A stretch of DNA of 64,000 nucleotides from Bdellovibrionales bacterium. GTDB lineage: Bacteria > Bdellovibrionota > Bdellovibrionia > Bdellovibrionales > UBA1609. This document shows positions 1-64,000 of the stretch, one piece after another (within the stretch, counting starts at the first letter, position 1; every line of letters starts with the position of its first letter). The notes below the pieces were generated by a model, which made no database searches, was not told the DNA's origin, and was given only the letters and a program-made list of their open reading frames with translations. Location of the stretch: positions 257,989 to 321,988 of the forward strand of contig DAIDIG010000001.1 of the NCBI GenBank assembly GCA_027459485.1. The letters run 5' to 3'. Both the position numbers and the translations under genes were made by a program.

Positions 1-494
1 CGATTTGTATGAAGTGGCAAGCCCGAGCCATTGTGCTCTCGCTTGCCTCTATATTTTTAACCGAGTCACGTCATTGTTTCAATTCGAAACATGAAGATTA
101 GATTTTGTTGAGGGTCGCGAAAAATACGACCAAAGTAGAGTAAACAAAATTCGTATCACTCCGTTGCACTTCAATCGCAAGATAGCATTCAGTTTGAGCT
201 CGCCCGGATCTTCGTCGAGGCATTTGGTTCAAAATGATACGTTCGTTCTTTTTTTCTATTATTTGGTCCGATAGGCTGGGTTGATCAACTCCACAGATTT
301 GATAGAATTTTTGATGGAGCTATCAGAGCCATAAGGCGGCGTTCGCGTGTCAGGACGTCCAAAGAGTTGGAGCGCTGTAGTAATGGCCAAGTTGTTCCGA
401 TAAGTAGAAGGTTCGAAAAGTGAAACAGCGGGGGCTGCAGAAAGAAAAAATGCCCGCCGCAAAAACAAATAACAGTCCGTTAAAGGGGGAAGTA

Positions 495-1121
495 ATGAAA
501 CGTTTAAACAATGCCGGCTTTTCGCTGGTTGAATTGATGGTCGTCGTGGCCATCATCGGAATTCTCGCCGCAGTGGCGATCCCGAACTACACAAAGTTCC
601 AACGCCGCGCTCGCGCCGCGGAAGGTAAGGCGATGCTTTCTAGCCTATATGATGCTGAAAAATCGGCCTACGCTTCTTACGAAGGATATACTGTCAATTT
701 CGTACTTGCTGGGTTCACGCCAGAAGGCATGGCGCTTCGAACAAATGTAGGTTTCAGCTCGGGTACAGATGCTGCCGGGACCACAGACCCGAAATCAACG
801 GCTACAGGTGAAATTAACGCATTGGCCCTTACAAATGCTGAATCAACATGTAGCACGACCTGCTTTGATGCTACGAACTTTTGCACGAGCTATAAAGACG
901 GCGCAGGTAGAACTGGCACGACTTGCCATTACGACTCCGGAGCTCAGCCGGCTACGACTTTGCCGGCCGCCGTGGCGGGTACTGTGTCTAATACAACGAC
1001 AGGGGCCGAAACGTTTTCAGCCGGTAGTGACACGAATTGTGGCGGCACAAAAGATGATCAATGGAACATGCTACAGAATAAGAGTTTTACTCAAATACAA
1101 GATTGCTCGACCGGTACTTAA
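495..1121 (+). CDS. pilA: Type IV (T4a-like) major pilin, 208 aa
   Basis: ORF 420..1121 trimmed to the Met at 495, with a GGGGGA SD at 485-490. Prepilin motif MKRLNNAG|FSLVELMVVVAIIGILAAVAIPNY has Gly-1, Phe+1 and Glu+5. A hairpin terminator follows. Confidence 0.85.
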   Translation: MKRLNNAGFSLVELMVVVAIIGILAAVAIPNYTKFQRRARAAEGKAMLSSLYDAEKSAYASYEGYTVNFVLAGFTPEGMALRTNVGFSSGTDAAGTTDPKSTATGEINALALTNAESTCSTTCFDATNFCTSYKDGAGRTGTTCHYDSGAQPATTLPAAVAGTVSNTTTGAETFSAGSDTNCGGTKDDQWNMLQNKSFTQIQDCSTGT

Positions 1122-1142
1122 TATTTTAGTGTAATTTTTCGG

Positions 1143-1173
1143 GGTGGAGAGTTTTTCTCTCCACCTGTTTTTT
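1143..1173 (+). terminator. Rho-independent terminator after the pilin gene
   Basis: Stem GGTGGAGAG (1143-1151), loop TTTTT, stem CTCTCCACC (1157-1165), then TGTTTTTT. Confidence 0.8.
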
Positions 1174-1180
1174 GGCTTTT

Positions 1181-1939
1181 ATGACTAACAAAAAAATAAT
1201 TTTTACTTCACTTTTGTCCTTCGCCTTGATTTTGACGATATCGTATTTTCTTCCGGATAATCAAAAAAATCGAGATGTACTTTTCGCTTTTCCTGAGACA
1301 TCAAAATATTTTTCTTTAGGCTATTCCGACGTAATGGCTGATTCGGCATGGGTGAGAGTATTGCAAGACATTGAAAAATGCGAGCAGCATAACCATGCCA
1401 CGATACGAGTCGGACCAAATCGAATCGCGACGTGCAAAGACGGCTGGGTTTATCATATGGTTGATCTTGTAATGACCTTCGCGCCCAGGTGGAGGCTTCC
1501 TCAACGAGTTGGCCCCCTTGTTCTGAGTGTGATGGTCGACGATCGCGATGGTGCGACGAAACTCTTCGATAAAGCTGTCAAAAATTTCCCGACCGATTGG
1601 CCGATACTTGTCCGCGCTGGATACCATTATTTGTATGAAGACGGAGATTATGTTAAGGCTGCAAAAGTTTACCAAGCCGCCGGCAAGCAGCCGGGGGCGC
1701 CCGAGTGGTGCAAATATCTGGCGGGCAAATTGTTTGAAGAATCAGGCCGCCTTCGGGTGGCCAAACTCGTACTTGAGGATTTTTTAAAAAGACCAGATAC
1801 GAGTGCTATCGGGCTGAAGAAAGCTCGCGAACGACTCGCCCAGATCAACAAACGCCTGGCTGAACTTGATTCTAAACATGAGTTCGAAGAACCGGCGCCG
1901 AAAAATCCGATTGCGCCTTATAATGATCGCGAGAAATGA
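1181..1939 (+). CDS. Membrane-anchored hypothetical protein, possibly helical-repeat or TPR-like
   Basis: From ORF 1172..1939. ATG at 1181 is preferred because the TTG at 1172 lies in the upstream terminator T-tract. N-terminal TM helix IIFTSLLSFALILTISYFL. No family recognised. Confidence 0.6.
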   Translation: MTNKKIIFTSLLSFALILTISYFLPDNQKNRDVLFAFPETSKYFSLGYSDVMADSAWVRVLQDIEKCEQHNHATIRVGPNRIATCKDGWVYHMVDLVMTFAPRWRLPQRVGPLVLSVMVDDRDGATKLFDKAVKNFPTDWPILVRAGYHYLYEDGDYVKAAKVYQAAGKQPGAPEWCKYLAGKLFEESGRLRVAKLVLEDFLKRPDTSAIGLKKARERLAQINKRLAELDSKHEFEEPAPKNPIAPYNDREK

Positions 1940-1977
1940 CTCATCCAAGCGGTGGGCTCATATTTCTACAGCCATAC

Positions 1978-3151
<1,174 letters not shown>

Positions 3152-3169
3152 AAAAATATCAGATGCGGG

Positions 3170-3198
3170 CTTGACGAAAAGCGGCCCGACCCCAAGTT
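3170..3198 (+). promoter_or_regulatory. Sigma32-type heat-shock promoter candidate for dnaK
   Basis: GGGCTTGAC (CTTGAC at 3170-3175), a 14-nt spacer, then CCCCAAGTT (3190-3198). This fits the E. coli sigma32 consensus CTTGAA-N13-15-CCCCATNT well. AGGAG SD at 3211-3215. Confidence 0.5.
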
Positions 3199-3223
3199 CT
3201 TTATATCTGAAGGAGATTTTTAA

Positions 3224-5151
<1,928 letters not shown>

Positions 5152-5155
<4 letters not shown>

Positions 5156-5775
5156 AACGGGGTGAATTCGGCGCCGAAGACGATTGCGTTCGGCGCTTGG
5201 TTCACATCGAAATCGAGCTCCGCCATAAAATCGCAAACCTTAATGCGTGGGTCGTGATATTTCGCGCCCATCGTGATTTGAACCGGCACCAATGTGCTAT
5301 TGTTGTAGGTCGCGACGGCGATCGGTAGGGCGACATACGGCGTGACTACGGCGTGAAACGAGTCTGTATCAATATTGAACTTCTTGCTGGCAAGCGGGGT
5401 CACGCGCGCGGCGATTTCGCTCGCACCTTGGTAATGGGCGTATTGTGCTCCCATGAGAAAACCGACCGCCGGTTGATTTTGATAATCCGGAAAAGGCACC
5501 CATTTCAAGTATCCGCCAAGCACGGCATCGGTCGCACCCGTGCCGGCTTCGAATCGCAAATTCGACGAATCGTTTAGGCCTTTATCCACGTGGCCTAAAA
5601 CATTCACGCCGTCGACAGGGCCGTTGGTGATCCACTGCATAGACCCACCGAATGCCGTTTGGTTCGGAGCAAGTAAATCGCCGGTGTCTTGAACCGTGTA
5701 AAATGCGAATGCGGGAGCGGCGAAAGACAAAGCCGCCAAAAAAATCAACGTAAATAATAGGTTTTTGTTCGTCAT
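5152..5775 (-). CDS. Small outer-membrane beta-barrel-like protein (hypothetical)
   Basis: ORF 5152..5814 trimmed to MTNKNLL. Signal peptide [19 protein letters not shown]. Alternating strand-like pattern and a C-terminal ...GAEFTPF, where the terminal Phe is typical of OMPs. Confidence 0.6.
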
Positions 5776-5840
5776 TTTGACCCTCAGGTTTGACATTTGT
5801 TGTCGCGGCGGCAATTGTAAAAGTCAAGAGGCACTCATTC

Positions 5841-6644
5841 ATGAAACTGCCGATCTCATTGATTGTCATTACTTTAAATGAAGAAAAGAACATTGAGCGG
5901 TGTTTGCGTTCCGCCCCGTTTGCCTCAGACATTTTAGTTCTTGATAGCGGCAGCCAAGACCGCACGCTCGAGATAGCAAAACGTCTCGGCGCGCGCACGT
6001 TGCAGGAGCCCTGGCGCGGTTACGCCCGGCAGAAAATCCGTGCGACGGCTCTGGCGCGAAACGACTGGGTGCTTTCGCTCGATGCCGACGAAGCGCTGAG
6101 TGAAGCGGCAAAAACAGAGATCTTGTCATTGTTCAAAAATATCGAGCAAAACCCTGACGAGCTCAATAACGTCGACGCGTTTTCATTCCCGCGCCGGGCA
6201 AATTATCTCGGTCGCTGGATGCTCCACGGCGGGATGTACCCCGACCGCCAGACGCGCCTCTACAATCGTGCGCGGGCGCAATGGATCGAAAGTAGCGTTC
6301 ACGAAAAGATCGAGGCCAAACACGTTCGCGCTTTGCACGGCGACATCTTGCATTGGCCGTTTGCCACTTTGTCGGATCAAATCGAGACAATCGACCGGTA
6401 TTCCGGGTTGCGCGCGGGCGAATTGGCAAAATCGGGCGCAAAATATTCGCCGGTCAAACTGATACGAAAAACTATTGTTAAATTTTTTGAGGCGTACGTT
6501 TTGAAGCGCGGATTTCAGGACGGTCAAGAGGGCCTTATTGCGGCCATGGTGAGCGCATTTGCGACGTTCTTGCGCTGGGCGAAGCTGCGCGAATTGCAAA
6601 TCACCGGCAATAGCTCGTCATCTCAAAACGGCACTAAAGACTAG
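5841..6644 (+). CDS. Family 2 glycosyltransferase (WaaE/KdtX-like LPS core type)
   Basis: ORF 5790..6644 trimmed to MKLPISLIVITLNEE. GT-A motifs ISLIVITLNEEKNIERCL, VLDSGSQDRT and LSLDADE. Confidence 0.8.
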   Translation: MKLPISLIVITLNEEKNIERCLRSAPFASDILVLDSGSQDRTLEIAKRLGARTLQEPWRGYARQKIRATALARNDWVLSLDADEALSEAAKTEILSLFKNIEQNPDELNNVDAFSFPRRANYLGRWMLHGGMYPDRQTRLYNRARAQWIESSVHEKIEAKHVRALHGDILHWPFATLSDQIETIDRYSGLRAGELAKSGAKYSPVKLIRKTIVKFFEAYVLKRGFQDGQEGLIAAMVSAFATFLRWAKLRELQITGNSSSSQNGTKD

Positions 6645-6674
6645 ACCCGCAAATTCCGATAAACTTATAGACAA

Positions 6675-7937
6675 ATGAGCACGTTACAGTGGACTGTTAT
6701 TTTCGCTCTGCCCTTTCTGATTTTGCCGCTTACGAGTTTCGCCGCGGACGACTGCAATTGCCCGAAACTCAGTTGCAACCCGCAATGCCAATACCAATCG
6801 AACCTCACGTTTTATTCTCAACAGTGCGACAACGGCAATCGCGTCAAGAGTTGTTCGCGGCCGACCTGTTTGCCGCTGGCGGATGCGCCGGCTCAGTGCG
6901 CGGCTATCAATGCGTCGTTGTCAGGCGATTCAAAATCGTCTTCGGTCGCTTCAACGAATTTGGGAGTAAACGGCCAACCAACCTCAGGTGGGTCGGCGCG
7001 CGCTCCAGCCTCTGTGGCGCCGGCCTCTCCGCCGGCAGCGGTGGCCGCCGTGCCTCAGACTGAATCCATCGGCCGGGTTGGCTTTCTCGCTCCACCCGTG
7101 TGGCGAATCGTCGGGCAAGGGCAAAAAAGCGAACTCACAATGACAACACAGCTGAATGAAGGCGACGAAGTTGCGACCGGCAGTGGTGGGCGCGTGACGA
7201 TCGTGTTCAACAGCGGCAATCGCGTGAACTTGACGCCGAATTCCGAGATGAAAATTCGCGACGCGAGCGATTGTAAGCCGGACTTGAATAAAAAGCGCAT
7301 GGTGCTCGATCTGCTTAAAGGCGAAATTCGCAACGAAGTGAACCGAAAATACGACGGCAAGCACAGTTATTATCGAGTTTTCACCAAATCAGCGGTTGCC
7401 GGCGTTCGCGGCACAATTTTTGTCGTCTCGTCCAGCCGCGACGATTCGGGGCGTTCGGTTACGATGGTTGAGACGTTGCGCGGGCGAGTGCAACTTTCAG
7501 ATTTAGCGCGCCACCAAACTGATCTCATCGCGAAAAATCAGGCGGGAGCTTACATCGTCGCATCGTCCGGGCGAAGCGGCTTTATGACGTCCGTGCACGC
7601 GCTTTCGGCCGATGATATCGCGAAAATCAATTCACAAACCGAATTTATACGCGGCACAGACGAGGCAGCTAATCAAAACGCCGCACCATCAATCGTGATG
7701 GCTCAAAATCTCACGAGCGTTTGCCATTCGCCGAGCGCCGATTTTAATCAGTGCGCGTGGACGTGCGAGCACAACCCTTCAGGTGAGAAATCGTGCCGAG
7801 TCGATCTGCCGAATGTGCAGTGTGTGCGCCGAATCTGCGATGCCAACGGCGATTGGGTTTCACCCACGCGTCTACCGGCGTCTTACAGCAATGAATGCCG
7901 CGGCGACCATGCCGTTGTCGGCCGCTGCGATTATTAA
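6675..7937 (+). CDS. Secreted FecR-domain protein with Cys-rich N- and C-terminal modules
   Basis: Signal peptide VIFALPFLILPLTSFAADD. Central FecR-like segment LNEGDEVATGSGGRVTIVFNSGNRVNLTPNSEMKI...AVAGVRGTIFVV. About 9 Cys at each end. Confidence 0.65.
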   Translation: MSTLQWTVIFALPFLILPLTSFAADDCNCPKLSCNPQCQYQSNLTFYSQQCDNGNRVKSCSRPTCLPLADAPAQCAAINASLSGDSKSSSVASTNLGVNGQPTSGGSARAPASVAPASPPAAVAAVPQTESIGRVGFLAPPVWRIVGQGQKSELTMTTQLNEGDEVATGSGGRVTIVFNSGNRVNLTPNSEMKIRDASDCKPDLNKKRMVLDLLKGEIRNEVNRKYDGKHSYYRVFTKSAVAGVRGTIFVVSSSRDDSGRSVTMVETLRGRVQLSDLARHQTDLIAKNQAGAYIVASSGRSGFMTSVHALSADDIAKINSQTEFIRGTDEAANQNAAPSIVMAQNLTSVCHSPSADFNQCAWTCEHNPSGEKSCRVDLPNVQCVRRICDANGDWVSPTRLPASYSNECRGDHAVVGRCDY

Positions 7938-7958
7938 TGTGCGAATATTGGCGAAAAA

Positions 7959-9818
7959 TTAATTTAGAAACACGCCTTTATCGTTCTTAAACGGCAGCGA
8001 ACATTCGTTGAAGTCGAAATCTTTTTGGCAGCCGATGACCGCGCGGAGCGGGCCGGTGAACCATTCTTTCTCGCGCTGATCGCCTTGGGCATGGTCGTCG
8101 TAAACGTACGTATTCTCGAGAGTGCTCTCGAGCGGGTAGTGGGTGTCAAGCGAGGGCGGCATACATTGCCACGAGCTGCTCGCCAAAAACGTATTCAACC
8201 GATCGGCTTTGCTCGGGTAATGGCTCAAGAGATCGGCCATTGCGTAGCTGCCTAAGACATCGGCGAATCGTTCGTAGGGGGGTGACGAAAACCCTTCGAT
8301 TTCAAGTTCGTCACGGTCAGAGAATTGACCTTCGACTCTCAATGTCTTTTCAATCACTTGCTCGGACATATCGTTCGCCGTCGCCATGGCGGTTCGCAAT
8401 TTCTGTAAATGATCGCCGTCGTTGGTGCAGCGGTACTCGGCCGTGAAAAACATGAGTGTCGTGAGAGCATCGTCGATCGGCTCTTCGCCTTGGCTCCATA
8501 AATAATAACTGCACGGGTTCAAATAATTCGGGTTGATTTGCATTTTGCCCGTGCTGAGCGGGATTTCGGCCTTGGTGATTCGCAAAAATTCATCATCTGA
8601 GGCCAGGTCTGACATTCGATCGGCCATAATGCTTTTGGCAAATCGCGTATAATCGGCGTCGTTGAGAACATTTCGAGTTACTTGCCGTTGTAAGCATTTC
8701 TGAAAATCGGGGAGCTCCGGCTTAAACGTGTCGAGTGAAGCGAGCGAATCGTTGAATTTCTGTTTGAAATGTTGCCATTGGTCGCACGAGAAGGCCCGCG
8801 GCTCGCACACGTTTTGCCGAAGTGCGGATAACCGATGGCCCATTCTCGAATTCTTCTCGAACAGGTACTGGCTTCGATTGATGGCGAGCACGTGACCCAT
8901 TTCGTGGGCCAGGGTCTCCATAATATTCTCGCTGTTGAAATCACCCGCGCAAACGGTGATCACGTTCAAGTGATAGTAGTAGTAGGCGTTGATCGTGGTC
9001 GTGGAGCACTCTTCGTCCGAGATCTCGGGCATCGACCCCGGCAGCACGAGACGCACGGATTGAATGCGCTGAATCCAATCGTTACGAATCGAATCGGGGA
9101 TGTCGAGAATTGAAATCACGTGCACAAAACTTTTTTGAAGTTGCTGAAAAAGATCGACGACTTTTTGCCAGTTGGCGTCGTCCTTCCAAATTGCCTGCGA
9201 GATTTGTGAGATCAAAATTCGATGCATTTTTCGTCGTGCGACATCGAGTTCAATCGGCATAAGTTTTTCTGGGATTTTATAATACCCGGGGAATTTTCTG
9301 TTCATGCGATCGATGATGGTTTCGTCGATGGCGGCTTGCCAAATCGAACCGAGTTCGTAATCGAGTTGCTCGTCGCTCAGTCTCTGTTGAATGGTCATTT
9401 CGAGGCGCGGCCTGCGACTCAGTAGTCTTTCGAGCTTACCGAAATAGTTTTGCCGCATGAGAATACGGTAAAAGTCCTGCGGTAATTCACGCCGGTGCCG
9501 GATTTTTGCGATCGAATACGAATAAAACACTTGTGAAAACCCATTGCGGGTGTCGCCTTGTAGAATCTGAATCGACTGGTGCTGGCGTTTGATCATCAAG
9601 TTGCCGAGAGCTCCGGGGGAATACAGGTAATTGCAATAAGCATCGAGTGTCGCTTTACAATAAGGGTGGTCCTTTATGGTGAGTAGATGATCGGAACTGA
9701 AATTTTCAAGTGGGGTCGCGGCCGGTTGCCAAGTATCCACTGATTCGAAAAACGAACAAGCCGTCAAACATCCTAGGCAGGCACTGAGGCAGATGATGAG
9801 TTGAAAAGTACTACGCAT
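7959..9818 (-). CDS. Lipoprotein zinc metalloprotease (HExxH), family unassigned
   Basis: ORF 7959..10025 trimmed to MRSTFQLIICLSACLGCLTAC, which has a lipobox LTAC. HEMGH lies within TLAHEMGHVLAINRSQ. The upstream part of the ORF overlaps a better small membrane ORF. Confidence 0.7.
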   Translation of the reverse strand: MRSTFQLIICLSACLGCLTACSFFESVDTWQPAATPLENFSSDHLLTIKDHPYCKATLDAYCNYLYSPGALGNLMIKRQHQSIQILQGDTRNGFSQVFYSYSIAKIRHRRELPQDFYRILMRQNYFGKLERLLSRRPRLEMTIQQRLSDEQLDYELGSIWQAAIDETIIDRMNRKFPGYYKIPEKLMPIELDVARRKMHRILISQISQAIWKDDANWQKVVDLFQQLQKSFVHVISILDIPDSIRNDWIQRIQSVRLVLPGSMPEISDEECSTTTINAYYYYHLNVITVCAGDFNSENIMETLAHEMGHVLAINRSQYLFEKNSRMGHRLSALRQNVCEPRAFSCDQWQHFKQKFNDSLASLDTFKPELPDFQKCLQRQVTRNVLNDADYTRFAKSIMADRMSDLASDDEFLRITKAEIPLSTGKMQINPNYLNPCSYYLWSQGEEPIDDALTTLMFFTAEYRCTNDGDHLQKLRTAMATANDMSEQVIEKTLRVEGQFSDRDELEIEGFSSPPYERFADVLGSYAMADLLSHYPSKADRLNTFLASSSWQCMPPSLDTHYPLESTLENTYVYDDHAQGDQREKEWFTGPLRAVIGCQKDFDFNECSLPFKNDKGVFLN

Positions 9819-9828
9819 TATTAACACC

Positions 9829-10071
9829 TTACCGAAAATACCAGGCGGTCGCGCAGAGCGCGAGGCCAATTCCCCACGTCGCGAAATTGCTTCTAACAAA
9901 GTAAGGATAAACCATAAGCCCGATCCCGATAAACAGATGTGTAAAATGGGCATTTCGCTTGCCGGCGCGAAATACGTAGAGACCGATGACGCCGAAAATG
10001 AGGCCGGCGATAATTTGCGAAACACTTATGTCGAGGTTCAACCCGCTCAGTGGGCTTGCCATTTCTGCCAT
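9829..10071 (-). CDS. Small integral membrane protein (about 77-80 aa)
   Basis: Three hydrophobic helices (IIAGLIFGVIGLYVF, LFIGIGLMVYPYFV, WGIGLALCATAWYF). It sits between two co-directional genes and overlaps the upstream stop. Confidence 0.5.
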   Translation of the reverse strand: MAEMASPLSGLNLDISVSQIIAGLIFGVIGLYVFRAGKRNAHFTHLFIGIGLMVYPYFVRSNFATWGIGLALCATAWYFR

Positions 10072-11174
10072 TCGCCGATTTTGGCGCTTATTTGATCCGA
10101 ATTATCGTTTGAGTAAATAACCGGACCTTTGGGGTTTCGAATTCGCAATGCCTCGGTCACGGCATTTAAAAATTCAGGGTCTTCACTTGGGCTAAGGGCC
10201 TGGATGAGAACTCGCATATTAGCCATCGACGGGCTTTCACGCAAACGTGCGACGATATCCTCGCGGAGCTCCAGTGGCTCTTCGCGATTGTCTAGTATTT
10301 TACCGAGTAGAGGTCGGGCAGAAGCCAACGCATCGGCGGTTAAGCTATTGAGAGCGGCAATTCGAGCGACAGGGCTCGACTTATCGTCTTGCACAATCTT
10401 TAAACTTGATTCGTAGGGGCTGGCCCATCGCGCGGCACTCATGCTCTGACCAAAAACTCCGAAGTCACCGGAGGCGATCAGCCAAGCTGAACCCGGCATT
10501 CGTAAAGCCCATGTCTTGTCACCAACTTTTTCAAATACATAAGCGTGTCCGTTCGTTTGTATGATAAATTTTGTCTCGGGTCTTGCCGCACCCGGCAGCA
10601 CGCGAAAATCGACCGAAAAATCATGAAGAGCATTAATGAAATTAGAGAAATAATCCCAGTTGACGTTCACGGTACCCGCCTTGGTGCGCCAATGGCCATC
10701 TTTTTTAACAAAAGATTCAAGACTCTTGCCCTGCGCGCGCACGGTCAACGTGTCGCCGATCGCGACGGATTTGCGTTCGTGGGAATTTGTAAACCACTTA
10801 CGATGGAGCGGCAGCAAATAAAACTCCTGGCCAATCACCGGAGCGCAATGTTTACCGTCCGACACTAGCCGCGACTTAAAATAGACAAGGCGTTTTGTGG
10901 TAAACGGAGCCGCAGCTCTTTTGTCGGCTTGCCGAATAATAGTCAGGTCGGGTTTCTTGCGCAGCGTAGCCGCGCTGCAATCATCGAGCAGTTCGGTATT
11001 AAATAGAGGTTCGATATATACGAACGGCTTAGCTGAAACACGCTGGCCGTTGAATAAAGCTCGGCCTTGGGTCACATCGACACTAAAACGGTCGTATCGT
11101 GACATAAAGTCATACTGCATGGCACTCGCAGTCACTGATATGAGACCGATGAACAAAATAAGTGCGTATCTCAT
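10047..11174 (-). CDS. Secreted hypothetical protein with HEAT-like C-terminus
   Basis: ORF 10047..11210 trimmed to MRYALILFIGLISVTASAMQ (signal peptide). The C-terminal helical repeats (VARIAALNSL..., MRVLIQALSPSEDPEFLNAVTEAL) look HEAT/PBS-lyase-like. Confidence 0.6.
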   Translation of the reverse strand: MRYALILFIGLISVTASAMQYDFMSRYDRFSVDVTQGRALFNGQRVSAKPFVYIEPLFNTELLDDCSAATLRKKPDLTIIRQADKRAAAPFTTKRLVYFKSRLVSDGKHCAPVIGQEFYLLPLHRKWFTNSHERKSVAIGDTLTVRAQGKSLESFVKKDGHWRTKAGTVNVNWDYFSNFINALHDFSVDFRVLPGAARPETKFIIQTNGHAYVFEKVGDKTWALRMPGSAWLIASGDFGVFGQSMSAARWASPYESSLKIVQDDKSSPVARIAALNSLTADALASARPLLGKILDNREEPLELREDIVARLRESPSMANMRVLIQALSPSEDPEFLNAVTEALRIRNPKGPVIYSNDNSDQISAKIGEWQKWQAH

Positions 11175-11307
11175 GTCACAATTGTGGCACAACTCTCGCG
11201 CTGTCGGCAAAACTTTTGTCTGTACGCCGCGTTGCTTGGGCGCACCTATCGGCGTAAGCTATGGGCGTGTTCGTGACGAGCACGCCCGCCTATCGGAGGT
11301 TTCCACC

Positions 11308-13806
11308 ATGCACGCGTTCATTGAATCACTTCACAGTTTTTTCGCCGCTACGCCGACAGTTCTCCTTGTAATAGGGCTTCTGCTCGTGGCGCTCTTGCTC
11401 GGCTACTTCAGCTCACCGCTTTTTTTGTGGGGGGCGGTTTCATTAATTGTTTTGCTCGGGTTGCATGCACCGTTTTGGTCGCTGGCTGTTGTTGTCGCGA
11501 TCGTTTTAGTTTTTTCGGTTCCGCCACTTCGTCAGGCACTGATGACGTCTTGGATAATGAAAATAATGAAAGGTGTGATGCCCACGATTTCAGAAACAGA
11601 GCGAACGGCACTCGATGCGGGTGTTGTGTGGATGGAAGCCGAGTTGTTCTCAGGGCGGCCGAGTTTTAAAAAATTGATGACGCAACCACATCCGAAATTG
11701 AGCCCAGAAGAAAAAGCGTTTCTCGACGGTCCGGTTGAGGAACTTTGTAAAATGGTCGACGAGTGGGCGGTATTTAAGACTCGAGACATCCCCGAAGCGG
11801 CCTATCGCTTTGTGAAAGAAAAAGGTTTTTTGGGGATGATCATCCCGAAAGAATACGGCGGGCTTGGATTTTCAGCCTATGCGCACTCGGAAGTCGTAAT
11901 GAAAGTTTCGACCCGTTCTGTGCCGACGGCCATCACGGTCATGGTGCCGAATTCACTGGGGCCGGCCGAACTTCTGATTCACTATGGCACCGACGCGCAA
12001 AAGAAATATTGGTTACCGCGGCTGGCGCGCGGCGAAGAAATCCCGTGTTTCGGGTTGACTGAACCACAGGCGGGCAGTGACGCGGGTTCAATCGTTTCAG
12101 AAGGTGTATTGGTCAAAGGTGACGACGGCGAGATTTACGTTCGTCTCACTTGGCGCAAACGTTGGATCACTCTTGCTGCCATTTCATCGGTTATCGGTCT
12201 CGCGTTTCGTTTGCGTGACCCCGATAATTTACTCGGTCGCGGCACTGATCTCGGCATCACCTGCGGCTTAGTCCCGGCGAAAACCCCGGGTGTCGTATTG
12301 GGCCGTCGGCATGATCCGCTATGCATTCCGTTCTACAATTGCCCGACCGAAGGCCACAACGTTCTCGTCAAAGCCAAAGACACGATCATCGGTGGTCTCG
12401 AAGGCGCCGGCCAGGGTTGGAAGATGCTGATGGAATGTCTCGCCGCCGGTCGTGGTATTTCGCTACCCGCGCAAAGTGTGGCCGGCATCAAAACGGCGGC
12501 TCGAGTGACCTCTGCGCATGCCACCATTCGTAAGCAGTTCGGTGTCTCGATCAGTAAGTTTGAAGGCGTTGAAGAACCTCTCGCGCGCATTGGCGCATCG
12601 GCCTACTTTGTCGAAGCCATGCGGCTTTATACATTGAGTGCGCTCGATCAAGGGGTGAAGCCGCCGGTTGTAACCGCGATGACCAAATATCTAACGACCG
12701 AAATGAGCCGTAAAACGGTGACCGACGGTATGGATGTTTTAGGCGGCGCCGGCATTTCAATGGGCCCCCGTAACGCTCTTGCGATTCCGTACATCGGTTC
12801 GCCTATTGCGATTACGGTTGAAGGGGCCAACATTCTCACGCGCACTCTGATGATTTTCGGCCAAGGTGCGCTGCGCGCGCATCCATTTGCTTACAAAGAA
12901 GTAAACGCCGTTGAGCACGGTGATCTGAAGGGCTTCGATGCTGCGTTTTGGGGGCACATCGGGCATATCACTCGAAACAAATGTCGCTCGATTTTGTTGA
13001 GCTTGACGCGCGCGCGGTTTGCTACGCGTGGTTACGGCGGACCAGTCGGCCGCCATTTTCAAAAACTCGCGTGGTCGTCGGCCAGTTTCGCGATTTTGGC
13101 GGATCTCGCCATGGGGCTTCTCGGCGGTAAATTGAAATTCAAAGAGAAAATCACCGGTCGCTTCGCCGACATCATGTGTTGGATGTACGTCGGCACTGCC
13201 GTATTACATAAGTGGGAAGCCGAAGGCCGCCAAAAAGACGATCTTCCGTTTGTGCACTATTCAATGGCGACAGTGTTTAGTGAAATTCAAAAAGCATTCG
13301 ACGGCATACTTTCGAATTTCGACGTGCCGATTATCGGTTGGTTTTTTAGGCGGCCGTTGTTGTTCTGGTCTCGCCTTAACTCGCTCGCGAGCCCGCCGAA
13401 AGACAAAACCGGCCATCAGGTCGTCGCAGCTATGTTGAATAACTCGGCTGTACGTGACCGTTTGACTTACGGGATGTTCACTCCGACGGATGCCAATGAA
13501 GCGATCGGTCGTCTCGACCGTGCTTATGATATCATCAAAAAATCCGAAGCCACTGATCACAAGATTCGCCGTGCTGTTCATGAAAAAAGAATCGCCAAAA
13601 TGAAAGGGCAGGCTTTGATCGATGAAGCTTTGGCAAAAGGCGTGATTACGGCTGAAGAAAAAGCGAATCTGCAAAAGGCTGAAGAAGCACGTTGGGACGC
13701 CATCCAAGTCGACGACTTCTCGGACCCTGAATTTCATTCGCACTCGGTCTCGGGTAAATCGGCCGCGTCAACGGGGCCGGACGTCGCGCGCACGTATGGC
13801 AAATAG
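11308..13806 (+). CDS. fadE: Large membrane-associated acyl-CoA dehydrogenase (FadE type)
   Basis: ORF 10897..13806 trimmed to MHAFIESL, with a GGAGG SD at 11295-11299. N-terminal TM helices, then MPTISETERTALDAGVVWMEAELFSG as in E. coli FadE. ACAD core TEPQAGSDAGS. Confidence 0.9.
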   Translation: MHAFIESLHSFFAATPTVLLVIGLLLVALLLGYFSSPLFLWGAVSLIVLLGLHAPFWSLAVVVAIVLVFSVPPLRQALMTSWIMKIMKGVMPTISETERTALDAGVVWMEAELFSGRPSFKKLMTQPHPKLSPEEKAFLDGPVEELCKMVDEWAVFKTRDIPEAAYRFVKEKGFLGMIIPKEYGGLGFSAYAHSEVVMKVSTRSVPTAITVMVPNSLGPAELLIHYGTDAQKKYWLPRLARGEEIPCFGLTEPQAGSDAGSIVSEGVLVKGDDGEIYVRLTWRKRWITLAAISSVIGLAFRLRDPDNLLGRGTDLGITCGLVPAKTPGVVLGRRHDPLCIPFYNCPTEGHNVLVKAKDTIIGGLEGAGQGWKMLMECLAAGRGISLPAQSVAGIKTAARVTSAHATIRKQFGVSISKFEGVEEPLARIGASAYFVEAMRLYTLSALDQGVKPPVVTAMTKYLTTEMSRKTVTDGMDVLGGAGISMGPRNALAIPYIGSPIAITVEGANILTRTLMIFGQGALRAHPFAYKEVNAVEHGDLKGFDAAFWGHIGHITRNKCRSILLSLTRARFATRGYGGPVGRHFQKLAWSSASFAILADLAMGLLGGKLKFKEKITGRFADIMCWMYVGTAVLHKWEAEGRQKDDLPFVHYSMATVFSEIQKAFDGILSNFDVPIIGWFFRRPLLFWSRLNSLASPPKDKTGHQVVAAMLNNSAVRDRLTYGMFTPTDANEAIGRLDRAYDIIKKSEATDHKIRRAVHEKRIAKMKGQALIDEALAKGVITAEEKANLQKAEEARWDAIQVDDFSDPEFHSHSVSGKSAASTGPDVARTYGK

Positions 13807-15454
13807 CGAGGGGGCGCCGGCGCTCAATTTGAATGTGCTCGATTCTCTGCGCGACGTATTGAATCGGCACGGGTTTTTAGACGGATTACCCGAAACCGTG
13901 TTAGAAGAGCTCGCGCGCGCCTCAACGATCAAGTCGCTCGCTCCTGAAGACGTGATTCTTCGGCAAGGCGAATTAAACAATAACCTGTATTTTCTTTTGA
14001 TCGGTTCGGTGAACATCTACGTCGACGACGGACTGGTCGCGAGCTTGAAGCGGCACGGCGATCTACTCGGCGAAATTAGCGTGATCACAAAAAAGCCGTG
14101 CTCGGCGACCATTATTGCGAAGACTCCGGTTGAGCTTTTGTCCCTCGATGTCGATGAGTTTCGGCGCGTGATCGGAGAGAGCGTAGCACAATTTGATTAC
14201 GTTATGTACCGGCTTTACTCGCTCATGTTGACGGACAAGTTGGTTCTGACAAACGAAAAGGCAAAGCGACTTGAAGACACGTTGGCGGATTTGCAACGAG
14301 CGAAAACCGAACTGCAAGAGATCAATAAGCAAATCGAACGCCGGGTGAGCGAGCGCACCAAATTATTTCAATCTAAACTGCACGAACTTCTACATACTCA
14401 TTTGAAAGGTCTGAAAGACTCGATCAAGAAAAACGTCGCGAGCATCGCGCAGGTGGACGAGGCCGAGAAAATTCTCGAGCCCATCGTGCAAACTTACGCG
14501 CTCGAAGTTTCAATGAAAACAAAAAGCGTACTGCTCGCTCAGGGGCAAAAGCCGCTTCAAACATTGGCGCGTTTGGCCTTGGGCGGTACGGGCATTCAAA
14601 TTCAAACTACCGCCTCGGTCGAGCAAGCGAGTGATCTTTTGCGAGTCTCGAATTTTGACGTTGTGCTCGTCGATCGCGACTCATTGCCTCTTCTCGAGAA
14701 TTTCATGGGTAAAGCGCAAACGAAGCATTTTGTTTTTTTGGCGACCGAGTCAATTCCTGATCAACTGCCCCATTTACTGAAACTCTCGCGCCTACCCGAC
14801 ATTCTGCTTTTGCGAGAAGGCGATCGCGCCGGCAACATTCGCGCCATGATGACGGCTATTCTAAAACTGTGCAGCCCGACAATGTTCGGTCTTGAAAGAT
14901 ATTTGAGTGTCGGCGCTGAGGTAAAAGAGTTTCCGATTACAAAAAGCACAGAGCGCGAGTCTCTGAAACAGCAAATGCGCGATCACTTTGCGAAGCTAGG
15001 TGTCCGCGCGTCCGTCCTTGAGCAAGTCAGTGTCGTGGCTGAAGAGCTTCTTATGAATGCGATTTATGACGCCCCAACTGACAATTTAGGTAGGCCATTG
15101 TACAACAATTTGGCGCGGACCACGCTCATTGAGCTCAAGCCGCATGAGCGTGCAATTTTTCGTATGGCGACGGACGGCACGCTTCTCGGCATTTCGGTAG
15201 AGGACCCGTTCGGAGCGCTGACCGGCAAGATCATTCTCAATTATCTCGATAGTTGCTATGGCGGCCGAGCCGGAGAAATGCAAACGGGCAAGGGGGGCGC
15301 CGGCCGCGGCATCCACCAAATAGTTGAATTTTCTGATTTTGTAGTCTTTAACGTGCAACCGCGAAGGCGCACGGAGGCCATGGCCTTTTTTGACGTCGTA
15401 CCTGGGCAGAAGGAGCAAAAATCACCGCTTCTGCATTATTTTTGCGTGACTTAA
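13796..15454 (+). CDS. cNMP-binding domain protein with coiled coil, receiver-like module and RsbW/SpoIIAB-like ATPase/kinase domain
   Basis: CAP-type cNMP domain (ILRQGELNNNLYFLLIGSVNIY...GDLLGEISV). Receiver-like FDVVLVDRD. C-terminal VVAEELLMNAIYDAP (N-box-like) and GKGGAGRGIH (G-box-like). Start overlaps the fadE stop by 11 nt. Confidence 0.7.
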   Translation: MANSEGAPALNLNVLDSLRDVLNRHGFLDGLPETVLEELARASTIKSLAPEDVILRQGELNNNLYFLLIGSVNIYVDDGLVASLKRHGDLLGEISVITKKPCSATIIAKTPVELLSLDVDEFRRVIGESVAQFDYVMYRLYSLMLTDKLVLTNEKAKRLEDTLADLQRAKTELQEINKQIERRVSERTKLFQSKLHELLHTHLKGLKDSIKKNVASIAQVDEAEKILEPIVQTYALEVSMKTKSVLLAQGQKPLQTLARLALGGTGIQIQTTASVEQASDLLRVSNFDVVLVDRDSLPLLENFMGKAQTKHFVFLATESIPDQLPHLLKLSRLPDILLLREGDRAGNIRAMMTAILKLCSPTMFGLERYLSVGAEVKEFPITKSTERESLKQQMRDHFAKLGVRASVLEQVSVVAEELLMNAIYDAPTDNLGRPLYNNLARTTLIELKPHERAIFRMATDGTLLGISVEDPFGALTGKIILNYLDSCYGGRAGEMQTGKGGAGRGIHQIVEFSDFVVFNVQPRRRTEAMAFFDVVPGQKEQKSPLLHYFCVT

Positions 15455-15514
15455 AAGCCGCCTGACGCTATTTTTCAGGGCTTTGAAGCTCTCATTGAGC
15501 CCTTGGAGTGTATA

Positions 15515-15763
15515 ATGAAAAAAGATCTTCACCCTGATTTTCGGCCGGTCGTTTTCAAAGATATTTCATGCGATTACGCCTATTTGACTAAATCGACGGC
15601 GAAAACCAAAGAAACCATTAAGTGGGAAGACGGCAAAGAGTATCCGCTCATCAAATTTGAAGTATCAAGCTCTTCACACCCGTTTTATACCGGCAAGCAC
15701 CGTATCGTTGATACCGAAGGCCGCGCCGAACGCTTTAAGAAAAAATACGGCAAAAAAGCTTAA
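15515..15763 (+). CDS. rpmE2: 50S ribosomal protein L31, type B (Cys-less paralog type)
   Basis: [16 protein letters not shown]...[28 protein letters not shown]. No CxxC zinc motif and a YkgM-like length of 82 aa. GGAG SD upstream. Confidence 0.9.
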
Positions 15764-16089
15764 GCTGCTCCAGCAGCTGATACGCTGCGTTTTTCGTGCC
15801 AGTGGTGAATCTGCTTTCTCAGTAGCCGAACGATTTGTTCAATGGCCGATTTTTGCCACATGCGATCGTGGTGAAGATGCAAGTCAGGGCGAACTGTCGT
15901 CTCGGCCGAAAACGTGCCGCAAAGAGAGTGAAAGCAAACCAAAAAGCGAAAGCCGTCGGGCGCGCGAGTCGATTCGGCGTGAACTACAGAGTAGTACGGC
16001 ATCAGTTCGGCAATTTTGTCCAATTCGAAATTGGCGTAGTATTCAAATTCTTTTCGAGGTGTGTAATTCGTAAATTGAAACTGTCTCAT
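15760..16089 (-). CDS. Hypothetical protein, possibly HPF/RaiA-like fold
   Basis: ORF 15760..16131. ATG at 16089 is preferred, with an alternative TTG at 16131. The pattern [26 protein letters not shown]...GFRFLV...GTFSAE...[16 protein letters not shown] loosely mirrors RaiA/HPF secondary-structure motifs. Confidence 0.4.
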
Positions 16090-16140
16090 GTCAAAAATTA
16101 TGACACGAAGTCGTTGGATATCGGTCAGCAAAGCGTCAAT

Positions 16141-17103
16141 TTATTTTAACTTTCGAAACTCGTCCATAGTCTCGACGAGGTGATGCGCGATCCCCGGCTC
16201 AAGCGCCGAATGCCCTGCATCTTTCACGATGTGAAAACTGGCATGGGGTAGGGCGTTATGTAGCTCCCAGGCATTTTCTATCGGGCAACAGACGTCGTAA
16301 CGGCCATGCACGATAGCCGTTGGGATGTGGCGAATCTTCTGAGCGTTTTCGAGCAGCCAATTGTCGGTTTTAAAAAACGCGCGGTGGGTGAAATAGTGGC
16401 ACTCAATGCGCGCAAACGCGGTGGCGAATTTCTCATCATCGAAATCGTGCATGAGGTTTTCGTCGGGGATGAGCTTCGCGGTCGACCCTTCCCACACACT
16501 CCAAATTCTCGCGGCTGCCAATTGCACCGCCGGGTCTTTATGAGTGAGCCGTTTGTAGTATGCGCTCACGAAGTCATGCCGTTCGCTTTCGGGGATGTGA
16601 TTTTTAAAAGGCTCCCACATATCAGGAAAAATAAAGCTCGCACCCGATTGATAAAACCAGTCGATCTCTTTTTTTCGGCACATAAAGATGCCGCGCAGAC
16701 AGAGCGACTTTACTTTTTCGGGATGAGTCTCGGCATAGGCAAGTGCCAAAGTCGAGCCCCAGCTGCCCCCAAAAACATGCCAGCGCCGAATATCCATGTG
16801 TTCACGCAATTTTTCAATATCGGCGACGAGATCCCACGTGGTGTTGTCGCGTAACTCTGCGTGAGGAGTACTTTGCCCGCAGCCGCGTTGATCGAAAAGA
16901 ACTATACGATAATGATCGGGATCAAAATAACGTCGATTCTTAGGGCTGACGCCGCCACCTGGGCCCCCATGCAGAAACACAACAGGCTCGCCTTTAGGGT
17001 TGCCGCATTCTTCAAAGTAGAGTTCATGAATGTCCGAAACCTTGAGCCGGCCCGTTTTGTAAGGTTCGACCTCGGGGTAAACGCCGCGCAATTGATTTGT
17101 CAT
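16141..17103 (-). CDS. pip: Proline iminopeptidase (prolyl aminopeptidase)
   Basis: ORF trimmed to MTNQLRGVYPEVEPYKTGRLKVSD..ELYFEECGNP.GEPVVFLHGGPGGG. Nucleophile motif GGSWGSTLA. Confidence 0.92.
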   Translation of the reverse strand: MTNQLRGVYPEVEPYKTGRLKVSDIHELYFEECGNPKGEPVVFLHGGPGGGVSPKNRRYFDPDHYRIVLFDQRGCGQSTPHAELRDNTTWDLVADIEKLREHMDIRRWHVFGGSWGSTLALAYAETHPEKVKSLCLRGIFMCRKKEIDWFYQSGASFIFPDMWEPFKNHIPESERHDFVSAYYKRLTHKDPAVQLAAARIWSVWEGSTAKLIPDENLMHDFDDEKFATAFARIECHYFTHRAFFKTDNWLLENAQKIRHIPTAIVHGRYDVCCPIENAWELHNALPHASFHIVKDAGHSALEPGIAHHLVETMDEFRKLK

Positions 17104-17127
17104 GATAGCATAGCCTACAATGATCGA

Positions 17128-18735
17128 ATGCAAACGGCCAAGGAGTTTCTGGCAACCGGCGCGAAGTTCCAACTCGGATTTTTAGAAACCGAGAAACCGC
17201 ACCCTAAAACGCGAGATCTATCGGATTGGGCGGCGAGTGATTTGCCGCGCGCGATTTCGACTTTAGCCGAAATCGACTGTCATGCGCTCGATGTTGTTGG
17301 ATCGAAATTCGAATCCATTGTTGAACTGCGTAGTGAAATCGAATCGGTTTGGTCAAACGGGCACCGCGTTTTTTTGTGTGGTTGCGGCGCGACGGGGCGC
17401 TTATCACTGGCTTTGGAATGTTTGCATAAGGAGCGTGTCGCCCAAACCGGCGGGTCAAGCGACGCGGGCGGTCTCGTCATCGGTTTCATGGCCGGCGGTG
17501 ATGTGGCGCTTGTTCACTCGCTCGAGGGATTCGAGGACTTTCCTGATTATGGTAGTCGACATTTGCGCGAACTTGGTTTTCGCGACGGTGATTTGCTGAT
17601 TTCTTGTACCGAAGGCGGTGAGACTCCGTACGTCATCGGCGCAACAGAAGAAGCCGCTCGCTCGAGCCGACGTAACCCCTATTTTTTGTACTGCAACCCA
17701 GATGAAATTTTGTGCCAGCACGTCGAACGTTCGCGACGCGTGATTGAGAATGCGACTATTAAAAAAATTAATTTAACTGTCGGGCCGATGGCGCTCGCGG
17801 GCAGCACGCGCATGCAGGCTTCGACGGTTTTGCAACTTTCGGTTGGTTTGGCACTGCTCACGGCCGAGTGGCGGCCCGCCGGCAACCGCTCGCGTCGAGA
17901 CATTCGAGAAGTTTATGATGCCGTTTTGAGCTTGCTGAAAAAATATATGCTGCAAGAATCTGTGCGATTTCTTTCACCTTTCATAGAACGCGAGGCATCT
18001 GAATACTTGGCCGGTCGGTATGTCATGTACGGGGTCAATACGTATCCGATCACAGTGTTTACCGACACGACGGAACGAGCTCCGACTTTTTCTCTCACCC
18101 CATTTTGTCATCGAGATGCAGAACGGTTACTTAAACTCAAACCGTCGCTTTGCTATATCTATCTATCGGAGGCTCAGTTAGCGCTCGAAGCTTGGCAAAA
18201 GCTGCTGGGTCGCCCACCGCGCTCCCTCAATTGGCAGGATGTCGATCAAAGGACATTGGGCCGCTATCTTGAAGCGTTTGATTTTACCGAAAAGGGTGCC
18301 CGCGCATTTCGCCAGTGGCGCACAAGCGGGGCTGAGCATTCCGATTTTCTTATCGGCCGCCACGACAATGTCCTGCGCTGGGAATTTCAAGATCTCGAGC
18401 GGGGGCTTATTTTACCGTCTGGGCTTGCCGGTGGAGATTACCCGGCGGTTGAATCGCTATTTGCCCACATGCTTCTAAAGATGCTTCTCAATATCCATTC
18501 AACACTAATCATGGGGCGGCTCAATCGTTACAAACGCAATCTAATGACATGGGTCTATCCGACGAACGGTAAGCTTATTGATCGCGCCACTCGTTATACG
18601 CGCACTCTGTTGCACGAAGACGGTATTGAAGTCAGTTATGACGATACCGTGCGCGCGCTGTTTGAAGTGAAGCAGAAGATCACAGGCAACGACTCCGTCG
18701 TGCTTGCGACTTATGAATACCTGAAAACAAAATAA
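17128..18735 (+). CDS. SIS-domain protein, MurQ etherase / glucokinase-regulatory-protein-like, 535 aa
   Basis: ORF 16861..18735 trimmed to MQTAKEF. LETEKPHPKTRDLS (MurQ-like TE..P.T motif). SIS core RVFLCGCGATGRLS, and ...GSTRMQASTVLQL. The long C-terminal extension resembles the two-lobed GKRP architecture. Confidence 0.65.
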   Translation: MQTAKEFLATGAKFQLGFLETEKPHPKTRDLSDWAASDLPRAISTLAEIDCHALDVVGSKFESIVELRSEIESVWSNGHRVFLCGCGATGRLSLALECLHKERVAQTGGSSDAGGLVIGFMAGGDVALVHSLEGFEDFPDYGSRHLRELGFRDGDLLISCTEGGETPYVIGATEEAARSSRRNPYFLYCNPDEILCQHVERSRRVIENATIKKINLTVGPMALAGSTRMQASTVLQLSVGLALLTAEWRPAGNRSRRDIREVYDAVLSLLKKYMLQESVRFLSPFIEREASEYLAGRYVMYGVNTYPITVFTDTTERAPTFSLTPFCHRDAERLLKLKPSLCYIYLSEAQLALEAWQKLLGRPPRSLNWQDVDQRTLGRYLEAFDFTEKGARAFRQWRTSGAEHSDFLIGRHDNVLRWEFQDLERGLILPSGLAGGDYPAVESLFAHMLLKMLLNIHSTLIMGRLNRYKRNLMTWVYPTNGKLIDRATRYTRTLLHEDGIEVSYDDTVRALFEVKQKITGNDSVVLATYEYLKTK

Positions 18736-18751
18736 AAGTTCGATTAAATGC

Positions 18752-20347
18752 CTATCGGGCCATCTCGACGGCTTCGGTCTCGCGCACGACAGTGACTTTG
18801 ATCTGACCAGGATATTGCATGTCGTTTTCAATTTTCTGAGCGATTTTACGGCTGAGCTCGAGCGCATCCCAGTCATTCAGTCGGTGGCCGTCAACATAGA
18901 CACGAACTTCGCGGCCGGCGCTCAGAATGTGGGTGTCCCGCACACCTTCAAATCCGCCGGCAATGGTTTGCAAATCCTGAATTTTCTGGGTGTAGCTCGC
19001 GACTGTCGATCTTCGCGCGCCAGGCCGAGAACCTGAAATTGCGTCCGCCGCAATCACAAGATAGGCTAAATCGCTGTCGGGCATTTCGTCAAAATGGTGA
19101 GCGCGCACGGCGTGCACGATGTGATCGGCTTCACCATGTTGCTTGATGAAATCAGCGCCGATGACAGCATGGCCGCCTTCCGTGGAATGATCCATCGCCT
19201 TCCCGATATCGTGAAGAAGCCCAGCCCGCCGGGCATCTTTTGTCGGAACCCCCACTTCGGCAGCTAGCAGGCCGCATAGCCAACCGACTTCAGCGCAATG
19301 AAAATGTTGGTTTTGTGTAAACGAGTATCGATAACGAAGCGCGCCCATCATATTGCGAATTTCTTGATGAAGCCCTTCGAGTCGCAACTCTTTAGCCACA
19401 CGATTGCCATCTTGAAATATGCGCTGAAACAGATCGCGCTTTGTCTTCGCCGCCAATTGTTCAATTCTTTGCGGCGTGATCTGGCGTTCATTCATTATCT
19501 TTTCAACGAGCGCGCGGCCGAGTTCGCGGCGAACCGGGTCAAAGCCATAGACGTTGATCGCATTGTGAGGCTCATCATAAACAAGATCGACACCGCAAAT
19601 TTTTTCGATGAGACGTAAGTGAGCTTGATTGTCGGCGAGCACCCGGCGCTTTTGATCTTCGCTGTCAAAGTTTAAATAGCCGATGCCGCGTTCGGGGCAG
19701 TAAGGGCGGGCGAAGCGATTGATAACAAGAGTGAGCAGTTTCTTGGCTTCAGTCTCCGCTTGTTTGACCGAATCCTCTTCAAAAAGTTGCATCGCCTTAG
19801 TGACTTCAAGCTTATGATCTTCAAGGACTTTGACTTGAATTGGCTCTATTAAGGAGTTTGCCTGGGTATTACTGCCGGCTTCTAATTTTTTTATGATCTG
19901 TTGGCGCAGATTTTTGACTGAATCGCGGCGGGCATCTACGCGACTCTTTAGCTGATTCACTTTGCTGTCAAAGCTGTCGACAACCGATTGACGCTCGCGC
20001 GCGAGCTCGTCCTGACCCGACAAAAGTTCTTCGATTTCGTTAGCGCGGCTGTCAATGCGTGCTTGAACAGCAGTCAATTTCTCTTCTATCCGTGCTGTCT
20101 CTCGCTGAGCGCGCCGACGATATTGCTCCTCGAGATCTTGCACGCGCTTTTTCACTTCGGCCATCCGCTCTTCGGCGTGTTCTTGAGCCTCACTGATCAA
20201 ACGTCGAGCTTCGGCTTTGGCTTCGAGCCGGCGCACGATAAAAACGATGACGGCAAGCGCCCCGACGACCCAAAGGCCCAGAAAAAACGAAAACATGGCG
20301 AAAAGCTTCGGGTCGCGAAAAACAGGCTCTAGAGCATGATCGATCAT
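18752..20347 (-). CDS. rny: Ribonuclease Y
   Basis: N-terminal TM helix, a long coiled coil, a KH region and an HD domain (GLLHDIGKA...GHAVIGADF...VRAHH). Confidence 0.95.
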   Translation of the reverse strand: MIDHALEPVFRDPKLFAMFSFFLGLWVVGALAVIVFIVRRLEAKAEARRLISEAQEHAEERMAEVKKRVQDLEEQYRRRAQRETARIEEKLTAVQARIDSRANEIEELLSGQDELARERQSVVDSFDSKVNQLKSRVDARRDSVKNLRQQIIKKLEAGSNTQANSLIEPIQVKVLEDHKLEVTKAMQLFEEDSVKQAETEAKKLLTLVINRFARPYCPERGIGYLNFDSEDQKRRVLADNQAHLRLIEKICGVDLVYDEPHNAINVYGFDPVRRELGRALVEKIMNERQITPQRIEQLAAKTKRDLFQRIFQDGNRVAKELRLEGLHQEIRNMMGALRYRYSFTQNQHFHCAEVGWLCGLLAAEVGVPTKDARRAGLLHDIGKAMDHSTEGGHAVIGADFIKQHGEADHIVHAVRAHHFDEMPDSDLAYLVIAADAISGSRPGARRSTVASYTQKIQDLQTIAGGFEGVRDTHILSAGREVRVYVDGHRLNDWDALELSRKIAQKIENDMQYPGQIKVTVVRETEAVEMAR

Positions 20348-20421
20348 GAAACAAATCTAACGCCGTCTCTAGCCCTTTGGCTATTGAAAACTCGCCGCTT
20401 CAGACCGAGTAAATCAACGAG

Positions 20422-21642
20422 ATGTCGCAAGAGAAGCGTTTTAAAAAAGGTGATCTTATATTCAAAGAGGGTGACACTCTGACCTCTTTCTATATTTTGC
20501 AGTCGGGCAAAGTTTCGCTTTTTCTTGAGCGCGCCAACCAACGCACCGAGATCGATCAGCCCGTCATCGGCCAAATGTTCGGGGAGCAGGGGATATTCGG
20601 CTTTCCGAAGCAGATGTTCAACGCTGAAGCGCAGACCGAAGTTCGGGTCGTTGAAATGCCGATCGAGCCGATGAAAACCGTGTTTGAAAAGTCACCCGCG
20701 CCATACAAACTTTTCGTGAAAGCAATGGGCGATGAGCTTCGTCGTTTGCGCGGCATCGTGAAGTCGAGCAAGATGGATAACGGCGACACCGGCACGTGCC
20801 CCCCGCGCATGATCCCTCGCCTGTGCACGATTCTCGTGCTCGTAGCTGAACACACGGGTCAGAAACCGAAGCCGCCGCCGACGAACGTTGTTCCGTTTAA
20901 ACAGCAAGATGAACCGGTGGGGTGGGTCCCGTCCTACGACCCCGCTAAATTTGTCGAGACCGACACCATCGTGAATTTCAACACTCTGAAAATTTACACC
21001 GCGCGCATGTTTCTCGAAAGCCCGCATCGAATGCAGGGCTTTTGCGAAATCTTAGCAAAGCTGGGATACGTTTCGTTACGTTACGAAAAAAACGAAGAGA
21101 CCGAAATCGAAGAACTGCAAGAAGTGCGCATTCACAACAAAGATTTGATTGAGCACTTCGGCGAGTTTTATCAGCACAATTTCTTTCGCGCCGGCAAGTC
21201 TGAAATGATTCATGTCGATCGAATGGCGATCGTGTTGGCGTTAGCGTTCAGTGAATTGGCCGCGCCGCTTGAAATCGATCGCAACGGAGCTGCCAGAGTT
21301 CCATATAAAGAAGTCACGGAACATTTACGATCGCGGTATTCGATCGACCTCAAAGAAACGCACGTCAATTTGTTAGAAAAAAAAGGTCTGTTTATGAAAC
21401 GTCATACGATCGGCGAAGACGTGTTCGTATCGTTCGACCGCCACGAGTGGGCCCAAACGAGCAAATTCTGGCGGATCATTCAAGAGATCGATCGATGGAA
21501 CGAAAAGGGCATGGTGAACATGAAAGAAGATCTGCTCGCCGGCCCCAAAGCTGCCACCGTCGAAAAGTGCGGCAGCTGCGGCCATGTGATTCAGTCAGCC
21601 GCCAAGTTCTGCCCGGAGTGCGGGCAAAAATTGGCTGCTTAA
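20422..21642 (+). CDS. cNMP-binding domain protein with C-terminal zinc ribbon
   Basis: N-terminal CAP-like barrel (FKKGDLIFKEGDTLTSFYILQSGKVSLF...GQMFGEQG). C-terminal CGSCGHVIQSAAKFCPECGQKL. The middle of about 250 aa is unassigned. Confidence 0.7.
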   Translation: MSQEKRFKKGDLIFKEGDTLTSFYILQSGKVSLFLERANQRTEIDQPVIGQMFGEQGIFGFPKQMFNAEAQTEVRVVEMPIEPMKTVFEKSPAPYKLFVKAMGDELRRLRGIVKSSKMDNGDTGTCPPRMIPRLCTILVLVAEHTGQKPKPPPTNVVPFKQQDEPVGWVPSYDPAKFVETDTIVNFNTLKIYTARMFLESPHRMQGFCEILAKLGYVSLRYEKNEETEIEELQEVRIHNKDLIEHFGEFYQHNFFRAGKSEMIHVDRMAIVLALAFSELAAPLEIDRNGAARVPYKEVTEHLRSRYSIDLKETHVNLLEKKGLFMKRHTIGEDVFVSFDRHEWAQTSKFWRIIQEIDRWNEKGMVNMKEDLLAGPKAATVEKCGSCGHVIQSAAKFCPECGQKLAA

Positions 21643-21645
21643 TCG

Positions 21646-22878
21646 CTATTCGTTGTCGTTATTTTGGTGCTTCGGCTGCGCCAATTTCAAAATTTGCTCC
21701 AAGATCTTACCGTTTTGAACATGAAGTTTAACGAGTTTTGGATCGGCTTTAACCTCATAAACACCCGGGCTGCCTGGGTCGTACACGTTATCGGCCAACA
21801 GGTGATTTCTCTCCAAGTACTGAACGACAGAGTCGACCGTCACAAATTGATAGATGTCGGCTGGGCGAAAAACTTGATCAAAACAATTCAACAGATTTGA
21901 AGCATCCCACATGTGGCCGCCCCATGGTAAAATAGGTCCGCGCTTGACTGTACAAGCGATAGAATCGATGAACCCGGTCGCTCTCACTATAGTCGGCCGG
22001 TAATTCGTATTCCATAACTCCTTTTGAGAGGGGTAACGATTGACGATCGGCGTTCCGGGCGGGAGTTCAGCCGCCGCGATTAGCTCTAACGGCCACTGGT
22101 CAGAATTTTGATCGTTCATTTGCCAATGCAGAAAAAATGGGTCGGGCTTATTCAGATTGTCCGGCCTGCGAAATCGGAAGGGTACTGCGGCCACGTTGTA
22201 CTTCGGTTCGTGAATCGCGTCGAATGCGATTTTCCTATTGTTATAGATGCTCATCAAACGAGATTGCAATTCCGGTGATGGGACAATTACGAGTGCCGAA
22301 TCGTCACGAGGGTTGTAGACTTTAGTATCCCAAAAAAAGTGTGGGAACTTCTGATCGAAAATCTCCGAAGTACCGTAACGTTTACTTGTCTTGTTGCACT
22401 GTGCGAGTAAGTGCGAAATGTAGACCCAACTATTGGGGTTCGGATCACCGTATTTCGAGAGGTAGCCGTCATCGTGCTTCAGCAAAAGGCCCATATGCGA
22501 ATAAATCAACGGCTTGTTTGAAAACAATTGATCGGGTAGTGGCTGGCTATTCTGATCGTTATTGGCATCGTAGCTTTGAACGGTGTTGTACAACTCGTAT
22601 AAATATGTCTGGAGCGGTACGTTTGGGTCGTCTTTGAATACGCGCAATCCACTCATATTTTCGCCGCGACGAGCGACAAAAACCATTTGGATCTTTTCGC
22701 CCTTCGCGTTCATTCGCTTTTCGATATCGAGGACTTTATTGCGCACTAAATTCGCCATATATTCGGAGGCGAGCCACTTCGACTCCGTAACGTTCTCAAG
22801 GTAACAGCCACCGGCAAAAGCGAAAGTGCCGGAAATTAGTGTCAGAAGCGTTACAAGAAATATTGCTATTGATTTCAA
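21646..22878 (-). CDS. Secreted hypothetical protein, DUF2145-like by motif pattern
   Basis: Signal peptide IAIFLVTLLTLISGTFAFA. The segments SHMGLLLK, W.YISHLLAQC, ALVIVPSPELQSRL, NSDQWPLELIAAA and VTVDSVVQYLERN resemble my recollection of DUF2145. Not verified. Confidence 0.55.
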   Translation of the reverse strand: MKSIAIFLVTLLTLISGTFAFAGGCYLENVTESKWLASEYMANLVRNKVLDIEKRMNAKGEKIQMVFVARRGENMSGLRVFKDDPNVPLQTYLYELYNTVQSYDANNDQNSQPLPDQLFSNKPLIYSHMGLLLKHDDGYLSKYGDPNPNSWVYISHLLAQCNKTSKRYGTSEIFDQKFPHFFWDTKVYNPRDDSALVIVPSPELQSRLMSIYNNRKIAFDAIHEPKYNVAAVPFRFRRPDNLNKPDPFFLHWQMNDQNSDQWPLELIAAAELPPGTPIVNRYPSQKELWNTNYRPTIVRATGFIDSIACTVKRGPILPWGGHMWDASNLLNCFDQVFRPADIYQFVTVDSVVQYLERNHLLADNVYDPGSPGVYEVKADPKLVKLHVQNGKILEQILKLAQPKHQNNDNE

Positions 22879-22993
22879 TTCCTACTCCTCTGGCTATTGG
22901 CGTTTGAATTCGACTAACCGCAGTATAACGATCTTCGACTTTGAGCGAAAGATGAGCTGAATTAATAACAGTGCCATTTATAAGGCTTACACA

Positions 22994-23027
22994 TAAAAAA
23001 ACCGCGCCACCAAAGGCGGCGCGGTCT
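22994..23027 (-). terminator. Rho-independent terminator after the 267 aa secreted protein gene
   Basis: On the minus strand: ACCGCGCCGCC-TTTG-GTGGCGCGGT followed by TTTTTTT. Confidence 0.75.
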
Positions 23028-23055
23028 CAAAGAATTTGCTTCTAAATGTCTGAAC

Positions 23056-23859
23056 TTACTTGTGATAGTGGCGGAATGTATCTCGGCCAGCGCGGAATGC
23101 ATCGCGTGAGCCGTTGTATAGATCCAATACGGCGCCCGAAACGGAGCCAGCCGAAACTTTGTAAGTTGCGACGCTAGCTTGCCCAACGGCGCGAATGTAC
23201 GCATATGTTTTCGAAGCAGCTGTTTTCGATGCATTCACCGTCGATACGGCGCTTGCTTTTGTTTTGTCGTAAGTCGACACGGCGCTCGCCTTTACTTTGC
23301 CGAATGCTACCACAACAGAACCAGCCGAAACCGTATAGAGTTGGCCCGAGCCTTTCATGACTGTTTGAAGCGGTTGGCCTGAAACATCATTCATAACACC
23401 GCCAGACGCTTTCAATACGCGACCAGAGGCATCGATCGTCACTGTCATGCCTTCATCAGAGGCATTGAGAGCTCTTTTTGACTCACCTACAGGGTCTTGA
23501 ATCGTGGCTAGAGAAGTGTCACCCGACATCACAAGCACGTGCCCGGTTGTCGTCAGAACCCACTTCGAAGCGGCTGCTGCATTGCCAACCGATTCTTGAG
23601 AAGCGAGGCTCGGATTTTGAATCACGAACACGCTGCCATTTGTCAGTTCCGTCGAGCCGGCGGTCAGTGCGCCGCTAGTCGACAATGCAATTTGACCCGA
23701 GGTATTCACTACGAGCACCAATGAGTTTCTGATAGCGTCGTACGAACCTCCCGAGATATCCGAACTCCCTTGGCTTGACCCCTGAAGCGCGCCGACAGTG
23801 GCAAATGCCATGCTTGCGGCTAATGTCACGGCAGCAACCGTGAGTGCTTTCTTCATCAT
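23056..23859 (-). CDS. Secreted Ala/Ser/Gly/Thr/Val-rich hypothetical protein
   Basis: Signal peptide MMKKALTVAAVTLAASMAFA and an SD (AGGAGGA) upstream. Low-complexity beta-rich-looking sequence with an 11-residue repeat KASAVSTYDKT/KASAVSTVNAS. Confidence 0.65.
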   Translation of the reverse strand: MMKKALTVAAVTLAASMAFATVGALQGSSQGSSDISGGSYDAIRNSLVLVVNTSGQIALSTSGALTAGSTELTNGSVFVIQNPSLASQESVGNAAAASKWVLTTTGHVLVMSGDTSLATIQDPVGESKRALNASDEGMTVTIDASGRVLKASGGVMNDVSGQPLQTVMKGSGQLYTVSAGSVVVAFGKVKASAVSTYDKTKASAVSTVNASKTAASKTYAYIRAVGQASVATYKVSAGSVSGAVLDLYNGSRDAFRAGRDTFRHYHK

Positions 23860-24051
23860 CCTAGTCCTCCTTTGTGCCGGCGGACCTGAATAATTGGCGC
23901 GCTCGGCGGTTATTGTTCATTTATCTTTATTTAAATTTCATTACGAAATCTTGACGCCGGATAGTAGGTGACTCACTGCGAACAGCACAACAGTAAATGC
24001 GCAGTTTGAAATCTTTTCCCGCAGATTCGTTCTGTGCTATTGTCATTTTTT

Positions 24052-24291
24052 ATGGCTGAAATTAAAAACAAGTTCCCCGAGAACGTGGCGGGCAAATATT
24101 ACGTGGATCGCGAGTGTATATCTTGCGATGCTTGCTACATGGCCGCGCCTCAAAACTTCGCGATGAACGAAGATGACGGCCATGCCTATGTTAAGAAGCA
24201 GCCCGAAGGCTCGGTTGAAGAAGATCAATGTCGGGATGCGATGGAAGGCTGCCCCGTCTTTGCCATCGGTAACGACGGTGCAACGAAGTAG
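24052..24291 (+). CDS. Small ferredoxin (single Fe-S cluster type)
   Basis: ORF 24034..24291 trimmed to MAEIKNKF. CISCDACYMAAP plus a distal CP (EGCPVFAI). Confidence 0.8.
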   Translation: MAEIKNKFPENVAGKYYVDRECISCDACYMAAPQNFAMNEDDGHAYVKKQPEGSVEEDQCRDAMEGCPVFAIGNDGATK

Positions 24292-24303
24292 GGTGAAAAT
24301 TCA

Positions 24304-25878
24304 ATGAGTTTTGAACAAGAAGTGCGTCGGCGGCGGACGTTTGCGATTATTTCGCATCCCGATGCCGGTAAGACGACCATCACTGAAAAAATATTGTATC
24401 TCGGCCGCGTGATTCGCGAAGCCGGTGAAGTGCACGGCAAAGCCGGCAAAAAGGCGGTGACATCCGACTGGATGACAATGGAGCGCGAGCGCGGCGTTTC
24501 AATCACCTCATCTGTCATGCAGTTCGACTACAATGGCTTTCGCGTCAATCTACTCGATACGCCCGGCCACAAAGATTTCGGCGAAGACACATATCGAACG
24601 TTGATTGCGGCAGATAGCGCGGCGATGCTGATCGATGCCGGTAAAGGTGTTGAAGAGCGAACACGTAAATTGTTCGAGGTTTGTCATCTTAGACAAATTC
24701 CCATCTACACCTTTGCCAATAAAATGGATCGCGAAGGGCGCGAACCGTTGGAACTGATCGACGACGTTGAGAATACACTGGGTTTGAGTTGCTATCCGGT
24801 CACCTGGCCGATCGGTATGGGCGACCGGTTTCGCGGGCTCTATCATCGGCTCGATAAAAAATTGTATTTGTACACCCGCGGTGAAGAGGCGGCTCAGATC
24901 ATCGGCGTCGATGGAATTCGTGACCCCAAAATCGCCGAACACGTTCAGCCTGAACTACGTGAGAAGTTTATCGAAGATTTGGAATTGCTCGACGGCGCCC
25001 TCCCTGAGTGGAATCAAAGCGAATTTTTGAAGGGCAAAATCACGCCGATGACCTTCGGCAGCGCCAAATACAATTGGGGAGTGGATTTGTTTTTGAACCT
25101 GTATTCAAAGTATTCTCCCGAACCGATGCCGCGGCAATCGAACGCCGGTGAAGTGAGCCCGCTAAATAAAAGCTTTTCGGGTTTCGTTTTTAAAATTCAG
25201 GCCAATATGGATCGCCGACACCGCGACCGGGTCGCGTTCGTTCGCATTTGTTCCGGTCGTTTTGAGCGAGGCATGAAAGTGTGGCACGAGCGCCTTCAGC
25301 GGGAGTTGCGTCTCGCGTATGCCAATACTTTCATGGCGCGCGACCGTGAGACAGTTGATGAAGCTTATGCTGGCGACATCGTCGGCATTATCGATACGGG
25401 CAATTTTCAGATCGGTGATACGATCACCGACGGCAAAAGACTGGTATTTGACGAGATGCCGCGGTTTAGCCCCGAATGCTTCGGGCGGCTCTCGATTAAA
25501 GATCCGCTCAAGCGTAAACAGATGCAAAAAGCTGTTGGGCAGCTGGCCGAAGAAGGCACTGTTCAGATTTTCGTTGATCCGCGCGTCGGCGAGCAAGATC
25601 CCGTTTTAGGCGTCGTTGGCGAGCTTCAATTCGATGTTTTGCTTTATCGTCTGAACGACGAGTACAACCTCGATGTGAAGCTCGAGCGTTTGCCACTCGG
25701 AGTTGCACGCTGGCCGCGCCACAAAGAAACGGGCCGTCGGCCGCAAGCCATCAATGGCGGTTCCATCGTGTATCAAGACGCGAAAGGTAAGCCGGTCATT
25801 TTGCTGCAAAAAGAATGGGATTTGAATTGGCTGATCAAAGAAAATCCAGATCTTGAATTCGGTTTCACCGGCGCATGA
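24304..25878 (+). CDS. prfC: Peptide chain release factor 3
   Basis: RRRTFAIISHPDAGKTTITEKIL, DTPGHKDF and FANKMDR GTPase motifs. RF3-typical length and N-terminus. Confidence 0.95.
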   Translation: MSFEQEVRRRRTFAIISHPDAGKTTITEKILYLGRVIREAGEVHGKAGKKAVTSDWMTMERERGVSITSSVMQFDYNGFRVNLLDTPGHKDFGEDTYRTLIAADSAAMLIDAGKGVEERTRKLFEVCHLRQIPIYTFANKMDREGREPLELIDDVENTLGLSCYPVTWPIGMGDRFRGLYHRLDKKLYLYTRGEEAAQIIGVDGIRDPKIAEHVQPELREKFIEDLELLDGALPEWNQSEFLKGKITPMTFGSAKYNWGVDLFLNLYSKYSPEPMPRQSNAGEVSPLNKSFSGFVFKIQANMDRRHRDRVAFVRICSGRFERGMKVWHERLQRELRLAYANTFMARDRETVDEAYAGDIVGIIDTGNFQIGDTITDGKRLVFDEMPRFSPECFGRLSIKDPLKRKQMQKAVGQLAEEGTVQIFVDPRVGEQDPVLGVVGELQFDVLLYRLNDEYNLDVKLERLPLGVARWPRHKETGRRPQAINGGSIVYQDAKGKPVILLQKEWDLNWLIKENPDLEFGFTGA

Positions 25879-25944
25879 TTAAGGCCCATCGACGCGATTG
25901 ACGAATAGGCGGCGAACGAGCAGAATCTCCGCTCGGGGGAAAAC

Positions 25945-27204
25945 ATGTCTAAGGCAGAGCACTATTGTTCGCACGTCGTGCTGACGTCGCATCCCAGTCA
26001 GATTTTCACGAAATCAATTCCTGTACAGTGGGGGGCACGATCCGCCCGTGAGCGAGGCCCAGTCGTTGCCTCGTTAACCGACATGACAGCGCGTAACGCC
26101 ATCGGCACGCACGGTGGTGCGTATTCTGTCTATCGCGCGCTCGCCACAAGTGCCGGTCGACTCCGTACGATATTCCGTCCTGATCTCACGAACACGGCAC
26201 CGGCTGAACGGATTGGGCCATTTCCCTCTTGGTCGGCCGCCGATAAAATTGTGGCGCTCGACCCATGGGGCGCGAACGTTCACGATGACTTTCGCGAATT
26301 CTTCAAGCGAGGGTATGATATTCGACCTTCGATTGCAGTGACGAAAGCCCATATTCACATGCCTGAAATTGCCGAAGCCATAGCCACTGGCCGGCTTCGC
26401 GCCGACGGGGTGATCGTGCGAAAACGCGGTGATGTGGTCGTGACAAAGGTGGCTCTTGAGCCGGTTTGGTTTTTACCGGGCATCGCGGCTCGCTTCAATG
26501 TCAGCGAGTCGGAATTGCGGCGCGGGCTTTTTCAATACACAGGGGGGATGTTCCCCGAGCTTGTGACAAGACCCGATCTCAAAGTGTTTTTACCGCCGAT
26601 CGGTGGAATGACGGCCTATGTGTTCGGACCTCTCCGGTATGTCGCTGATATTCGAAAGCCGTTGACGTGCCGGGTTCATGACGAGTGCAACGGCTCAGAC
26701 GTGTTCGGCTCAGACATTTGCACGTGCCGGCCGTATCTCGTTCACGGTATTGAAGAGGCGATTAAATCGGCCCAAGCGGGTGGATCTGGCCTCATCGTCT
26801 ATTTTCGCAAAGAGGGGCGTGCGCTCGGCGAAGTGACTAAATTTCTGGTCTACAATGCGCGCAAACGGCAAAAAGGCGGCGACACCGCGGCTGAGTATTT
26901 TCATCGTACCGAATGTGTCGCGGGTGTGCAGGATATGCGCTTTCAGCAAATCATGCCCGATGTTCTTCATTGGTTTGGTATTCAGCGCATCGACCGTTTC
27001 ATTTCGATGAGCGATATGAAATACGACGCGATTGTTAAAAGCGGCATTCATATTTTGGAGCGAGTTCCGATCCCCGACGATTTGGTCCCGGACGATGCGA
27101 AAGTCGAAATGGAAGCGAAGAAGGCGGCCGGGTATTACACTCCGACACGAGTGAAGTCGAAACGCGCGCTGAAACGTGTGAGAGGGCGCCGTCTCAATGA
27201 GTGA
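25945..27204 (+). CDS. GTP cyclohydrolase II-like protein of the URC1 type
   Basis: C-terminal RibA-like core RVHDECNGSDVFGSDICTCRPYL (zinc Cys triad pattern) and GLIVYFRKEGRALG. The long N-terminal extension is typical of URC1-like proteins. Confidence 0.75.
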   Translation: MSKAEHYCSHVVLTSHPSQIFTKSIPVQWGARSARERGPVVASLTDMTARNAIGTHGGAYSVYRALATSAGRLRTIFRPDLTNTAPAERIGPFPSWSAADKIVALDPWGANVHDDFREFFKRGYDIRPSIAVTKAHIHMPEIAEAIATGRLRADGVIVRKRGDVVVTKVALEPVWFLPGIAARFNVSESELRRGLFQYTGGMFPELVTRPDLKVFLPPIGGMTAYVFGPLRYVADIRKPLTCRVHDECNGSDVFGSDICTCRPYLVHGIEEAIKSAQAGGSGLIVYFRKEGRALGEVTKFLVYNARKRQKGGDTAAEYFHRTECVAGVQDMRFQQIMPDVLHWFGIQRIDRFISMSDMKYDAIVKSGIHILERVPIPDDLVPDDAKVEMEAKKAAGYYTPTRVKSKRALKRVRGRRLNE

Positions 27205-28393
27205 AGCGGATTTTATCTTATCGGCTCAAGCCGTCCGCGAGCGCAGCAAAGAGATTCTCGAGCTGAATCGTGATGGTCGTGGTGAATTCATCGTGCACAT
27301 GGATCGTATTCATTCTGTGGCGAAGTTCGTGGTGCGCGTGATCAAAGAACGATTTGACGATCTAGATATTCCGTATCATTCACGGTTCAACCATTTTCAA
27401 GTCGGTGGGGTCGATCGCGAAAGGTCTCTCGACAAAGCTATCGCGCAACTGCCACCGGATGAACGGGCGCGAACTAAAATCGATTTAGCTGTGACGAGCG
27501 TATTACTTGATGCAGGCGCCGGCAATGAATGGACGTACACCGAAAACGGTCATTTGTATTCGCGGTCTGAAGGGCTCGCGGTGGCGAGCTATAACATGTT
27601 TACGGCGGGAGCATTTTCATCGTCGCGCACGCGGCCATTGATTGCGGATGCGTCGGGGCTTATGCAAATCACCGAAGAACATATTCGAGACGGGTTTCAA
27701 GTGTCGGTGAGTAATCCGTTGCTCGGTACGGCCGGCAGGGCCGAACTCTTGCATCGACTTGGCAAAGCCATCGAAATTGAATCGGATTATTTCGCCGGGC
27801 CGGAATATCATCGGCCGGGTTTTATTCTCGATTATTTTTTGCGGATGAGCCCCGATCGCGTGATCAAGGCAGGTGAATTGCTCAAGGTCGTATTGCGCGG
27901 TTTCGGACCGATTTGGCCGGGGCGGATATCAGTCGAAGATCGTATGGGTGCGGTGAACCTTGGCGATACGTGGCGCCATCCGATTGGGCTTGTGCCGCTC
28001 CATAAGTTATCACAGTGGATGACCTACTCACTTCTTACGCCGTTCGAAGAGTCCGGTTTTAGGATCGTTGATTTAAACGAGCTCACGGGCCTTGCTGAAT
28101 ATCGCAATGGCGGCCTCATGATCGACTCCGGCCTCATCGAGCCCCGCGAAGATTATCAAGGGCGACCTGTACATCCCGATTCAAAAGTCATTGTCGAGTG
28201 GCGCGCGCTCACAGTGGCGCTTCTTGACGAGATCGCCGAGCATGTTCGTGAAATTTTAGAAGTGACGGCCGAACAATTGCCGCTGGCCAAAGTTTTAGAA
28301 GGCGGCACGTGGTGGGCCGGGCGAAAACTTGCTTTTGATAAACGGGGCGGGCGACCGCCTTTCGACATTATAAGTGACGGAACAGTGTTTTAA
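27197..28393 (+). CDS. DUF1688 / URC4-like protein
   Basis: Overlaps the upstream stop by 8 nt. Size (398 aa) and motifs such as SVLLDAGAGNEWTY and GLAVASYNMFTAGAFSS match my recollection of the DUF1688 family. Not verified. Confidence 0.6.
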   Translation: MSEADFILSAQAVRERSKEILELNRDGRGEFIVHMDRIHSVAKFVVRVIKERFDDLDIPYHSRFNHFQVGGVDRERSLDKAIAQLPPDERARTKIDLAVTSVLLDAGAGNEWTYTENGHLYSRSEGLAVASYNMFTAGAFSSSRTRPLIADASGLMQITEEHIRDGFQVSVSNPLLGTAGRAELLHRLGKAIEIESDYFAGPEYHRPGFILDYFLRMSPDRVIKAGELLKVVLRGFGPIWPGRISVEDRMGAVNLGDTWRHPIGLVPLHKLSQWMTYSLLTPFEESGFRIVDLNELTGLAEYRNGGLMIDSGLIEPREDYQGRPVHPDSKVIVEWRALTVALLDEIAEHVREILEVTAEQLPLAKVLEGGTWWAGRKLAFDKRGGRPPFDIISDGTVF

Positions 28394-28430
28394 AGCGCGA
28401 AGCAGGCAAAGCGGCGCGAAGGAGTTCAAT

Positions 28431-29096
28431 ATGGCGCGAGTAAGTTTGAAAAACGGCAAGACGAAAATGGCAAATCTGACGGTGATTCAACATCCGTTGG
28501 CCCAAGATAAACTGTGGCACCTGCGCGACAAACGCACGACACCAAATAACTTTCGCCGGTTGATCGGCGAAATCAGCCAAATTTTGGCTTATGAAATCAC
28601 TCGAGATCTCAAGACGAAAGGTGCGCGAGTCGTCACTCCGATTCAAGCCACAACCGGCAAAAAAATTGTTGAACCGATGGCTCTGGTGCCGATCATGCGT
28701 GCGGGGCAAGCGATGCTCGACGGGATGCTCGAACTTTTACCAAATTGCGCCGTCGGTCACATCGGTATTTATCGCGATAAATTCGTTAACAACACGGTCG
28801 AATATTATTTTCGCCTGCCGAAAGGGATTAGCGGCATGCGAGTCGCTGTTTTAGATCCAATGCTTGCGACGGGGGACACGGCGATTGCCGCCATCACTCG
28901 TCTGAAGGAATACCGTGTGGGTCCGATCACTTTTGCGTGCATCCTTTCAGCCAAAAAAGGGCTAGATCGGTTACGAGCTGCGCATCCCGATGTTGAAATA
29001 TTCACCTTGAGTGTCGAGCCGTTGCTCAATTCGCATGGGTATATTGTGCCGGGCCTTGGTGACGCCGGTGACCGGATTTACGGAACGCTCGAGTGA
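28431..29096 (+). CDS. upp: Uracil phosphoribosyltransferase
   Basis: GAAGGAG SD at 28418-28424 precedes the Met at 28431. Alignment with E. coli Upp starts at MANLTVIQHPL (alternative start 28467). PRPP loop VAVLDPMLATGDT, and C-terminal YIVPGLGDAGDRIYGT. Confidence 0.9.
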   Translation: MARVSLKNGKTKMANLTVIQHPLAQDKLWHLRDKRTTPNNFRRLIGEISQILAYEITRDLKTKGARVVTPIQATTGKKIVEPMALVPIMRAGQAMLDGMLELLPNCAVGHIGIYRDKFVNNTVEYYFRLPKGISGMRVAVLDPMLATGDTAIAAITRLKEYRVGPITFACILSAKKGLDRLRAAHPDVEIFTLSVEPLLNSHGYIVPGLGDAGDRIYGTLE

Positions 29097-29112
29097 TGGT
29101 TGGGGTCGCGCT

Positions 29113-29754
29113 ATGACTGTGATCGCCGTTGCAGGCGGCAGCGGCTCGGGCAAAACCACCCTCGCTCGTGCCTTGGCCGAAGCGCTCGCGGCTCATGGCC
29201 GCGCCTTTATACTTGAACAAGACTGCTATTATCGCGATCAGAGTGCCAGATTCGATCAAGATGGTGGGCAAGTGAACTTTGATCATCCCGACTCGATTGA
29301 TTGGCCCCTTCTCGCTTCGCATATCCAATCACTGAAATCCGGCCAATCGGTGAATCGCCCAACTTACGATTTTTCGACGCACACAAGACGACGAGAAACG
29401 GTGAGGGTCGACCCGCCCGATTATTTAATTCTCGACGGAATTTTAATTCTTGTACAAGAAGATTTACGGTGTGAATTCAACTACAAGATTTTTGTCGACA
29501 CCTCCGAAAACGTTCGATTTCAACGCCGACTCGAACGCGACGTTCGTGAACGCGGGCGCACTCCAGAAGGAGTGAAGGCGCAGTTTTACAGCCAAGTGAA
29601 ACCGATGCACGACTTGTTCGTGGCGCCAAGTTGTCAGCACGCCGATATACTCATTTCTGAGTCCGGTGCTGGGCCGGCGGACATTGCAATGAATGTCCGC
29701 CGAATTGTCGAGACAATTATTTCGGGCTCTGATCGACGGCGATCAAACCATTGA
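29113..29754 (+). CDS. udk: Uridine kinase
   Basis: ORF trimmed to MTVIAVAGGSGSGKTTLARAL (P-loop). NFDHPDSIDW, ILDGIL and RRLERDVRERGR are typical of Udk. Confidence 0.88.
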   Translation: MTVIAVAGGSGSGKTTLARALAEALAAHGRAFILEQDCYYRDQSARFDQDGGQVNFDHPDSIDWPLLASHIQSLKSGQSVNRPTYDFSTHTRRRETVRVDPPDYLILDGILILVQEDLRCEFNYKIFVDTSENVRFQRRLERDVRERGRTPEGVKAQFYSQVKPMHDLFVAPSCQHADILISESGAGPADIAMNVRRIVETIISGSDRRRSNH

Positions 29755-30418
29755 GCGTTTCGAGTTGATTGTCGAGATCCAGCAGTTGAGTGTGGGCCGT
29801 TTGCCAATCATTCGTGTAATGCTGAAGTTCAGCTTCTTCGGCCAGTTTGTCTTGCTCAACTTCGTCAGTGCTCATGTTTTTGAACGACTGTAGCTCTTCA
29901 TGACGCTTAAAATTGCTCCAGACTTTGTAAATGGCAATCGGCACGGCCGCGACCCAAATTGAACGGCGAACGACCGCTTTGCCAAGTAACGGATACTTTT
30001 CAAGAAACTGAACGAGAGCCGAGTCAGCAAATCGTGAAAAAAGTCTCGGTACTAACTGAAAATCAGTACCGTAGCCGATGCTGCCAGCCGCTCCGCCGAC
30101 AACACTTGCATAGGCCCACGGATGCTCGGCTTCAATTATGCTCCGGGGTTTGAAGCTCGAGCGATCCGAATTCTGGTAGTCTTCGATAAAAGTAAGATCG
30201 TCGCTTAAAACATTCATGGCACTTTTATCGTAATTCACACGCTCAACCAGTTTCGTACGCCGCAGTTCGAGCTCGTCGGTCCGCTCTCGAACCTGTTGAA
30301 TGGTCGCATTTTGGGTCAATGGAGTCGGTAGAGGTTGTAGGTTTGTAGACGCGGCCAAACTCATGCTTGACCAAGCTACAGCGGAAATACCAATAGAAAT
30401 AACGATTACAAATTTCAT
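29717..30418 (-). CDS. Exported coiled-coil / hydrophobic-core hypothetical protein (233 aa)
   Basis: Signal peptide MKFVIVISIGISAVAWSSMSLAAS. Coiled-coil-like N- and C-terminal segments flank a G/A-rich patch (ASVVGGAAGSIGYG) and a hydrophobic helix (IWVAAVPIAIYKVW). Confidence 0.6.
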   Translation of the reverse strand: MKFVIVISIGISAVAWSSMSLAASTNLQPLPTPLTQNATIQQVRERTDELELRRTKLVERVNYDKSAMNVLSDDLTFIEDYQNSDRSSFKPRSIIEAEHPWAYASVVGGAAGSIGYGTDFQLVPRLFSRFADSALVQFLEKYPLLGKAVVRRSIWVAAVPIAIYKVWSNFKRHEELQSFKNMSTDEVEQDKLAEEAELQHYTNDWQTAHTQLLDLDNQLETLNGLIAVDQSPK

Positions 30419-30423
30419 TTTAC

Positions 30424-31092
30424 TTACTCCTTTATCATAGATTTAAGCGGTGAATATTGGGCTTGCGCCGAGTAGTGCGCTTGGTTGAATCGGTCGAATG
30501 AATCGTACGGCCGAAGTTGAGCGTCGAGATTGGTGATTTCTGTGTCGAGCTGGCCAATTTGGCCAACTAAATTCGTTTCTGTGTGTCGGATCTGAACATA
30601 AAGTGACTCTTTATCCGTAGAATTCAATACTTGTTCGATCGGATAATAGTATTTAAGTCCATCGACGTAAATGTAATAAGCGGCAACCCCGAGGCCTACA
30701 ACCGCGGGTGTGACTTTCGCGAGCTTCCAAAACGTTGTGTCTGGCAAAAGTGCGAATCGACTGACAGCCCACGCGCCGCCAGCCGATATACCGGCGCCGC
30801 TGCTGGCGGCAATCGTCGCATGAACGGCTGCGAGCTTAGCGACTTCTCCTAGCACTGTTGGGTTCTTACCCGTCCAATAGTCGACGAGCGTTTTCACTTG
30901 AACGCGGCAGGCGTCGAGCTCTTGTTCGGCTGCTGTCCGTTGATCTTTAATTTGCTGGCGCTCGATTCGTAGCTTCGCGACTTGGTCCGTCGTGAGCACA
31001 TTGTTGGCGGTTATTATCGTCGCCTGTGCAATCGCCGTATTCGCCATCGCTGCTACTGATAGCACGACTATCAATTCTAGCATTGTGCGCAT
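30424..31092 (-). CDS. Exported coiled-coil / hydrophobic-core hypothetical protein (222 aa), same architecture as its neighbour
   Basis: Signal peptide LELIVVLSVAAMANTAIAQA. Coiled coil, a G/A-rich patch (AASSGAGISAGGAWA), a hydrophobic helix (VTPAVVGLGVAAYYIYV), then a C-terminal coiled coil. Confidence 0.6.
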   Translation of the reverse strand: MRTMLELIVVLSVAAMANTAIAQATIITANNVLTTDQVAKLRIERQQIKDQRTAAEQELDACRVQVKTLVDYWTGKNPTVLGEVAKLAAVHATIAASSGAGISAGGAWAVSRFALLPDTTFWKLAKVTPAVVGLGVAAYYIYVDGLKYYYPIEQVLNSTDKESLYVQIRHTETNLVGQIGQLDTEITNLDAQLRPYDSFDRFNQAHYSAQAQYSPLKSMIKE

Positions 31093-31198
31093 ATCCCCTC
31101 CGTCAAAATTTCGTGCGTACGGGTAGCATTGCTTAGCCGCCTCGCACTGTTGAGCGCTGGACTATACTGAATGAGAAAATCAAATGGCAGAGAAAGAT

Positions 31199-31615
31199 TT
31201 ACAAAACACCGATTGCTTTGAGCCATTCATCGGTGGCTCGAACGAGCTTGCGGTTTTTAAGGTCGAAAAGCGCGATAGTGAGTTCAATCACTGCGCATTC
31301 TTCACCCTTCTCGTTGAGCATGCGTTGGCGAACGCGGCCGAATTTCGAATTGAACTCAAGAGTTTCGGATTCAACGGTGACGCGCTCCCGTAATTTGAGT
31401 TCACGTTTGTATTTTATTTCGAGACCTAGAATTGTTGGCCCGATTTTTTCTTTCTGAACTCGCTCAAGACCATATCCTCGAGCCGTTACGAATTCCCAGC
31501 GCGCTTGCTCGAACAATTGCAAATAGGTGGCGTGATTCATGTGCCCGAACGTATCGAGATGGGTTTCAAGAACGGTGAACTGCCAACTGAACTTTTTATT
31601 CGCTTGATCTGCCAT
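31199..31615 (-). CDS. Acyl-CoA thioesterase, 4HBT/YbgC-like hotdog fold
   Basis: 138 aa. The motif LDTFGHMNHATYLQLFEQARWEF is typical of YbgC/4HBT class thioesterases. Confidence 0.75.
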   Translation of the reverse strand: MADQANKKFSWQFTVLETHLDTFGHMNHATYLQLFEQARWEFVTARGYGLERVQKEKIGPTILGLEIKYKRELKLRERVTVESETLEFNSKFGRVRQRMLNEKGEECAVIELTIALFDLKNRKLVRATDEWLKAIGVL

Positions 31616-31650
31616 AATAGAAGCATCGTCCTTCTTTCAGGGGCGGTGAT

Positions 31651-32895
31651 TTAAGCAGCTGCCGCCGGATTTTTTGTAACCCTGTGAAGATAATAGAGGA
31701 GTGACAGGCCTGGCAACGCCAACAGCGCTGAAAAAATAAAAAATCCGCCGAAACCAAACACATCAACAAAATGCCCCGCTGTTGAAGAAATCAATACGCG
31801 TGGAATATTTACGAGAGACATGAATAAGGCATATTGCGTCGCCGTAAAATTGCGATTACTCAGTGTCGCGAGATATGCGATAAGCGCGGTCGCGTTCATG
31901 CCGGTTGAAAAGTCTTCGAAAAATACGACTGTGGCCAGCATCGGAATACTGTGCCCCATCACATTCAGTATTGCGAATGTGCAGGTCGAAAGAGCCTGCA
32001 TCAACCCGAACAGAAACAGCGAACGGTAGACCCCAAGTCGAAGTATCAGGATGCCGCCGAGAAACCCGCCGACCGTAACGGAAATCGGTGTGAATGACTT
32101 GGCCACGACGCCGATTTCAACCGGGGTGAAGCCAAGATGTACATAAAAATTCGAAAACATATTCGCGGCCATCGCGTCGCCGAGCTTGTAGAGCAAAATA
32201 AAACACAAAATCACAATCGCGTGATCGCGCTCAAAAAACTCGCGAAACGGGAGCCAAACCGCCTGTTTGAGTGTTCGCGGCACATGTTCAACCGTAGGTT
32301 CGTCCGCGAAAACGGACGTAATAAGCCCGACCACGGCGCCGAACGACACAATCCGAAAAACGGAATTCCAGCTCATGTGACCTGCCAGAATAACGGCAAG
32401 CCCGCCCGTGATCCACATCGCCACCCTATAGCCCATGTTGTAATACGAGGCGCCAAGACCGATCTCTTCGTCGGGCAAAATCTCGCGCCGATACGCATCG
32501 ACGACCGTGTCCTGGCTGGCGCTCATGAAGGCGAGAATAAGTGCGCCCGCCATCATCCACTTTGTTTGCTTGATCGGGTCGAGCATCGACATCAGCCAAA
32601 TCGCGCCAAAAACGCCGATCTGCGTGACGATCAGCCAGCCGCGACGCCGGCCCATGCCAAGAATTTTATAGCGGTCCAAAAGCGGCGACCAAAGAAATTT
32701 TAAACTGTAAGGCAAACCTATCAGTGCAATGGTGCCGACAAGTACGTTGCTCGCTCCGCGGTAGGCGAACCAAAGTTGAAGCGTGCGAGAGGTGAGGAGC
32801 AGCGGTAAGCCCGAAGAAAAGCCAAGCAGCAAATTGACGAGCATGTTCTTTTTCGAAAGTAAGTTTAAAAACTCGCGCGCCGATTTAATCCCCAT
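31651..32895 (-). CDS. ampG: MFS transporter of the AmpG (muropeptide permease) family
   Basis: LLLGFSSGLPLLLTSRTLQLWF resembles E. coli AmpG LILGFASGLPLALTSGTLQAWM. About 12 TM segments. Confidence 0.75.
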   Translation of the reverse strand: MGIKSAREFLNLLSKKNMLVNLLLGFSSGLPLLLTSRTLQLWFAYRGASNVLVGTIALIGLPYSLKFLWSPLLDRYKILGMGRRRGWLIVTQIGVFGAIWLMSMLDPIKQTKWMMAGALILAFMSASQDTVVDAYRREILPDEEIGLGASYYNMGYRVAMWITGGLAVILAGHMSWNSVFRIVSFGAVVGLITSVFADEPTVEHVPRTLKQAVWLPFREFFERDHAIVILCFILLYKLGDAMAANMFSNFYVHLGFTPVEIGVVAKSFTPISVTVGGFLGGILILRLGVYRSLFLFGLMQALSTCTFAILNVMGHSIPMLATVVFFEDFSTGMNATALIAYLATLSNRNFTATQYALFMSLVNIPRVLISSTAGHFVDVFGFGGFFIFSALLALPGLSLLYYLHRVTKNPAAAA

Positions 32896-32945
32896 GATTT
32901 CAATGGTCGCTTGCGCTTTAGCGAAGAGTCAATCATGATTATCAA

Positions 32946-33908
32946 ATGGTATCGGTACTCACCCGCGAACAAGCGCTCAAAAAATTAGAAGAATTGAGCG
33001 GTCTTCGCGCATACCCGGCGATGTATTCATCGATCTACGGAGGCATTGTAACCGACCCGGCGTTGATGGTTTTGCCGCTCGACGATCACATGGTTCATCG
33101 TGGCGATGGAATTTTTGAAGCCATTCGGTCAACGCAAAACGGGTTTTATCTGTTGCAAGAACATCTCGCGCGCCTTGAGAAATCCGCTGCGATGATCGGG
33201 CTTGCGGTGCCGACGTCCAATATCGCGCAGATTGCGGCCGAGTTGCACCGTGTAGCGAATGTCGAGCGGGGGATGCTCCGTATTTTTGTGAGTCGCGGGC
33301 TGGGTGATTTTTCGCCGAACCCATACGCTACTTCGGGCAGCCAGCTGTACATGATCTTGACCGCATCGCCTGCGGCCGCGGCGGAGAAGTATGAGAAAGG
33401 CGCACGCCTTTGCTTTTCGGATGTGGCCGTCAAACCCGGCGCATTTTCGAAAGTAAAAAGCTGTAATTATTTACCGAACGTGATGATGAAGAAAGAAGCG
33501 ATCGACCGCCGGTACGACTTCGCCATTAGTCGCACCGATAAACGACAGATCGCTGAAGGCCCGACTGAAAATATACTGGTATGGTTGAAAAACGGTGACT
33601 TGGTCGCGCCAAAATTCGATTACACTTTGCGAGGTACCACACTCGTTCGAATTTTGGAATTGGCCCGCGCGAATCGCGAACAGCTTTTGCGCGACAACCT
33701 TGTGGTCGCCGCGATCGATACGCGCGATATACATGAAGAAGATTTATATACGGCTAAAGAAGTGATGATGGTCGGTACAACTCTTGAAGTAATGCCGGTC
33801 ACTGAAATTGAAATTCAGAAAATTTCGAACGGTAAAGTTGGTTTGCTCGCGCGCCGATTGCGCCAAATGCTTCAACAGGACATCGAACGTTCATCAGTTG
33901 GACTCTAA
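32946..33908 (+). CDS. Class IV (fold type IV) PLP aminotransferase (BCAT/DAAT/ADCL family)
   Basis: DDHMVHRGDGIFEAIR, the size (320 aa) and a C-terminal EVMMVGTTLEVMPV motif. Confidence 0.75.
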   Translation: MVSVLTREQALKKLEELSGLRAYPAMYSSIYGGIVTDPALMVLPLDDHMVHRGDGIFEAIRSTQNGFYLLQEHLARLEKSAAMIGLAVPTSNIAQIAAELHRVANVERGMLRIFVSRGLGDFSPNPYATSGSQLYMILTASPAAAAEKYEKGARLCFSDVAVKPGAFSKVKSCNYLPNVMMKKEAIDRRYDFAISRTDKRQIAEGPTENILVWLKNGDLVAPKFDYTLRGTTLVRILELARANREQLLRDNLVVAAIDTRDIHEEDLYTAKEVMMVGTTLEVMPVTEIEIQKISNGKVGLLARRLRQMLQQDIERSSVGL

Positions 33909-34020
33909 TCCGTTGCGATGTGAATGCCCCCGCGCTGCACTGGAAAATATTGCACATTGATAACAGCCCAGCGTTCAGCGATAACTTCACCATCCGTTAA
34001 GAAAACTTAAGGAGGGTGAG

Positions 34021-34437
34021 GTGAAAGCTTCATACGGTAAAGGAATTCTGAAGTGGGCTGTCGTTGTTGGGGTGCTTTTTGTTGAACCAGCGATTGCGCA
34101 ATCGATTGTTGTTTGCACTGGAGCCGGGGGCAGCATTGAGGTGGATCAGGCGGGCGGCCCGAACGGCCCGATAAGTATGACCATCCGTAGTTCCGCTCTC
34201 ATCCAAAATATTATCGCGAGCGGGTTTATCAGCGAATCGGATCTCAATGCTAGAGGCGACATGGTTATACCGATGAACGAAATCAATTGGGGGCATAAAG
34301 ATTCGCGCTACTTCTCTCTCGATGCGGACGGCATGGGTGGATATATTTTTACGGTTCGCTACGGTGACGGTCGAATGCTGGGCCGCGTGCTCGCGAACTT
34401 TCATTTTATGAAAGCAAATTGCCAAGTGCACCTCTAG
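34021..34437 (+). CDS. Small secreted hypothetical protein
   Basis: GTG start preceded by AAGGAGG. Signal peptide ILKWAVVVGVLFVEPAIAQS. Preferred over the antisense ORF 34030..34431, which has no signal or SD. Confidence 0.55.
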   Translation: MKASYGKGILKWAVVVGVLFVEPAIAQSIVVCTGAGGSIEVDQAGGPNGPISMTIRSSALIQNIIASGFISESDLNARGDMVIPMNEINWGHKDSRYFSLDADGMGGYIFTVRYGDGRMLGRVLANFHFMKANCQVHL

Positions 34438-34545
34438 ACCAAGTCAGGGCGAGTGTAGGCTGCACCTTTTCTCATCGCTTGCGGCGAGGTTTCAATTTAC
34501 TGAGTAATCTGCTCATATTTTTTCTATTGTTCATTCCCTTCTTGA

Positions 34546-35277
34546 TTGCAATTCATCGACCGCCTAGACTCGGGTGTGGTGGGCAATATCAGTTTAATCG
34601 AAATTTTGGCGAAGCTCGGGGTGGAGTTCATTCCGTTCCTATTTGCGCTGTGTTTTCACGAGTACGCCCACGCCTATATAGCTAAACGTCGCGGTGATAA
34701 TACCGCGCAATTGATGGGGCGTCTGACGCTCAACCCGTTCGCCCATTCCGATTTGATCGGGACATGGGTCTTGCCGATTGCCGGTATATTGGCCGGTCTC
34801 GGCGGTTTTAATGGTGGCGCGGGGTTTATTTTCGGCTGGGCCAAGCCCGTGCCAGTGAATTCGCGTAATTTCAAACGCCCCCGTGAAGACATGTTTTGGG
34901 TGGCCTTTGCCGGGCCATTGTCGAACTTGCTTTTGGCTGCAGTCGCGATCGTTCTGTATATCATACTGGGCGTTGCCGTGCATGACCCGAGCCTGCTCGA
35001 TGCGATCGAGACCATGTTATCCCATTTTGTTCTGATCAATATGCTATTGGCCGTTTTCAATTTGATCCCGCTCTATCCTCTCGACGGTGCCAAAATTTTA
35101 GAGCGTTTTGTACCGTACTCTTGGAGCCGGTTTCTTGAAGAGCACCAGAACATGTTGCAAATTTTGCTCATCGTCTTTTTCATCGCGGGCGGGTTTCAGG
35201 TTTTGGCCATTCCCATAGACTGGATGACAAATACGATGTTCCGCGTCATTTCGGCTATTTTATCGCCGCTTCTTTGA
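34546..35277 (+). CDS. Site-2 protease family (peptidase M50) membrane metalloprotease
   Basis: HEYAHAYIA (HExxH inside a TM helix) and NLIPLYPLDGAKI (NxxPxxxLDG). Multiple TM segments. The TTG start is uncertain. Confidence 0.8.
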   Translation: MQFIDRLDSGVVGNISLIEILAKLGVEFIPFLFALCFHEYAHAYIAKRRGDNTAQLMGRLTLNPFAHSDLIGTWVLPIAGILAGLGGFNGGAGFIFGWAKPVPVNSRNFKRPREDMFWVAFAGPLSNLLLAAVAIVLYIILGVAVHDPSLLDAIETMLSHFVLINMLLAVFNLIPLYPLDGAKILERFVPYSWSRFLEEHQNMLQILLIVFFIAGGFQVLAIPIDWMTNTMFRVISAILSPLL

Positions 35278-35319
35278 TTCAAAGTTGATTGAATCACTCG
35301 ACCTTAGTTTAATTTCGCT

Positions 35320-36300
35320 ATGGGTGTTGTTATTCATATCGACCGCTTTTCGGGGCCGCTCGCGCTGCTTCTTCATCTGATTCGCCAAGAAGAGATGGAT
35401 ATTTTTGATATCAATATCCACGAGATCACGCGGCAGTATTTAGATTCGATCAAAACGATGAAAAAAATGAATCTCGAAGTGGCGGGCGATTTTATCGCCA
35501 TGGCTGCGACGCTGATTCAAATCAAGTCACGCATGTTGCTGCCTCAATATAACGAAGAGGGCGAGGTCGTTGAAGAGGCGGATCCGCGGCGAGATTTGGT
35601 CCGTCGCCTGATGGAGTATCAAGCGTATCAGGACGCCGGCCATAACTTGTATAAGCGCTCACTTCTCGGTCGTGACGTGTGGGCGCGCGGTTCGCGCGAA
35701 GAGTTCGACGTAAAAGACGATTCGATCGCCATGGACGAAGACAATGCGCTTTATTCTTTGATTGCGGTTTATCGCTCAATCATGAAAAAGGCCAAAAAGG
35801 CCGTGCACCGTGTAGGGGTCAGTTTGCAATCGATCGCCGATCGTGTGCGTGAACTGGCGGGGCGTTTGCGCGTCGGTGAAACGGCGACGCTTTCGGGTCT
35901 TGTCGGGGTGAGCGGCGACGGCGCAATGGCTGGCACTCTGGCATTGGATCAAACTCGTGATCGACTTCTGATCACGTTTTTGTCGCTTCTTGAACTCGCG
36001 AAAATGGGGTTTGTGCATCTCTTTCAAAGCGACACGTTTTCTGATATTCACATCGAAACAAAAGCGCCGATTGATACGGCCGCCATTTCGCAAATGGAGA
36101 ACTACGATTCACAAGCCACGGCCTTGAATACTTCGGCTGAAATCTGGCTCAGCGACAGCGATCGTGAAAATGTCGAAGAAGCTCAGATGGAATTGACCAC
36201 TCAAACAAATGTCGCGAGCCAGGAGCCGGCGATTGATGCGGCCACCGATGCTGAAATCGATGCCGCGATTCATGAAATCGATCAGGAGCAACAGGCATGA
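35320..36300 (+). CDS. scpA: Segregation and condensation protein A
   Basis: FSGPLALLLHLIRQEEMDIFDINIHEITRQYL is the classic ScpA N-terminus. There is an ATGA overlap with scpB. Confidence 0.9.
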   Translation: MGVVIHIDRFSGPLALLLHLIRQEEMDIFDINIHEITRQYLDSIKTMKKMNLEVAGDFIAMAATLIQIKSRMLLPQYNEEGEVVEEADPRRDLVRRLMEYQAYQDAGHNLYKRSLLGRDVWARGSREEFDVKDDSIAMDEDNALYSLIAVYRSIMKKAKKAVHRVGVSLQSIADRVRELAGRLRVGETATLSGLVGVSGDGAMAGTLALDQTRDRLLITFLSLLELAKMGFVHLFQSDTFSDIHIETKAPIDTAAISQMENYDSQATALNTSAEIWLSDSDRENVEEAQMELTTQTNVASQEPAIDAATDAEIDAAIHEIDQEQQA

Positions 36301-37361
36301 ATGATGAAAACGAAAAAAATGAAACTGAATTAGAAGAAAATGAAAATGAAAATGAGTCAGAGGCAGTCAGCTTGCAATCTGCTGAAGCCAGTGAAGCCGC
36401 CGATGAGTTGTCATCATTTGATGCAGCCGATATTGAACAGGTCGAGCAGTTGGGTGAAGCTGAAATTGCCGCGATCGTCGAAGCTCAGCTATTTGCGACC
36501 GACAAACCGCAGTCCATCGCGGTTTTGAAGACGGCGTTTCAAGGTACAACCGTGCGCGCCGCCGATATTCGCGCGGCGATCGAACGGTTACAACTCGAGT
36601 ATTCGAATCCGAATCGTGGAGTGTATATCGAAGAAGTGACGGGTGCGTACCAGCTGCGCTCGAAGCCCGAACTGCAAAAATATTTGCACCGTATGCTCAA
36701 AATGCGGCCGTTTCGGCTCTCGGGGCCGGCGCTCGAAGTCTTATCGATTGTGGCTTACAAACAGCCTTGCACAAAAGCCATGGTCGATGAAGTTCGCGGA
36801 GTTGAATCGGGCCACCTCATGCGCGCGCTTTTAGATCGTGGTCTCATTCATTTCGGCGAAAAAAGTGAACTGCCCGGCCGGCCGATGTATTACGAAACAA
36901 CGCGACGGTTTCTTGAGGTTTTTGGTCTGCGCAATATTCAAGAGCTGCCGGCGCTTCATGAAATCGATCAGCTCATCCCTGAAGGCATCGGCGACGAGAC
37001 CGTGCAAGCGCCTCAGCTGGCGGATTTGACCGGCGAACTCTCGACAGAAGTCACGGCGAAAACGTATTCTGAAAACGAAGACGAGCTGACGGATATTTCA
37101 GCCGAGTTAAGAACGATCGATACGACCAGCGAATTTTTCGAAGAAGAGCGGCGCCGCGCGCGAGAAAAACGCGATGCCGAGCGCGCGCAAGATATTCGCG
37201 AACGGTTGACCGTCGGTGAAGCGGTTGATCACAAAGATCAGAGCTGGCTGGCGCGATATGAAAGTGCAAACTCCGCCGAATCACCTGTAGAGGCCAATGT
37301 TGAACCATCAGACGCTCCCGCAGAGCGCGGTTCAGGCACCGATGCGCCACCAGTGGCTTAA
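36297..37361 (+). CDS. scpB: Segregation and condensation protein B with acidic N-terminal and long C-terminal extensions
   Basis: IVEAQLFATDKPQSIAVLK..., then winged-helix repeats (LEVLSIVAYKQPCTKAMVDEVRGV, GRPMYYETT.RFLEVFGL). Confidence 0.88.
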   Translation: MNDENEKNETELEENENENESEAVSLQSAEASEAADELSSFDAADIEQVEQLGEAEIAAIVEAQLFATDKPQSIAVLKTAFQGTTVRAADIRAAIERLQLEYSNPNRGVYIEEVTGAYQLRSKPELQKYLHRMLKMRPFRLSGPALEVLSIVAYKQPCTKAMVDEVRGVESGHLMRALLDRGLIHFGEKSELPGRPMYYETTRRFLEVFGLRNIQELPALHEIDQLIPEGIGDETVQAPQLADLTGELSTEVTAKTYSENEDELTDISAELRTIDTTSEFFEEERRRAREKRDAERAQDIRERLTVGEAVDHKDQSWLARYESANSAESPVEANVEPSDAPAERGSGTDAPPVA

Positions 37362-37899
37362 AGTTTTTTTATCGATCTTCGCGGTTTGGCATATATTTTC
37401 GATTTTCGTTTTGCCGGATCCCGATAGCATCGTGTACCGGCATCTTACGCGATCGGTAGTGCCGTACGGTAACCTTATTGGCTTTAACAACACTTGGCGT
37501 TTTTTCTCGCCGAATCCTCTCATCCGTCTGCTTGAGTATGACGTTTTCACCCGCGACTCGAGCGGCAATCTTCGTCTGCTCACGAGCGGGCGCTACCCGA
37601 GGCGGCTCGAACATGAAGGCAATCGCGAGGTGTACAACCGTAAGCTCAATAGCGGGATGTTTCTAATGATTCAAAACAAAGTGCCGGTCACGATCGGTCG
37701 CGTTTTGTGCCGCCAATATGCGAATGCGGATACGATCGCCATTTATTTGCGCGGGCGAGTCTTCCCCGAAATCGAAAAGGCGGATCTCGCTTATGAAGGT
37801 CAGCACGTGACGAACTTGGGCGAGGTGGTGAGACAATACATGTTTGATATTCATTGCGCTGATGTTCGGTCAGGCGTCGGCGGGAGTGGCGGGGCATGA
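37342..37899 (+). CDS. Membrane-anchored hypothetical protein, SdpA/DUF5819-like partner of HTTM proteins (tentative)
   Basis: ORF 37297..37899 trimmed to MRHQWLKVFLSIFAVWHIFSIFVL (TM helix). Motif NNTWRFFSPNP (W-x-F-F-x-P-x-P). ATGA overlap with the downstream HTTM gene. Confidence 0.5.
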   Translation: MRHQWLKVFLSIFAVWHIFSIFVLPDPDSIVYRHLTRSVVPYGNLIGFNNTWRFFSPNPLIRLLEYDVFTRDSSGNLRLLTSGRYPRRLEHEGNREVYNRKLNSGMFLMIQNKVPVTIGRVLCRQYANADTIAIYLRGRVFPEIEKADLAYEGQHVTNLGEVVRQYMFDIHCADVRSGVGGSGGA

Positions 37900-38855
37900 A
37901 CGCGCTTTTGGCGATCGTAGGACGTAAAGTCAAAGTCGCGATTGCGTCGTGGGATAACTTCTTTTTTTCAACTCTTGATCTTTACAATGTGTCATTGTTT
38001 CGATGTCTGTTCGGGATTGCGCTGTTTTTTATGTACCTCGAGCGCGACAATGCAGCCGGTCTCTTTTTTATGAATCACGGGATTATCCCCGTCCACCAAG
38101 CATTGGCCATCATACCCGAAGGCTACAAACCGGTGATCGCGCTTTTTCTGCAAACCGATCGCGGCATTCAGGTGCAATTGATAGCGCATCTCGTGCTCAT
38201 CGCGCTTTTCGCCGTCGGCGCATTTGGCCGATCGCTCACGTGGCTTCTTTTTTTGGTGAATCTCGGTTTGAATCAGCGTGACTTTTCGATCGTATACGGC
38301 GCCGACTTGTTTGCTAATTGCTGGCTTTTTTATTTGTGTTTCGTCGACCACAACCGGTATTTTTCAATTTGGAACGTACTGAAGAGCAGTCGAAGGCCCA
38401 GCAAAGAGAACGACGACTCGGGGATGAGCGACATCGTGTCATCATTCGGCGTGCGTCTTTTGCAAATTCAGCTTTGCGTTTCGTATGCCTTCACCGGTTT
38501 TGAAAAACTCAAAGGTCTTCGTTGGTGGGAAGGCACGGCCGTCTGGTACGTCATCGGTATGGAAGACCTCATCCCGCACGATTTGGCTTTTATGAAGCAT
38601 TTTCCGATGACGGTCGGGCTTCTTTCGATGGCCACAATCATTTTTGAGGTCTATTTTATTTTTGCCGTGTGGAGCAAGCGATTGCGTTACCCGTGGCTCT
38701 TCGCCGGGTTTTGCTTTCATCTCGGAACCGCTGTGTTTATGGGGCTTTGGTATTTCTTTCTTGTTATGGTGACTCCGTATATTTTGTTTCTGCCGAATGT
38801 CCGAAATGCAGTCGCAGCGGCTTGGAAGGTTGAGAGGCCGTATGATTTACCTTAA
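37896..38855 (+). CDS. HTTM-domain (vitamin K-dependent gamma-carboxylase-like / SdpB-like) membrane protein
   Basis: 319 aa polytopic protein. N-terminal LFRCLFGIALFFMYLER and the later aromatic-rich TM segments match the HTTM pattern as I recall it. Confidence 0.6.
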   Translation: MNALLAIVGRKVKVAIASWDNFFFSTLDLYNVSLFRCLFGIALFFMYLERDNAAGLFFMNHGIIPVHQALAIIPEGYKPVIALFLQTDRGIQVQLIAHLVLIALFAVGAFGRSLTWLLFLVNLGLNQRDFSIVYGADLFANCWLFYLCFVDHNRYFSIWNVLKSSRRPSKENDDSGMSDIVSSFGVRLLQIQLCVSYAFTGFEKLKGLRWWEGTAVWYVIGMEDLIPHDLAFMKHFPMTVGLLSMATIIFEVYFIFAVWSKRLRYPWLFAGFCFHLGTAVFMGLWYFFLVMVTPYILFLPNVRNAVAAAWKVERPYDLP

Positions 38856-39642
38856 ATATGTTCCGAAAAATTGGCTCAGTCGTGTGGTGGGCCGGGCGAC
38901 GCAGCTCGAGCAACCAACATGGCTCACTCAGCGCGCACGCGATGTTTTTGTGAAGTATTACGGCATCAATATGAACGAGGCGGAACACCCAATCGAATTT
39001 TACCAAAATATCGGCGAAGTTTTCACCCGGCGAATAAAAGTTGAATTGCGCCCCATCGGCGACGGCGTTGTACATCCGTGTGATGGGCGCCTGACAACCG
39101 TCGAAACGATCGAGGGCGAAACACTTCTTCAAGCCAAGAGGATTCGCTATCCGCTCGAGACACTGGTGAATGCGCCGGTTTCAAGTGAGTTTATCGGGGG
39201 GGTGGCTTTTACTTATTATTTATGTCCGACGGATTATCACCGCGTGCACGCACCAGTTTCAGCGAATGTAACAAGCCTGACGCATGTTCCGGGAACACTT
39301 TGGCCAGTGAATGAAAAAAGTGTTTTGAAGGTACCGAAATTATTCGCGATCAATGAGCGTCTTGTATTCGATTTGACGACCCCGCATGGTCGGATTTTTT
39401 TGGTTATGGTCGGCGCGACCAATGTCGGTCGGATGTCGGTGAGTTTTGATCCAAATATAGTGACGAATTCGGCCGGTCGAAAGTCGATTCAGAAATTCAA
39501 CTATAATCCCGCCGTTCATGTTGAAAAAGGCGATGAGCTTGGCACTTTTCACATGGGCAGTACGGTAATTGTTATTTATCCCCCGCAGTTTTTGAAAAGT
39601 CAGCCCCACAAAGGGCCTGTGAAAATGGGTGAATCGGTCTAA
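38842..39642 (+). CDS. psd: Phosphatidylserine decarboxylase proenzyme
   Basis: ORF trimmed to MIYLKYVPKNWLSR. YHRVHAP and the self-cleavage site region FHMGSTVIV (G-S-T). Confidence 0.88.
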   Translation: MIYLKYVPKNWLSRVVGRATQLEQPTWLTQRARDVFVKYYGINMNEAEHPIEFYQNIGEVFTRRIKVELRPIGDGVVHPCDGRLTTVETIEGETLLQAKRIRYPLETLVNAPVSSEFIGGVAFTYYLCPTDYHRVHAPVSANVTSLTHVPGTLWPVNEKSVLKVPKLFAINERLVFDLTTPHGRIFLVMVGATNVGRMSVSFDPNIVTNSAGRKSIQKFNYNPAVHVEKGDELGTFHMGSTVIVIYPPQFLKSQPHKGPVKMGESV

Positions 39643-39713
39643 AGAGTCAAAATCGTTACTCAAGTTGAGACGGTAAAACGACGATGACCTTCAAGAACGA
39701 CTTGGAGGTCAAC

Positions 39714-40568
39714 ATGAAAAAATGGATTTTTTGCGCCGGCGGCTTTTGTTTTCTAATTCTTCTAACTGGATGCGGCTCGAGCTTACAAAACTTGGCCGAG
39801 CAAATTCTCTACCCGTACCAGTCGACGAACAGCCAATTTAAGACTCCGACGACTCCCCCTAGTGGCCTCGGCGAAGTGACGTTTGACTTCAAAGATCAAT
39901 CGAATCAACCAGTGCATATTGTGGCGTGGACGTATCAACCACCGAATGGCTCGAATAAGACGGTTGTCTACTTTCACGGCAATGCCGAAAATCTCGATGC
40001 ACTTTGGGTCTCGAATTTTCTGACGGTCATGCAAGAATTCAAAACCAATTATATCGTCATTGATTATCCCTCTTACGGGCTGAGCACGGGAACGCCAAAT
40101 CAATATACCTTGGTGACGGCTGCGGACAAAGCGATCGAATGGGCCAAACAGACGTACCCGAATAATCAGATTATCGTATGGGGCCGCTCACTTGGTTGTG
40201 GCGTGGCGACACTGGCGACCGGGCAGGAGCAAAGTCTTGTGTCGAAGCTCGCTTTAACAAGTGCGTGGACGAATTTCTTGGCGGTGGCGGAGAGTGTAAC
40301 AAGCTTAGCAAGTGACCTACCGCAAAGTTGGGTCAGTCAAAACAATTACGACTCGGCCTCGGTGGCGCCATCGATTCACCTACCGGTTTTAATGCAACAC
40401 GGGACGGCCGACACGACGATACCTTTCACATTCGGTCAGCAACTGAAGACGGACTTTACATCCTCACCATCAGTCACATTCGACGCCGAGCAGGGCCTCA
40501 ACCATAATAACATGTTCACGAGCCCGACCGTCTGGCAACAGCTGAATTCATTTATTAATGGGAATTAA
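39714..40568 (+). CDS. Alpha/beta hydrolase lipoprotein
   Basis: ORF trimmed to MKKWIFCAGGFCFLILLTGC (lipobox LTGC). HGNAEN, nucleophile elbow GRSLGCG, and a distal GTADT and H near the C-terminus. Confidence 0.75.
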   Translation: MKKWIFCAGGFCFLILLTGCGSSLQNLAEQILYPYQSTNSQFKTPTTPPSGLGEVTFDFKDQSNQPVHIVAWTYQPPNGSNKTVVYFHGNAENLDALWVSNFLTVMQEFKTNYIVIDYPSYGLSTGTPNQYTLVTAADKAIEWAKQTYPNNQIIVWGRSLGCGVATLATGQEQSLVSKLALTSAWTNFLAVAESVTSLASDLPQSWVSQNNYDSASVAPSIHLPVLMQHGTADTTIPFTFGQQLKTDFTSSPSVTFDAEQGLNHNNMFTSPTVWQQLNSFINGN

Positions 40569-40594
40569 ACGTCTCGATTGAAGTGGCGTGCCGG

Positions 40595-41122
40595 CTACCA
40601 GCGATGGTAAGCCGGGTGGCCTTCGCGAACGGCTACAAAAAGACCCCGACATTTCGCCGTCACGACACGCTCCTGTGTGGGGCCGGATGACAACGTGTAC
40701 AGTTCACCTTCAACCCAGGCGCGATCTTCTTTCACGTATTCCACGACGCGCGCGGTGAGGTGGAGCGGCTTGTCCACGGGAGTGGGGCGTAGTAGTTGAA
40801 TTCGATACTCGGCCGTCACGGTGCAGGGAGTTTTATCTATGTTCCATTTGTTTTTTAAGCACCAGGCCGCTGTCCAGTTGCAATGACAATCCAGAAGTGA
40901 ACCGATAATCCCGCCGTTCAACATGCCGGGGAAGGCTTGGTGTTGAGGCTCCGGTTTAAAAGAGCAGATTACCTCGTTCCAATCTTCCTTGCTTGGGAAA
41001 CTTCGAATGCGCAGCCCCTTGGCATTGGCGGGCCCGCAACCGAAGCATATACTTTTCGGCGCGAAATAGTCTTGCAGACTTTTACCCGATTCGAGAACAG
41101 CGGCGATTTCTCGAGCGATCAT
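40595..41122 (-). CDS. PaaI-family hotdog thioesterase with N-terminal CxxC
   Basis: 175 aa. ICFGCGPANAKGL and GMLNGGIIGSLLD are typical of PaaI/DUF4442-type thioesterases. ATGA overlap with the upstream gene. Confidence 0.7.
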   Translation of the reverse strand: MIAREIAAVLESGKSLQDYFAPKSICFGCGPANAKGLRIRSFPSKEDWNEVICSFKPEPQHQAFPGMLNGGIIGSLLDCHCNWTAAWCLKNKWNIDKTPCTVTAEYRIQLLRPTPVDKPLHLTARVVEYVKEDRAWVEGELYTLSSGPTQERVVTAKCRGLFVAVREGHPAYHRW

Positions 41123-43482
41123 GACACCTCTTTGGCCTTCTTACTCGCATACGTCTCGCGTATAAACGAACGCGTGAACTTCAAAAACGCATCCGTTATG
41201 CCAAAGTACAGGGCTGAATTCAAGTATGTCCCTTTTTCCGATTCGCTTTCTTGCGAATGATAAATGCGCACGCACAGATTTTGATCAGGTGCGTTTACGT
41301 AAATCGAGCGAAAAAGGTAAAACATAGAACCGGGCTTGAGAGGTTGATTGGATTGAATAACGCAGCCGAATTCAGAAAGCTCGACGAGGTCGCATTCGCG
41401 TCCAATCTTGGCGTGGATGTGATCGTTTTTCCACGGAACATTATCGAAACGGTAGATGGTAAACGGGTTTCGCATCAAATGTGCGGCGACGTATAATAGC
41501 CGGCGCATTTCAGCCGGTTTGAAAGTAAGCGCCGCCACGGCAGGTTCGTTTAGAAGTTTGGAGACGTCGTCTTGCCGACTTTCGGCGGCTGTCACGATAA
41601 TTTTCGGCCCGTCGGCGGGGCACGAGATATTTGCCTCTTTCAGAGCGTCTCTTAAGCCCGTAAGAAAGGACGGAACGTTATCCGGCAAAAGCGCCTGGTC
41701 GATGACGATGACTTCGAGCGACTGAATCGATTCAAGGTGGCTGCGTGAGTTGCTCAACATTTTGATATCGGGCGCGCGTAAGTTAATACGAATCAAACCG
41801 CTCGTTTCTTCGAGTATAAATTCGGCCGCGACCGTCCGACGAACACCGTCGGCGGATGCGAGGTCCATGTTTTTTCTCACGCGTTTTGAGTGCGGTATCA
41901 GGTACATAATCTCGGTGAGTTGATTTCGCGTGTCGCCGGCAAAAACATCGAGCCAACCTTGCGGCGTTGAAAATAACTTAACCGCGTCGTGGCCGAGAAG
42001 AAGTTGACCCTCTTCGGGAGCGGTTATCGGCATCTGCAGATTGAGATCTAAACCTATTAATAGCCCGACAATATCGGCATAAAAATCTTGCGGCACGGAG
42101 GGTGACGCCTTTTCGATGCGATTCTTCTTGTCGATGTAAGTTTTAAAAAAACTGTAATAGCTGTCATCCCAAACAACGTCGAGATTGCCGATTTCTTTTC
42201 GAGCGTATTCGTATATCGATCGCGCGGTATTTTCATCGGGATCGAGTACAACTAGCGTCTTTCTTTTTTTTTCTTCGTCCGAAAGAAAGATATTTTCGTG
42301 ATTGAACTCGAACAATTTTGGATCGTTGTCGACAAATTGCTTGTGGGCGGTATCGCGCTGCAAATATTGTCGGAGCTCGCGATTGTTGGCTTTCGTCAAA
42401 CCGAAAAACGCGAAATACACGAGGAACTCTCCTTCGCGATCGGGATGCGGTTCAGATCGGATCACTTTGCCGTAAAAGTCGAGAAGCGGCGCCTGCCCTG
42501 GAAAGCGAAAGTAAAAATGACCGCCGGTGCCCTCAGTCAACGGAACAGGATTGGCCATGGCAAAACCTTGATCGCAAAAGCGCTCCAAGTATACCCGCTT
42601 AGCGACCTCCACCTTTTCAAGTGTTTCTTGCACGAATAAAAAGCTAGGGCTTGGCTTTTTCGGGATTGCGAGCACAATTTCGAGCTTTTGCAGAAATATA
42701 AGGCGATCAAGCGGTAAGCACAAGAGATCGTCTATAAAAGGATGATTATACTCCGCCTTTTCGGCTGGGTCGTCTTCATATCTGAGTGCAATGAATTTCG
42801 GTCGATTGTCGGGTGGCCAGCGCTCGGCCTTCTTGAGAAGCGTCGCCGTCTTCGTCACCCATTTTCGCATCACATCGGGCTTTTGGTCGATCGGGCGAAA
42901 GATGATGAGGTCGACCGGATTCTTGGAATCTTCAACCGGTGCCTTTTCCTTTTTTTGAGTCTTACCCAGCCCTTTCGCGACATCGGCCGTATGGTCGGTG
43001 AGTTTCAGAACGTACGTCTTCTCGGTGGAGCGCCCTGAAACTTCAGCGACCCACAGCTCGTTTTTGTCTGACTGAAAGACAAACATATGCGGTTTATCGT
43101 TCGGTGCTTTCATTGCTTCGAGGGCGGATTTAAAAAGCGGACGGCATTTATCGAGAACGATGGTTTCAAGCGATACGCTTTTCGCTACAAGCTCCGTCAC
43201 GGTGCGCCCGAATATTCTCGCGATGTTGACGCGCAGTATTTGACCGCTGGTCGCATCGATTTCGATTTCGGTTGTGCCATCTTGAAGCGCTGGCTCTTGC
43301 GCGAATGTCGCCTCGCCTAAATGTTGAACAACATCTGGCGGCAAACCTTCAAGATATTGAGTATGCTTGGGTTTTGCCACCGGCTTGAGAACGAGGCTTG
43401 AAAAAAAGTGGCGTTCGAACTCCCGAACATTCGGGAATTCTTTTACATCTTCGAGTTCCAGCTCACGCAGATATCGAAGCAT
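41119..43482 (-). CDS. Large signalling-type hypothetical protein (REC-like N-terminus, PilZ-like C-terminus); true start may be ATC at 43530
   Basis: 787 aa from the ATG at 43482. In-frame upstream codons encode (I)GTVVVIEDDLKIRQE with AAGGAG 6 nt before an ATC. C-terminal CDLVELSEFGCVIQS resembles the PilZ D/NxSxxG motif. Confidence 0.65.
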   Translation of the reverse strand: MLRYLRELELEDVKEFPNVREFERHFFSSLVLKPVAKPKHTQYLEGLPPDVVQHLGEATFAQEPALQDGTTEIEIDATSGQILRVNIARIFGRTVTELVAKSVSLETIVLDKCRPLFKSALEAMKAPNDKPHMFVFQSDKNELWVAEVSGRSTEKTYVLKLTDHTADVAKGLGKTQKKEKAPVEDSKNPVDLIIFRPIDQKPDVMRKWVTKTATLLKKAERWPPDNRPKFIALRYEDDPAEKAEYNHPFIDDLLCLPLDRLIFLQKLEIVLAIPKKPSPSFLFVQETLEKVEVAKRVYLERFCDQGFAMANPVPLTEGTGGHFYFRFPGQAPLLDFYGKVIRSEPHPDREGEFLVYFAFFGLTKANNRELRQYLQRDTAHKQFVDNDPKLFEFNHENIFLSDEEKKRKTLVVLDPDENTARSIYEYARKEIGNLDVVWDDSYYSFFKTYIDKKNRIEKASPSVPQDFYADIVGLLIGLDLNLQMPITAPEEGQLLLGHDAVKLFSTPQGWLDVFAGDTRNQLTEIMYLIPHSKRVRKNMDLASADGVRRTVAAEFILEETSGLIRINLRAPDIKMLSNSRSHLESIQSLEVIVIDQALLPDNVPSFLTGLRDALKEANISCPADGPKIIVTAAESRQDDVSKLLNEPAVAALTFKPAEMRRLLYVAAHLMRNPFTIYRFDNVPWKNDHIHAKIGRECDLVELSEFGCVIQSNQPLKPGSMFYLFRSIYVNAPDQNLCVRIYHSQESESEKGTYLNSALYFGITDAFLKFTRSFIRETYASKKAKEVS

Positions 43483-43617
43483 CTCCTGGCGGATCTTAAG
43501 GTCGTCTTCGATGACAACGACTGTTCCGATCGGTCGCTCCTTGGCGCTAACTCGCGCGCGGCGAGGGTTTCACGCCGGCTTTTCACGCTTTTACGCTTAC
43601 TTACAGCATACGGCCGA

Positions 43618-44193
43618 TTACGGATAAAGTCTTGTTTCACGCCAGCCGTTCTCGACTTTGTGATAGGCGAGACGATCATGGAGTCGACCATCGCGGCCCG
43701 TCCATAGCTCGACGTACGTCGGCCGAATGAGATATCCGCCCCAATGCGGTGGGCACGGAATAATTTGATTGCGGTAGCGTTCGTCGGCAATGCGATACTC
43801 TTCTTCGAGTTGTTCGCGGCTCGCAACCGTTTCGGATTGTTTCGATATCCATTGGCTGAGTTGGCTCGCCCTTGGCCGAGTTGCCCAATAGCCTTCAGAA
43901 TCGGCGCGCGAAGTTTTTTCGGCTTGGCCGATAATATGAACTTGGCGGTGAAGCGAATCCCAGAAAAAAAGTGCGGAGCAGCGCGGATCGTGCGCCAGGT
44001 TGCGGCCCTTTTGGCTTTCGTAATTGGTGTAAAACACAAGTCCTTCGGGGCCGAGAGATTTCATCAATACAACGCGTGCGCGCGGCACGCCGCTTGAATC
44101 GGTTGTCGAAAGAACGAATGCGTTGGGGTTTGGGAGCGACGTCGTCTTTGCGTCGTTGTACCATTGTCCGAGCGTTTGTAGAGGATCGATCAC
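43618..44193 (-). CDS. pdxH: Pyridoxamine 5'-phosphate oxidase
   Basis: RVVLMK...GLVFYTNYESQKG, FFWDSLHRQV and HWGGYLIRP...ELW...RLHDRL are canonical PdxH blocks. Confidence 0.93.
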   Translation of the reverse strand: MIDPLQTLGQWYNDAKTTSLPNPNAFVLSTTDSSGVPRARVVLMKSLGPEGLVFYTNYESQKGRNLAHDPRCSALFFWDSLHRQVHIIGQAEKTSRADSEGYWATRPRASQLSQWISKQSETVASREQLEEEYRIADERYRNQIIPCPPHWGGYLIRPTYVELWTGRDGRLHDRLAYHKVENGWRETRLYP

Positions 44194-44218
44194 AGAATTT
44201 GCGCCTTTCGTGTGGACG

Positions 44219-45691
44219 TTAACCCATCCACGTCGTGTCTTTTTGCGACGCCCACTTCGTCGTGATTTTCTTTACATCCGACCACAAATCGAGACTATGC
44301 ACTCCCGTGATGTCGCCTTGACCGAATTTAGATGCGGCTACTCCGCCAAACGAAAACGGCTCGCGCGGGACGGGTACTCCGATATTAACCCCGACCATTC
44401 CCGCTTTGCCGTATCGCGCGACATAATCGGCGATGCCGCCATTTTGCGTAAAGACCGACACCGCGTTGCCGTATATCGATGAGTTTTGAATTTTGAGCGC
44501 TTCAGCAAGCGATTCGCAGCGGACGATACTGAGAACGGGCCCGAATAATTCTTCGATCGCCGCCTGACTGCCGGGCTTCACGCGATCGAGAATGGTGGGC
44601 CCAAGCCAATTGCCGTTTTCATAAGGTTTCGGCACGCGCGGTTTTCGACCGTCGAGCACGAGGTGCGCGCCGTCTTTTTCGGCCTGCGCAATCGCCTTTT
44701 GCAATCTCGCCAATGACTCAGTTGAAATGATCGCGCCCATTCTCTCGCCGAGCGATATTTGTTTGGCTTCATCCACAATACCTGCCACGAGTTGATCGAT
44801 TCGTTTTTCTTCAGCCGGCGAATGAGCGATTGCGCACAACACGCTCGCGGCCATGCAGCGTTGACCGGCACAACCGGTGAACGAATCGGCAACACCGCGA
44901 GATGTCAGTTCGTAATCCGCATCGGGCAACAAAAAGATGTGGTTTTTCGCTCCACCCAAGGCCAACACTCTTTTCATGCTGCGACTGCCGCGTTCGTAAA
45001 CGGATTTCGCTACTTGAGTGGAGCCCACAAACCCGACAGCTGAAATAGTCGGATGATCGAGCAAAGCTTCGACCGTTTCGCGGCCACCGTGAGCGATTGA
45101 GAAAACTCCCGCAGGCAATGCGGCTCGAGTGAGTGCATCCGCGAGAAGGCGCGACGTGAGCGGGGTTTTGTCGGATGGCTTCCAGACAAAGCTGTTGCCG
45201 AGTGCAAGCGCGATCGGGATCATCCACATCGGCACCATGGCCGGGAAGTTAAACGGCGTAATGCCCGCGACGACGCCGAGAGGCTCGCGGCGATATTCGC
45301 AATAGACACCGCGCGAGACTTCGATTCGCCCGCCGATGTCGAGGTTCTGAAGCGACAGAGCGAATTCGGTGACTTCGATTCCTTTAAGTAATTCGGCTTC
45401 GGCTTCGGCCGGCGTTTTGCCGCATTCATTCGAAATGCATGCGGCGATTTCTTTGATTTCGTTTAAGAGGATCTCGCGAAAACGAAACAGCACCTGCGAA
45501 CGCTCTTTAATCGGCGTTTCGCGCCAGGCGCGTTGGGCTTGAGCCGCTGCATCGATTACAGCATTTAGATCTTTTGGTGTACTCGAGTAGGCGCGGCCAA
45601 TCACTTCATTGTTGTACGGGCTCACGACTTTGAATTCTTGGCCCGACGGTTTTTGCCACTGGCCATTACAAAAGTTCAGACATTCGATCAT
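44219..45691 (-). CDS. mmsA: CoA-acylating methylmalonate/malonate-semialdehyde dehydrogenase
   Basis: ALDH family with the MMSDH-type catalytic Cys context FTGCAGQRCMA and N-terminal NFCNGQW. Confidence 0.88.
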   Translation of the reverse strand: MIECLNFCNGQWQKPSGQEFKVVSPYNNEVIGRAYSSTPKDLNAVIDAAAQAQRAWRETPIKERSQVLFRFREILLNEIKEIAACISNECGKTPAEAEAELLKGIEVTEFALSLQNLDIGGRIEVSRGVYCEYRREPLGVVAGITPFNFPAMVPMWMIPIALALGNSFVWKPSDKTPLTSRLLADALTRAALPAGVFSIAHGGRETVEALLDHPTISAVGFVGSTQVAKSVYERGSRSMKRVLALGGAKNHIFLLPDADYELTSRGVADSFTGCAGQRCMAASVLCAIAHSPAEEKRIDQLVAGIVDEAKQISLGERMGAIISTESLARLQKAIAQAEKDGAHLVLDGRKPRVPKPYENGNWLGPTILDRVKPGSQAAIEELFGPVLSIVRCESLAEALKIQNSSIYGNAVSVFTQNGGIADYVARYGKAGMVGVNIGVPVPREPFSFGGVAASKFGQGDITGVHSLDLWSDVKKITTKWASQKDTTWMG

Positions 45692-46200
45692 TTGCCGCTC
45701 AATAGTTTAAGTCCCTTACGGATAGCTTCGATTTCAGTAATGCCACTCTTTTCAGTGATTGTCTTGAGTAATTTTATATCGTTTTGTTGAAAGCGAAAAG
45801 TTTTAAGCAGTGTCGGAGATTTATGTTTGTGTCCGATTTCAGTTACCCATTGCATATACTGAGCGGCAGGTATCCCGTAAAACGGCTTTGTCGGATGTCC
45901 CTTGCGAATATCCTGAAGTATCTGTTTGATCGGATCGGGGAGAACAGTGGTGCGAATAAGTCGCGGTCTTTTTAATAGAATCGCGGGCAGTAATTCATAA
46001 ATCCGCGGCTCAATTCGGCCGGCCCAAATGACGTCGGGCAAATCAGGGCGCCCCAAGTAAGGGTACGGTCGGTTAATGAATAAAAACCCATGTTTTTTAA
46101 AAAAACCGATCGTTCGGCGATAGCGCAGATCTTGCATATCTTTGCGTATTGCACGCAGGCGTTTTTTCGCTTCTTTGTAAATCAAATTGGGCTCGTTCAT
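45688..46200 (-). CDS. Hypothetical basic protein translationally coupled to mmsA
   Basis: 170 aa, Lys/Arg-rich, with no signal peptide. ATGA overlap with the mmsA start. No family recognised. Confidence 0.55.
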   Translation of the reverse strand: MNEPNLIYKEAKKRLRAIRKDMQDLRYRRTIGFFKKHGFLFINRPYPYLGRPDLPDVIWAGRIEPRIYELLPAILLKRPRLIRTTVLPDPIKQILQDIRKGHPTKPFYGIPAAQYMQWVTEIGHKHKSPTLLKTFRFQQNDIKLLKTITEKSGITEIEAIRKGLKLLSGK

Positions 46201-46307
46201 TTGATCAACTCCTGCAAATTGATTTTATATTTCATAAGGCTTTTGGAAGACTATGTAAATACATAAAAAACAGTTGTAAAAACAAATGGTTGTTATAGCT
46301 TAAGGCC

Positions 46308-47519
46308 GTGACGACGAAGATTAAAATTATTTTGGCCGGCGGCGGTCACGCCCATTTGCTTCTTTTAAAAAACTGGCCGGCGGCTGAGCGCCCGAATGTC
46401 GAAATCACGCTCATTTCCGAGTTCCCGACAGCCGTGTACTCGGGGATGGTGCCCGGTTACATCGCCGGCACATACACCCTAGACGAAATTCAGGTTGACC
46501 TTGCAAAGTTGGCGGCTGCGTGCAGAGTCAACTTTCTTCGCGCAGATATAACGGGGCTCGATCTGACGGCGCGTGAAGTGATCACGAACTCGGCGGGATC
46601 AATCAAGCGCGTTCCGTTCGACGTTTTGTCTCTCGACGTCGGCAGTCGGGCGGGTGTTTCACGCGTGCGTGAGAAGTCGGGCGGCGCCGATCCTGGTCGC
46701 GAATTTTCAATCAAGCCACTGCAAACGTTTTTAGAGAATTGGCGGCGGGTGAGTGCGGATCCCGCCATTCGCGAAATTGATGTGATCGGCGGTGGTGCGG
46801 CCGGTCTGGAGTTGGCTCTTGCCATGGCGAGCGCATTGCGACTGGTACGCGCGCCCTCGAAGATCCGTGTCTGCTTGCACGAGCGGGCTTCACGAATTCT
46901 GCCCCAGATGCCACGGCGGGCTTCGCGCATCGCTTTGAAACGCGCGCAGGATCTAGGCGTTGAAGTGCAGTTGAACTCGAGCGGGCAAATCGGTGCCGAC
47001 AAAAAAATGGGCGAAGCTGTTGATTCCGGCGCTCGGGCGCGGTTTGTCGCGGCGGGGCCGACGGCTCCTGAATGGTTTCGCGAAACGGGATTGGATCTGA
47101 GCGCGGGCGGTTTTATTTGTATCGATGAGTTTTTGCGCGCCAAAGGTCACGCGAATATTTTCGCGGTCGGGGACTGTGCCGAATTTTTGCGGCAAACCAG
47201 CGGAGGCCAACCTCAACCCATCCCGCGTTCGGGGGTGTACGCCGTCCGCCAATCTCCCGTTCTGTTAAACAATTTGCGTGCGGCTTGTGAGGCTTGTGCC
47301 GAGCCACACTCAACCAAGGTTTCGGCGTCTTTGCAAAAATATCATCCGCAAAAACGCGCGCTATATTTGCTTTCGCTCGGAGATTTAGACGGCAACCACA
47401 AAACAATGTTCACTTGGGGCCTGTTCGCGTTCGCGGCGAAGTGGCTTTGGTATGTGAAACGATGGATTGATCGGCGGTACATGCGGGGGCTTCAAAACTC
47501 GTACCGCCAAGCTAAATAA
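46308..47519 (+). CDS. FAD-dependent pyridine nucleotide-disulfide oxidoreductase (NDH-2 / SelD-N-terminal-like)
   Basis: GTG start. KIILAGGGHAHLLLL and IDVIGGGAAGLELA dinucleotide folds, plus FAVGDCA. Confidence 0.8.
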   Translation: MTTKIKIILAGGGHAHLLLLKNWPAAERPNVEITLISEFPTAVYSGMVPGYIAGTYTLDEIQVDLAKLAAACRVNFLRADITGLDLTAREVITNSAGSIKRVPFDVLSLDVGSRAGVSRVREKSGGADPGREFSIKPLQTFLENWRRVSADPAIREIDVIGGGAAGLELALAMASALRLVRAPSKIRVCLHERASRILPQMPRRASRIALKRAQDLGVEVQLNSSGQIGADKKMGEAVDSGARARFVAAGPTAPEWFRETGLDLSAGGFICIDEFLRAKGHANIFAVGDCAEFLRQTSGGQPQPIPRSGVYAVRQSPVLLNNLRAACEACAEPHSTKVSASLQKYHPQKRALYLLSLGDLDGNHKTMFTWGLFAFAAKWLWYVKRWIDRRYMRGLQNSYRQAK

Positions 47520-50195
47520 CTATTGCAACACGCGGAAGAACACGCCGAGTTCCGGGTGTTCGTGATTGATGTACGCTTGAACCATATCGCCTTTGCGGAT
47601 TTCGATCGTGTGAAATTCTCCAGGTACACCCGGCGTGCCTGGTTCGCCATTCGGCCCTGGAGGGCCTGGCGGGATGCCATTGTCTTGATAGCGACCGTTC
47701 AAAATGGCATCGCGAAGTTTCGCCGTGATTTGCTCATCGATGGTATTGACGACTTTGCTCCCGTCTTGTGCGCCGGCTAGCTTCGAGCCGATGTATCCAG
47801 CCATATCGGCCTGATTTTCGAAAGTGATGCCGATATCCCGTTCAGCATAAACATCAATCAGGTTTTGCAACTTCAAGTCGATAAGGGGACCAATGGACTT
47901 ACCGGCCATACGGGGCATCACGATAATGTTCTGGATACGACGAAGAAAAGCCTCATTGTAATCGCCGTTTTTTATAAGGTATTCGTCGATCTGAGCTCGA
48001 CTCGATTGCGGTGTCAAGACGTCGGTCCCCGCATTGTCTGTCATGATGACGTCTATATTTTTCATACTGGCGACTCGCCCCATGCTATCTGTGAGTCGAC
48101 CGCCGTTGTCGTCAAGCCATGTCAGCAGAATGTTATCTACAATACTTTTGTGCATCCGCGACGGCTCATCGATATGAAGCTCGGCATATGGCTTTTGGCG
48201 AATTGCATTTTGAATTGCCGAACCTTCCGCCGCGCCTTGGTAACCTTGACCTGCCGAAGTGAAGTTACTTGCTTGAAAAGCTTGTTGATAATCGCCGCCG
48301 TTAATCGTGATTCGCTCGCCGCCCTTAAATGCGTTCGAGTAAGATATGGCGAGTTGGGTTTTACCACCGCCCGGTGCGCCCAAAATAAGCGTGACCGAAC
48401 GAGGAGCGTCGGGGCCGCGAATTCGAGCTGCCGAGTTATCAATCGCGCGAATTAAATTGTAATAGGATTCAGCGCCGGCATACTCCTTCTGAAAGTCCGC
48501 CCAATTCTCTTCAAACGTCCTCGGCTTCACATCCTTTAAAATTTCGACGTATGAAAATTCAGGGTGATCGCGATGAATTTGAATTGCCAGGTCCTCGATT
48601 GTGAGCCTTTTCAATTTTGCCTGAACGGCATTGCCTTCGTTGACCTTATTTTGCAGGTCCGTGATTCGCGTTTGAAGCGCCGAAATTTCTTGCCGGGCCG
48701 CTTGAACTTCGATGGGTTTTCGAGCTTGATGTATTTTGGCTTCAGCAACGTTTAGTTCGCCTTTCGCTTTGGTGAGTTCCGATTTGGCTGCGTCAAGAGC
48801 CTTCATCTTCTGCGCCGCCTCGTGAAGTTCAATCGATCGAGCTTCGGCTTTGTCAATTTTGGCTTGAAGCTCAGCGAGCTCACCAGGAATTTCTTCGACC
48901 CGGTTTCGCGCAAAACGACCGGGTAACTGTTTGAGTTCTTGTAACTTGCTTTCGAGATTCGCCTTTTCGATTCGCAATTCTTGCGCGAGCGAGATTCGCT
49001 CGCCAAGACTCAAGATTTTATCTTCGCGGTTGATGGCTTCGGTGAGTAGGTAGGCCGAGCAGCCTGGCTGAGCCATATCCGGGTAATACCGACGGCAGCG
49101 TTCATCCGACCACTTCACTACGTCGTCGTCTATTTCGACGTTATTTGCTTTTTCAAGTTGTGCGACCTCGTGCTCGAGGGCTCCCTGTATTTCACCGGGC
49201 GTCAGCTGGCGAACATATACTAAGCGCCAACCTCGTTCTTTCGCGAATGGGTAGAGCGATTTGATTGATTCAGGGTCGCCGATATTGCCGGTTTTCGTAT
49301 CAACCCCGCCCTGCGCTTCACCGATAAACAGAAGATCGGGGTCTTGAAGAGTTTGGCGTGCAATCGCCTGCATCTCATGAATGTCTGGCGATTTCACTGT
49401 CGCGACATTGCCAGCCTCAGCCTTTTGCCAATTGCGAAGGGATGTAAATAGCACAATAAATTTTGGCTTATCACCTTTGCCGTAATCAAGACCGGCCAGC
49501 TTCTTTTCGTTATTGGCCGCCATGACCTTTTTTAGTTCGCGCTCGAGTTGTTCGGGGGTATGGATTTTCGTAGTGTCGACTTCAAGGATACGCGTATCGC
49601 TCGGAAATTTTTTTAAGCGACCTTGGATAATCTCTCTCTGCACTTGATTGATAACCGAGGTTTTACCACCCATCGGGGGGCCGTATGTGATCACTCCATC
49701 AGTGGTATAGCGGCTATCGAGCGCGACGAGCATATTTTCGACTTCAACATTTCGCCCGATGGTCGGCGGCAGACCCCCGTTTATGGCTTCGACGTATTTG
49801 TCTTTGATCAAACCGCCCGTTAGTGTCGAGATTACATCCTGTAGACGCGATAAAGGCTTTAGGCCGTTGCCGCCGTTTCCGTTACCGCCGCTTGGTGTTT
49901 GAGTCGAGTTGGGTTTCGCTTGATTGTCTTCATCCGTCTTAGCAGTACGCAGGCCGCCTTCATTCGATTCGGACATTTTCAAGTTGGGGTCAGCGACGTC
50001 ATCCGGCTTGTTTCTAAGCCAACGCCATGCCCGCATCATGAAGCTTTCGGTACCGCCCGATTCTTGAACCATATTTGCGGTACTGCTAACAATGTTGCCG
50101 TCACCTGCCAATGGGATATCAGCGGCTTGGGCAAAGGCTCGAGCGCCACCGACGGCGAGAAATGCGGCAATGACGTAAATTGAAAGTTTGTTCAT
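47520..50195 (-). CDS. Diverged two-NBD ClpB/Hsp100-like AAA+ protein with Sec-type signal peptide (891 aa)
   Basis: ORF 47520..50243 trimmed to MNKLSIYVIAAFLAVGGARAFA|QA, with a GAGGA SD. NBD1 TIGRNVEVENML...GPPMGGKT (49659-49682). A coiled-coil middle region (about 48606-49013). NBD2 GAPGGGKT (48357-48380), LHIDEP, LLTWLDDNGGRLTDSMGRVASMKNIDVIMTDN, co-linear with E. coli ClpB by eye. Confidence 0.8.
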   Translation of the reverse strand: MNKLSIYVIAAFLAVGGARAFAQAADIPLAGDGNIVSSTANMVQESGGTESFMMRAWRWLRNKPDDVADPNLKMSESNEGGLRTAKTDEDNQAKPNSTQTPSGGNGNGGNGLKPLSRLQDVISTLTGGLIKDKYVEAINGGLPPTIGRNVEVENMLVALDSRYTTDGVITYGPPMGGKTSVINQVQREIIQGRLKKFPSDTRILEVDTTKIHTPEQLERELKKVMAANNEKKLAGLDYGKGDKPKFIVLFTSLRNWQKAEAGNVATVKSPDIHEMQAIARQTLQDPDLLFIGEAQGGVDTKTGNIGDPESIKSLYPFAKERGWRLVYVRQLTPGEIQGALEHEVAQLEKANNVEIDDDVVKWSDERCRRYYPDMAQPGCSAYLLTEAINREDKILSLGERISLAQELRIEKANLESKLQELKQLPGRFARNRVEEIPGELAELQAKIDKAEARSIELHEAAQKMKALDAAKSELTKAKGELNVAEAKIHQARKPIEVQAARQEISALQTRITDLQNKVNEGNAVQAKLKRLTIEDLAIQIHRDHPEFSYVEILKDVKPRTFEENWADFQKEYAGAESYYNLIRAIDNSAARIRGPDAPRSVTLILGAPGGGKTQLAISYSNAFKGGERITINGGDYQQAFQASNFTSAGQGYQGAAEGSAIQNAIRQKPYAELHIDEPSRMHKSIVDNILLTWLDDNGGRLTDSMGRVASMKNIDVIMTDNAGTDVLTPQSSRAQIDEYLIKNGDYNEAFLRRIQNIIVMPRMAGKSIGPLIDLKLQNLIDVYAERDIGITFENQADMAGYIGSKLAGAQDGSKVVNTIDEQITAKLRDAILNGRYQDNGIPPGPPGPNGEPGTPGVPGEFHTIEIRKGDMVQAYINHEHPELGVFFRVLQ
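47613..47666 (-). repeat. Collagen-like G-X-Y x6 coding stretch inside the ClpB-like C-terminal domain
   Basis: Encodes GPP-GPN-GEP-GTP-GVP-GEF. Read directly from the reverse complement of 47613-47666. Confidence 0.9.
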
Positions 50196-50303
50196 GACAT
50201 AGTCCTCGCAAATTATTCCGAACCACAACTGTGCAATCCCCATTCCAAGTCTGACGTAACAAGATCGAACTCACGCAATCGACCTTGCCGGGAATTGTCA
50301 TCC

Positions 50304-50338
50304 AGGTGTCTATATTTTTGACACCTAAAGCGGGTGTC
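50304..50338. promoter_or_regulatory. Operator-like GGTGTC motif cluster in the divergent intergenic region
   Basis: AGGTGTC (50304-50310) and its inverted copy GACACCT (50320-50326) are separated by 9 nt of A/T. A third GGTGTC lies at 50333-50338. TTGACA at 50318-50323 overlaps the inverted repeat. Confidence 0.3.
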
Positions 50339-50390
50339 AGCCTCTAGAATCCAGTCGAGAGTGGAACGTAAATTGCCTTCTATATAAGTC

Positions 50391-52283
50391 ATGAAAGCTC
50401 TGATTTCATTGTTTCTAGCACTCTCCATCATCTTGGGCCCCTTGCAGGAGATCAACGCGGCGGCTGAGCCCCGAGCAGAGGCGGCGGCGAACGGGCTGAC
50501 CGTAGCGGATGTGCAATTAATCAACTCGCGGCGATCGACGCTCGAGCAGGTTTTTCTCGTTTCGCTACTCAATCGAACCCGCCTTTTCGAAATATTGAAC
50601 AAGGTGCTTTTTCAAGCTCAAAACGATTGTCTGCAAAATCCTTTCAGCTTTTACGTCACTGTTAAACAATCGGGCAATTGCCCGGCGATTGTGAACGAGA
50701 TGCTTTACAACATCAAAGTTAATTACCCCGATATCAGAAAACTTTACGCCGTTTACAATTTGATTCGAAATTCCAAAATTCTGCTCGACGCCCTGACTCA
50801 ACGAGAGGGCTACCGGTTCAGCGACGGCCCAATTCGGACGCCGTTAGGCGAAGCCCAGACGGCTCTTGATTATTCTCGAGATTTGACCCAGGGGCCGATA
50901 GACGTATCGTTGAGCGATCTCAGCTTAAAATCGCCGATACCGACGCATTTTCAGGGGCTGCTCAATGGATTTGACATTCAAAATATTCGACCGACGCTCG
51001 AAGACTATCAACTGGCTGCCTCGAATATGGCGCCCATGCTCATCGCGGAGCCGTGCGATTCGTGCAAAGGTGGCCTCGAGCCGACAAACTACGACTTATC
51101 GGTGACAGGGCTCTATCAGAAGGAGTGCAGCGACTATGTCGCCGCCAATCTCGGCAAAATGCTCATCGCCCCCGACTATGCGCGATGGCCCCGCCAATCC
51201 GGCATGATCTGTAAAGACTTTCGATTGGCATTTAACCGAAACACTCAGAAATTTTCTTTTGTGTTGTCGGGGTTACCTCGTGATTCGAGTGCGTGGAACC
51301 ACCAGTGGCTCAATTTGTATCGGGACGTCGTAAATAAGGGGCTAATGGCTCATCGTGATGATATGGTCGCATACGTCAAGATACGGTTATTTGATCTCAT
51401 ATCTCAAGCCCCTTATGCTGCTTTGGTGGGGACGCCCACTCCCTCACTTTTTGCCCTGAAAAATGCGATTCGAAGCATTGCTCATCAGGCGGCCAAAGAT
51501 GAGAGCGACTTCGAAAAACTATTCTTAAAATTACGAGTAGCACCAAATAGTCAAAAAGATTACCAAGCCAAACGAAAGCAATACCTAGCCCTGATGGACC
51601 GCTCACAAGTGGTGAAAAATCTGCTGCAATATCCTTCGCCCGATATGCAGGCTGAAGCGGACAATGCAGTATTCGGAAAAATAGCGCAGGACCTGACCTT
51701 CGAGCGGCAGATGAACCAAACTGTACATAATGTCGTCGTCAGCGTCGCTTGGCTGGCTCTGCCTGTCGTGAGCGGCTATTTGTGCACGGCGCTGGCGAAA
51801 ATACCCGCTACGATTTGCTCAAGCGTGATTATGGCTGCGACGGTGGGCCTCTCAGCACCTTATGTTTGGCAGAGCTTCTCGAATTTCAATCAAATTTTTG
51901 GAGAAATGTTTGCCGGTCAACAGATTGGCAATAATGAGGCGGATGGGTTGGCCGCGTCGCCGAAATTAGCGCGAATTGATTCGTCGGTGGCAAATCCAGC
52001 AGTTCTTCGCAACTTGGTGCTGCGAGATCTAGACGAGGTCGATTCGGCCTACGATGCTGAGATTTTTCAGATCGTGTCAGCCGGTGCCGGTGCCGCGATC
52101 GGGGTCAAATTTGAAGTTCCGCGAGTCAACGCTCTCTACAAAGTGCTGTCTGAAGGCCTCGAATCAAAAGCGGCGATCGAGTCACCCGAGGCTGCGAAAG
52201 ACGCCGCGAAAATTATGAAGGCCGCACGATTTCTCGCTCGTTTGAACCCGTTCGGAACGCCGAAGGGTACGCCAGCACCTTAA
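50391..52283 (+). CDS. Large exported hypothetical protein (630 aa) with internal hydrophobic hairpin
   Basis: Signal peptide MKALISLFLALSIILGPLQEINA. Hydrophobic pair VVVSVAWLALPVVSGYLCTALA / ICSSVIMAATVGLSAPYVW at residues about 446-492 (51726-51866). No SD, and a TATATAAG lies just upstream of the ATG. Confidence 0.65.
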   Translation: MKALISLFLALSIILGPLQEINAAAEPRAEAAANGLTVADVQLINSRRSTLEQVFLVSLLNRTRLFEILNKVLFQAQNDCLQNPFSFYVTVKQSGNCPAIVNEMLYNIKVNYPDIRKLYAVYNLIRNSKILLDALTQREGYRFSDGPIRTPLGEAQTALDYSRDLTQGPIDVSLSDLSLKSPIPTHFQGLLNGFDIQNIRPTLEDYQLAASNMAPMLIAEPCDSCKGGLEPTNYDLSVTGLYQKECSDYVAANLGKMLIAPDYARWPRQSGMICKDFRLAFNRNTQKFSFVLSGLPRDSSAWNHQWLNLYRDVVNKGLMAHRDDMVAYVKIRLFDLISQAPYAALVGTPTPSLFALKNAIRSIAHQAAKDESDFEKLFLKLRVAPNSQKDYQAKRKQYLALMDRSQVVKNLLQYPSPDMQAEADNAVFGKIAQDLTFERQMNQTVHNVVVSVAWLALPVVSGYLCTALAKIPATICSSVIMAATVGLSAPYVWQSFSNFNQIFGEMFAGQQIGNNEADGLAASPKLARIDSSVANPAVLRNLVLRDLDEVDSAYDAEIFQIVSAGAGAAIGVKFEVPRVNALYKVLSEGLESKAAIESPEAAKDAAKIMKAARFLARLNPFGTPKGTPAP

Positions 52284-52448
52284 AATCCGCTGGCTCGCAG
52301 AAAACGTTATGCCAAGGGAACAATTTTAGACTACTTGATTCTCTGATCACGCGTGAGTAGCGGTATGATATAAGCAAGGCTGGTCGCCGCGATAATTTCA
52401 TCGGCGGGATCTGAATGAAAATCGAGTACCTTGAGCGCCGCCATCACG

Positions 52449-54197
52449 TCAAAATCGATGGGGGGCGGCAAGAGGGAGTTTTTGAATCTGCGAATAAGTC
52501 GCCCGCAGTTGGGAGTAGGCTTCGCCGAGACTGACCGCCAGACAATTACCGCCGATGCCGGCCGCGAACTTTTCGCATGAAAAGTGATCTTTGATTTGGC
52601 CGCCGAAGATGCTCATGACAATTTGCTTCGTCGCCGGGTCGTAGTGAATCCCGCTATTGGCCGGAACACAGCGCTTCGGAGGCAGGTTCGCCGAACCATT
52701 CTTGTTAGTTCCCCCGCCGTAAATGGTATTGGCCGATAAAAACTGATACCAAAGCAAATACTCGGCAAGCTCTTCGGTCGCCAATTGGCGGTTGTACATC
52801 GAAATATGTTTTGTAAAGGCATCGACGTTGCAACTGAAATTGAGCGCGTCGAGAGCATTGTAAGTGGTGTTGAGAAGTTCCTTTTCTTTGCTGTTTGGTA
52901 GTAGCGCTCCGCTATCGACCGGTACCAGACGCGTTGTGAAATCAAATAAGTGACCCGGCATGTGTTTAGCCAACTCGTACTTCCAACCCCTCTCCGGACC
53001 ATACAAATGATTGTAAAGTCGTTGAAGCCCCATATGGTGCCCCGCCACATTGATGACGCCGCCGACGCTGGCCATGCCCATCAATTTCATGAGAGTGACA
53101 AACTGCCATTTTGGGTTTGAGAGACCGAGAAACCGTAGCAAAGTTTGAATTCGAGCGGCGCGCTGATATTTTTCGGTATTCTCGCCAATTTTCAATTTGA
53201 AATTCCGCTCTTTCATGCGCTCTTCAAATTTGGCTCGGGCCTTGGCGTCGTTACTCATTGCCTCCTGCAGAAGTTGAGAGTCCGTTACGTTTTGCGCACC
53301 CTTATAGCCGATCGACTCGAGTTCGGTCTCGAGTCCGCTGATTTGCAGCCTCATCTGCATTATTTCTGTAAGTGCTTGGGCGCGCGCCGGGTCCTTCTTT
53401 GCGATGATATTGATACGTTTCAACATTTTGGCGGTGTCGAGCACGTCTGCGTTGGCATCTTCCGCCGCATCGGGGAGTGCGCCCCGCAACGAACGAAACA
53501 GACCGCCCCACGATTCGGTCATGCCGTTCCAGGTATCGGCAATGTAGGGCCACGCGCGGGGATTGACGATAGTTAGAATGAACGCAGCCGCGCCCGCCCA
53601 TTTGAGGCCGACTAAAAACTGCTGGGCCGGTTCTGATGTAATTATTAGGTTTCGAAAAGCGGCATTATTGTCGTATTGATCATTGATTGTTTTAAAAATG
53701 GTGAATACGGCAGGTGCCGATAGTGGGTCAGTGATGTAGATACCGGCCAGAGTCACAATCTTATGATTGAAATCCGAATTCGTGCCCGTCAAAAGATTTT
53801 GAATAACAGCCGTTAAGGCGGTCGCGAGCGGTCCGTCAGTTTGAGCCTCGGCATCATCGACTTGTTGCTCGATCGATTTTGAGCCACTTTGATTTTCGGC
53901 TTTTGTCGCATTGACGACGTTGGTGTCAAAGTCACTTGTCAGAAGAGCATTGTTCAGTTCGCTTGCAAATCGTTGCTGTTTCGGCAGTGACTCTTGCTGG
54001 TAAACTCGAAAGTAATGGTTGAGTAGAATTCTGAACTCTTCATATTCACCAGCCGGCACGTTATTTTGAATGAGGGCCAAGGCAGCTGGAGCTAAAACGG
54101 AGGGTTCCGACGGCTGTGGCGGTTGTACGGCCATCAGATACGAAGATTGGGTGACTACCAAAACTATCGCGACAATCATCCGAAGACTTCGCTTCAT
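52449..54197 (-). CDS. Large exported hypothetical protein (582 aa)
   Basis: ORF 52449..54260 trimmed to MKRSLRMIVAIVLVVTQSSYLMA, with a GGAGG SD 6 nt upstream. ATGA overlap with the upstream 1138 aa gene. Internal hydrophobic helices FLVGLKWAGAAAFILTIV and FVTLMKLMGMASVGGVINVAG. Confidence 0.65.
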   Translation of the reverse strand: MKRSLRMIVAIVLVVTQSSYLMAVQPPQPSEPSVLAPAALALIQNNVPAGEYEEFRILLNHYFRVYQQESLPKQQRFASELNNALLTSDFDTNVVNATKAENQSGSKSIEQQVDDAEAQTDGPLATALTAVIQNLLTGTNSDFNHKIVTLAGIYITDPLSAPAVFTIFKTINDQYDNNAAFRNLIITSEPAQQFLVGLKWAGAAAFILTIVNPRAWPYIADTWNGMTESWGGLFRSLRGALPDAAEDANADVLDTAKMLKRINIIAKKDPARAQALTEIMQMRLQISGLETELESIGYKGAQNVTDSQLLQEAMSNDAKARAKFEERMKERNFKLKIGENTEKYQRAARIQTLLRFLGLSNPKWQFVTLMKLMGMASVGGVINVAGHHMGLQRLYNHLYGPERGWKYELAKHMPGHLFDFTTRLVPVDSGALLPNSKEKELLNTTYNALDALNFSCNVDAFTKHISMYNRQLATEELAEYLLWYQFLSANTIYGGGTNKNGSANLPPKRCVPANSGIHYDPATKQIVMSIFGGQIKDHFSCEKFAAGIGGNCLAVSLGEAYSQLRATYSQIQKLPLAAPHRF

Positions 54198-57100
54198 TGC
54201 GAACCTCCAGCCATGGGGTTCGCCATTCCGATTTTGGCTGATTGGGCGTGAAGATCCCACAAGTCTTGCACAGTTGCATTCGGCCCGATCACCGATTGAG
54301 CATAAATCTTGAGGGCGCTATTGCCGCCCATCTGTTCAGCACGACCGCCTATCACCGACACGATTTGATTGTAAGCAGCTCTTGCGTCGTTGATGCGGTT
54401 GAAATTGCCTGAAGCTTCAATCGCGCTCAGACGCTCGTTGAGATTCGCAAGCGTCAAAGTTGGATTGTAACCCAAATCGAGAGCGCGAATGGCCCCTTCA
54501 AGATCGATTCGATCGTTTCTGCCGAGATTGATTATGGTTTCTTCGGCTGCTTGAACGGCGGCTGGGTTACCGGACGCGATGGCGGCCTCGAGTTGGCGCG
54601 CTCTGAGGCCGGGGCGTCGCATAGTCCAGTCCACAGCTCGGCGAAACCAATTCGCGTTCACTTCGCTGAGACTCGCATTGTACGCTCCGATGCTGCCGAG
54701 AGCGCCGCCCATAAATACTATCATCACGCCGTCTGAAATCATGCTCCATTTGCTGTTGTCATTGGCGTATTGAATGGCGCCCGTGCCGTTGCGATAGCCG
54801 TCATCAGTCATGAAAATTCCGCTGCGCGTGTTCACGCCCTGTGAAAAATAAAGCTCGTTCACGGCATCCATGTGAATGTAATCGTTTACAAGTATGCGGC
54901 TTGATTGAATGCCGACATCTAGAAGCGTTTGTGCATATATCGCCATTGGTAAGAACATTCGTGTCATTACGGGCGCCATTCGCATCTCAATTTGAGACAT
55001 AAATGCCGGCAGAGCCCGCATCACTGAAAATTTGGTGGCGACGGTGCGAAGTGGCGCTGCCAAGATGTTTTGGGCCATCCAGTAAGCGAAGTACCAGCTG
55101 AAAACCGTTTTGATGGTCGCCATGTAATTGTCGTATACACTCCAGCCGATACCGGTCGTTCGTGAGATGTTGGCCTGCTCAGCTTCGACGAAGGCTTTTA
55201 TTGCCGGTTGGCTCTCGAGTAGATTAGGCAATCCATCGGCGTCGTTCAAAAAGCCAATCAAGCCGTTCATGTTTTCGGCCACCAAATACGTTCTGGCTTC
55301 TTGAGCCAAATTGTAATCGATGAAGCGAAGCCCCCAATCAATTCGCTGGGCGGCGATCGACGGGCTTTTCGCGTTTGCGATTTTTTCAAATAAGTATGGC
55401 GCCGAGTGATCGAAGCGGTTGCTCGAATATCGCAAAGTCAAAAACCGAACATCCGGCAAGATCAACTGCTTGACGTACGCGATTTTGTACTGCTGAATCT
55501 CGCTCTTCAGAGCGGCGCCGGAGAGCTTCGTTTGCAAGACATCCACGGCATCTTGCAATGATTTAAATGGCGCCGCTTGTGGGTTGAGCCCCATCATATC
55601 GGCTGTGTCATGCATGAGAACGCATTGGGCGTTCGGGCTGAGTGCGTTCTTACCGAACGAAATGCCAAACGCGCTTAGCACAATTTTGCCGATGGCTTTC
55701 GAGTCGGCTCTCACGCGACTCGGGGGCTTGCAGTCGTATCCGCCGTTTCGAGCATCGGTTGCGAGATGGCTGCTAACGACAGACCAGGCGGAGCGCATGC
55801 CCTCATATCTCGATTGCTGTAGAACAACTCGAAATCTCGCTATGTTCAGTGCACTCAGTGAGTTTTGCAGGTACGGAGCCCGCGTAAAGGCCATGATGTG
55901 AGGATTAAACGGGATCTCGCTATTGGGCGTTTTTGAACTATAAATAAATTCGGCTTTGAGCGCGAGGGCAAAGCTCGAAGAATAAAAGTTGCCATCCGGT
56001 TGGCTCATTTGACTGGTGGTGGCGTGGCTTCTCAATTTTGCGAAGCGAGCGACAATGCCATTGAACCAATCGAGTACCGGCTTCTGGGCGAGCGCTTGAT
56101 CAACCGTTTCGCTGGCCAACTGATAAAGGCTGTCGCTGATCGAATTGATAACTTGATCGGTAGGCGGAGAAGAATTTTCTCTCGCAACAGCGTAAAATTG
56201 ACCGAAAAGGATGCGCGCATCCAAATATTTTTTGTAAATAAGCATCTGCCGTAGTGCCGACCTCGCTGAGACTTCATCGAGTGATTCGAGACGGCCGACA
56301 TAAAATTTGACGAACTCAATAAGTTGAAGCCCCAAAGACTTTTCTATGAGTGACAGGTGCTCATTCAGTTCGCGTTGCATTTTTTTAAACTTTTCAGCAG
56401 GCATATAAGGGTTGTTACTTTGAGCGTAGGTCGTGTTGCAGCTCGAAATGAGGCTTTGCAAAGTCGAAGCAAATAATGGGGATTGAGTCATCGTCATCAG
56501 CGGGCCATAGTATGGCGCCGCCTTTTCAGCGGCATCGGTGGCTTGGGTTAACCATGATGCGAGATTTTGAGAATCCTCCGCCGTTAGCGGGGGAGTGACT
56601 TTTGAGAATTTGCCGACGTTGTAGTAATAGGGATTGATAATCAGCGCCGTTAAATCGGGGACGGTGAGTTGTGCCCCGCCTGCCAAGTGGCTATTCAAAA
56701 ATGCTGTCATGGCTTGAGGTAGTACTTTGTCAGCGGTGACCGTACCGTCGGCGATCGCCAAACGAAACAACGTTTCACTGCCTTCGGCCGCTCGAGCCCG
56801 CTGCCAAGATTCGACTTCGCTGACCGGCATTCCCAAACAGGCGCGAGCCGATGGTGGCAAAGAGAGCGCAATTCGCGCGGGCGGCACACCTCGAACTTGT
56901 TCTTGCAAGAAATATTGCTCCACCATCTGTTCGGCAATCACACAACGGGTGGCTTCAAAATTGTCTTTGCCGCTGATCTGCAGTTGATCGGCAGAGGCCG
57001 CGGCATCTGAAATAATTGAATAGATCTTTTCGGGCGTGAGGCTCACAACGGCATCCTGAGGATTCAGGCTGATGACTTCGGCCTGGCCAATGGGTTGATC

Positions 57101-57610
57101 GAGGTTGAGTTGCGTCCACAGTGATGTTGGCACCGTGAACTGAACCATCAACTGAGCCTGTTTGAAATTCGTAATCTCATAGGGGTTTTGATAGGCAAGC
57201 ACCGATAAATAATTGCCGGCGGTATTCACGTACGATTGCACAATGGCTCGCATAAGGCCGATTTGCGAAGGTGACACCGACGTGTTCATAGCTTGCTTGA
57301 GTCGAATGGCAGCTGTTCGCAATTGCGCAGCTTCGGCGCGGCTCGTGGGGAGCGTACCCGCCGTCGTTTTTTGGTAGACGTCAAATTGGGCCTGAGCCAA
57401 ACTCGCATTGGCCTTCTGAATCGCGGCGAGCGCCGATTTCAAAACGGGAGTGGTCGGGTTTGTATCAGGGGCAACAGCAAATGTGCTGTCCGGCTCTTGA
57501 ACGCAGGCGGCCGGCTGTGAATCGGCTAAGGGCACGCCGGCAGGCGCTGCGATCGCGGATCTGGCAATAATAACTGCCAAAAGTATGCGCAATTGCCGTT
57601 TAATGCTCAT
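54194..57610 (-). CDS. Very large exported hypothetical protein (1138 aa) with three hydrophobic helices in the C-terminal third
   Basis: Signal peptide MSIKRQLRILLAVIIARSAIAAPA. Hydrophobic segments at residues about 832-853, 878-897 and 955-977 (54671-55123). No domain recognised. Confidence 0.7.
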   Translation of the reverse strand: MSIKRQLRILLAVIIARSAIAAPAGVPLADSQPAACVQEPDSTFAVAPDTNPTTPVLKSALAAIQKANASLAQAQFDVYQKTTAGTLPTSRAEAAQLRTAAIRLKQAMNTSVSPSQIGLMRAIVQSYVNTAGNYLSVLAYQNPYEITNFKQAQLMVQFTVPTSLWTQLNLDQPIGQAEVISLNPQDAVVSLTPEKIYSIISDAAASADQLQISGKDNFEATRCVIAEQMVEQYFLQEQVRGVPPARIALSLPPSARACLGMPVSEVESWQRARAAEGSETLFRLAIADGTVTADKVLPQAMTAFLNSHLAGGAQLTVPDLTALIINPYYYNVGKFSKVTPPLTAEDSQNLASWLTQATDAAEKAAPYYGPLMTMTQSPLFASTLQSLISSCNTTYAQSNNPYMPAEKFKKMQRELNEHLSLIEKSLGLQLIEFVKFYVGRLESLDEVSARSALRQMLIYKKYLDARILFGQFYAVARENSSPPTDQVINSISDSLYQLASETVDQALAQKPVLDWFNGIVARFAKLRSHATTSQMSQPDGNFYSSSFALALKAEFIYSSKTPNSEIPFNPHIMAFTRAPYLQNSLSALNIARFRVVLQQSRYEGMRSAWSVVSSHLATDARNGGYDCKPPSRVRADSKAIGKIVLSAFGISFGKNALSPNAQCVLMHDTADMMGLNPQAAPFKSLQDAVDVLQTKLSGAALKSEIQQYKIAYVKQLILPDVRFLTLRYSSNRFDHSAPYLFEKIANAKSPSIAAQRIDWGLRFIDYNLAQEARTYLVAENMNGLIGFLNDADGLPNLLESQPAIKAFVEAEQANISRTTGIGWSVYDNYMATIKTVFSWYFAYWMAQNILAAPLRTVATKFSVMRALPAFMSQIEMRMAPVMTRMFLPMAIYAQTLLDVGIQSSRILVNDYIHMDAVNELYFSQGVNTRSGIFMTDDGYRNGTGAIQYANDNSKWSMISDGVMIVFMGGALGSIGAYNASLSEVNANWFRRAVDWTMRRPGLRARQLEAAIASGNPAAVQAAEETIINLGRNDRIDLEGAIRALDLGYNPTLTLANLNERLSAIEASGNFNRINDARAAYNQIVSVIGGRAEQMGGNSALKIYAQSVIGPNATVQDLWDLHAQSAKIGMANPMAGGSQ

Positions 57611-57688
57611 TTCATTCGCCTCGTCTTCGCCCTCATTGAAGCAATTTCGGAAACTCCAAAATTTTGGACATTCCAGGCATTGAAGAGC

Positions 57689-57722
57689 AAAAAAAAGGCC
57701 AACATTACGTTGGCCTTTTTTG
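57689..57722 (-). terminator. Symmetric (bidirectional-type) rho-independent terminator
   Basis: AAAAAAAA-GGCCAAC-ATTAC-GTTGGCC-TTTTTT. An A-tract and a T-tract flank a 7-bp GC-rich stem. It lies between the 230 aa gene and the 1138 aa gene. Confidence 0.75.
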
Positions 57723-57746
57723 ACGACTGTTTAATTGTTTTACAGT

Positions 57747-58439
57747 TTACAGTGATACAGATGCGGGGTTCACGCCGTACTGGACAGCTGCGGGTAGAAC
57801 CGAGTCAGCGCACGTCGCGGCGGTGCCGTAGCAAATTTGAGAATTGCCATTAGCGTCCGTGTGTTTGCAAAGCTTAACTGCGATGGTGGCGGCTTCGTCT
57901 TCTGATACGCCGACAGCATTTGCAATTGCTTGGATGCGCGCTTTACCTACAGCTAATTTTATGTCAGCAGAAGCGTCCGAAAATTTCGTGTTGCCGAGAA
58001 CCTGAGTCTCTGCGCCAAGAATGCGAATCACTTTTTGGGCAGTGGCATCGTCTGTGTCTCCGCTTTTTGTTAAGCAAGAGTCGTGAATCAAACCGAGCGC
58101 ATTTGCCAAATTAAATGTAGCGCGATCAGCACCGACAAATCGAGAAGCCGGGGAGTTTGCCATACAGGCACCCGCGACTTCAGAAGTTTGCTGGTCAACT
58201 CGCGACGCCGGCAACAGCGAATTTGCCGTCGCTTGTTCGTTTGCGTTCAAAAGGCTACCTGCCCCACTGAGAGCACCCGCCGCGGCAGCAGCATCTGATC
58301 CAACAGTCCCTGCAGTTCGGCCGGCTTCAACTGCGCCTCGGATCGCATTGACTGCGGCGTCCGGCGCTGCTTCTTGCCCAAATGCTACGGCCGAGATCAT
58401 GCTCATCGCGATGGCCGCGAAAATTACGTTTGCTTTCAT
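57747..58439 (-). CDS. Secreted Ala-rich hypothetical protein (230 aa, 5 Cys in the mature part)
   Basis: Signal peptide MKANVIFAAIAMSMISAVAFGQEA. Ala/Gly/Ser-rich N-terminal half. Followed by its own terminator. Confidence 0.65.
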   Translation of the reverse strand: MKANVIFAAIAMSMISAVAFGQEAAPDAAVNAIRGAVEAGRTAGTVGSDAAAAAGALSGAGSLLNANEQATANSLLPASRVDQQTSEVAGACMANSPASRFVGADRATFNLANALGLIHDSCLTKSGDTDDATAQKVIRILGAETQVLGNTKFSDASADIKLAVGKARIQAIANAVGVSEDEAATIAVKLCKHTDANGNSQICYGTAATCADSVLPAAVQYGVNPASVSL

Positions 58440-58620
58440 ACCCTTTTCCTTTCTTTAGACATCGATTGCACCGCGATATTAAGGGGTTCCGTTGCAAGCA
58501 ATCAATATGTATGTTTTACAAACAACAAATCAGTACGTTCGCACCACTGAATTGCAAGCTCAAAGCCAACCCCGCGGTCGAGTCCAAAAAGTGTAACTAT
58601 GCGATACATGTGAACTGTGC

Positions 58621-58650
58621 TGACAAAATTTGCAAGTGTGTGACAAAATT
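58621..58650. promoter_or_regulatory. Direct repeat TGACAAAATT x2 (20-nt period) upstream of the sugar transferase gene
   Basis: TGACAAAATT at 58621-58630 and 58641-58650. TTGCAAG occurs three times in the same 337-bp non-coding region (58492, 58552, 58630). Confidence 0.3.
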
Positions 58651-58776
58651 GAGCCCGATCGCTTTAAGAAAAATAAATTGGAAAAAAAGTGAGATCATGA
58701 GGGGATGTCGAAAAATTAAACAGGTTCGAAGCAGAATCGGCGCCAATGCTATGTTCAAAATAACGCGGGGGTTAGG

Positions 58777-60153
58777 GTGAATCGTCTGCAACATCGTGAG
58801 CGACGAGTGACGCAGATCCTTCTGTTGCTTTTCGATGGGGTCGCGCTTTTTCTCGCCTTTTACATGGCGCTTAATCTGCGCTTTTCGCACAATTCGATCT
58901 ATCATATTTTTCGGCGCTTATTTGATGCCAGTACCTTTGGCAGTTTTTTTGATCACAGCCGATTTTTAATTATTTACGCGCTTCTTGTGTTCAGTTTTTA
59001 TCTTTTCGATCTCTACGAGCCGAGGCATTGGCGCGCGCGCATTTTCTCGCCGCTACGAATGATTCTCGGGACGTTATTATGCGCGCTTCTTTCATTTGCT
59101 TGCTTTTATTTTTTCACCGAGCAGACCCGTGGGATGTTCGGCCGCGGTGTATTTTTAGGGGCGATTTTTTTGTTTGTGCCGTTTTCTTTGGGGATTCGCT
59201 ATTTGATTGAGATGCGCGAGCGCTCGAAGCGAAAGCGGCAAGCCTGGCTTTTCATAGGGGCCGCCGACGACTATGAAAAATTGAGGGCCGATTTGCAGCG
59301 CGTGGATTTCGGCGGATTTCTCGAGCACCGTAATTTTTCGCTCAGCTCGACTGAGCTTTTTTCGCTCTTAGCGCAGGACTGGACGGGCGTTGTGGTCGGG
59401 CCGCATGCCCCGAAAGATCTCAACAATCACCTAATGAAGGCACGCTTGAAGGGGCTTTCACTGCTGAGTTTACAAAGTTTTTACGAATTTCATTGCGGCA
59501 AGATCCCGGTCCATTCGCTCGATGACGCGTGGTTTGCGTTTACCGAAGGCTTTTTCATCCTACACAGTCCGATGTCCGTTCGTATGAAACGAGTAACGGA
59601 TATCGTGCTCTCGATAGTTTTCATGATTATAGCGCTCCCGATTATGCTGATCACGATCGTTCTCGTTCGACTCGAAAGTCGCGGCAGCGTTTTTTTTAAG
59701 CAGAAGCGCGTTGGCATTAGCGGTAAGAGTTTCACGATGTGGAAGGTGCGCTCGATGTGCCACGATGCCGAGAAAGAAGGGGCGCAGTGGGCAGCCGCTA
59801 AAGACGTGCGTGTCACCAGGATCGGTAGGGTCATACGCAAGACGCGAATAGATGAACTCCCGCAACTTTGGAATATTTTGATCGGAGACATGAGTTTTGT
59901 CGGGCCGCGACCCGAGCGACCCGAGTTCACTAGCCGGTTGGCCGAGAGAATCCCGTTTTACGACTTTCGACACTTGGTCAAACCCGGCCTCACCGGGTGG
60001 GCGCAGGTGATGTATCCGTACGGAGCTTCTGAAGAAGATGCCCGCGAAAAGCTGCAATACGAACTGTTCTATATCAAAAACTATTCGTTTGACCTCGACC
60101 TCGAAATTGTTTTTCGAACGGTCACGGTTGTGCTGTTCGGTGCCGGCCGGTAA
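58777..60153 (+). CDS. Polyprenyl-phosphate glycosyl-phosphotransferase (bacterial sugar transferase, WbaP/EpsB-like)
   Basis: GTG start. N-terminal TM helices. C-terminal catalytic domain KRVTDIVLS..., FKQKRVG..GK.F..WK.RSM, DELPQLWNIL.GDMS.VGPRP and GLTGWAQV. Confidence 0.88.
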   Translation: MNRLQHRERRVTQILLLLFDGVALFLAFYMALNLRFSHNSIYHIFRRLFDASTFGSFFDHSRFLIIYALLVFSFYLFDLYEPRHWRARIFSPLRMILGTLLCALLSFACFYFFTEQTRGMFGRGVFLGAIFLFVPFSLGIRYLIEMRERSKRKRQAWLFIGAADDYEKLRADLQRVDFGGFLEHRNFSLSSTELFSLLAQDWTGVVVGPHAPKDLNNHLMKARLKGLSLLSLQSFYEFHCGKIPVHSLDDAWFAFTEGFFILHSPMSVRMKRVTDIVLSIVFMIIALPIMLITIVLVRLESRGSVFFKQKRVGISGKSFTMWKVRSMCHDAEKEGAQWAAAKDVRVTRIGRVIRKTRIDELPQLWNILIGDMSFVGPRPERPEFTSRLAERIPFYDFRHLVKPGLTGWAQVMYPYGASEEDAREKLQYELFYIKNYSFDLDLEIVFRTVTVVLFGAGR

Positions 60154-60154
60154 C

Positions 60155-61489
60155 TCAAACGGCGGGCCTGCCGATACTAAAATATTTAAATCCCAAATCG
60201 CGCATTTGTTCCAAACTGTATTGATTGCGGCCGTCGAAAATCACTGGCTTCTTGAGCAATGATTTAACCCGATCGAAGTCGGGGGAGCGAAACAGCTTCC
60301 ATTCCGTCAGTAACAAAAGCGCGTCGGCTTGTGCCAAGGGCTCGTATTGGTCATTGCAAATCTGTAAGGCGTGGGCCGCTCCAAAATGCTCGCGCACGTT
60401 GTCGCGAGCGATGGGGTCGAAAGCCGCGACCTGCGCGCCCGCTTGCAGTAGTCGCGATATCACGTCGAGCGCCGGCGCTTCACGAATGTCATCCGTTTCG
60501 GGTTTAAAACTGAGTCCCCATACAGCAAATTTGCGACCTTTAATACCGTTGGTGCCGCCGAAGTGCGACTCAATTTTTTTCACAAAAAAAGCGCGCTGGC
60601 TCATGTTCACTCGCTCGACAGCATCGACGATTGCCAGATCGAGGCCCAATTCGTGACTTGTTTGCTTGAGCGCCTTCACGTCTTTGGGGAAGCACGATCC
60701 GCCGTAGCCCACTCCCGGATAGGTGAAATGATAGCCGATGCGCGGGTCTGAACCGATGCCGTCACGAACCGACTTTATGTCGGCGCCAACGGCTTCGGCC
60801 ACGCGGGCGACTTCGTTCATAAAAGAAATTTTTGTCGCGAGCATGGCATTTGCCGCATATTTTGTGAGTTCCGCCGAGCGGATATCCATAAAAATCACGG
60901 GGTGACGGTTTAAAATAAAGGGCGCGTAGAGTTGTTCGATTTTTTTACGCGCGTATTCGTCCATGCAACCGACAACGATGCGGTCCGGCCGCATGAAATC
61001 GTTAACCGCAGCACCTTCTTTTAGAAATTCGGGATTGGACGCAATCGAAAACTGAATATTCATCCCGCGGGCTGAGAGTCGCTCTTGAATGGCCGCTTTG
61101 ACTTTGTCGCCTGTACCGACGGGTACAGTCGATTTGGTGATCACGAGTTTGCGCTCTGTCATCGAATCACCGACGGCGCGCGCGACTGAGAGAACGTGTT
61201 TGAGATCCGCGCTGCCGTCTTCGTTCGGCGGGGTGCCAACCGCGATCATAAGAATTTCATTTTCTGCAATGGCGCCCGACAACTGAGTCGTGAATTTGAG
61301 CCGACCAGCGGCAAAGTTGGTTTTGACGACGTCTTCGAGGCCGGGCTCGTAAATGGGGATGATCCCGTCTTGCAGGCGGCGGATTTTTGCTTCGTCCACG
61401 TCTATGCAGGTGACAGTATTGCCTACATCAGCCAGGCAAGCGCCTGTGACCAGACCGACGTACCCCGTCCCGATAACCGCTAATTTCAT
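60155..61489 (-). CDS. ugd: UDP-glucose 6-dehydrogenase
   Basis: MKLAVIGTGYVGLVTGACLA Rossmann N-terminus. The catalytic-region GYGGSCFPKD is the hallmark of UDP-glucose/GDP-mannose dehydrogenases. Confidence 0.93.
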   Translation of the reverse strand: MKLAVIGTGYVGLVTGACLADVGNTVTCIDVDEAKIRRLQDGIIPIYEPGLEDVVKTNFAAGRLKFTTQLSGAIAENEILMIAVGTPPNEDGSADLKHVLSVARAVGDSMTERKLVITKSTVPVGTGDKVKAAIQERLSARGMNIQFSIASNPEFLKEGAAVNDFMRPDRIVVGCMDEYARKKIEQLYAPFILNRHPVIFMDIRSAELTKYAANAMLATKISFMNEVARVAEAVGADIKSVRDGIGSDPRIGYHFTYPGVGYGGSCFPKDVKALKQTSHELGLDLAIVDAVERVNMSQRAFFVKKIESHFGGTNGIKGRKFAVWGLSFKPETDDIREAPALDVISRLLQAGAQVAAFDPIARDNVREHFGAAHALQICNDQYEPLAQADALLLLTEWKLFRSPDFDRVKSLLKKPVIFDGRNQYSLEQMRDLGFKYFSIGRPAV

Positions 61490-61499
61490 TGCCGCTCCT

Positions 61500-62276
61500 T
61501 TATGACCTGTTCAATCGACCCGCGAGCTTAGCCGTAATTCTTCGCGGAGCCAACCGTGTTGAAAACGCCATCAGACGATTGACCGTGCCCGCGACGGCGA
61601 CGGGGCAACCGCGTTTCATTGCATCGTAACCAATTTCGGCCACTTTAGCTGCCGGCAAAATCGCTGGTGTTTTGAACATTCGGGCGTTCGAAGCCAAATT
61701 GGCCGCCGACTGAAAACCCGTGAGCACCGGCCCCGGGCACAGAGCGGTCGCCGTCACTCCTTTACCTTTCAGCTCTTCGGCCAAGGCTTCGGTGAAACTC
61801 AGTACGTACGCTTTGGTGGCGTAGTAAACCGCCATATATGGGCCCGGTTGAAAGGCGGCCGTCGACGCGACGTTGAGGATGCGACCCGAGCGGTTCTTGA
61901 GCATGTCCGCCGCGTACAGTCGCGTGAGGAGAGTGAGCGTCTCCATATTGAGTGTCAGCATTTTTTCAATTTTCGATTCCGATGCCTCGACGAAATCACC
62001 AACATCGCCAAAACCGGCGTTGTTAATCAAAACTGTCGGAGAAAGATTGAGCTTCTTCGTCTCATCGTATAGTTCTCGGGCCGAGCCGTGACGGCTTAGG
62101 TCGGAGGCAATGACTTGGCACTGAACGGCGCACGACTTTTCAAGTTCTCGCGCCAGATCTTCAAGTTTTTCTTTTGTTCGCGCAACCAGGATCAAATCGT
62201 GTTTTTCACGCGCTAACACTTTCGCAAGTTCAAGGCCAATCCCGCTGGAGGCACCTGTTATGAGAGCCAACGACAT
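61500..62276 (-). CDS. Short-chain dehydrogenase/reductase (classical SDR)
   Basis: ALITGASSGIG (TGxxxGxG), NNAG, and catalytic YYATKAYV (YxxxK). Confidence 0.85.
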   Translation of the reverse strand: MSLALITGASSGIGLELAKVLAREKHDLILVARTKEKLEDLARELEKSCAVQCQVIASDLSRHGSARELYDETKKLNLSPTVLINNAGFGDVGDFVEASESKIEKMLTLNMETLTLLTRLYAADMLKNRSGRILNVASTAAFQPGPYMAVYYATKAYVLSFTEALAEELKGKGVTATALCPGPVLTGFQSAANLASNARMFKTPAILPAAKVAEIGYDAMKRGCPVAVAGTVNRLMAFSTRLAPRRITAKLAGRLNRS

Positions 62277-62401
62277 GTTTTACTCCTTTAGGTTTGACGA
62301 TCTGCCTGCGGGCCCTGGGCCCGCGGCCGCTTCAGCGGCGAACTAACGCGCGCTAACGCGCTATGGTTACCAAAAAGCGTCAGGCACCGTAAAATAGCGC
62401 C

Positions 62402-62875
62402 ATGAGAATTCCGTTGTCACGCGTATTGCGCACGCAAATTCCACTGTCTAAGCAGATGGGCATTCGAGTGGTGGAATCGAGCCCAAAGCGCGTGAAATTC
62501 AGTTTACCACTTAAGCCAAACCGTAACCATAAGATGACGGCGTTCGGGGGCACGCTCATCGCGGCGCAGGCGTTGGCGTCATGGGCCCTCCTCATGGAAG
62601 TGCTTTTTGATAGAGACATCGCTGCCGAGGTTGTGTTGCAACGTGAACATTCGGAATTTCATATACCCGTGACGAGTGATTTTACTGTGGAGACTCGCTC
62701 TTTAGCTGCGGACCAGCGGATTCTATTTCTTCGAACTTTACGGCAGCACAAAAAGGCGCGCATTGAAGTCTCGGCGCAGGCGAAATGCAATGGCTTAGTC
62801 GCGTGCGAATTTACGGGCTATTATGTCGCGATTCTTAAAACAAAAAGCGCGGCAGGGAAAAGGCGGGGCAGTTGA
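62402..62875 (+). CDS. Hotdog-fold thioesterase-like protein (YiiD C-terminal domain-like)
   Basis: 157 aa. IPLSKQMGIRVVE...PNRNHKMTAFGGTLIAAQALASWALL resembles the YiiD_C / putative thioesterase pattern. Stop overlaps the next start. Confidence 0.5.
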   Translation: MRIPLSRVLRTQIPLSKQMGIRVVESSPKRVKFSLPLKPNRNHKMTAFGGTLIAAQALASWALLMEVLFDRDIAAEVVLQREHSEFHIPVTSDFTVETRSLAADQRILFLRTLRQHKKARIEVSAQAKCNGLVACEFTGYYVAILKTKSAAGKRRGS

Positions 62876-63603
62876 CCGAATTTTTAAAGCAGCTATCAAT
62901 TATCATTCCGTTTTACGGTGAAGACATAAAATGGAAGGATTTGTTGCAAGATCTTCGACCGTTGCCGAGAGAAGCTGAAATTCTACTGGTCGGGCCGGAT
63001 GCCCCGCCTAGTGAACTCTTGTCGCGCGCCAGTGAGAACATGCTTGCTGCTATCCGCTTCGTGTGGGCGCCGAAAGGGCGCGGTTCGCAGTTGAATGCGG
63101 GTACGAAAGCGGCTTCAAACAATTTTTTTTGGTTTTTGCACGCGGATTCAAAAGTGCCGCGGCCATCGTTATTTATGTTGGCTCAGGCGCTGCAAAACGC
63201 CCCGGACGCGCTCCATTATTTCGATTTGCATTTTCTCGATGATGGCCCCAAAGCCGTGATCTTAAATTCGTTGGGAGCAAACTTTCGCTCGCGTTATCTC
63301 GGCCTGCCGTTCGGCGACCAAGCCTTCGCGGTCTCAAGGGCACAGTTTTATAAAATCGGCGGGTTTGCGGAAAGCGCCCCTTACGGAGAAGACCATCTGC
63401 TCATTTGGCAAGCCCGACGAAAGCGCGTGCCGATTCGGCGAATTGCCGCTCCCATATTCACGAGCGCCCGCAGTTACAAGGCGAGCGGTTGGGGTGCGCT
63501 CACATCCCGCAGGTTGTATTTGACCTACCGGCAGGCAGCCGGTGAACTGATCAAGTTAGCTAAGGAGCGTACCATTGAACGCGTGCATCGCCGTATTCGT
63601 TAA
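62872..63603 (+). CDS. Family 2 glycosyltransferase-like protein (TIGR04283-like 'transferase 2')
   Basis: LSIIIPFYGE..., FLHADSKVP (DxD-equivalent region) and GLPFGDQAFAVSR. It is paired with a DUF2064 gene, as in the conserved two-transferase module I recall. Confidence 0.65.
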   Translation: MTEFLKQLSIIIPFYGEDIKWKDLLQDLRPLPREAEILLVGPDAPPSELLSRASENMLAAIRFVWAPKGRGSQLNAGTKAASNNFFWFLHADSKVPRPSLFMLAQALQNAPDALHYFDLHFLDDGPKAVILNSLGANFRSRYLGLPFGDQAFAVSRAQFYKIGGFAESAPYGEDHLLIWQARRKRVPIRRIAAPIFTSARSYKASGWGALTSRRLYLTYRQAAGELIKLAKERTIERVHRRIR

Positions 63604-64000
63604 AACGCCGGGCATGAGCCCAATCAAAACGCGGTTGGCAGAAGGCATCGGAAAACTTTCAGCCGAGCGCATTTACTTGCGAAGCGTGGCGCTCACCCGC
63701 GAGACGATCGAATCTGTGTCAAACGTCACCCCCTATTGGGCAGTGGCTGAAACTTTGGGCATCAATCATCGTTTGTGGGCCGGCTGGCGCACAATTGCCC
63801 AAGGGAGCGGTGATCTCGGCAAGCGCTTGGCTCATGTTTACACAGAACTGAAGCGCGAGTACGACATTGTATGTTTGTACGGTGCAGATTCGCCGCACAT
63901 TCCGGCAAGTCGTCTCTCGGACGGCATTCAAATTATTGCGGATTTAAAAGCGGATGTGGTGGTTGGCCCGGCTGAAGACGGCGGATTTTATTTTTTCGCG
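63575..64000 (+). CDS. DUF2064 (CofC-like nucleotidyltransferase fold, TIGR04282-like 'transferase 1'), partial at the window edge
   Basis: Not in the ORF track because it is open-ended. TTG at 63575 lies 7 nt after TAAGGAG. My translation is (M)NACIAVFVKTPGMSPIKTRLAEGIG...LYGADSPHIP...VVGPAEDGGFYFFA with no stop to 64000. It overlaps the upstream gene by 29 nt. Confidence 0.7.
   Translation, partial: MNACIAVFVKTPGMSPIKTRLAEGIGKLSAERIYLRSVALTRETIESVSNVTPYWAVAETLGINHRLWAGWRTIAQGSGDLGKRLAHVYTELKREYDIVCLYGADSPHIPASRLSDGIQIIADLKADVVVGPAEDGGFYFFA

Follow-up and report, generated by a model that had tools for sequence, protein, structure and literature searches.

A conserved five-gene block in a Bdellovibrionales genome encodes a divergent ClpB-like Hsp100 and four orphan proteins with signal-peptide-like N-termini

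Results

Block layout

Five consecutive genes in a Bdellovibrionales genome (assembly GCA_027459485.1) encode exported-type proteins, one of which is a genuine but very divergent two-ring Hsp100/ClpB. The genes lie in a 64,000-nucleotide stretch of contig DAIDIG010000001.1, hereafter the window, and the set is found at 8 loci that represent five lineages or more (GC content 39–51%, one locus labelled as a Bdellovibrionales MAG). Our preferred reading, held tentatively, is that the block is a sigma-54-controlled extracytoplasmic module in which an exported Hsp100 would thread polypeptides with ATP leaked from prey, docked by B and possibly C. The layout is as follows.

47520–58439: block of five genes, A to E, for five consecutive exported-type proteins
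47520–50195, minus strand: gene A, 891 aa, ClpB-like Hsp100
50391–52283, plus strand: gene B, 630 aa, orphan protein with a signal-peptide-like N-terminus
52449–54197, minus strand: gene C, 582 aa, orphan protein with a signal-peptide-like N-terminus
54194–57610, minus strand: gene D, 1138 aa, orphan protein with a signal-peptide-like N-terminus
57747–58439, minus strand: gene E, 230 aa, Ala/Gly-rich orphan with a signal-peptide-like N-terminus

The order and sizes of these genes agree with the original prediction, as do two finer points of layout. The stop codon of D and the start codon of C overlap as ATGA (54197–54194), the arrangement proposed for translational coupling, and the divergent genes A and B are separated by exactly 195 bp (50196–50390) with a repeat inside. 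Gene A begins at MNK, with a Shine-Dalgarno sequence (GAGGA) 7 nt 5' of the start codon; a further ATG upstream, at 50243, is not conserved. The neighbouring genes (Aldedh, FAD oxidoreductase, Bac_transf, and ugd) are ordinary, as had been described. There is no outer-membrane or secretion component within the five genes.

Conservation of the block

Block proteins have diverged to as little as 21–32% identity, compared with 55–81% for the flanking housekeeping genes, and dN/dS values of 0.09–0.12 for A, B, C, and D indicate purifying selection. The set stays intact despite an inversion of B at locus L004 and insertions both within and next to it, among them an esterase at L008, and the neighbours beside E and A vary between loci. 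Searches with families A, B, and D matched these genomes only, and orthologs of C and E adjoin A/B/D wherever a locus extends far enough to include them. Synteny between A and its neighbours holds in five lineages despite local rearrangements. It extends to the flanking Aldedh, PNPOx, ugd, and SDR genes, so part of the conservation of gene order is simple vertical inheritance. Judged from these sequences, the block appears to be a vertically inherited module of one Bdellovibrionales clade. A predatory lifestyle is assumed for the clade, taken from the label of one locus ('Bdellovibrionales bacterium').

Promoter motifs and other regulatory elements

We searched upstream regions, in each gene's own orientation, for sigma-54-type motifs, in which a GG and a GC dinucleotide have the spacing found in TGGCAC-N5-TTGC[AT]. 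The elements found are listed below.

50233–50247, minus strand: sigma-54-type -24/-12 motif TGGAATGGGGATTGC, 37 nt upstream of the A start codon
50304–50326, no strand assigned: palindrome AGGTGTC-N9-GACACCT, between the two divergent promoters
50362–50376, plus strand: sigma-54-type -24/-12 motif TGGAACGTAAATTGC, 14 nt upstream of the B start codon
57691–57721, minus strand: strong intrinsic terminator between E and D, a 14-bp stem followed by a T run
58554–58568, minus strand: sigma-54-type -24/-12 motif TGGCTTTGAGCTTGC, 114 nt upstream of the E start codon

About 0.07 such motifs would be expected in the roughly 860 strand-nt of upstream regions in the block, where three were found. TGG-N8-TTGC motifs recur upstream of A, B, and E in all lineages, and those of A and B keep almost the same distance from the start codon: 37–40 nt for A in L001, L003, and L008, and 14–15 nt for B in L001, L004/L006, and L008, the inversion of B in L004 notwithstanding. 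A -24/-12 motif likewise lies upstream of B in L003, and equivalent motifs precede E in L001, L004/5/6, L007, and L008. This conservation argues for one regulon. As motifs, the three qualify as sigma-54-type promoters, which makes RpoN a candidate regulator of A, B, and E. With no Shine-Dalgarno sequence and a motif only 14 nt upstream, the B transcript would be near-leaderless.

The operator-like repeat predicted between A and B is indeed present, with a third GGTGTC beside it (50333–50338), but neither L001 nor L003 has it in that form. Conservation lies in the -24/-12 motifs rather than in the palindrome, which may be an activator (bEBP) site. The terminator, whose GGCC-T8 part is also found in L001, is likely to act as an attenuator that raises the abundance of E over that of D and C.

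These signals bear on whether the five genes belong together at all. They could be functionally unconnected, lineage-specific genes for secreted proteins that simply lie side by side and co-occur through regional synteny, as the syntenic flanking genes and the lack of any sequence relationship among B, C, and D would allow. We consider this very unlikely given the three conserved promoter motifs, the coupling of D to C, the persistence of the set while neighbours change and B inverts, and the confinement of families A, B, and D to these genomes with C and E alongside wherever the locus is long enough. That the five genes behave as a unit, as originally proposed, is supported by co-occurrence together with the shared promoter motifs.

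Gene A is a divergent two-ring Hsp100

Profile and structure searches bear out the identification of A as a ClpB-like AAA+ protein, although it is only about 20% identical to any ClpB. It matches Pfam AAA_2 (4e-13) and NCBIfam ClpB TIGR03346 (2e-37; 128.8 bits, below the curated cutoff of 1232.1), and scores 99.7 bits against PRK10865, short of the cutoff of 1417. Residues 330–807 align contiguously with residues 321–791 of PDB 1qvr (6e-35), spanning NBD1, the M domain, and NBD2. The AF2 model (pLDDT 68) places helices at residues 403–528 between two alpha/beta modules, and a Foldseek search ranked ClpC/ClpB/Hsp104 at the top, with about 760–795 columns aligned.

From its N-terminus, A consists of a signal peptide (aa 1–22), a disordered linker to about aa 116, a degenerate NBD1, a coiled-coil M domain (about aa 403–528), an active-looking NBD2, and a small C-terminal beta domain. 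The two AAA+ modules and the ClpB-length coiled coil inserted in NBD1 are those of ClpB/Hsp104 (TIGR03346; PDB 1qvr, 4ciu). Unlike those proteins, A carries a Sec-type signal peptide, and a disordered linker of about 95 aa replaces Clp_N: there is no PF02861 match, and residues 1–116 are modelled with pLDDT below 50 and mostly without secondary structure. Also in contrast to ClpB/Hsp104, a DnaK partner would not be expected outside the cytoplasm. Like ClpB/Hsp104, A has no ClpP-docking IGF/IGL loop, as the stretch from sensor-1 (TDNAG) to the Arg finger (FLRRIQ) contains no [ILV]G[FL]. We therefore rejected a role as a ClpA/ClpC/ClpX-type protease partner.

The two rings differ in their motifs. 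NBD1 retains its Walker A (GxxxxGK[ST]) and lacks the hhhhDE Walker B and pore-loop Tyr of a competent NBD1: the KYRGEFE pore loop is missing, and FTS, DD, GKN, or DN replaces the Walker B DE in every lineage (FIVLFTS in the window, YDD in L001/L003, GKN in L004, FDN in L008). Conservation within A is highest in NBD2, which carries both Walker motifs (A and B), a GYxG pore loop, sensor-1, and the Arg finger, as in ClpB/Hsp104; eleven of its residues (G606, G609, G611, K612, G651, Y652, G654, D676, E677, N721, and R753) are invariant in comparison with 22 Hsp100s. The catalytic set is also intact in the L008 ortholog, which is 26% identical. In some lineages the sensor-2 Arg of ClpB/Hsp104 is replaced: the window has K at this position and L001 has A, with L008 being R-like. 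The lost NBD1 Walker B and pore loop and the replaced sensor-2 Arg (K in the window, A in L001) count against reading A as a threading motor.

These losses raise the possibility that A is exported but dead as an ATPase, and that it acts without ATP, as a scaffold or holdase, within some structure of the periplasm or cell surface. E would be the major subunit of that structure, and B, C, and D would help to assemble or anchor it. ATP is not expected in the periplasm, and major structural subunits often have, like E, a promoter of their own together with a strong terminator. We regard this as unlikely. The invariance of Walker A/B, the pore-loop Tyr, sensor-1, and the Arg finger down to 26% identity, in the most conserved region of the protein, is hard to explain without hydrolysis and threading, and the L008 protein retains a canonical VVLLDEIEKA motif along with the sensor-2-like Arg.

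Signal peptides

N-termini were judged with a crude heuristic (an n/h/c plus -3/-1 rule) requiring a positive n-region, an uncharged h-region of about 8–16 aa, and small residues at -3 and -1. Four of the five products in the window pass (A, B, C, and E), and D fails solely through an Arg inside its short h-region (ILLAVIIA-R-SAIAA). The D orthologs of L004, L007, and L008 have uninterrupted hydrophobic N-termini (KD 1.67 in L004 and 2.17 in L007), so that none of the five predicted Sec-type N-termini is rejected overall. The same rule passes about 8–10 of 40 other window genes, some of them falsely (e.g. ugd); at this background rate of about 0.2, five in a row by chance are improbable (roughly 0.2^5). 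Signal-peptide-like N-termini are found on all orthologs of B, C, D, and E, and A keeps its own wherever the N-terminus of the ortholog is available (the window, L001, L003, L004, and L008). From this conservation we infer that all five products are exported.

It could be instead that A stays inside, its hydrophobic N-terminus being an uncleaved tether or irrelevant, and acts as a cytoplasmic unfoldase or chaperone that readies B to E for export, in the manner of ClpV, EccA, or secretion chaperones. ATP is present in the cytoplasm, Hsp100 paralogs dedicated to secretion exist (the ClpV/TssH match of A is 5e-32), and the two sides of the hydrophobic stretch differ little in charge (K3 versus R19). 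Nevertheless, we find this distinctly unlikely. The h-regions of A are only 11–15 aa, below the length of a membrane anchor. The orthologs keep A-x-A-type sites, and more of the positive charge lies in the n-region. The early mature region is mostly acidic: in three of four lineages its first 25 residues are acidic and poor in K/R. A Cys pair (C367/C379) is present in four of five orthologs, being missing from L008. Moreover, Sec substrates need no Hsp100.

Genes B, C, D, and E

None of these four proteins matched anything in Pfam, NCBIfam, PHROGs, PADLOC, or PDB. Profile searches of the block returned AAA+ only, in keeping with the claim that no other domain is recognisable, and D has just 5 relatives among 1.84e9 representative proteins. 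All four proteins have invariant Cys residues (five in B, two in C, six in D, three in E). The AF2 model of B (pLDDT 36) offers no structural clue.

The original prediction held that B, C, and D are membrane-inserting giants, each with two or three internal hydrophobic helices. Hydropathy across orthologs supports this for B at best, which has one conserved TM-grade segment (about aa 448–466, KD 1.4–2.0) and a weaker second one (aa 474–492); the orthologs of B are P0053, P0054, and those of L004 and L008. In C, the support is weak: the segments are marginal and Gly/Ala-rich (about aa 193–211 and 366–384), with one conserved (KD 1.3–1.67). The claim fails for D, which has no conserved TM segment. 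The three outcomes that the prediction had set against itself all fell the other way: no family was matched with confidence, gene order is conserved across lineages, and the heuristic accepts the N-termini.

Discussion

Comparison with known systems

T6SS ClpV/TssH (TIGR03345) is, like A as proposed here, an Hsp100 paralog dedicated to one envelope machine, and it is the second-best NCBIfam match of A (111 bits, below the cutoff of 884.95). ClpV is cytoplasmic, however, and has no signal peptide. No T6SS genes were found among the window genes scanned, and we rejected a ClpV/TssH assignment on the score and the neighbourhood. Skd3/CLPB (mitochondrial intermembrane space) and torsins (ER lumen) are AAA+ ATPases that an N-terminal signal targets outside the cytosol, as proposed for A. 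Human CLPB matches NBD2 of A. Unlike A, these proteins have a single AAA+ ring and work in ATP-containing compartments; there is no specific relationship beyond AAA_2. B resembles T3SS translocators and colicin pore domains in being largely hydrophilic and helical with a conserved hydrophobic helix or hairpin. This likeness is one of hydropathy only and is absent in D; there is no sequence or profile similarity, and there are no secretion-system genes.

The Plasmodium PTEX translocon (HSP101/ClpB2, PTEX150, EXP2, TRX2, and PTEX88; PDB 6e10, 6e11) places a ClpB-type Hsp100 beyond the plasma membrane of its producer, as proposed for A, and HSP101 is among both the sequence and the fold matches of A. 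EXP2, a membrane pore with a conserved disulfide, and PTEX150, which has no known homologues, both carry signal sequences (PMC7355975). PTEX is eukaryotic with dispersed genes, whereas the genes here are clustered, and a complex of their products, or translocation by them, is hypothetical. HSP101 also differs from A in having two active NBDs and an N-terminal domain. PDB profile searches that included the 6e10/6e11 chains found no similarity to EXP2, PTEX150, or PTEX88 in B to E.

Proposed mechanism

Under our preferred reading of a threading module, the five products would leave the cytoplasm through Sec. The first ring of A would probably still bind nucleotide through its Walker A and, with Walker B and the pore-loop Tyr lost, would neither hydrolyse it nor grip substrate; the second ring would retain the full set for hydrolysis and threading. 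Given this combination, A most likely works beyond the cytoplasm of its producer, as a hexameric motor that threads polypeptides. A membrane dock would be formed by B, and possibly C, through the conserved hydrophobic helix or hairpin, D would be a large soluble partner, and E, with its own promoter and strong terminator, would be the most abundant component, small and disulfide-bonded.

The periplasm normally lacks ATP. The only plausible energy source would be ATP from a permeabilised prey cell reaching the periplasm or bdelloplast; Bdellovibrio is reported to take up ATP directly (Ruby & McCabe 1986). With prey ATP as the source, activity of the module would be confined to the predator–prey interface, where it may extract, unfold, or move polypeptides. 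That A forms hexamers and uses ATP, that the products bind one another and associate with membranes, and that the module is linked to predation are all inferred here from sequence features.

A more specific form of this reading, speculative and in our view quite doubtful, is a bacterial Hsp100-driven translocon convergent with PTEX. The exported motor A, membrane-inserting B (perhaps with C), and adaptors D and E would assemble at the inner membrane of the prey, whose ATP would drive predator proteins into its cytoplasm or pull prey proteins out. If true, this would add a new class to the protein-transport machines of bacteria and give a mechanism by which periplasmic predators reach the cytoplasm of their prey. 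An exported unfolding motor of the ClpB type would be notable because it would work where bacteria normally have no ATP.

Gene block and surroundings

The original prediction had placed five consecutive genes here, and the ORF listing agrees:

47520-50195, minus strand: A, the ClpB-like Hsp100, 891 aa
50391-52283, plus strand: B, orphan protein, 630 aa
52449-54197, minus strand: C, orphan protein, 582 aa
54194-57610, minus strand: D, orphan protein, 1138 aa
57747-58439, minus strand: E, orphan protein, 230 aa

An ATGA overlap joins D and C, and 195 bp separate the divergent genes A and B. The MNK start of A is preceded by GAGGA, an arrangement shared by its ortholog; the longer, 907-aa ORF version shows no conservation. 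The flanking genes had been described as ordinary, which a scan of the flanks bore out, and the window also carries the core chromosome genes dnaJ, dnaK, RNase Y, prfC, ampG, and scpAB. Recent horizontal acquisition was rejected because the block matches the surrounding chromosome in GC content and its flanks keep their synteny from lineage to lineage. We also rejected a defence system or phage module, for which matching hits were absent. Viral contigs scanned with C and D held no relatives, and so gave no sign of phage origin.

Several other features of the window were recorded. Canonical cytoplasmic dnaJ and dnaK lie at 2018-5155 (plus strand), and no canonical clpB was found within the window. 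A 787-aa protein (41119-43482, minus strand) has a borderline PilZ match (9e-5) and none in NCBIfam; possibly this large protein binds c-di-GMP. A 688-aa ORF (7959-10025, minus strand) matches nothing in Pfam or NCBIfam. Two plus-strand proteins (13796-15454 and 20422-21642) carry N-terminal cyclic-nucleotide-binding domains, with C-terminal parts otherwise unassigned.

A modified Hsp100

A Pfam scan of A returned AAA_2 only (4e-13), and its matches to the ClpB, ClpV, and ClpA models fall far below the curated cutoffs. When A and its ortholog were combined in a profile, this aligned with Thermus (T.) thermophilus ClpB from the first ATPase ring (NBD1) through the coiled-coil middle (M) domain to the second ring (NBD2), at 6e-35. 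From an alignment of 23 Hsp100 sequences, AF2 gave a model of pLDDT 68. It contains two alpha/beta modules and a long coiled coil at residues 403-528; the N-terminal residues 1-116 are disordered, and a small beta domain lies at the C-terminus. With this model, Foldseek retrieved ClpC, ClpB, Hsp104, and the HSP101 of PTEX, the Plasmodium Hsp100 translocon, over ~760-795 aligned columns.

Motifs were compared against 22 Hsp100s. The best conserved part of A is NBD2, which keeps Walker A, the G-Y-x-G pore loop, the Walker B DE, the sensor-1 Asn, and the Arg finger. NBD1 retains Walker A and lacks both the two acidic residues of Walker B, where the window's A has FTS, and the pore-loop Tyr. The Clp_N domain and ClpP-docking loop are absent from A, and the sensor-2 Arg is missing in some lineages. 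Among the Hsp100s, A represents a new branch that is strongly modified. The original idea of an exported Hsp100 stands as a prediction, drawing on the ClpB profile alignment, the Hsp100 fold matches, and a heuristically assigned signal peptide.

Just before the C-terminal beta domain, A contains a stretch resembling collagen, with about six G-X-Y triplets (GIPPGPPGPNGEPGTPGVPG; residues 840-859, window 47619-47678). It is confined to the window's A, being absent from L001 and L008, two other loci with block relatives.

Signal peptides

Signal peptides were judged in all window genes by n/h/c structure plus the -3/-1 rule. All five proteins had been credited with convincing Sec signal peptides. 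The rule accepts those of A (MNK-LSIYVIAAFLAVGGA-RAFA|QA), B, C, and E; in the window's D the h-region is short and interrupted by an Arg. The D orthologs of L004, L007, and L008 have unbroken hydrophobic N-termini, with hydropathy (KD) of 1.67 in L004 and 2.17 in L007. No lipobox or twin-arginine motif occurs in any of the five window proteins. The same rule also accepts ~1/5 to 1/4 of the other window genes, a rate at which five signal-peptide genes in a row are unlikely by chance.

Across orthologs, the signal peptide is the sole hydrophobic segment of A and of E. An alternative reading makes A a cytoplasmic chaperone, tethered to the membrane by such a segment and serving the export of B-E; we regard it as rather unlikely.

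Four orphan families

That B-E would lack a recognisable domain held in every search: none matches Pfam, NCBIfam, PHROGs, or PADLOC, each of their orthologs scanned against Pfam was without a match, and PDB searches, first with 2-sequence and later with 4-5-sequence profiles, returned no match below E = 0.1. Comparison by hhalign showed no paralogy among B, C, and D. An AF2 prediction of B from a single sequence without an alignment was unusable (pLDDT 36). Each of B-E represents a new family.

The description of these large proteins as membrane-inserting survives for B only, whose orthologs share one TM-grade helix, reaching a KD of 2.0, with a weaker helix after it. The Gly/Ala-rich hydrophobic segment of C is marginal, and hydropathy across orthologs reveals no conserved hydrophobic segment in D. 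B has five invariant Cys residues, C two, D six, and E three, which is consistent with an oxidising location.

Distribution and evolution

A word-indexed search with A found one ortholog (51% identity), the next matches being ordinary ClpBs at ~113 bits; a third locus was reached through a profile of B. With D, the word-indexed search returned D itself only, overlooking a 37%-identical ortholog, and an exhaustive HMMER scan found only five proteins among 1.84 billion representatives. Exact-sequence look-ups with A and D matched no contig, a genome-collection scan returned only the already known L001 contig (titled as a "Bdellovibrionales bacterium" MAG), and JGI metagenomes scanned with the A and B profiles held no relatives.

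The block was found at eight loci in five lineages: the window; L001/L003; L004/5/6; L007; and L008 (GC 39.5%). L002 duplicates the L001 contig and is outside this count. E-D-C, B, and A are present at every locus long enough, so the expected neighbourhood conservation between the AAA+ gene and the large genes extends to the whole five-gene set. Identities to the window are 51, 31, and 26% for A; 50, 31, and 21% for B; 43 and 28% for C; 37, 32, 27, and 21% for D; and 45, 30, 30, and 26% for E. For the neighbouring Aldedh, PNPOx, ugd, SDR, and Bac_transf genes they are 55-81%. The two closest loci give dN/dS values of 0.09-0.12 for A-D.

Gene order varies. B is inverted in L004, where a secreted papain-like Peptidase_C1 (7144-8769) sits beside E in place of Bac_transf, and L008 has a secreted PHB-depolymerase-type esterase (11511-12578) between C and B. 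These hydrolases may be cargo, accessory enzymes, or mere neighbours. In the window, a 170-aa ORF without a family match and an FAD/pyridine-nucleotide oxidoreductase (together 45688-47519) separate A from Aldedh; Aldedh directly adjoins A in L001 and L008, which points to a local indel at the block edge. Despite these rearrangements around and inside the set, the five genes remain together, and we consider it improbable that they are unrelated neighbours.

Predicted promoters

We searched for TGG-N8-TTGC, with the GG/GC spacing of sigma-54 promoters. The block's signals are:

50233-50247, oriented with A: motif, 37-40 nt to the start codon across lineages
50362-50376, oriented with B: motif, 14-15 nt to the start codon in the four lineages measured
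58554-58568, oriented with E: motif, 114-234 nt to the start codon across lineages
57691-57721, 3' of E: strong terminator

Of the thirteen motif matches in the window, three lie in the block's upstream regions (~860 strand-nt), against an expectation of ~0.07. The A, B, and E motifs occur in every lineage with sequence at hand, except that in L004 A lies downstream of B on the same strand without its own motif. We predict that all three are sigma-54-type promoters. No Shine-Dalgarno sequence precedes B (50362-50393), and the fixed 14-15 nt from the -12 TTGC to its ATG suggests a near-leaderless transcript. Given the strong terminator after E, D and C are probably transcribed by read-through at a lower level. 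A sigma-54 promoter for D was rejected: the sole TGG-N8-TTGC match there coincides with the tail end of the E terminator, and L004, L007, and L008 lack it.

The operator-like repeat noted earlier between A and B is present, as a GGTGTC palindrome between the two predicted promoters, the expected position for an activator site. It was rejected as a conserved operator, its form not being kept in L001 or L003. The window genes scanned included no recognisable enhancer-binding protein.

A candidate exported motor

Clustering despite rearrangement, a shared promoter type, D-C translational coupling, signal peptides, conserved Cys, and fast yet constrained evolution together favour a single, co-regulated, extracytoplasmic module. 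The original observation is confirmed and extended, and its hypothesis is partly supported: the functional unit stands, with five genes clustered through rearrangement and sharing a promoter type.

Energy is the hard problem, since an Hsp100 whose hydrolysis and threading ring is conserved would still need ATP after export. To our knowledge, bacterial Hsp100 unfoldases are regarded as strictly cytoplasmic because the periplasm is without ATP. We found no report of a Sec-exported bacterial Hsp100 in the literature searched, the incomplete coverage of which makes this weak evidence. Bdellovibrio takes in ATP by import. Bdellovibrio predation leaves the inner membrane of the prey intact, with partial equilibration between the prey's cytoplasmic and periplasmic pools, and predator protein gets to that membrane (PMC10482364); in predators of this type, such partly equilibrated pools could conceivably supply A.

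Our leading, if tentative, reading is an exported motor driven by prey ATP and working with partners. Next comes A as an ATP-independent scaffold, which would dispense with an energy source and leaves the conserved ring to be explained; we think it unlikely. The tethered cytoplasmic chaperone and then the unrelated neighbours rank below it.

In PTEX, a ClpB-type HSP101 that is exported works with an orphan adaptor and with a pore protein that bears a signal sequence and a conserved disulfide (PMC7355975). The possible likeness in mechanism is attractive, but the block fails as a PTEX member: none of B-E is a homolog of the PTEX partners. No described bacterial counterpart of the whole combination appeared in the sources searched.

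The export signal and the intact NBD2 of A are both kept across lineages that share ~1/4 of their residues. This conservation would imply either ATP at A's site, most plausibly from permeabilised prey, or a conserved ATP-independent use of AAA+ rings. As far as we know, the reach of Bdellovibrio-like predators across the prey inner membrane is poorly understood. The block offers concrete objects for testing: four orphan families, three conserved, predicted sigma-54-type promoters, and one recognisable motor.

Follow-up and report, generated by a model that had tools for sequence, protein, structure and literature searches.

The closest described systems are the ClpB/Hsp104 proteins (TIGR03346; PDB 1qvr, 4d2q). 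They are built of two rings with a long M-domain coiled coil inserted in NBD1, they have no ClpP-docking loop, and their NBD2 harbors Walker A and B motifs, sensor-1, an Arg finger, and a GY-x-G pore loop. ClpV/TssH (TIGR03345) is a cytoplasmic Hsp100, with a sheath-binding N-domain and two active rings, that is dedicated to the secretion-related T6SS. The Torsin ATPases, which are related to Clp/Hsp100 proteins and have a signal sequence, act in the ER/nuclear-envelope lumen with an incomplete catalytic machinery: their single AAA+ module has no Arg finger of its own and borrows one from LAP1/LULL1. In NSF D2 and Pex1/Pex6 D1, an inactive ring binds nucleotide for assembly and the other ring is the motor. 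Finally, in the PTEX translocon of Plasmodium, a signal-peptide-bearing HSP101 (ClpB2; PDB 6e10/6e11) drives the passage of proteins through a membrane that lies outside the parasite. HSP101 is a ClpB-type Hsp100 located outside the cytoplasm of its producer, and its co-exported partners are without known homology. This exported ClpB homolog docks to the membrane pore via the beta-sheet of its C-terminal domain (PMC7355975).

The window analyzed here, a stretch of 64,000 nucleotides from a Bdellovibrionales bacterium, encodes a protein that the initial annotation had described as a ClpB/Hsp100 homolog with a signal peptide instead of the N-domain and an apparently dead first ring. An exported ClpB-like ATPase is puzzling, since machines of this kind run on ATP, and none is expected outside the bacterial cytoplasm; by the prevailing view, the Gram-negative periplasm contains no ATP. 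The gene and its ribosome-binding site are the following:

47520-50195, minus strand: ClpB-like ATPase gene, 891 aa, stop codon at 47520-47522 (ORF listing, HMM and PDB matches)
50203-50207, minus strand: Shine-Dalgarno sequence GAGGA, 7 nt 5' of the ATG at 50195

The minus-strand frame is open from 47520 to 50243 in the ORF listing and would give 907 aa if the first ATG were used. The start at 50195 is supported because of the spacing of the GAGGA, because the independent NCBI gene call P0001 is the identical 891-aa product, and because the ortholog P0002 begins at this MNK too, 7 nt downstream of a GAGG. No Shine-Dalgarno sequence comparable to GAGGA precedes the in-frame upstream ATG at 50243.

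Judged by sequence and predicted structure, the product is a two-ring class-I Hsp100 derived from ClpB. Profile searches with the 891-aa protein matched NCBIfam ClpB (E=2.4e-37) and, in NBD2, Pfam AAA_2 (E=4e-13), and ClpB is the best match both among HMMs and among PDB sequences (1qvr, E=8.6e-28). The confident AlphaFold model (mean pLDDT 83.4, pTM 0.72) can be superposed on ClpB, ClpC, and Hsp104 in both rings, and its structure matches to ClpC, ClpB, Hsp104, and PTEX HSP101 span about 790 columns, with E-values from 1e-36 to 1e-28. The proposed homology is thus borne out, and a formal alignment places all the motifs quoted in the initial annotation where they had been read by eye. Its scores lie far below the family cut-offs, at 128.8 bits against 1232 for ClpB, 111 against 885 for ClpV (the second-best match), and 104 against 993 for ClpA. 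Like ClpB/Hsp104, it lacks the ClpP-docking loop when aligned to reference Hsp100s. It differs from them in having a signal peptide and linker in place of Clp_N (no Pfam match to this domain in the 891 aa), in the loss of the NBD1 motifs, in a sensor-2 Lys, in an extra C-terminal beta element, and in the linkage of its gene to exported orphans and not to heat-shock genes.

The N-terminal region comprises three segments:

50130-50195, minus strand: predicted Sec-type signal peptide, residues 1-22, MNK / LSIYVIAAFLAVGGA / RAFA-QA
50010-50051, minus strand: amphipathic basic/aromatic helix TESFMMRAWRWLRN, residues 49-62 (predicted helix, pLDDT about 72)
49842-50009, minus strand: disordered G/N/S/D/K/P-rich linker, residues 63-118, replacing the ClpB N-domain

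Residues 4-22 are the sole hydrophobic segment of the protein. The n-region has a charge of +1 (K3), the h-region counts 15 residues, and small residues stand at -3/-1 (A-F-A before Q). It is the design rather than the sequence that is kept in 7 of 8 relatives, at 22-54 % identity: the n-region is positive in every family member (+1 to +4), and the hydrophobic segments are followed by small-x-small sites and acidic residues. Only P0043 has no evident signal peptide. This anatomy, its recurrence, and the missing Clp_N match agree with a signal peptide instead of the N-domain, and point to export of the ATPase, probably with cleavage after Ala22. Segments with W/F plus R/K comparable to TESFMMRAWRWLRN follow the signal peptide in P0002, P0042, P0044, P0051, and P0182, and P0043 also has one. 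Residues 67-112 of the linker have a pLDDT below 50 in the AlphaFold model.

The first ring keeps its fold and loses its chemistry:

48996-49838, minus strand: NBD1, residues 120-400; AAA+ fold confident and superposing on ClpB/ClpC D1, catalytic residues degenerate, a pseudo-ATPase ring
49659-49682, minus strand: Walker A GPPMGGKT, residues 172-179, Lys retained
49548-49574, minus strand: pore loop 1 site TTKIHTPEQ, residues 208-216, ClpB A-K-Y-R-G segment missing
49440-49460, minus strand: Walker B position FIVLFTS, residues 246-252, T-S replacing D-E
49224-49331, minus strand: sensor-1 strand LFIGEAQ (Thr to Ala), a 20-residue insertion (296-315), and AKERGWR

FIVLFTS, read by the initial annotation at exactly these positions, aligns with the hhhhDE of ClpB, ClpV, and ClpC, and the model puts a beta strand at 246-250. 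The absence of a KYRG-type pore loop 1, also reported there, proves to be a deletion of 4 residues that all family members share and that shows against each of the reference Hsp100s. Neither an intact Walker B motif nor a pore loop was found in NBD1 on formal alignment. The Walker B D-E is present in 0 of 9 family members; the ortholog P0002 has D-D at this site and a cleaner P-loop, and the T-S of the window protein is by its sequence one among several degenerate states. Two further losses, absent from the initial annotation, concern the sensor-1 Thr and the second Arg finger of NBD1, where AKERGWR stands for ALERRFQ and the second Arg has become Gly; the double Arg finger of the E. coli reference is R331/R332 (PMC5319980). 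In all, 9 of 9 members have an NBD1 without Walker B D-E, pore-loop-1 Tyr, sensor-1, and double Arg finger, whereas the NBD2 equivalents are kept, in support of a dead first ring. In a set of 55 Hsp100 sequences K178 hardly varies, and with this P-loop Lys retained the ring would be hydrolysis-dead rather than necessarily nucleotide-free. An NBD1 with a P-loop Lys and without the catalytic Glu recalls NSF D2 and Pex1/Pex6 D1; these belong to different AAA+ clades, and the resemblance would be one of logic alone.

The remainder of the protein is arranged as follows:

48606-48995, minus strand: M-domain coiled coil of ClpB length, residues 401-530 (helices 402-422, 427-490, and 494-528 in the model)
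48879-48914, minus strand: M-domain family motif [FY]A..R...IP.E, residues 428-439
47916-48473, minus strand: NBD2, residues 575-760 (the AAA_2 match)
48357-48380, minus strand: NBD2 Walker A GAPGGGKT, residues 606-613
48234-48251, minus strand: NBD2 pore loop GQGYQG (GYQG, 651-654), Tyr652
48165-48182, minus strand: NBD2 Walker B D676-E677, in LHIDEP
48033-48047, minus strand: NBD2 sensor-1 N721
47934-47948, minus strand: NBD2 Arg finger R753
47691-47915, minus strand: D2-small domain, residues 761-835
47754-47762, minus strand: sensor-2 G-S-K, residues 812-814, K814 replacing the Arg of G-A-R
47616-47684, minus strand: collagen-like G-X-Y run DNGIPPGPPGPNGEPGTPGVPGE, residues 838-860, an insertion of low pLDDT
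47523-47615, minus strand: family-specific C-terminal beta extension, residues 861-891 (...GDMVQAYI...GVFFRVLQ)

The M-domain aligns to ClpB without a gap, and ClpC and ClpV sequences are shorter there; A429 and P437 of its motif are invariant in the family. NBD2, whose D-E and GYQG had been noted from the start, is better conserved than any other domain: its mean pairwise identity is 32 %, that of the other parts 15-26 %. None of K612, D676, E677, N721, and R753 varies among the 9 family members or across 55 Hsp100s. The intact Arg finger and the presence of two modules set the protein apart from the Torsins, and the likeness to them is that of the general Hsp100 fold. The pore-loop aromatic is kept in 7 of 9 members (Leu in P0041 and P0044), and the sensor-2 Arg in 6 of 9, its loss being confined to the three closest ones (K, A, D), window protein included. 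Given these losses, the NBD2 motor may be weakened. Sensor-2 K814, the C-terminal beta extension, and the G-X-Y insertion did not figure in the initial annotation. The extension, with strands at 861-863, 871-876, and 885-890 and a pLDDT of about 90, is conserved in 9 of 9 members and absent from ClpB, ClpV, and ClpC; the G-X-Y insertion is unique to the window protein, being absent from P0002 and all other members.

The eight relatives are the full yield of a search run exhaustively over 1.84 billion representative proteins. All come from MAGs or metagenomes, in tiny clusters, one of them labelled Bdellovibrionales, and all lack the NBD1 catalytic residues and keep those of NBD2. In a neighbor-joining tree they form one clade with the window protein (bootstrap 42/50 for NBD2, 50/50 for NBD1, and 50/50 for the whole core), and the nine-member family has a single origin. 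No earlier description was found of this rare family of Bdellovibrio-like bacteria. The predatory lifestyle of its carriers is assumed from the label 'Bdellovibrionales' of a single MAG.

Next to the ATPase gene lie four genes for putative partners:

50391-52283, plus strand: 630-aa partner (630 family), divergent from the ATPase; signal peptide, hydrophobic segments at about 447-489
52449-54197, minus strand: 582-aa partner; signal peptide, start overlapping the stop of the upstream gene (ATGA), GGAGG 6 nt upstream
54194-57610, minus strand: 1138-aa partner; signal peptide, invariant C258, C391, C627, and C663
57747-58439, minus strand: 230-aa partner; signal peptide, Cys-rich

In six lineages with flanking DNA, the ATPase adjoins orphans of about 630, 580, 1130, and 220 aa. 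By BLAST, a gene of the 630 family, which has five invariant cysteines (C80, C97, C246, C274, and C476), adjoins the ClpB-like gene in the window, L001, L014, L005, L007, L003, and L010, and most of these loci also have the 1138, 582, and 230 families alongside. Orthologs of the 582-aa partner occur in L001, L014, and L005, with positional equivalents in L007 and L003; those of the 1138-aa partner in L001, L007, L005 (a fragment), and L003; and the 230-aa partner has a 45 % identical ortholog in L001 and, in L007, a counterpart by position, 212 aa long and likewise with a signal peptide. ATGA stop/start overlaps occur at some module junctions, and in L005 the 630-family and ATPase gene calls overlap by 8 nt. 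The short contigs of P0051 and P0044 carry none of the partner genes. All four partners have signal-like N-termini, by which they look exported. No known domain was found in them with Pfam or NCBIfam, and the 630-, 582-, and 1138-aa partners have no PDB relative.

The ATP paradox raised by the initial annotation is real, and it becomes more acute because the catalytic residues of NBD2 are so strictly conserved. Among the ways out considered there, delivery to, or action in, another cell is the most attractive candidate. A Sec signal peptide on a class-I Hsp100 suggests work outside the cytoplasm of the producer. After export, the usual hexamer would assemble, with NBD1 as a nucleotide-binding, non-hydrolyzing assembly ring and NBD2 as the sole motor, in which Tyr652 would grip the polypeptide for ATP-driven threading. 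Together with the four co-inherited exported or membrane proteins, the ATPase would form one extracytoplasmic module, apparently specific to a clade of Bdellovibrionales-like bacteria. Since selection clearly maintains ATP hydrolysis in the motor ring, its site of action would have to contain ATP. A prey cell would be the likeliest source, whether by way of a leaky prey cytoplasm/bdelloplast or directly in the prey cytoplasm. That a Sec-exported single-motor unfoldase and its exported partners act as one module where ATP is available, possibly in prey, is a tentative reading, quite possible though short of probable. Such a module would be a functional analogue of PTEX, hypothetically and by logic, not homology. 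HSP101 offers a precedent also in docking by a C-terminal beta-sheet, given the additional beta element that the family conserves at its C-terminus. The window-protein model matches HSP101 6e10 at E=4.6e-28, but the HSP101 sequence match (about 2e-12) is weaker than that to bacterial ClpB; HSP101, unlike the window protein, has retained the N-domain, and both its rings are active and carry pore-loop tyrosines; and domain and structure comparisons gave no similarity of the partners to EXP2, PTEX150, PTEX88, or TRX2.

The paradox would disappear if an uncleaved N-terminal segment tethered the motor to the inner membrane on its cytoplasmic side, where it would use cytoplasmic ATP to unfold, extract, or feed the exported neighbors or other cargo into an export route, and would thereby energize a novel system for secretion or assembly. 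Tight linkage to exported and membrane proteins is just what one would expect of an ATPase devoted to export, the h-regions of P0081 and P0182 (24-25 residues) could span a membrane, and the same search contains membrane-anchored Hsp100-like proteins of cytoplasmic orientation, such as P0045 with R-R-L-R after its hydrophobic segment. However, a C-terminus inside needs positive charge on the C-side of the segment, whereas an n-region of +1 to +4 in front of it, with small-x-small sites and acidic residues behind it, predicts the bulk of the protein outside; the h-region of the window protein is too short for a stable span; and no second hydrophobic segment could return the chain. A signal anchor, which the initial annotation had offered as a way out, leaves the topology unsolved, the N-side charge placing the bulk outside either way, and a cytoplasmic tethered motor seems unlikely.

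Somewhat more doubtful is an exported, ATP-independent scaffold or holdase, periplasmic or secreted, that kept the Hsp100 shape of ring and coiled coil and lost nucleotide turnover. The plainly degenerate NBD1, the sensor-2 and pore-loop losses, and an ATP-free periplasm would fit it. Against it, the Walker A Lys, Walker B D-E, sensor-1 Asn, and Arg finger of the best conserved domain are invariant at about 22 % identity, while the same residue classes have decayed in NBD1, a contrast hard to explain without selection for hydrolysis. ATP-independence is the least supported of the three ways out first proposed. It is very improbable that an internal start yields a second, cytoplasmic isoform without signal peptide that is the active ATPase. 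The three closest members all have Met53, which precedes the whole of the ClpB-like sequence. However, Met42 (the first internal Met, as had been stated), 53, 54, and 74, like the internal Mets of L001, have no SD-like sequence within 20 nt upstream. The annotated starts do have SDs, and in the six more distant members the internal Mets are not kept. A true start downstream of the hydrophobic N-terminus, searched for in the same way, had neither a ribosome-binding site nor conservation at any internal position. An ordinary cytoplasmic ClpB, ClpV, or ClpA/C paralog with an annotation or assembly artefact at its N-terminus, as the 'ClpB' or 'ClpA' labels given to relatives by automatic pipelines might suggest, is effectively refuted by the missing Clp_N and ClpP-docking loop, HMM scores of about 1/10 of the cut-offs, the motif table, the absence of T6SS genes from the window neighborhood, and an N-terminal design repeated in independent NCBI, ENA, JGI, and Logan assemblies.

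The neighborhood of the locus is syntenic with those of L007 and L010 (Pyr_redox_2, Aldedh, PNPOx, a PilZ protein, RNase Y, and UDP-glucose dehydrogenase), and this common core-chromosome setting argues for vertical inheritance. Within the linker, a 9-nt tandem repeat at 49863-49881 encodes GNGNGG. The ATPase itself has two cysteines only, C367 and C379, which are invariant in the close trio.

Judged by its profile and structural matches, the window protein, the 891-aa product of the minus-strand gene at 47520-50195, is an Hsp100 that lies outside every curated Hsp100 family. In Pfam, AAA_2 alone passes (residues 600-732, E=4e-13), and the protein gave no match to Clp_N (PF02861; even at E<=1), AAA_lid_9 or ClpB_D2-small. 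Its NCBIfam scores are 128.8 bits against a cut-off of 1232.1 for ClpB (TIGR03346), 99.7 against 1417 for ClpB (NF008118), 111 against 884.95 for ClpV1/TssH (TIGR03345), and 103.7 against 993 for ClpA. The best match among PDB sequences is ClpB from T. thermophilus (1qvr; E=8.6e-28, residues 318-835), with a separate weak stretch over the P-loop of the first AAA+ ring, NBD1 (137-206). E. coli ClpB, ClpC, and Hsp104 come next, and Plasmodium HSP101 matches more weakly. The AlphaFold model, for which 55 aligned sequences were used (mean pLDDT 83.4, pTM 0.72), is confident throughout residues 120-891 and of low confidence over residues 1-115. Foldseek aligned it over ~790 columns, covering both rings, with ClpC, ClpB, Hsp104, and PTEX HSP101 (E 3.5e-36 to 5e-28), and NBD1 thus retains the AAA+ fold. 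Model, Foldseek, and alignment agree on a pair of AAA+ modules, the first of which is interrupted by a long coiled-coil M-domain; this M-domain is of ClpB length and ungapped against ClpB (model helices 402-422, 427-490, and 494-528). The second ring, NBD2, has no ClpP-docking loop (x-G-F/L): where ClpC sequences (P0023, P0036) carry an insertion with G-F, the window protein, like ClpB, shows a gap. An ordinary ClpV/TssH was rejected on the ClpV1/TssH score and on the scanned neighbour genes, none of which belongs to a T6SS family.

The initial annotation had described the first ring as an apparently dead ATPase. Motifs read from alignments with ClpB, ClpV, and ClpC sequences bear this out, NBD1 being devoid of both the Walker B D-E and pore loop 1. 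The motifs that it had quoted all lie where it placed them, with FIVLFTS at residues 246-252 (window 49440-49460). The reference residues of E. coli ClpB are E279 and R331/R332 in NBD1, and E678 and R756 in NBD2 (PMC5319980).

Catalytic motifs in the two rings of the window protein
Walker A: NBD1, GPPMGGKT with Lys178 kept; NBD2, GAPGGGKT (K612)
Pore loop: NBD1, A-K-Y-R-G missing (4-residue gap); NBD2, G-Y652-Q-G
Walker B: NBD1, T251-S252 at the D-E site; NBD2, D676-E677
Sensor-1: NBD1, Thr replaced by Ala; NBD2, N721
Arg finger: NBD1, A-K-E-R-G-W-R against A-L-E-R-R-F-Q, with R321 left and the second Arg now Gly; NBD2, R753
Sensor-2: NBD1, not applicable; NBD2, G-S-K814 (residues 812-814) against G-A-R

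Among the marks of an active ring, NBD1 therefore lacks the Walker B Glu, the KYRG loop, and the pair of Arg fingers, whereas NBD2 lacks only the sensor-2 Arg, a residue kept in 6 of the 9 members of the family described below. A 20-residue insertion follows the sensor-1 strand of NBD1. All nine family sequences have the same losses in NBD1 and keep the invariant residues of NBD2; the catalytic residues of NBD1 are found in nine different states in nine proteins, and NBD2 is the best conserved domain. In P0002, the closest relative, the Walker B site of NBD1 reads D-D, which is one of these nine degenerate states and hence no evidence of an active ring. The protein ends in a beta extension (861-891) that the model predicts with confidence and that ordinary Hsp100s do not have.

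A word-indexed search of 5.8 billion clusters returned a single close relative, P0002, which matches over its full length at 51 % identity and comes from a MAG titled 'Bdellovibrionales bacterium'. When 1.84 billion representatives were searched exhaustively with a profile, ~13,000 Hsp100 matches emerged, only 12 of them at E<=1e-30, with P0002, P0041 (555 bits), P0042, P0043, and P0044 at the top, and a scan of the N-termini of the best 150 of the ~13,000 added P0051, P0081, and P0182. The M-domain motif [FY]A..R...IP.E and the C-terminal extension are present in all nine sequences, window protein included. The nine form one clade by neighbour-joining, a crude method in which long-branch effects are possible, with bootstrap values of 42/50 (NBD2 plus D2-small), 50/50 (NBD1), and 50/50 (whole core). 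They are proposed here as a new family of signal-peptide Hsp100s with a pseudo-NBD1, and the window protein has all of its defining features. Family clusters hold 1-3 members each, come from MAGs or metagenomes only, and bear only the automatic names 'ClpB' and 'ClpA'. When the word-indexed database is searched with a full-length family profile, canonical ClpB and ClpV swamp the result via shared NBD2 words; a profile restricted to NBD1 and the M-domain returned P0182 as the sole member. A genome scan with patterns from the window protein alone retrieved the P0002 locus only, and two metagenome scans gave pattern matches among which no relative was confirmed.

Beside the ATPase gene lie four orphan genes, designated by the lengths of their products.

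Partner genes of the module in the window
50391-52283, + strand, 630-aa ORF, divergent from the ATPase gene
52449-54197, - strand, 582-aa ORF
54194-57610, - strand, 1138-aa ORF
57747-58439, - strand, 230-aa ORF

All four products open with signal-peptide-like segments. As single sequences they have no match in Pfam, NCBIfam, or PADLOC, their family profiles found nothing among PDB sequences, and a single-sequence model of the 630-aa partner has a pLDDT of 35.6. By BLAST, the ATPase genes of other loci also have orthologs of these partners as neighbours, at 20-50 % identity.

Module genes adjoining the ATPase gene elsewhere (lengths in aa)
L001, locus of P0002: all four module genes
L007, locus of P0081: 212, 1130, 506, and 653
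L005, locus of P0042: 1138-family fragment, 633, and 615
L003, locus of P0182: 896-aa fragment, 461, and 514
L014, locus of P0208 (cluster of P0041): 428-aa fragment and 619
L010, locus of P0043: 630-family gene only

The short contigs of P0051 and P0044 carry no partner genes. The gene order of L007 is that of the window even past the module, with Pyr_redox_2 on the opposite strand, next Aldedh, and, farther out, a ~785-aa protein (a PilZ-domain protein in the window) followed by a ~170-aa protein. P0081 and the window protein share only 22 % identity, and the repeated order shows vertical descent with fast divergence. In the window, the 1138- and 582-aa genes meet in an ATGA stop/start overlap with GGAGG upstream; ATGA overlaps also occur in L003 and L007, and the 630-family and ATPase gene calls of L005 overlap by 8 nt. 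Judged by these overlaps, the module junctions are operonic. Five cysteines are invariant in the 630 family and four in the 1138 family, and the two sole cysteines of the ATPase, C367 and C379, do not vary within the close trio, a pattern that would suit folding in an oxidising compartment. At L010 (5332-7727), two other genes stand in place of the 1138-, 582-, and 230-aa genes: one encodes a 533-aa TGase_elicitor-domain protein with a signal peptide, the other a product of 265 aa that matches ORF11_beta faintly. The ATPase of this lineage, P0043, shows no signal peptide.

The presence of a signal peptide in place of the N-domain, as read in the initial annotation, is supported by the anatomy of the segment, by the design conserved in the relatives, and by the missing Clp_N match. 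The sole hydrophobic segment of the window protein spans residues 4-22, and the layout is MNK, then LSIYVIAAFLAVGGA, then R-A-F-A followed by Q-A, with a 15-residue h-region. Heuristic scans found the properties of a Sec (SPase I) signal, namely a positive n-region, an h-region within the usual ~7-15 hydrophobic residues, small residues at -3 and -1, no Cys at +1, and no twin-Arg. Sec would export the protein, with cleavage probable after Ala22, and because there is no twin-Arg the protein would cross unfolded. Residues 1-118 comprise the signal peptide, an amphipathic W/R-rich helix (49-62), and a disordered G/N/S/D-rich linker to ~118. Seven of the eight relatives likewise show a positive n-region, a hydrophobic core, and small-x-small sites, the sequence itself being unconserved; the exception is P0043, with only a start-less remnant upstream. 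The positive charge is always N-terminal to the hydrophobic segment, so that the AAA+ body would lie outside even if the segment stayed in place as an uncleaved anchor.

ATP is generally considered absent from the bacterial periplasm and exterior, and AAA+ unfoldases are textbook cytoplasmic machines; it is for this reason that the initial annotation called the export of such a protein paradoxical. A cytoplasmic, membrane-tethered export ATPase would remove the ATP problem and agrees with the linkage to the partner genes, but it clashes with the charge distribution and with the short h-region, and is considered rather improbable.

Several N-termini and one further segment deserve separate mention. 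The called start of P0042 (L005 4522-4669) lies 49 codons ahead of its signal-like segment, with an 8-nt overlap into the preceding gene; two readings offer themselves, a true start at Met50 or, in this member, an internal hydrophobic segment that serves as a signal anchor. P0045 (730 aa, Logan) is a ClpB-like protein whose hydrophobic N-terminal segment is followed by R-R-L-R, an opposite charge arrangement that predicts a cytoplasmic body; in contrast to the family, its NBD1 Walker B is intact (VILFIDEL). Another signal-peptide-bearing, Hsp100-like type of ~1020 aa is represented by P0050 (L013 8001-11057) and P0046, with three tandem AAA_2 plus ClpB_D2-small modules, an intact Walker A in each, and N-termini such as MRLLFLLLILIFCQFSMNA followed by QN (JGI name 'ClpA'). 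The context of P0050, shikimate pathway genes and small ORFs, is unrelated to the module, and this type suggests that Hsp100 export signals may have arisen more than once. Finally, a collagen-like G-X-Y run of about six triplets (GPPGPNGEPGTPGVPGE; residues 838-860, window 47616-47684) sits between D2-small and the C-terminal extension of the window protein and is absent from every relative. Collagen-like runs in bacteria usually belong to surface or secreted proteins, and the run gives a weak indication that agrees with the signal peptide.

For the exported protein, a hexamer can be envisaged in which NBD1 binds nucleotide without hydrolysis and holds the ring together, and NBD2 alone threads the substrate. 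The D2 ring of NSF and the D1 ring of Pex1/6 bind nucleotide without hydrolysing it and hold their assemblies together. That the NBD1 residues have drifted while those of NBD2 stayed invariant in the same nine proteins is the strongest argument for continued ATP use. With its AAA+ body outside, the machine would have to act where ATP exists, and for a Bdellovibrionales-like organism the obvious candidate source would be the prey cell, either as a bdelloplast with a leaky prey membrane or through the prey cytoplasm. What the initial annotation had observed in this protein is confirmed, and its interpretation is supported overall; export, ATP use, and function are what we infer from sequence.

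Put together, these steps lead to a tentative picture, possible but unlikely as a whole, in which Bdellovibrio-like bacteria run an ATP-driven unfolding or translocation machine outside their own cytoplasm. A secreted single-motor Hsp100 hexamer, docked on membrane-inserting 630-, 1138-, 582-, and 230-aa partners and fuelled by prey ATP, would act on proteins across or at the prey cytoplasmic membrane, moving or unfolding them; it would be a bacterial counterpart of PTEX and the first bacterial extracytoplasmic AAA+ motor. That the exported protein is instead an ATP-independent scaffold seems doubtful, and a small chance is all that we would give it: in its favour are the lost sensor-2 Arg and, in two members, a pore loop with Leu, but it clashes with the contrast between NBD2 and NBD1.

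The minus-strand ORF is open over 47520-50243, and its first ATG would give 907 aa. The start adopted in the initial annotation, ATG 50195 (891 aa), stands: it has GAGGA 7 nt upstream (50203-50207), an independent NCBI gene call gives the same 891-aa product (P0001, 614,618-bp contig), and the closest ortholog, P0002, shares the initial M-N-K and a GAGG at equal spacing. The upstream start at 50243 was rejected, as it has no SD and both the gene call and the ortholog point to 50195. The internal Met42, Met53, Met54, and Met74 have no SD and are not conserved in distant members; a cytoplasmic isoform from an internal start, with no support in the DNA, is very improbable. A scan of 47300-50500 found no promoter or terminator above shuffle expectation. 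An ordinary Clp paralog or an artefact is effectively excluded by the missing Clp_N, the HMM scores far under their cut-offs, the missing ClpP loop, and the N-terminal design in the relatives. A defence system was also rejected, PADLOC having given weak AAA/coiled-coil noise only and the partners no match.

An exported motor of the kind envisaged here has its one well-studied precedent in Plasmodium PTEX, in which an exported ClpB homolog, HSP101, sits on a membrane pore and is docked via a C-terminal beta-sheet (PMC7355975). The module differs from it in that profiles against PDB, Pfam, and NCBIfam found its partners to be unrelated in sequence to PTEX components, EXP2 and PTEX150 included; the likeness is logical only. 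The PTEX pore is made of proteins that have no known homologs themselves, and HSP101 acts in the parasitophorous vacuole. Torsins have been reviewed as the only AAA+ proteins resident in the ER/nuclear-envelope network (PMC7175109). Literature searches revealed neither an exported or periplasmic bacterial Hsp100, nor a signal-peptide Bdellovibrio ClpB, nor the module; the only extracytoplasmic AAA+ examples that they brought up were Torsins and PTEX HSP101, both eukaryotic. The Hsp100 is rated as new in its topology, in having a pseudo-ATPase as its first ring, and in its dedicated exported partners.

The family is vertically inherited and carries export signals; one of its rings has decayed, the catalytic residues of the other are strictly kept, and four exported partners are found alongside. 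If the protein works outside the cell, then either ATP is present there, for example from prey, or an AAA+ ring is driven otherwise, and either would be new. For the question of how proteins and nutrients pass across the prey inner membrane in predatory bacteria, the module offers a concrete five-gene candidate. A natural single-motor ClpB variant would also be useful for studying the mechanism of ring cooperation.

The GC content of the ClpB-like gene is that of its surroundings, and the window carries core-chromosome genes for DnaJ, DnaK, RNase Y, RF3, ScpA/B, and UDP-glucose dehydrogenase; the products of the DnaK and DnaJ genes (2018-5155) are cytoplasmic, DnaK being the chaperone with which ClpB disaggregates proteins via its M-domain. 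RNase Y (18752-20347) is flanked by two cyclic-nucleotide-binding-domain proteins (13796-15454 and 20422-21642), and a cNMP-binding protein also adjoins RNase Y in L007. The Pyr_redox_2 gene (46308-47519, + strand) and the ClpB-like gene are convergent with abutting ends (TAA then CTA; 47517-47522), leaving no room for a terminator between them, and the pair is likewise convergent in L007. Between Aldedh and Pyr_redox_2 lies a 170-aa ORF (45688-46200, - strand) without a Pfam or NCBIfam match; L007 has a 100-aa ORF, without a Pfam match, just past Aldedh. Farther out, a 787-aa protein (41119-43482, - strand) has one weak PilZ match, and the start of a 175-aa ORF (40595-41122, - strand) overlaps its stop by 4 nt. 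Similar pairs, of 784 plus 168 aa and 824 plus 167 aa, occupy the equivalent position in L007 and L010, which makes this pair a conserved neighbour of the module.
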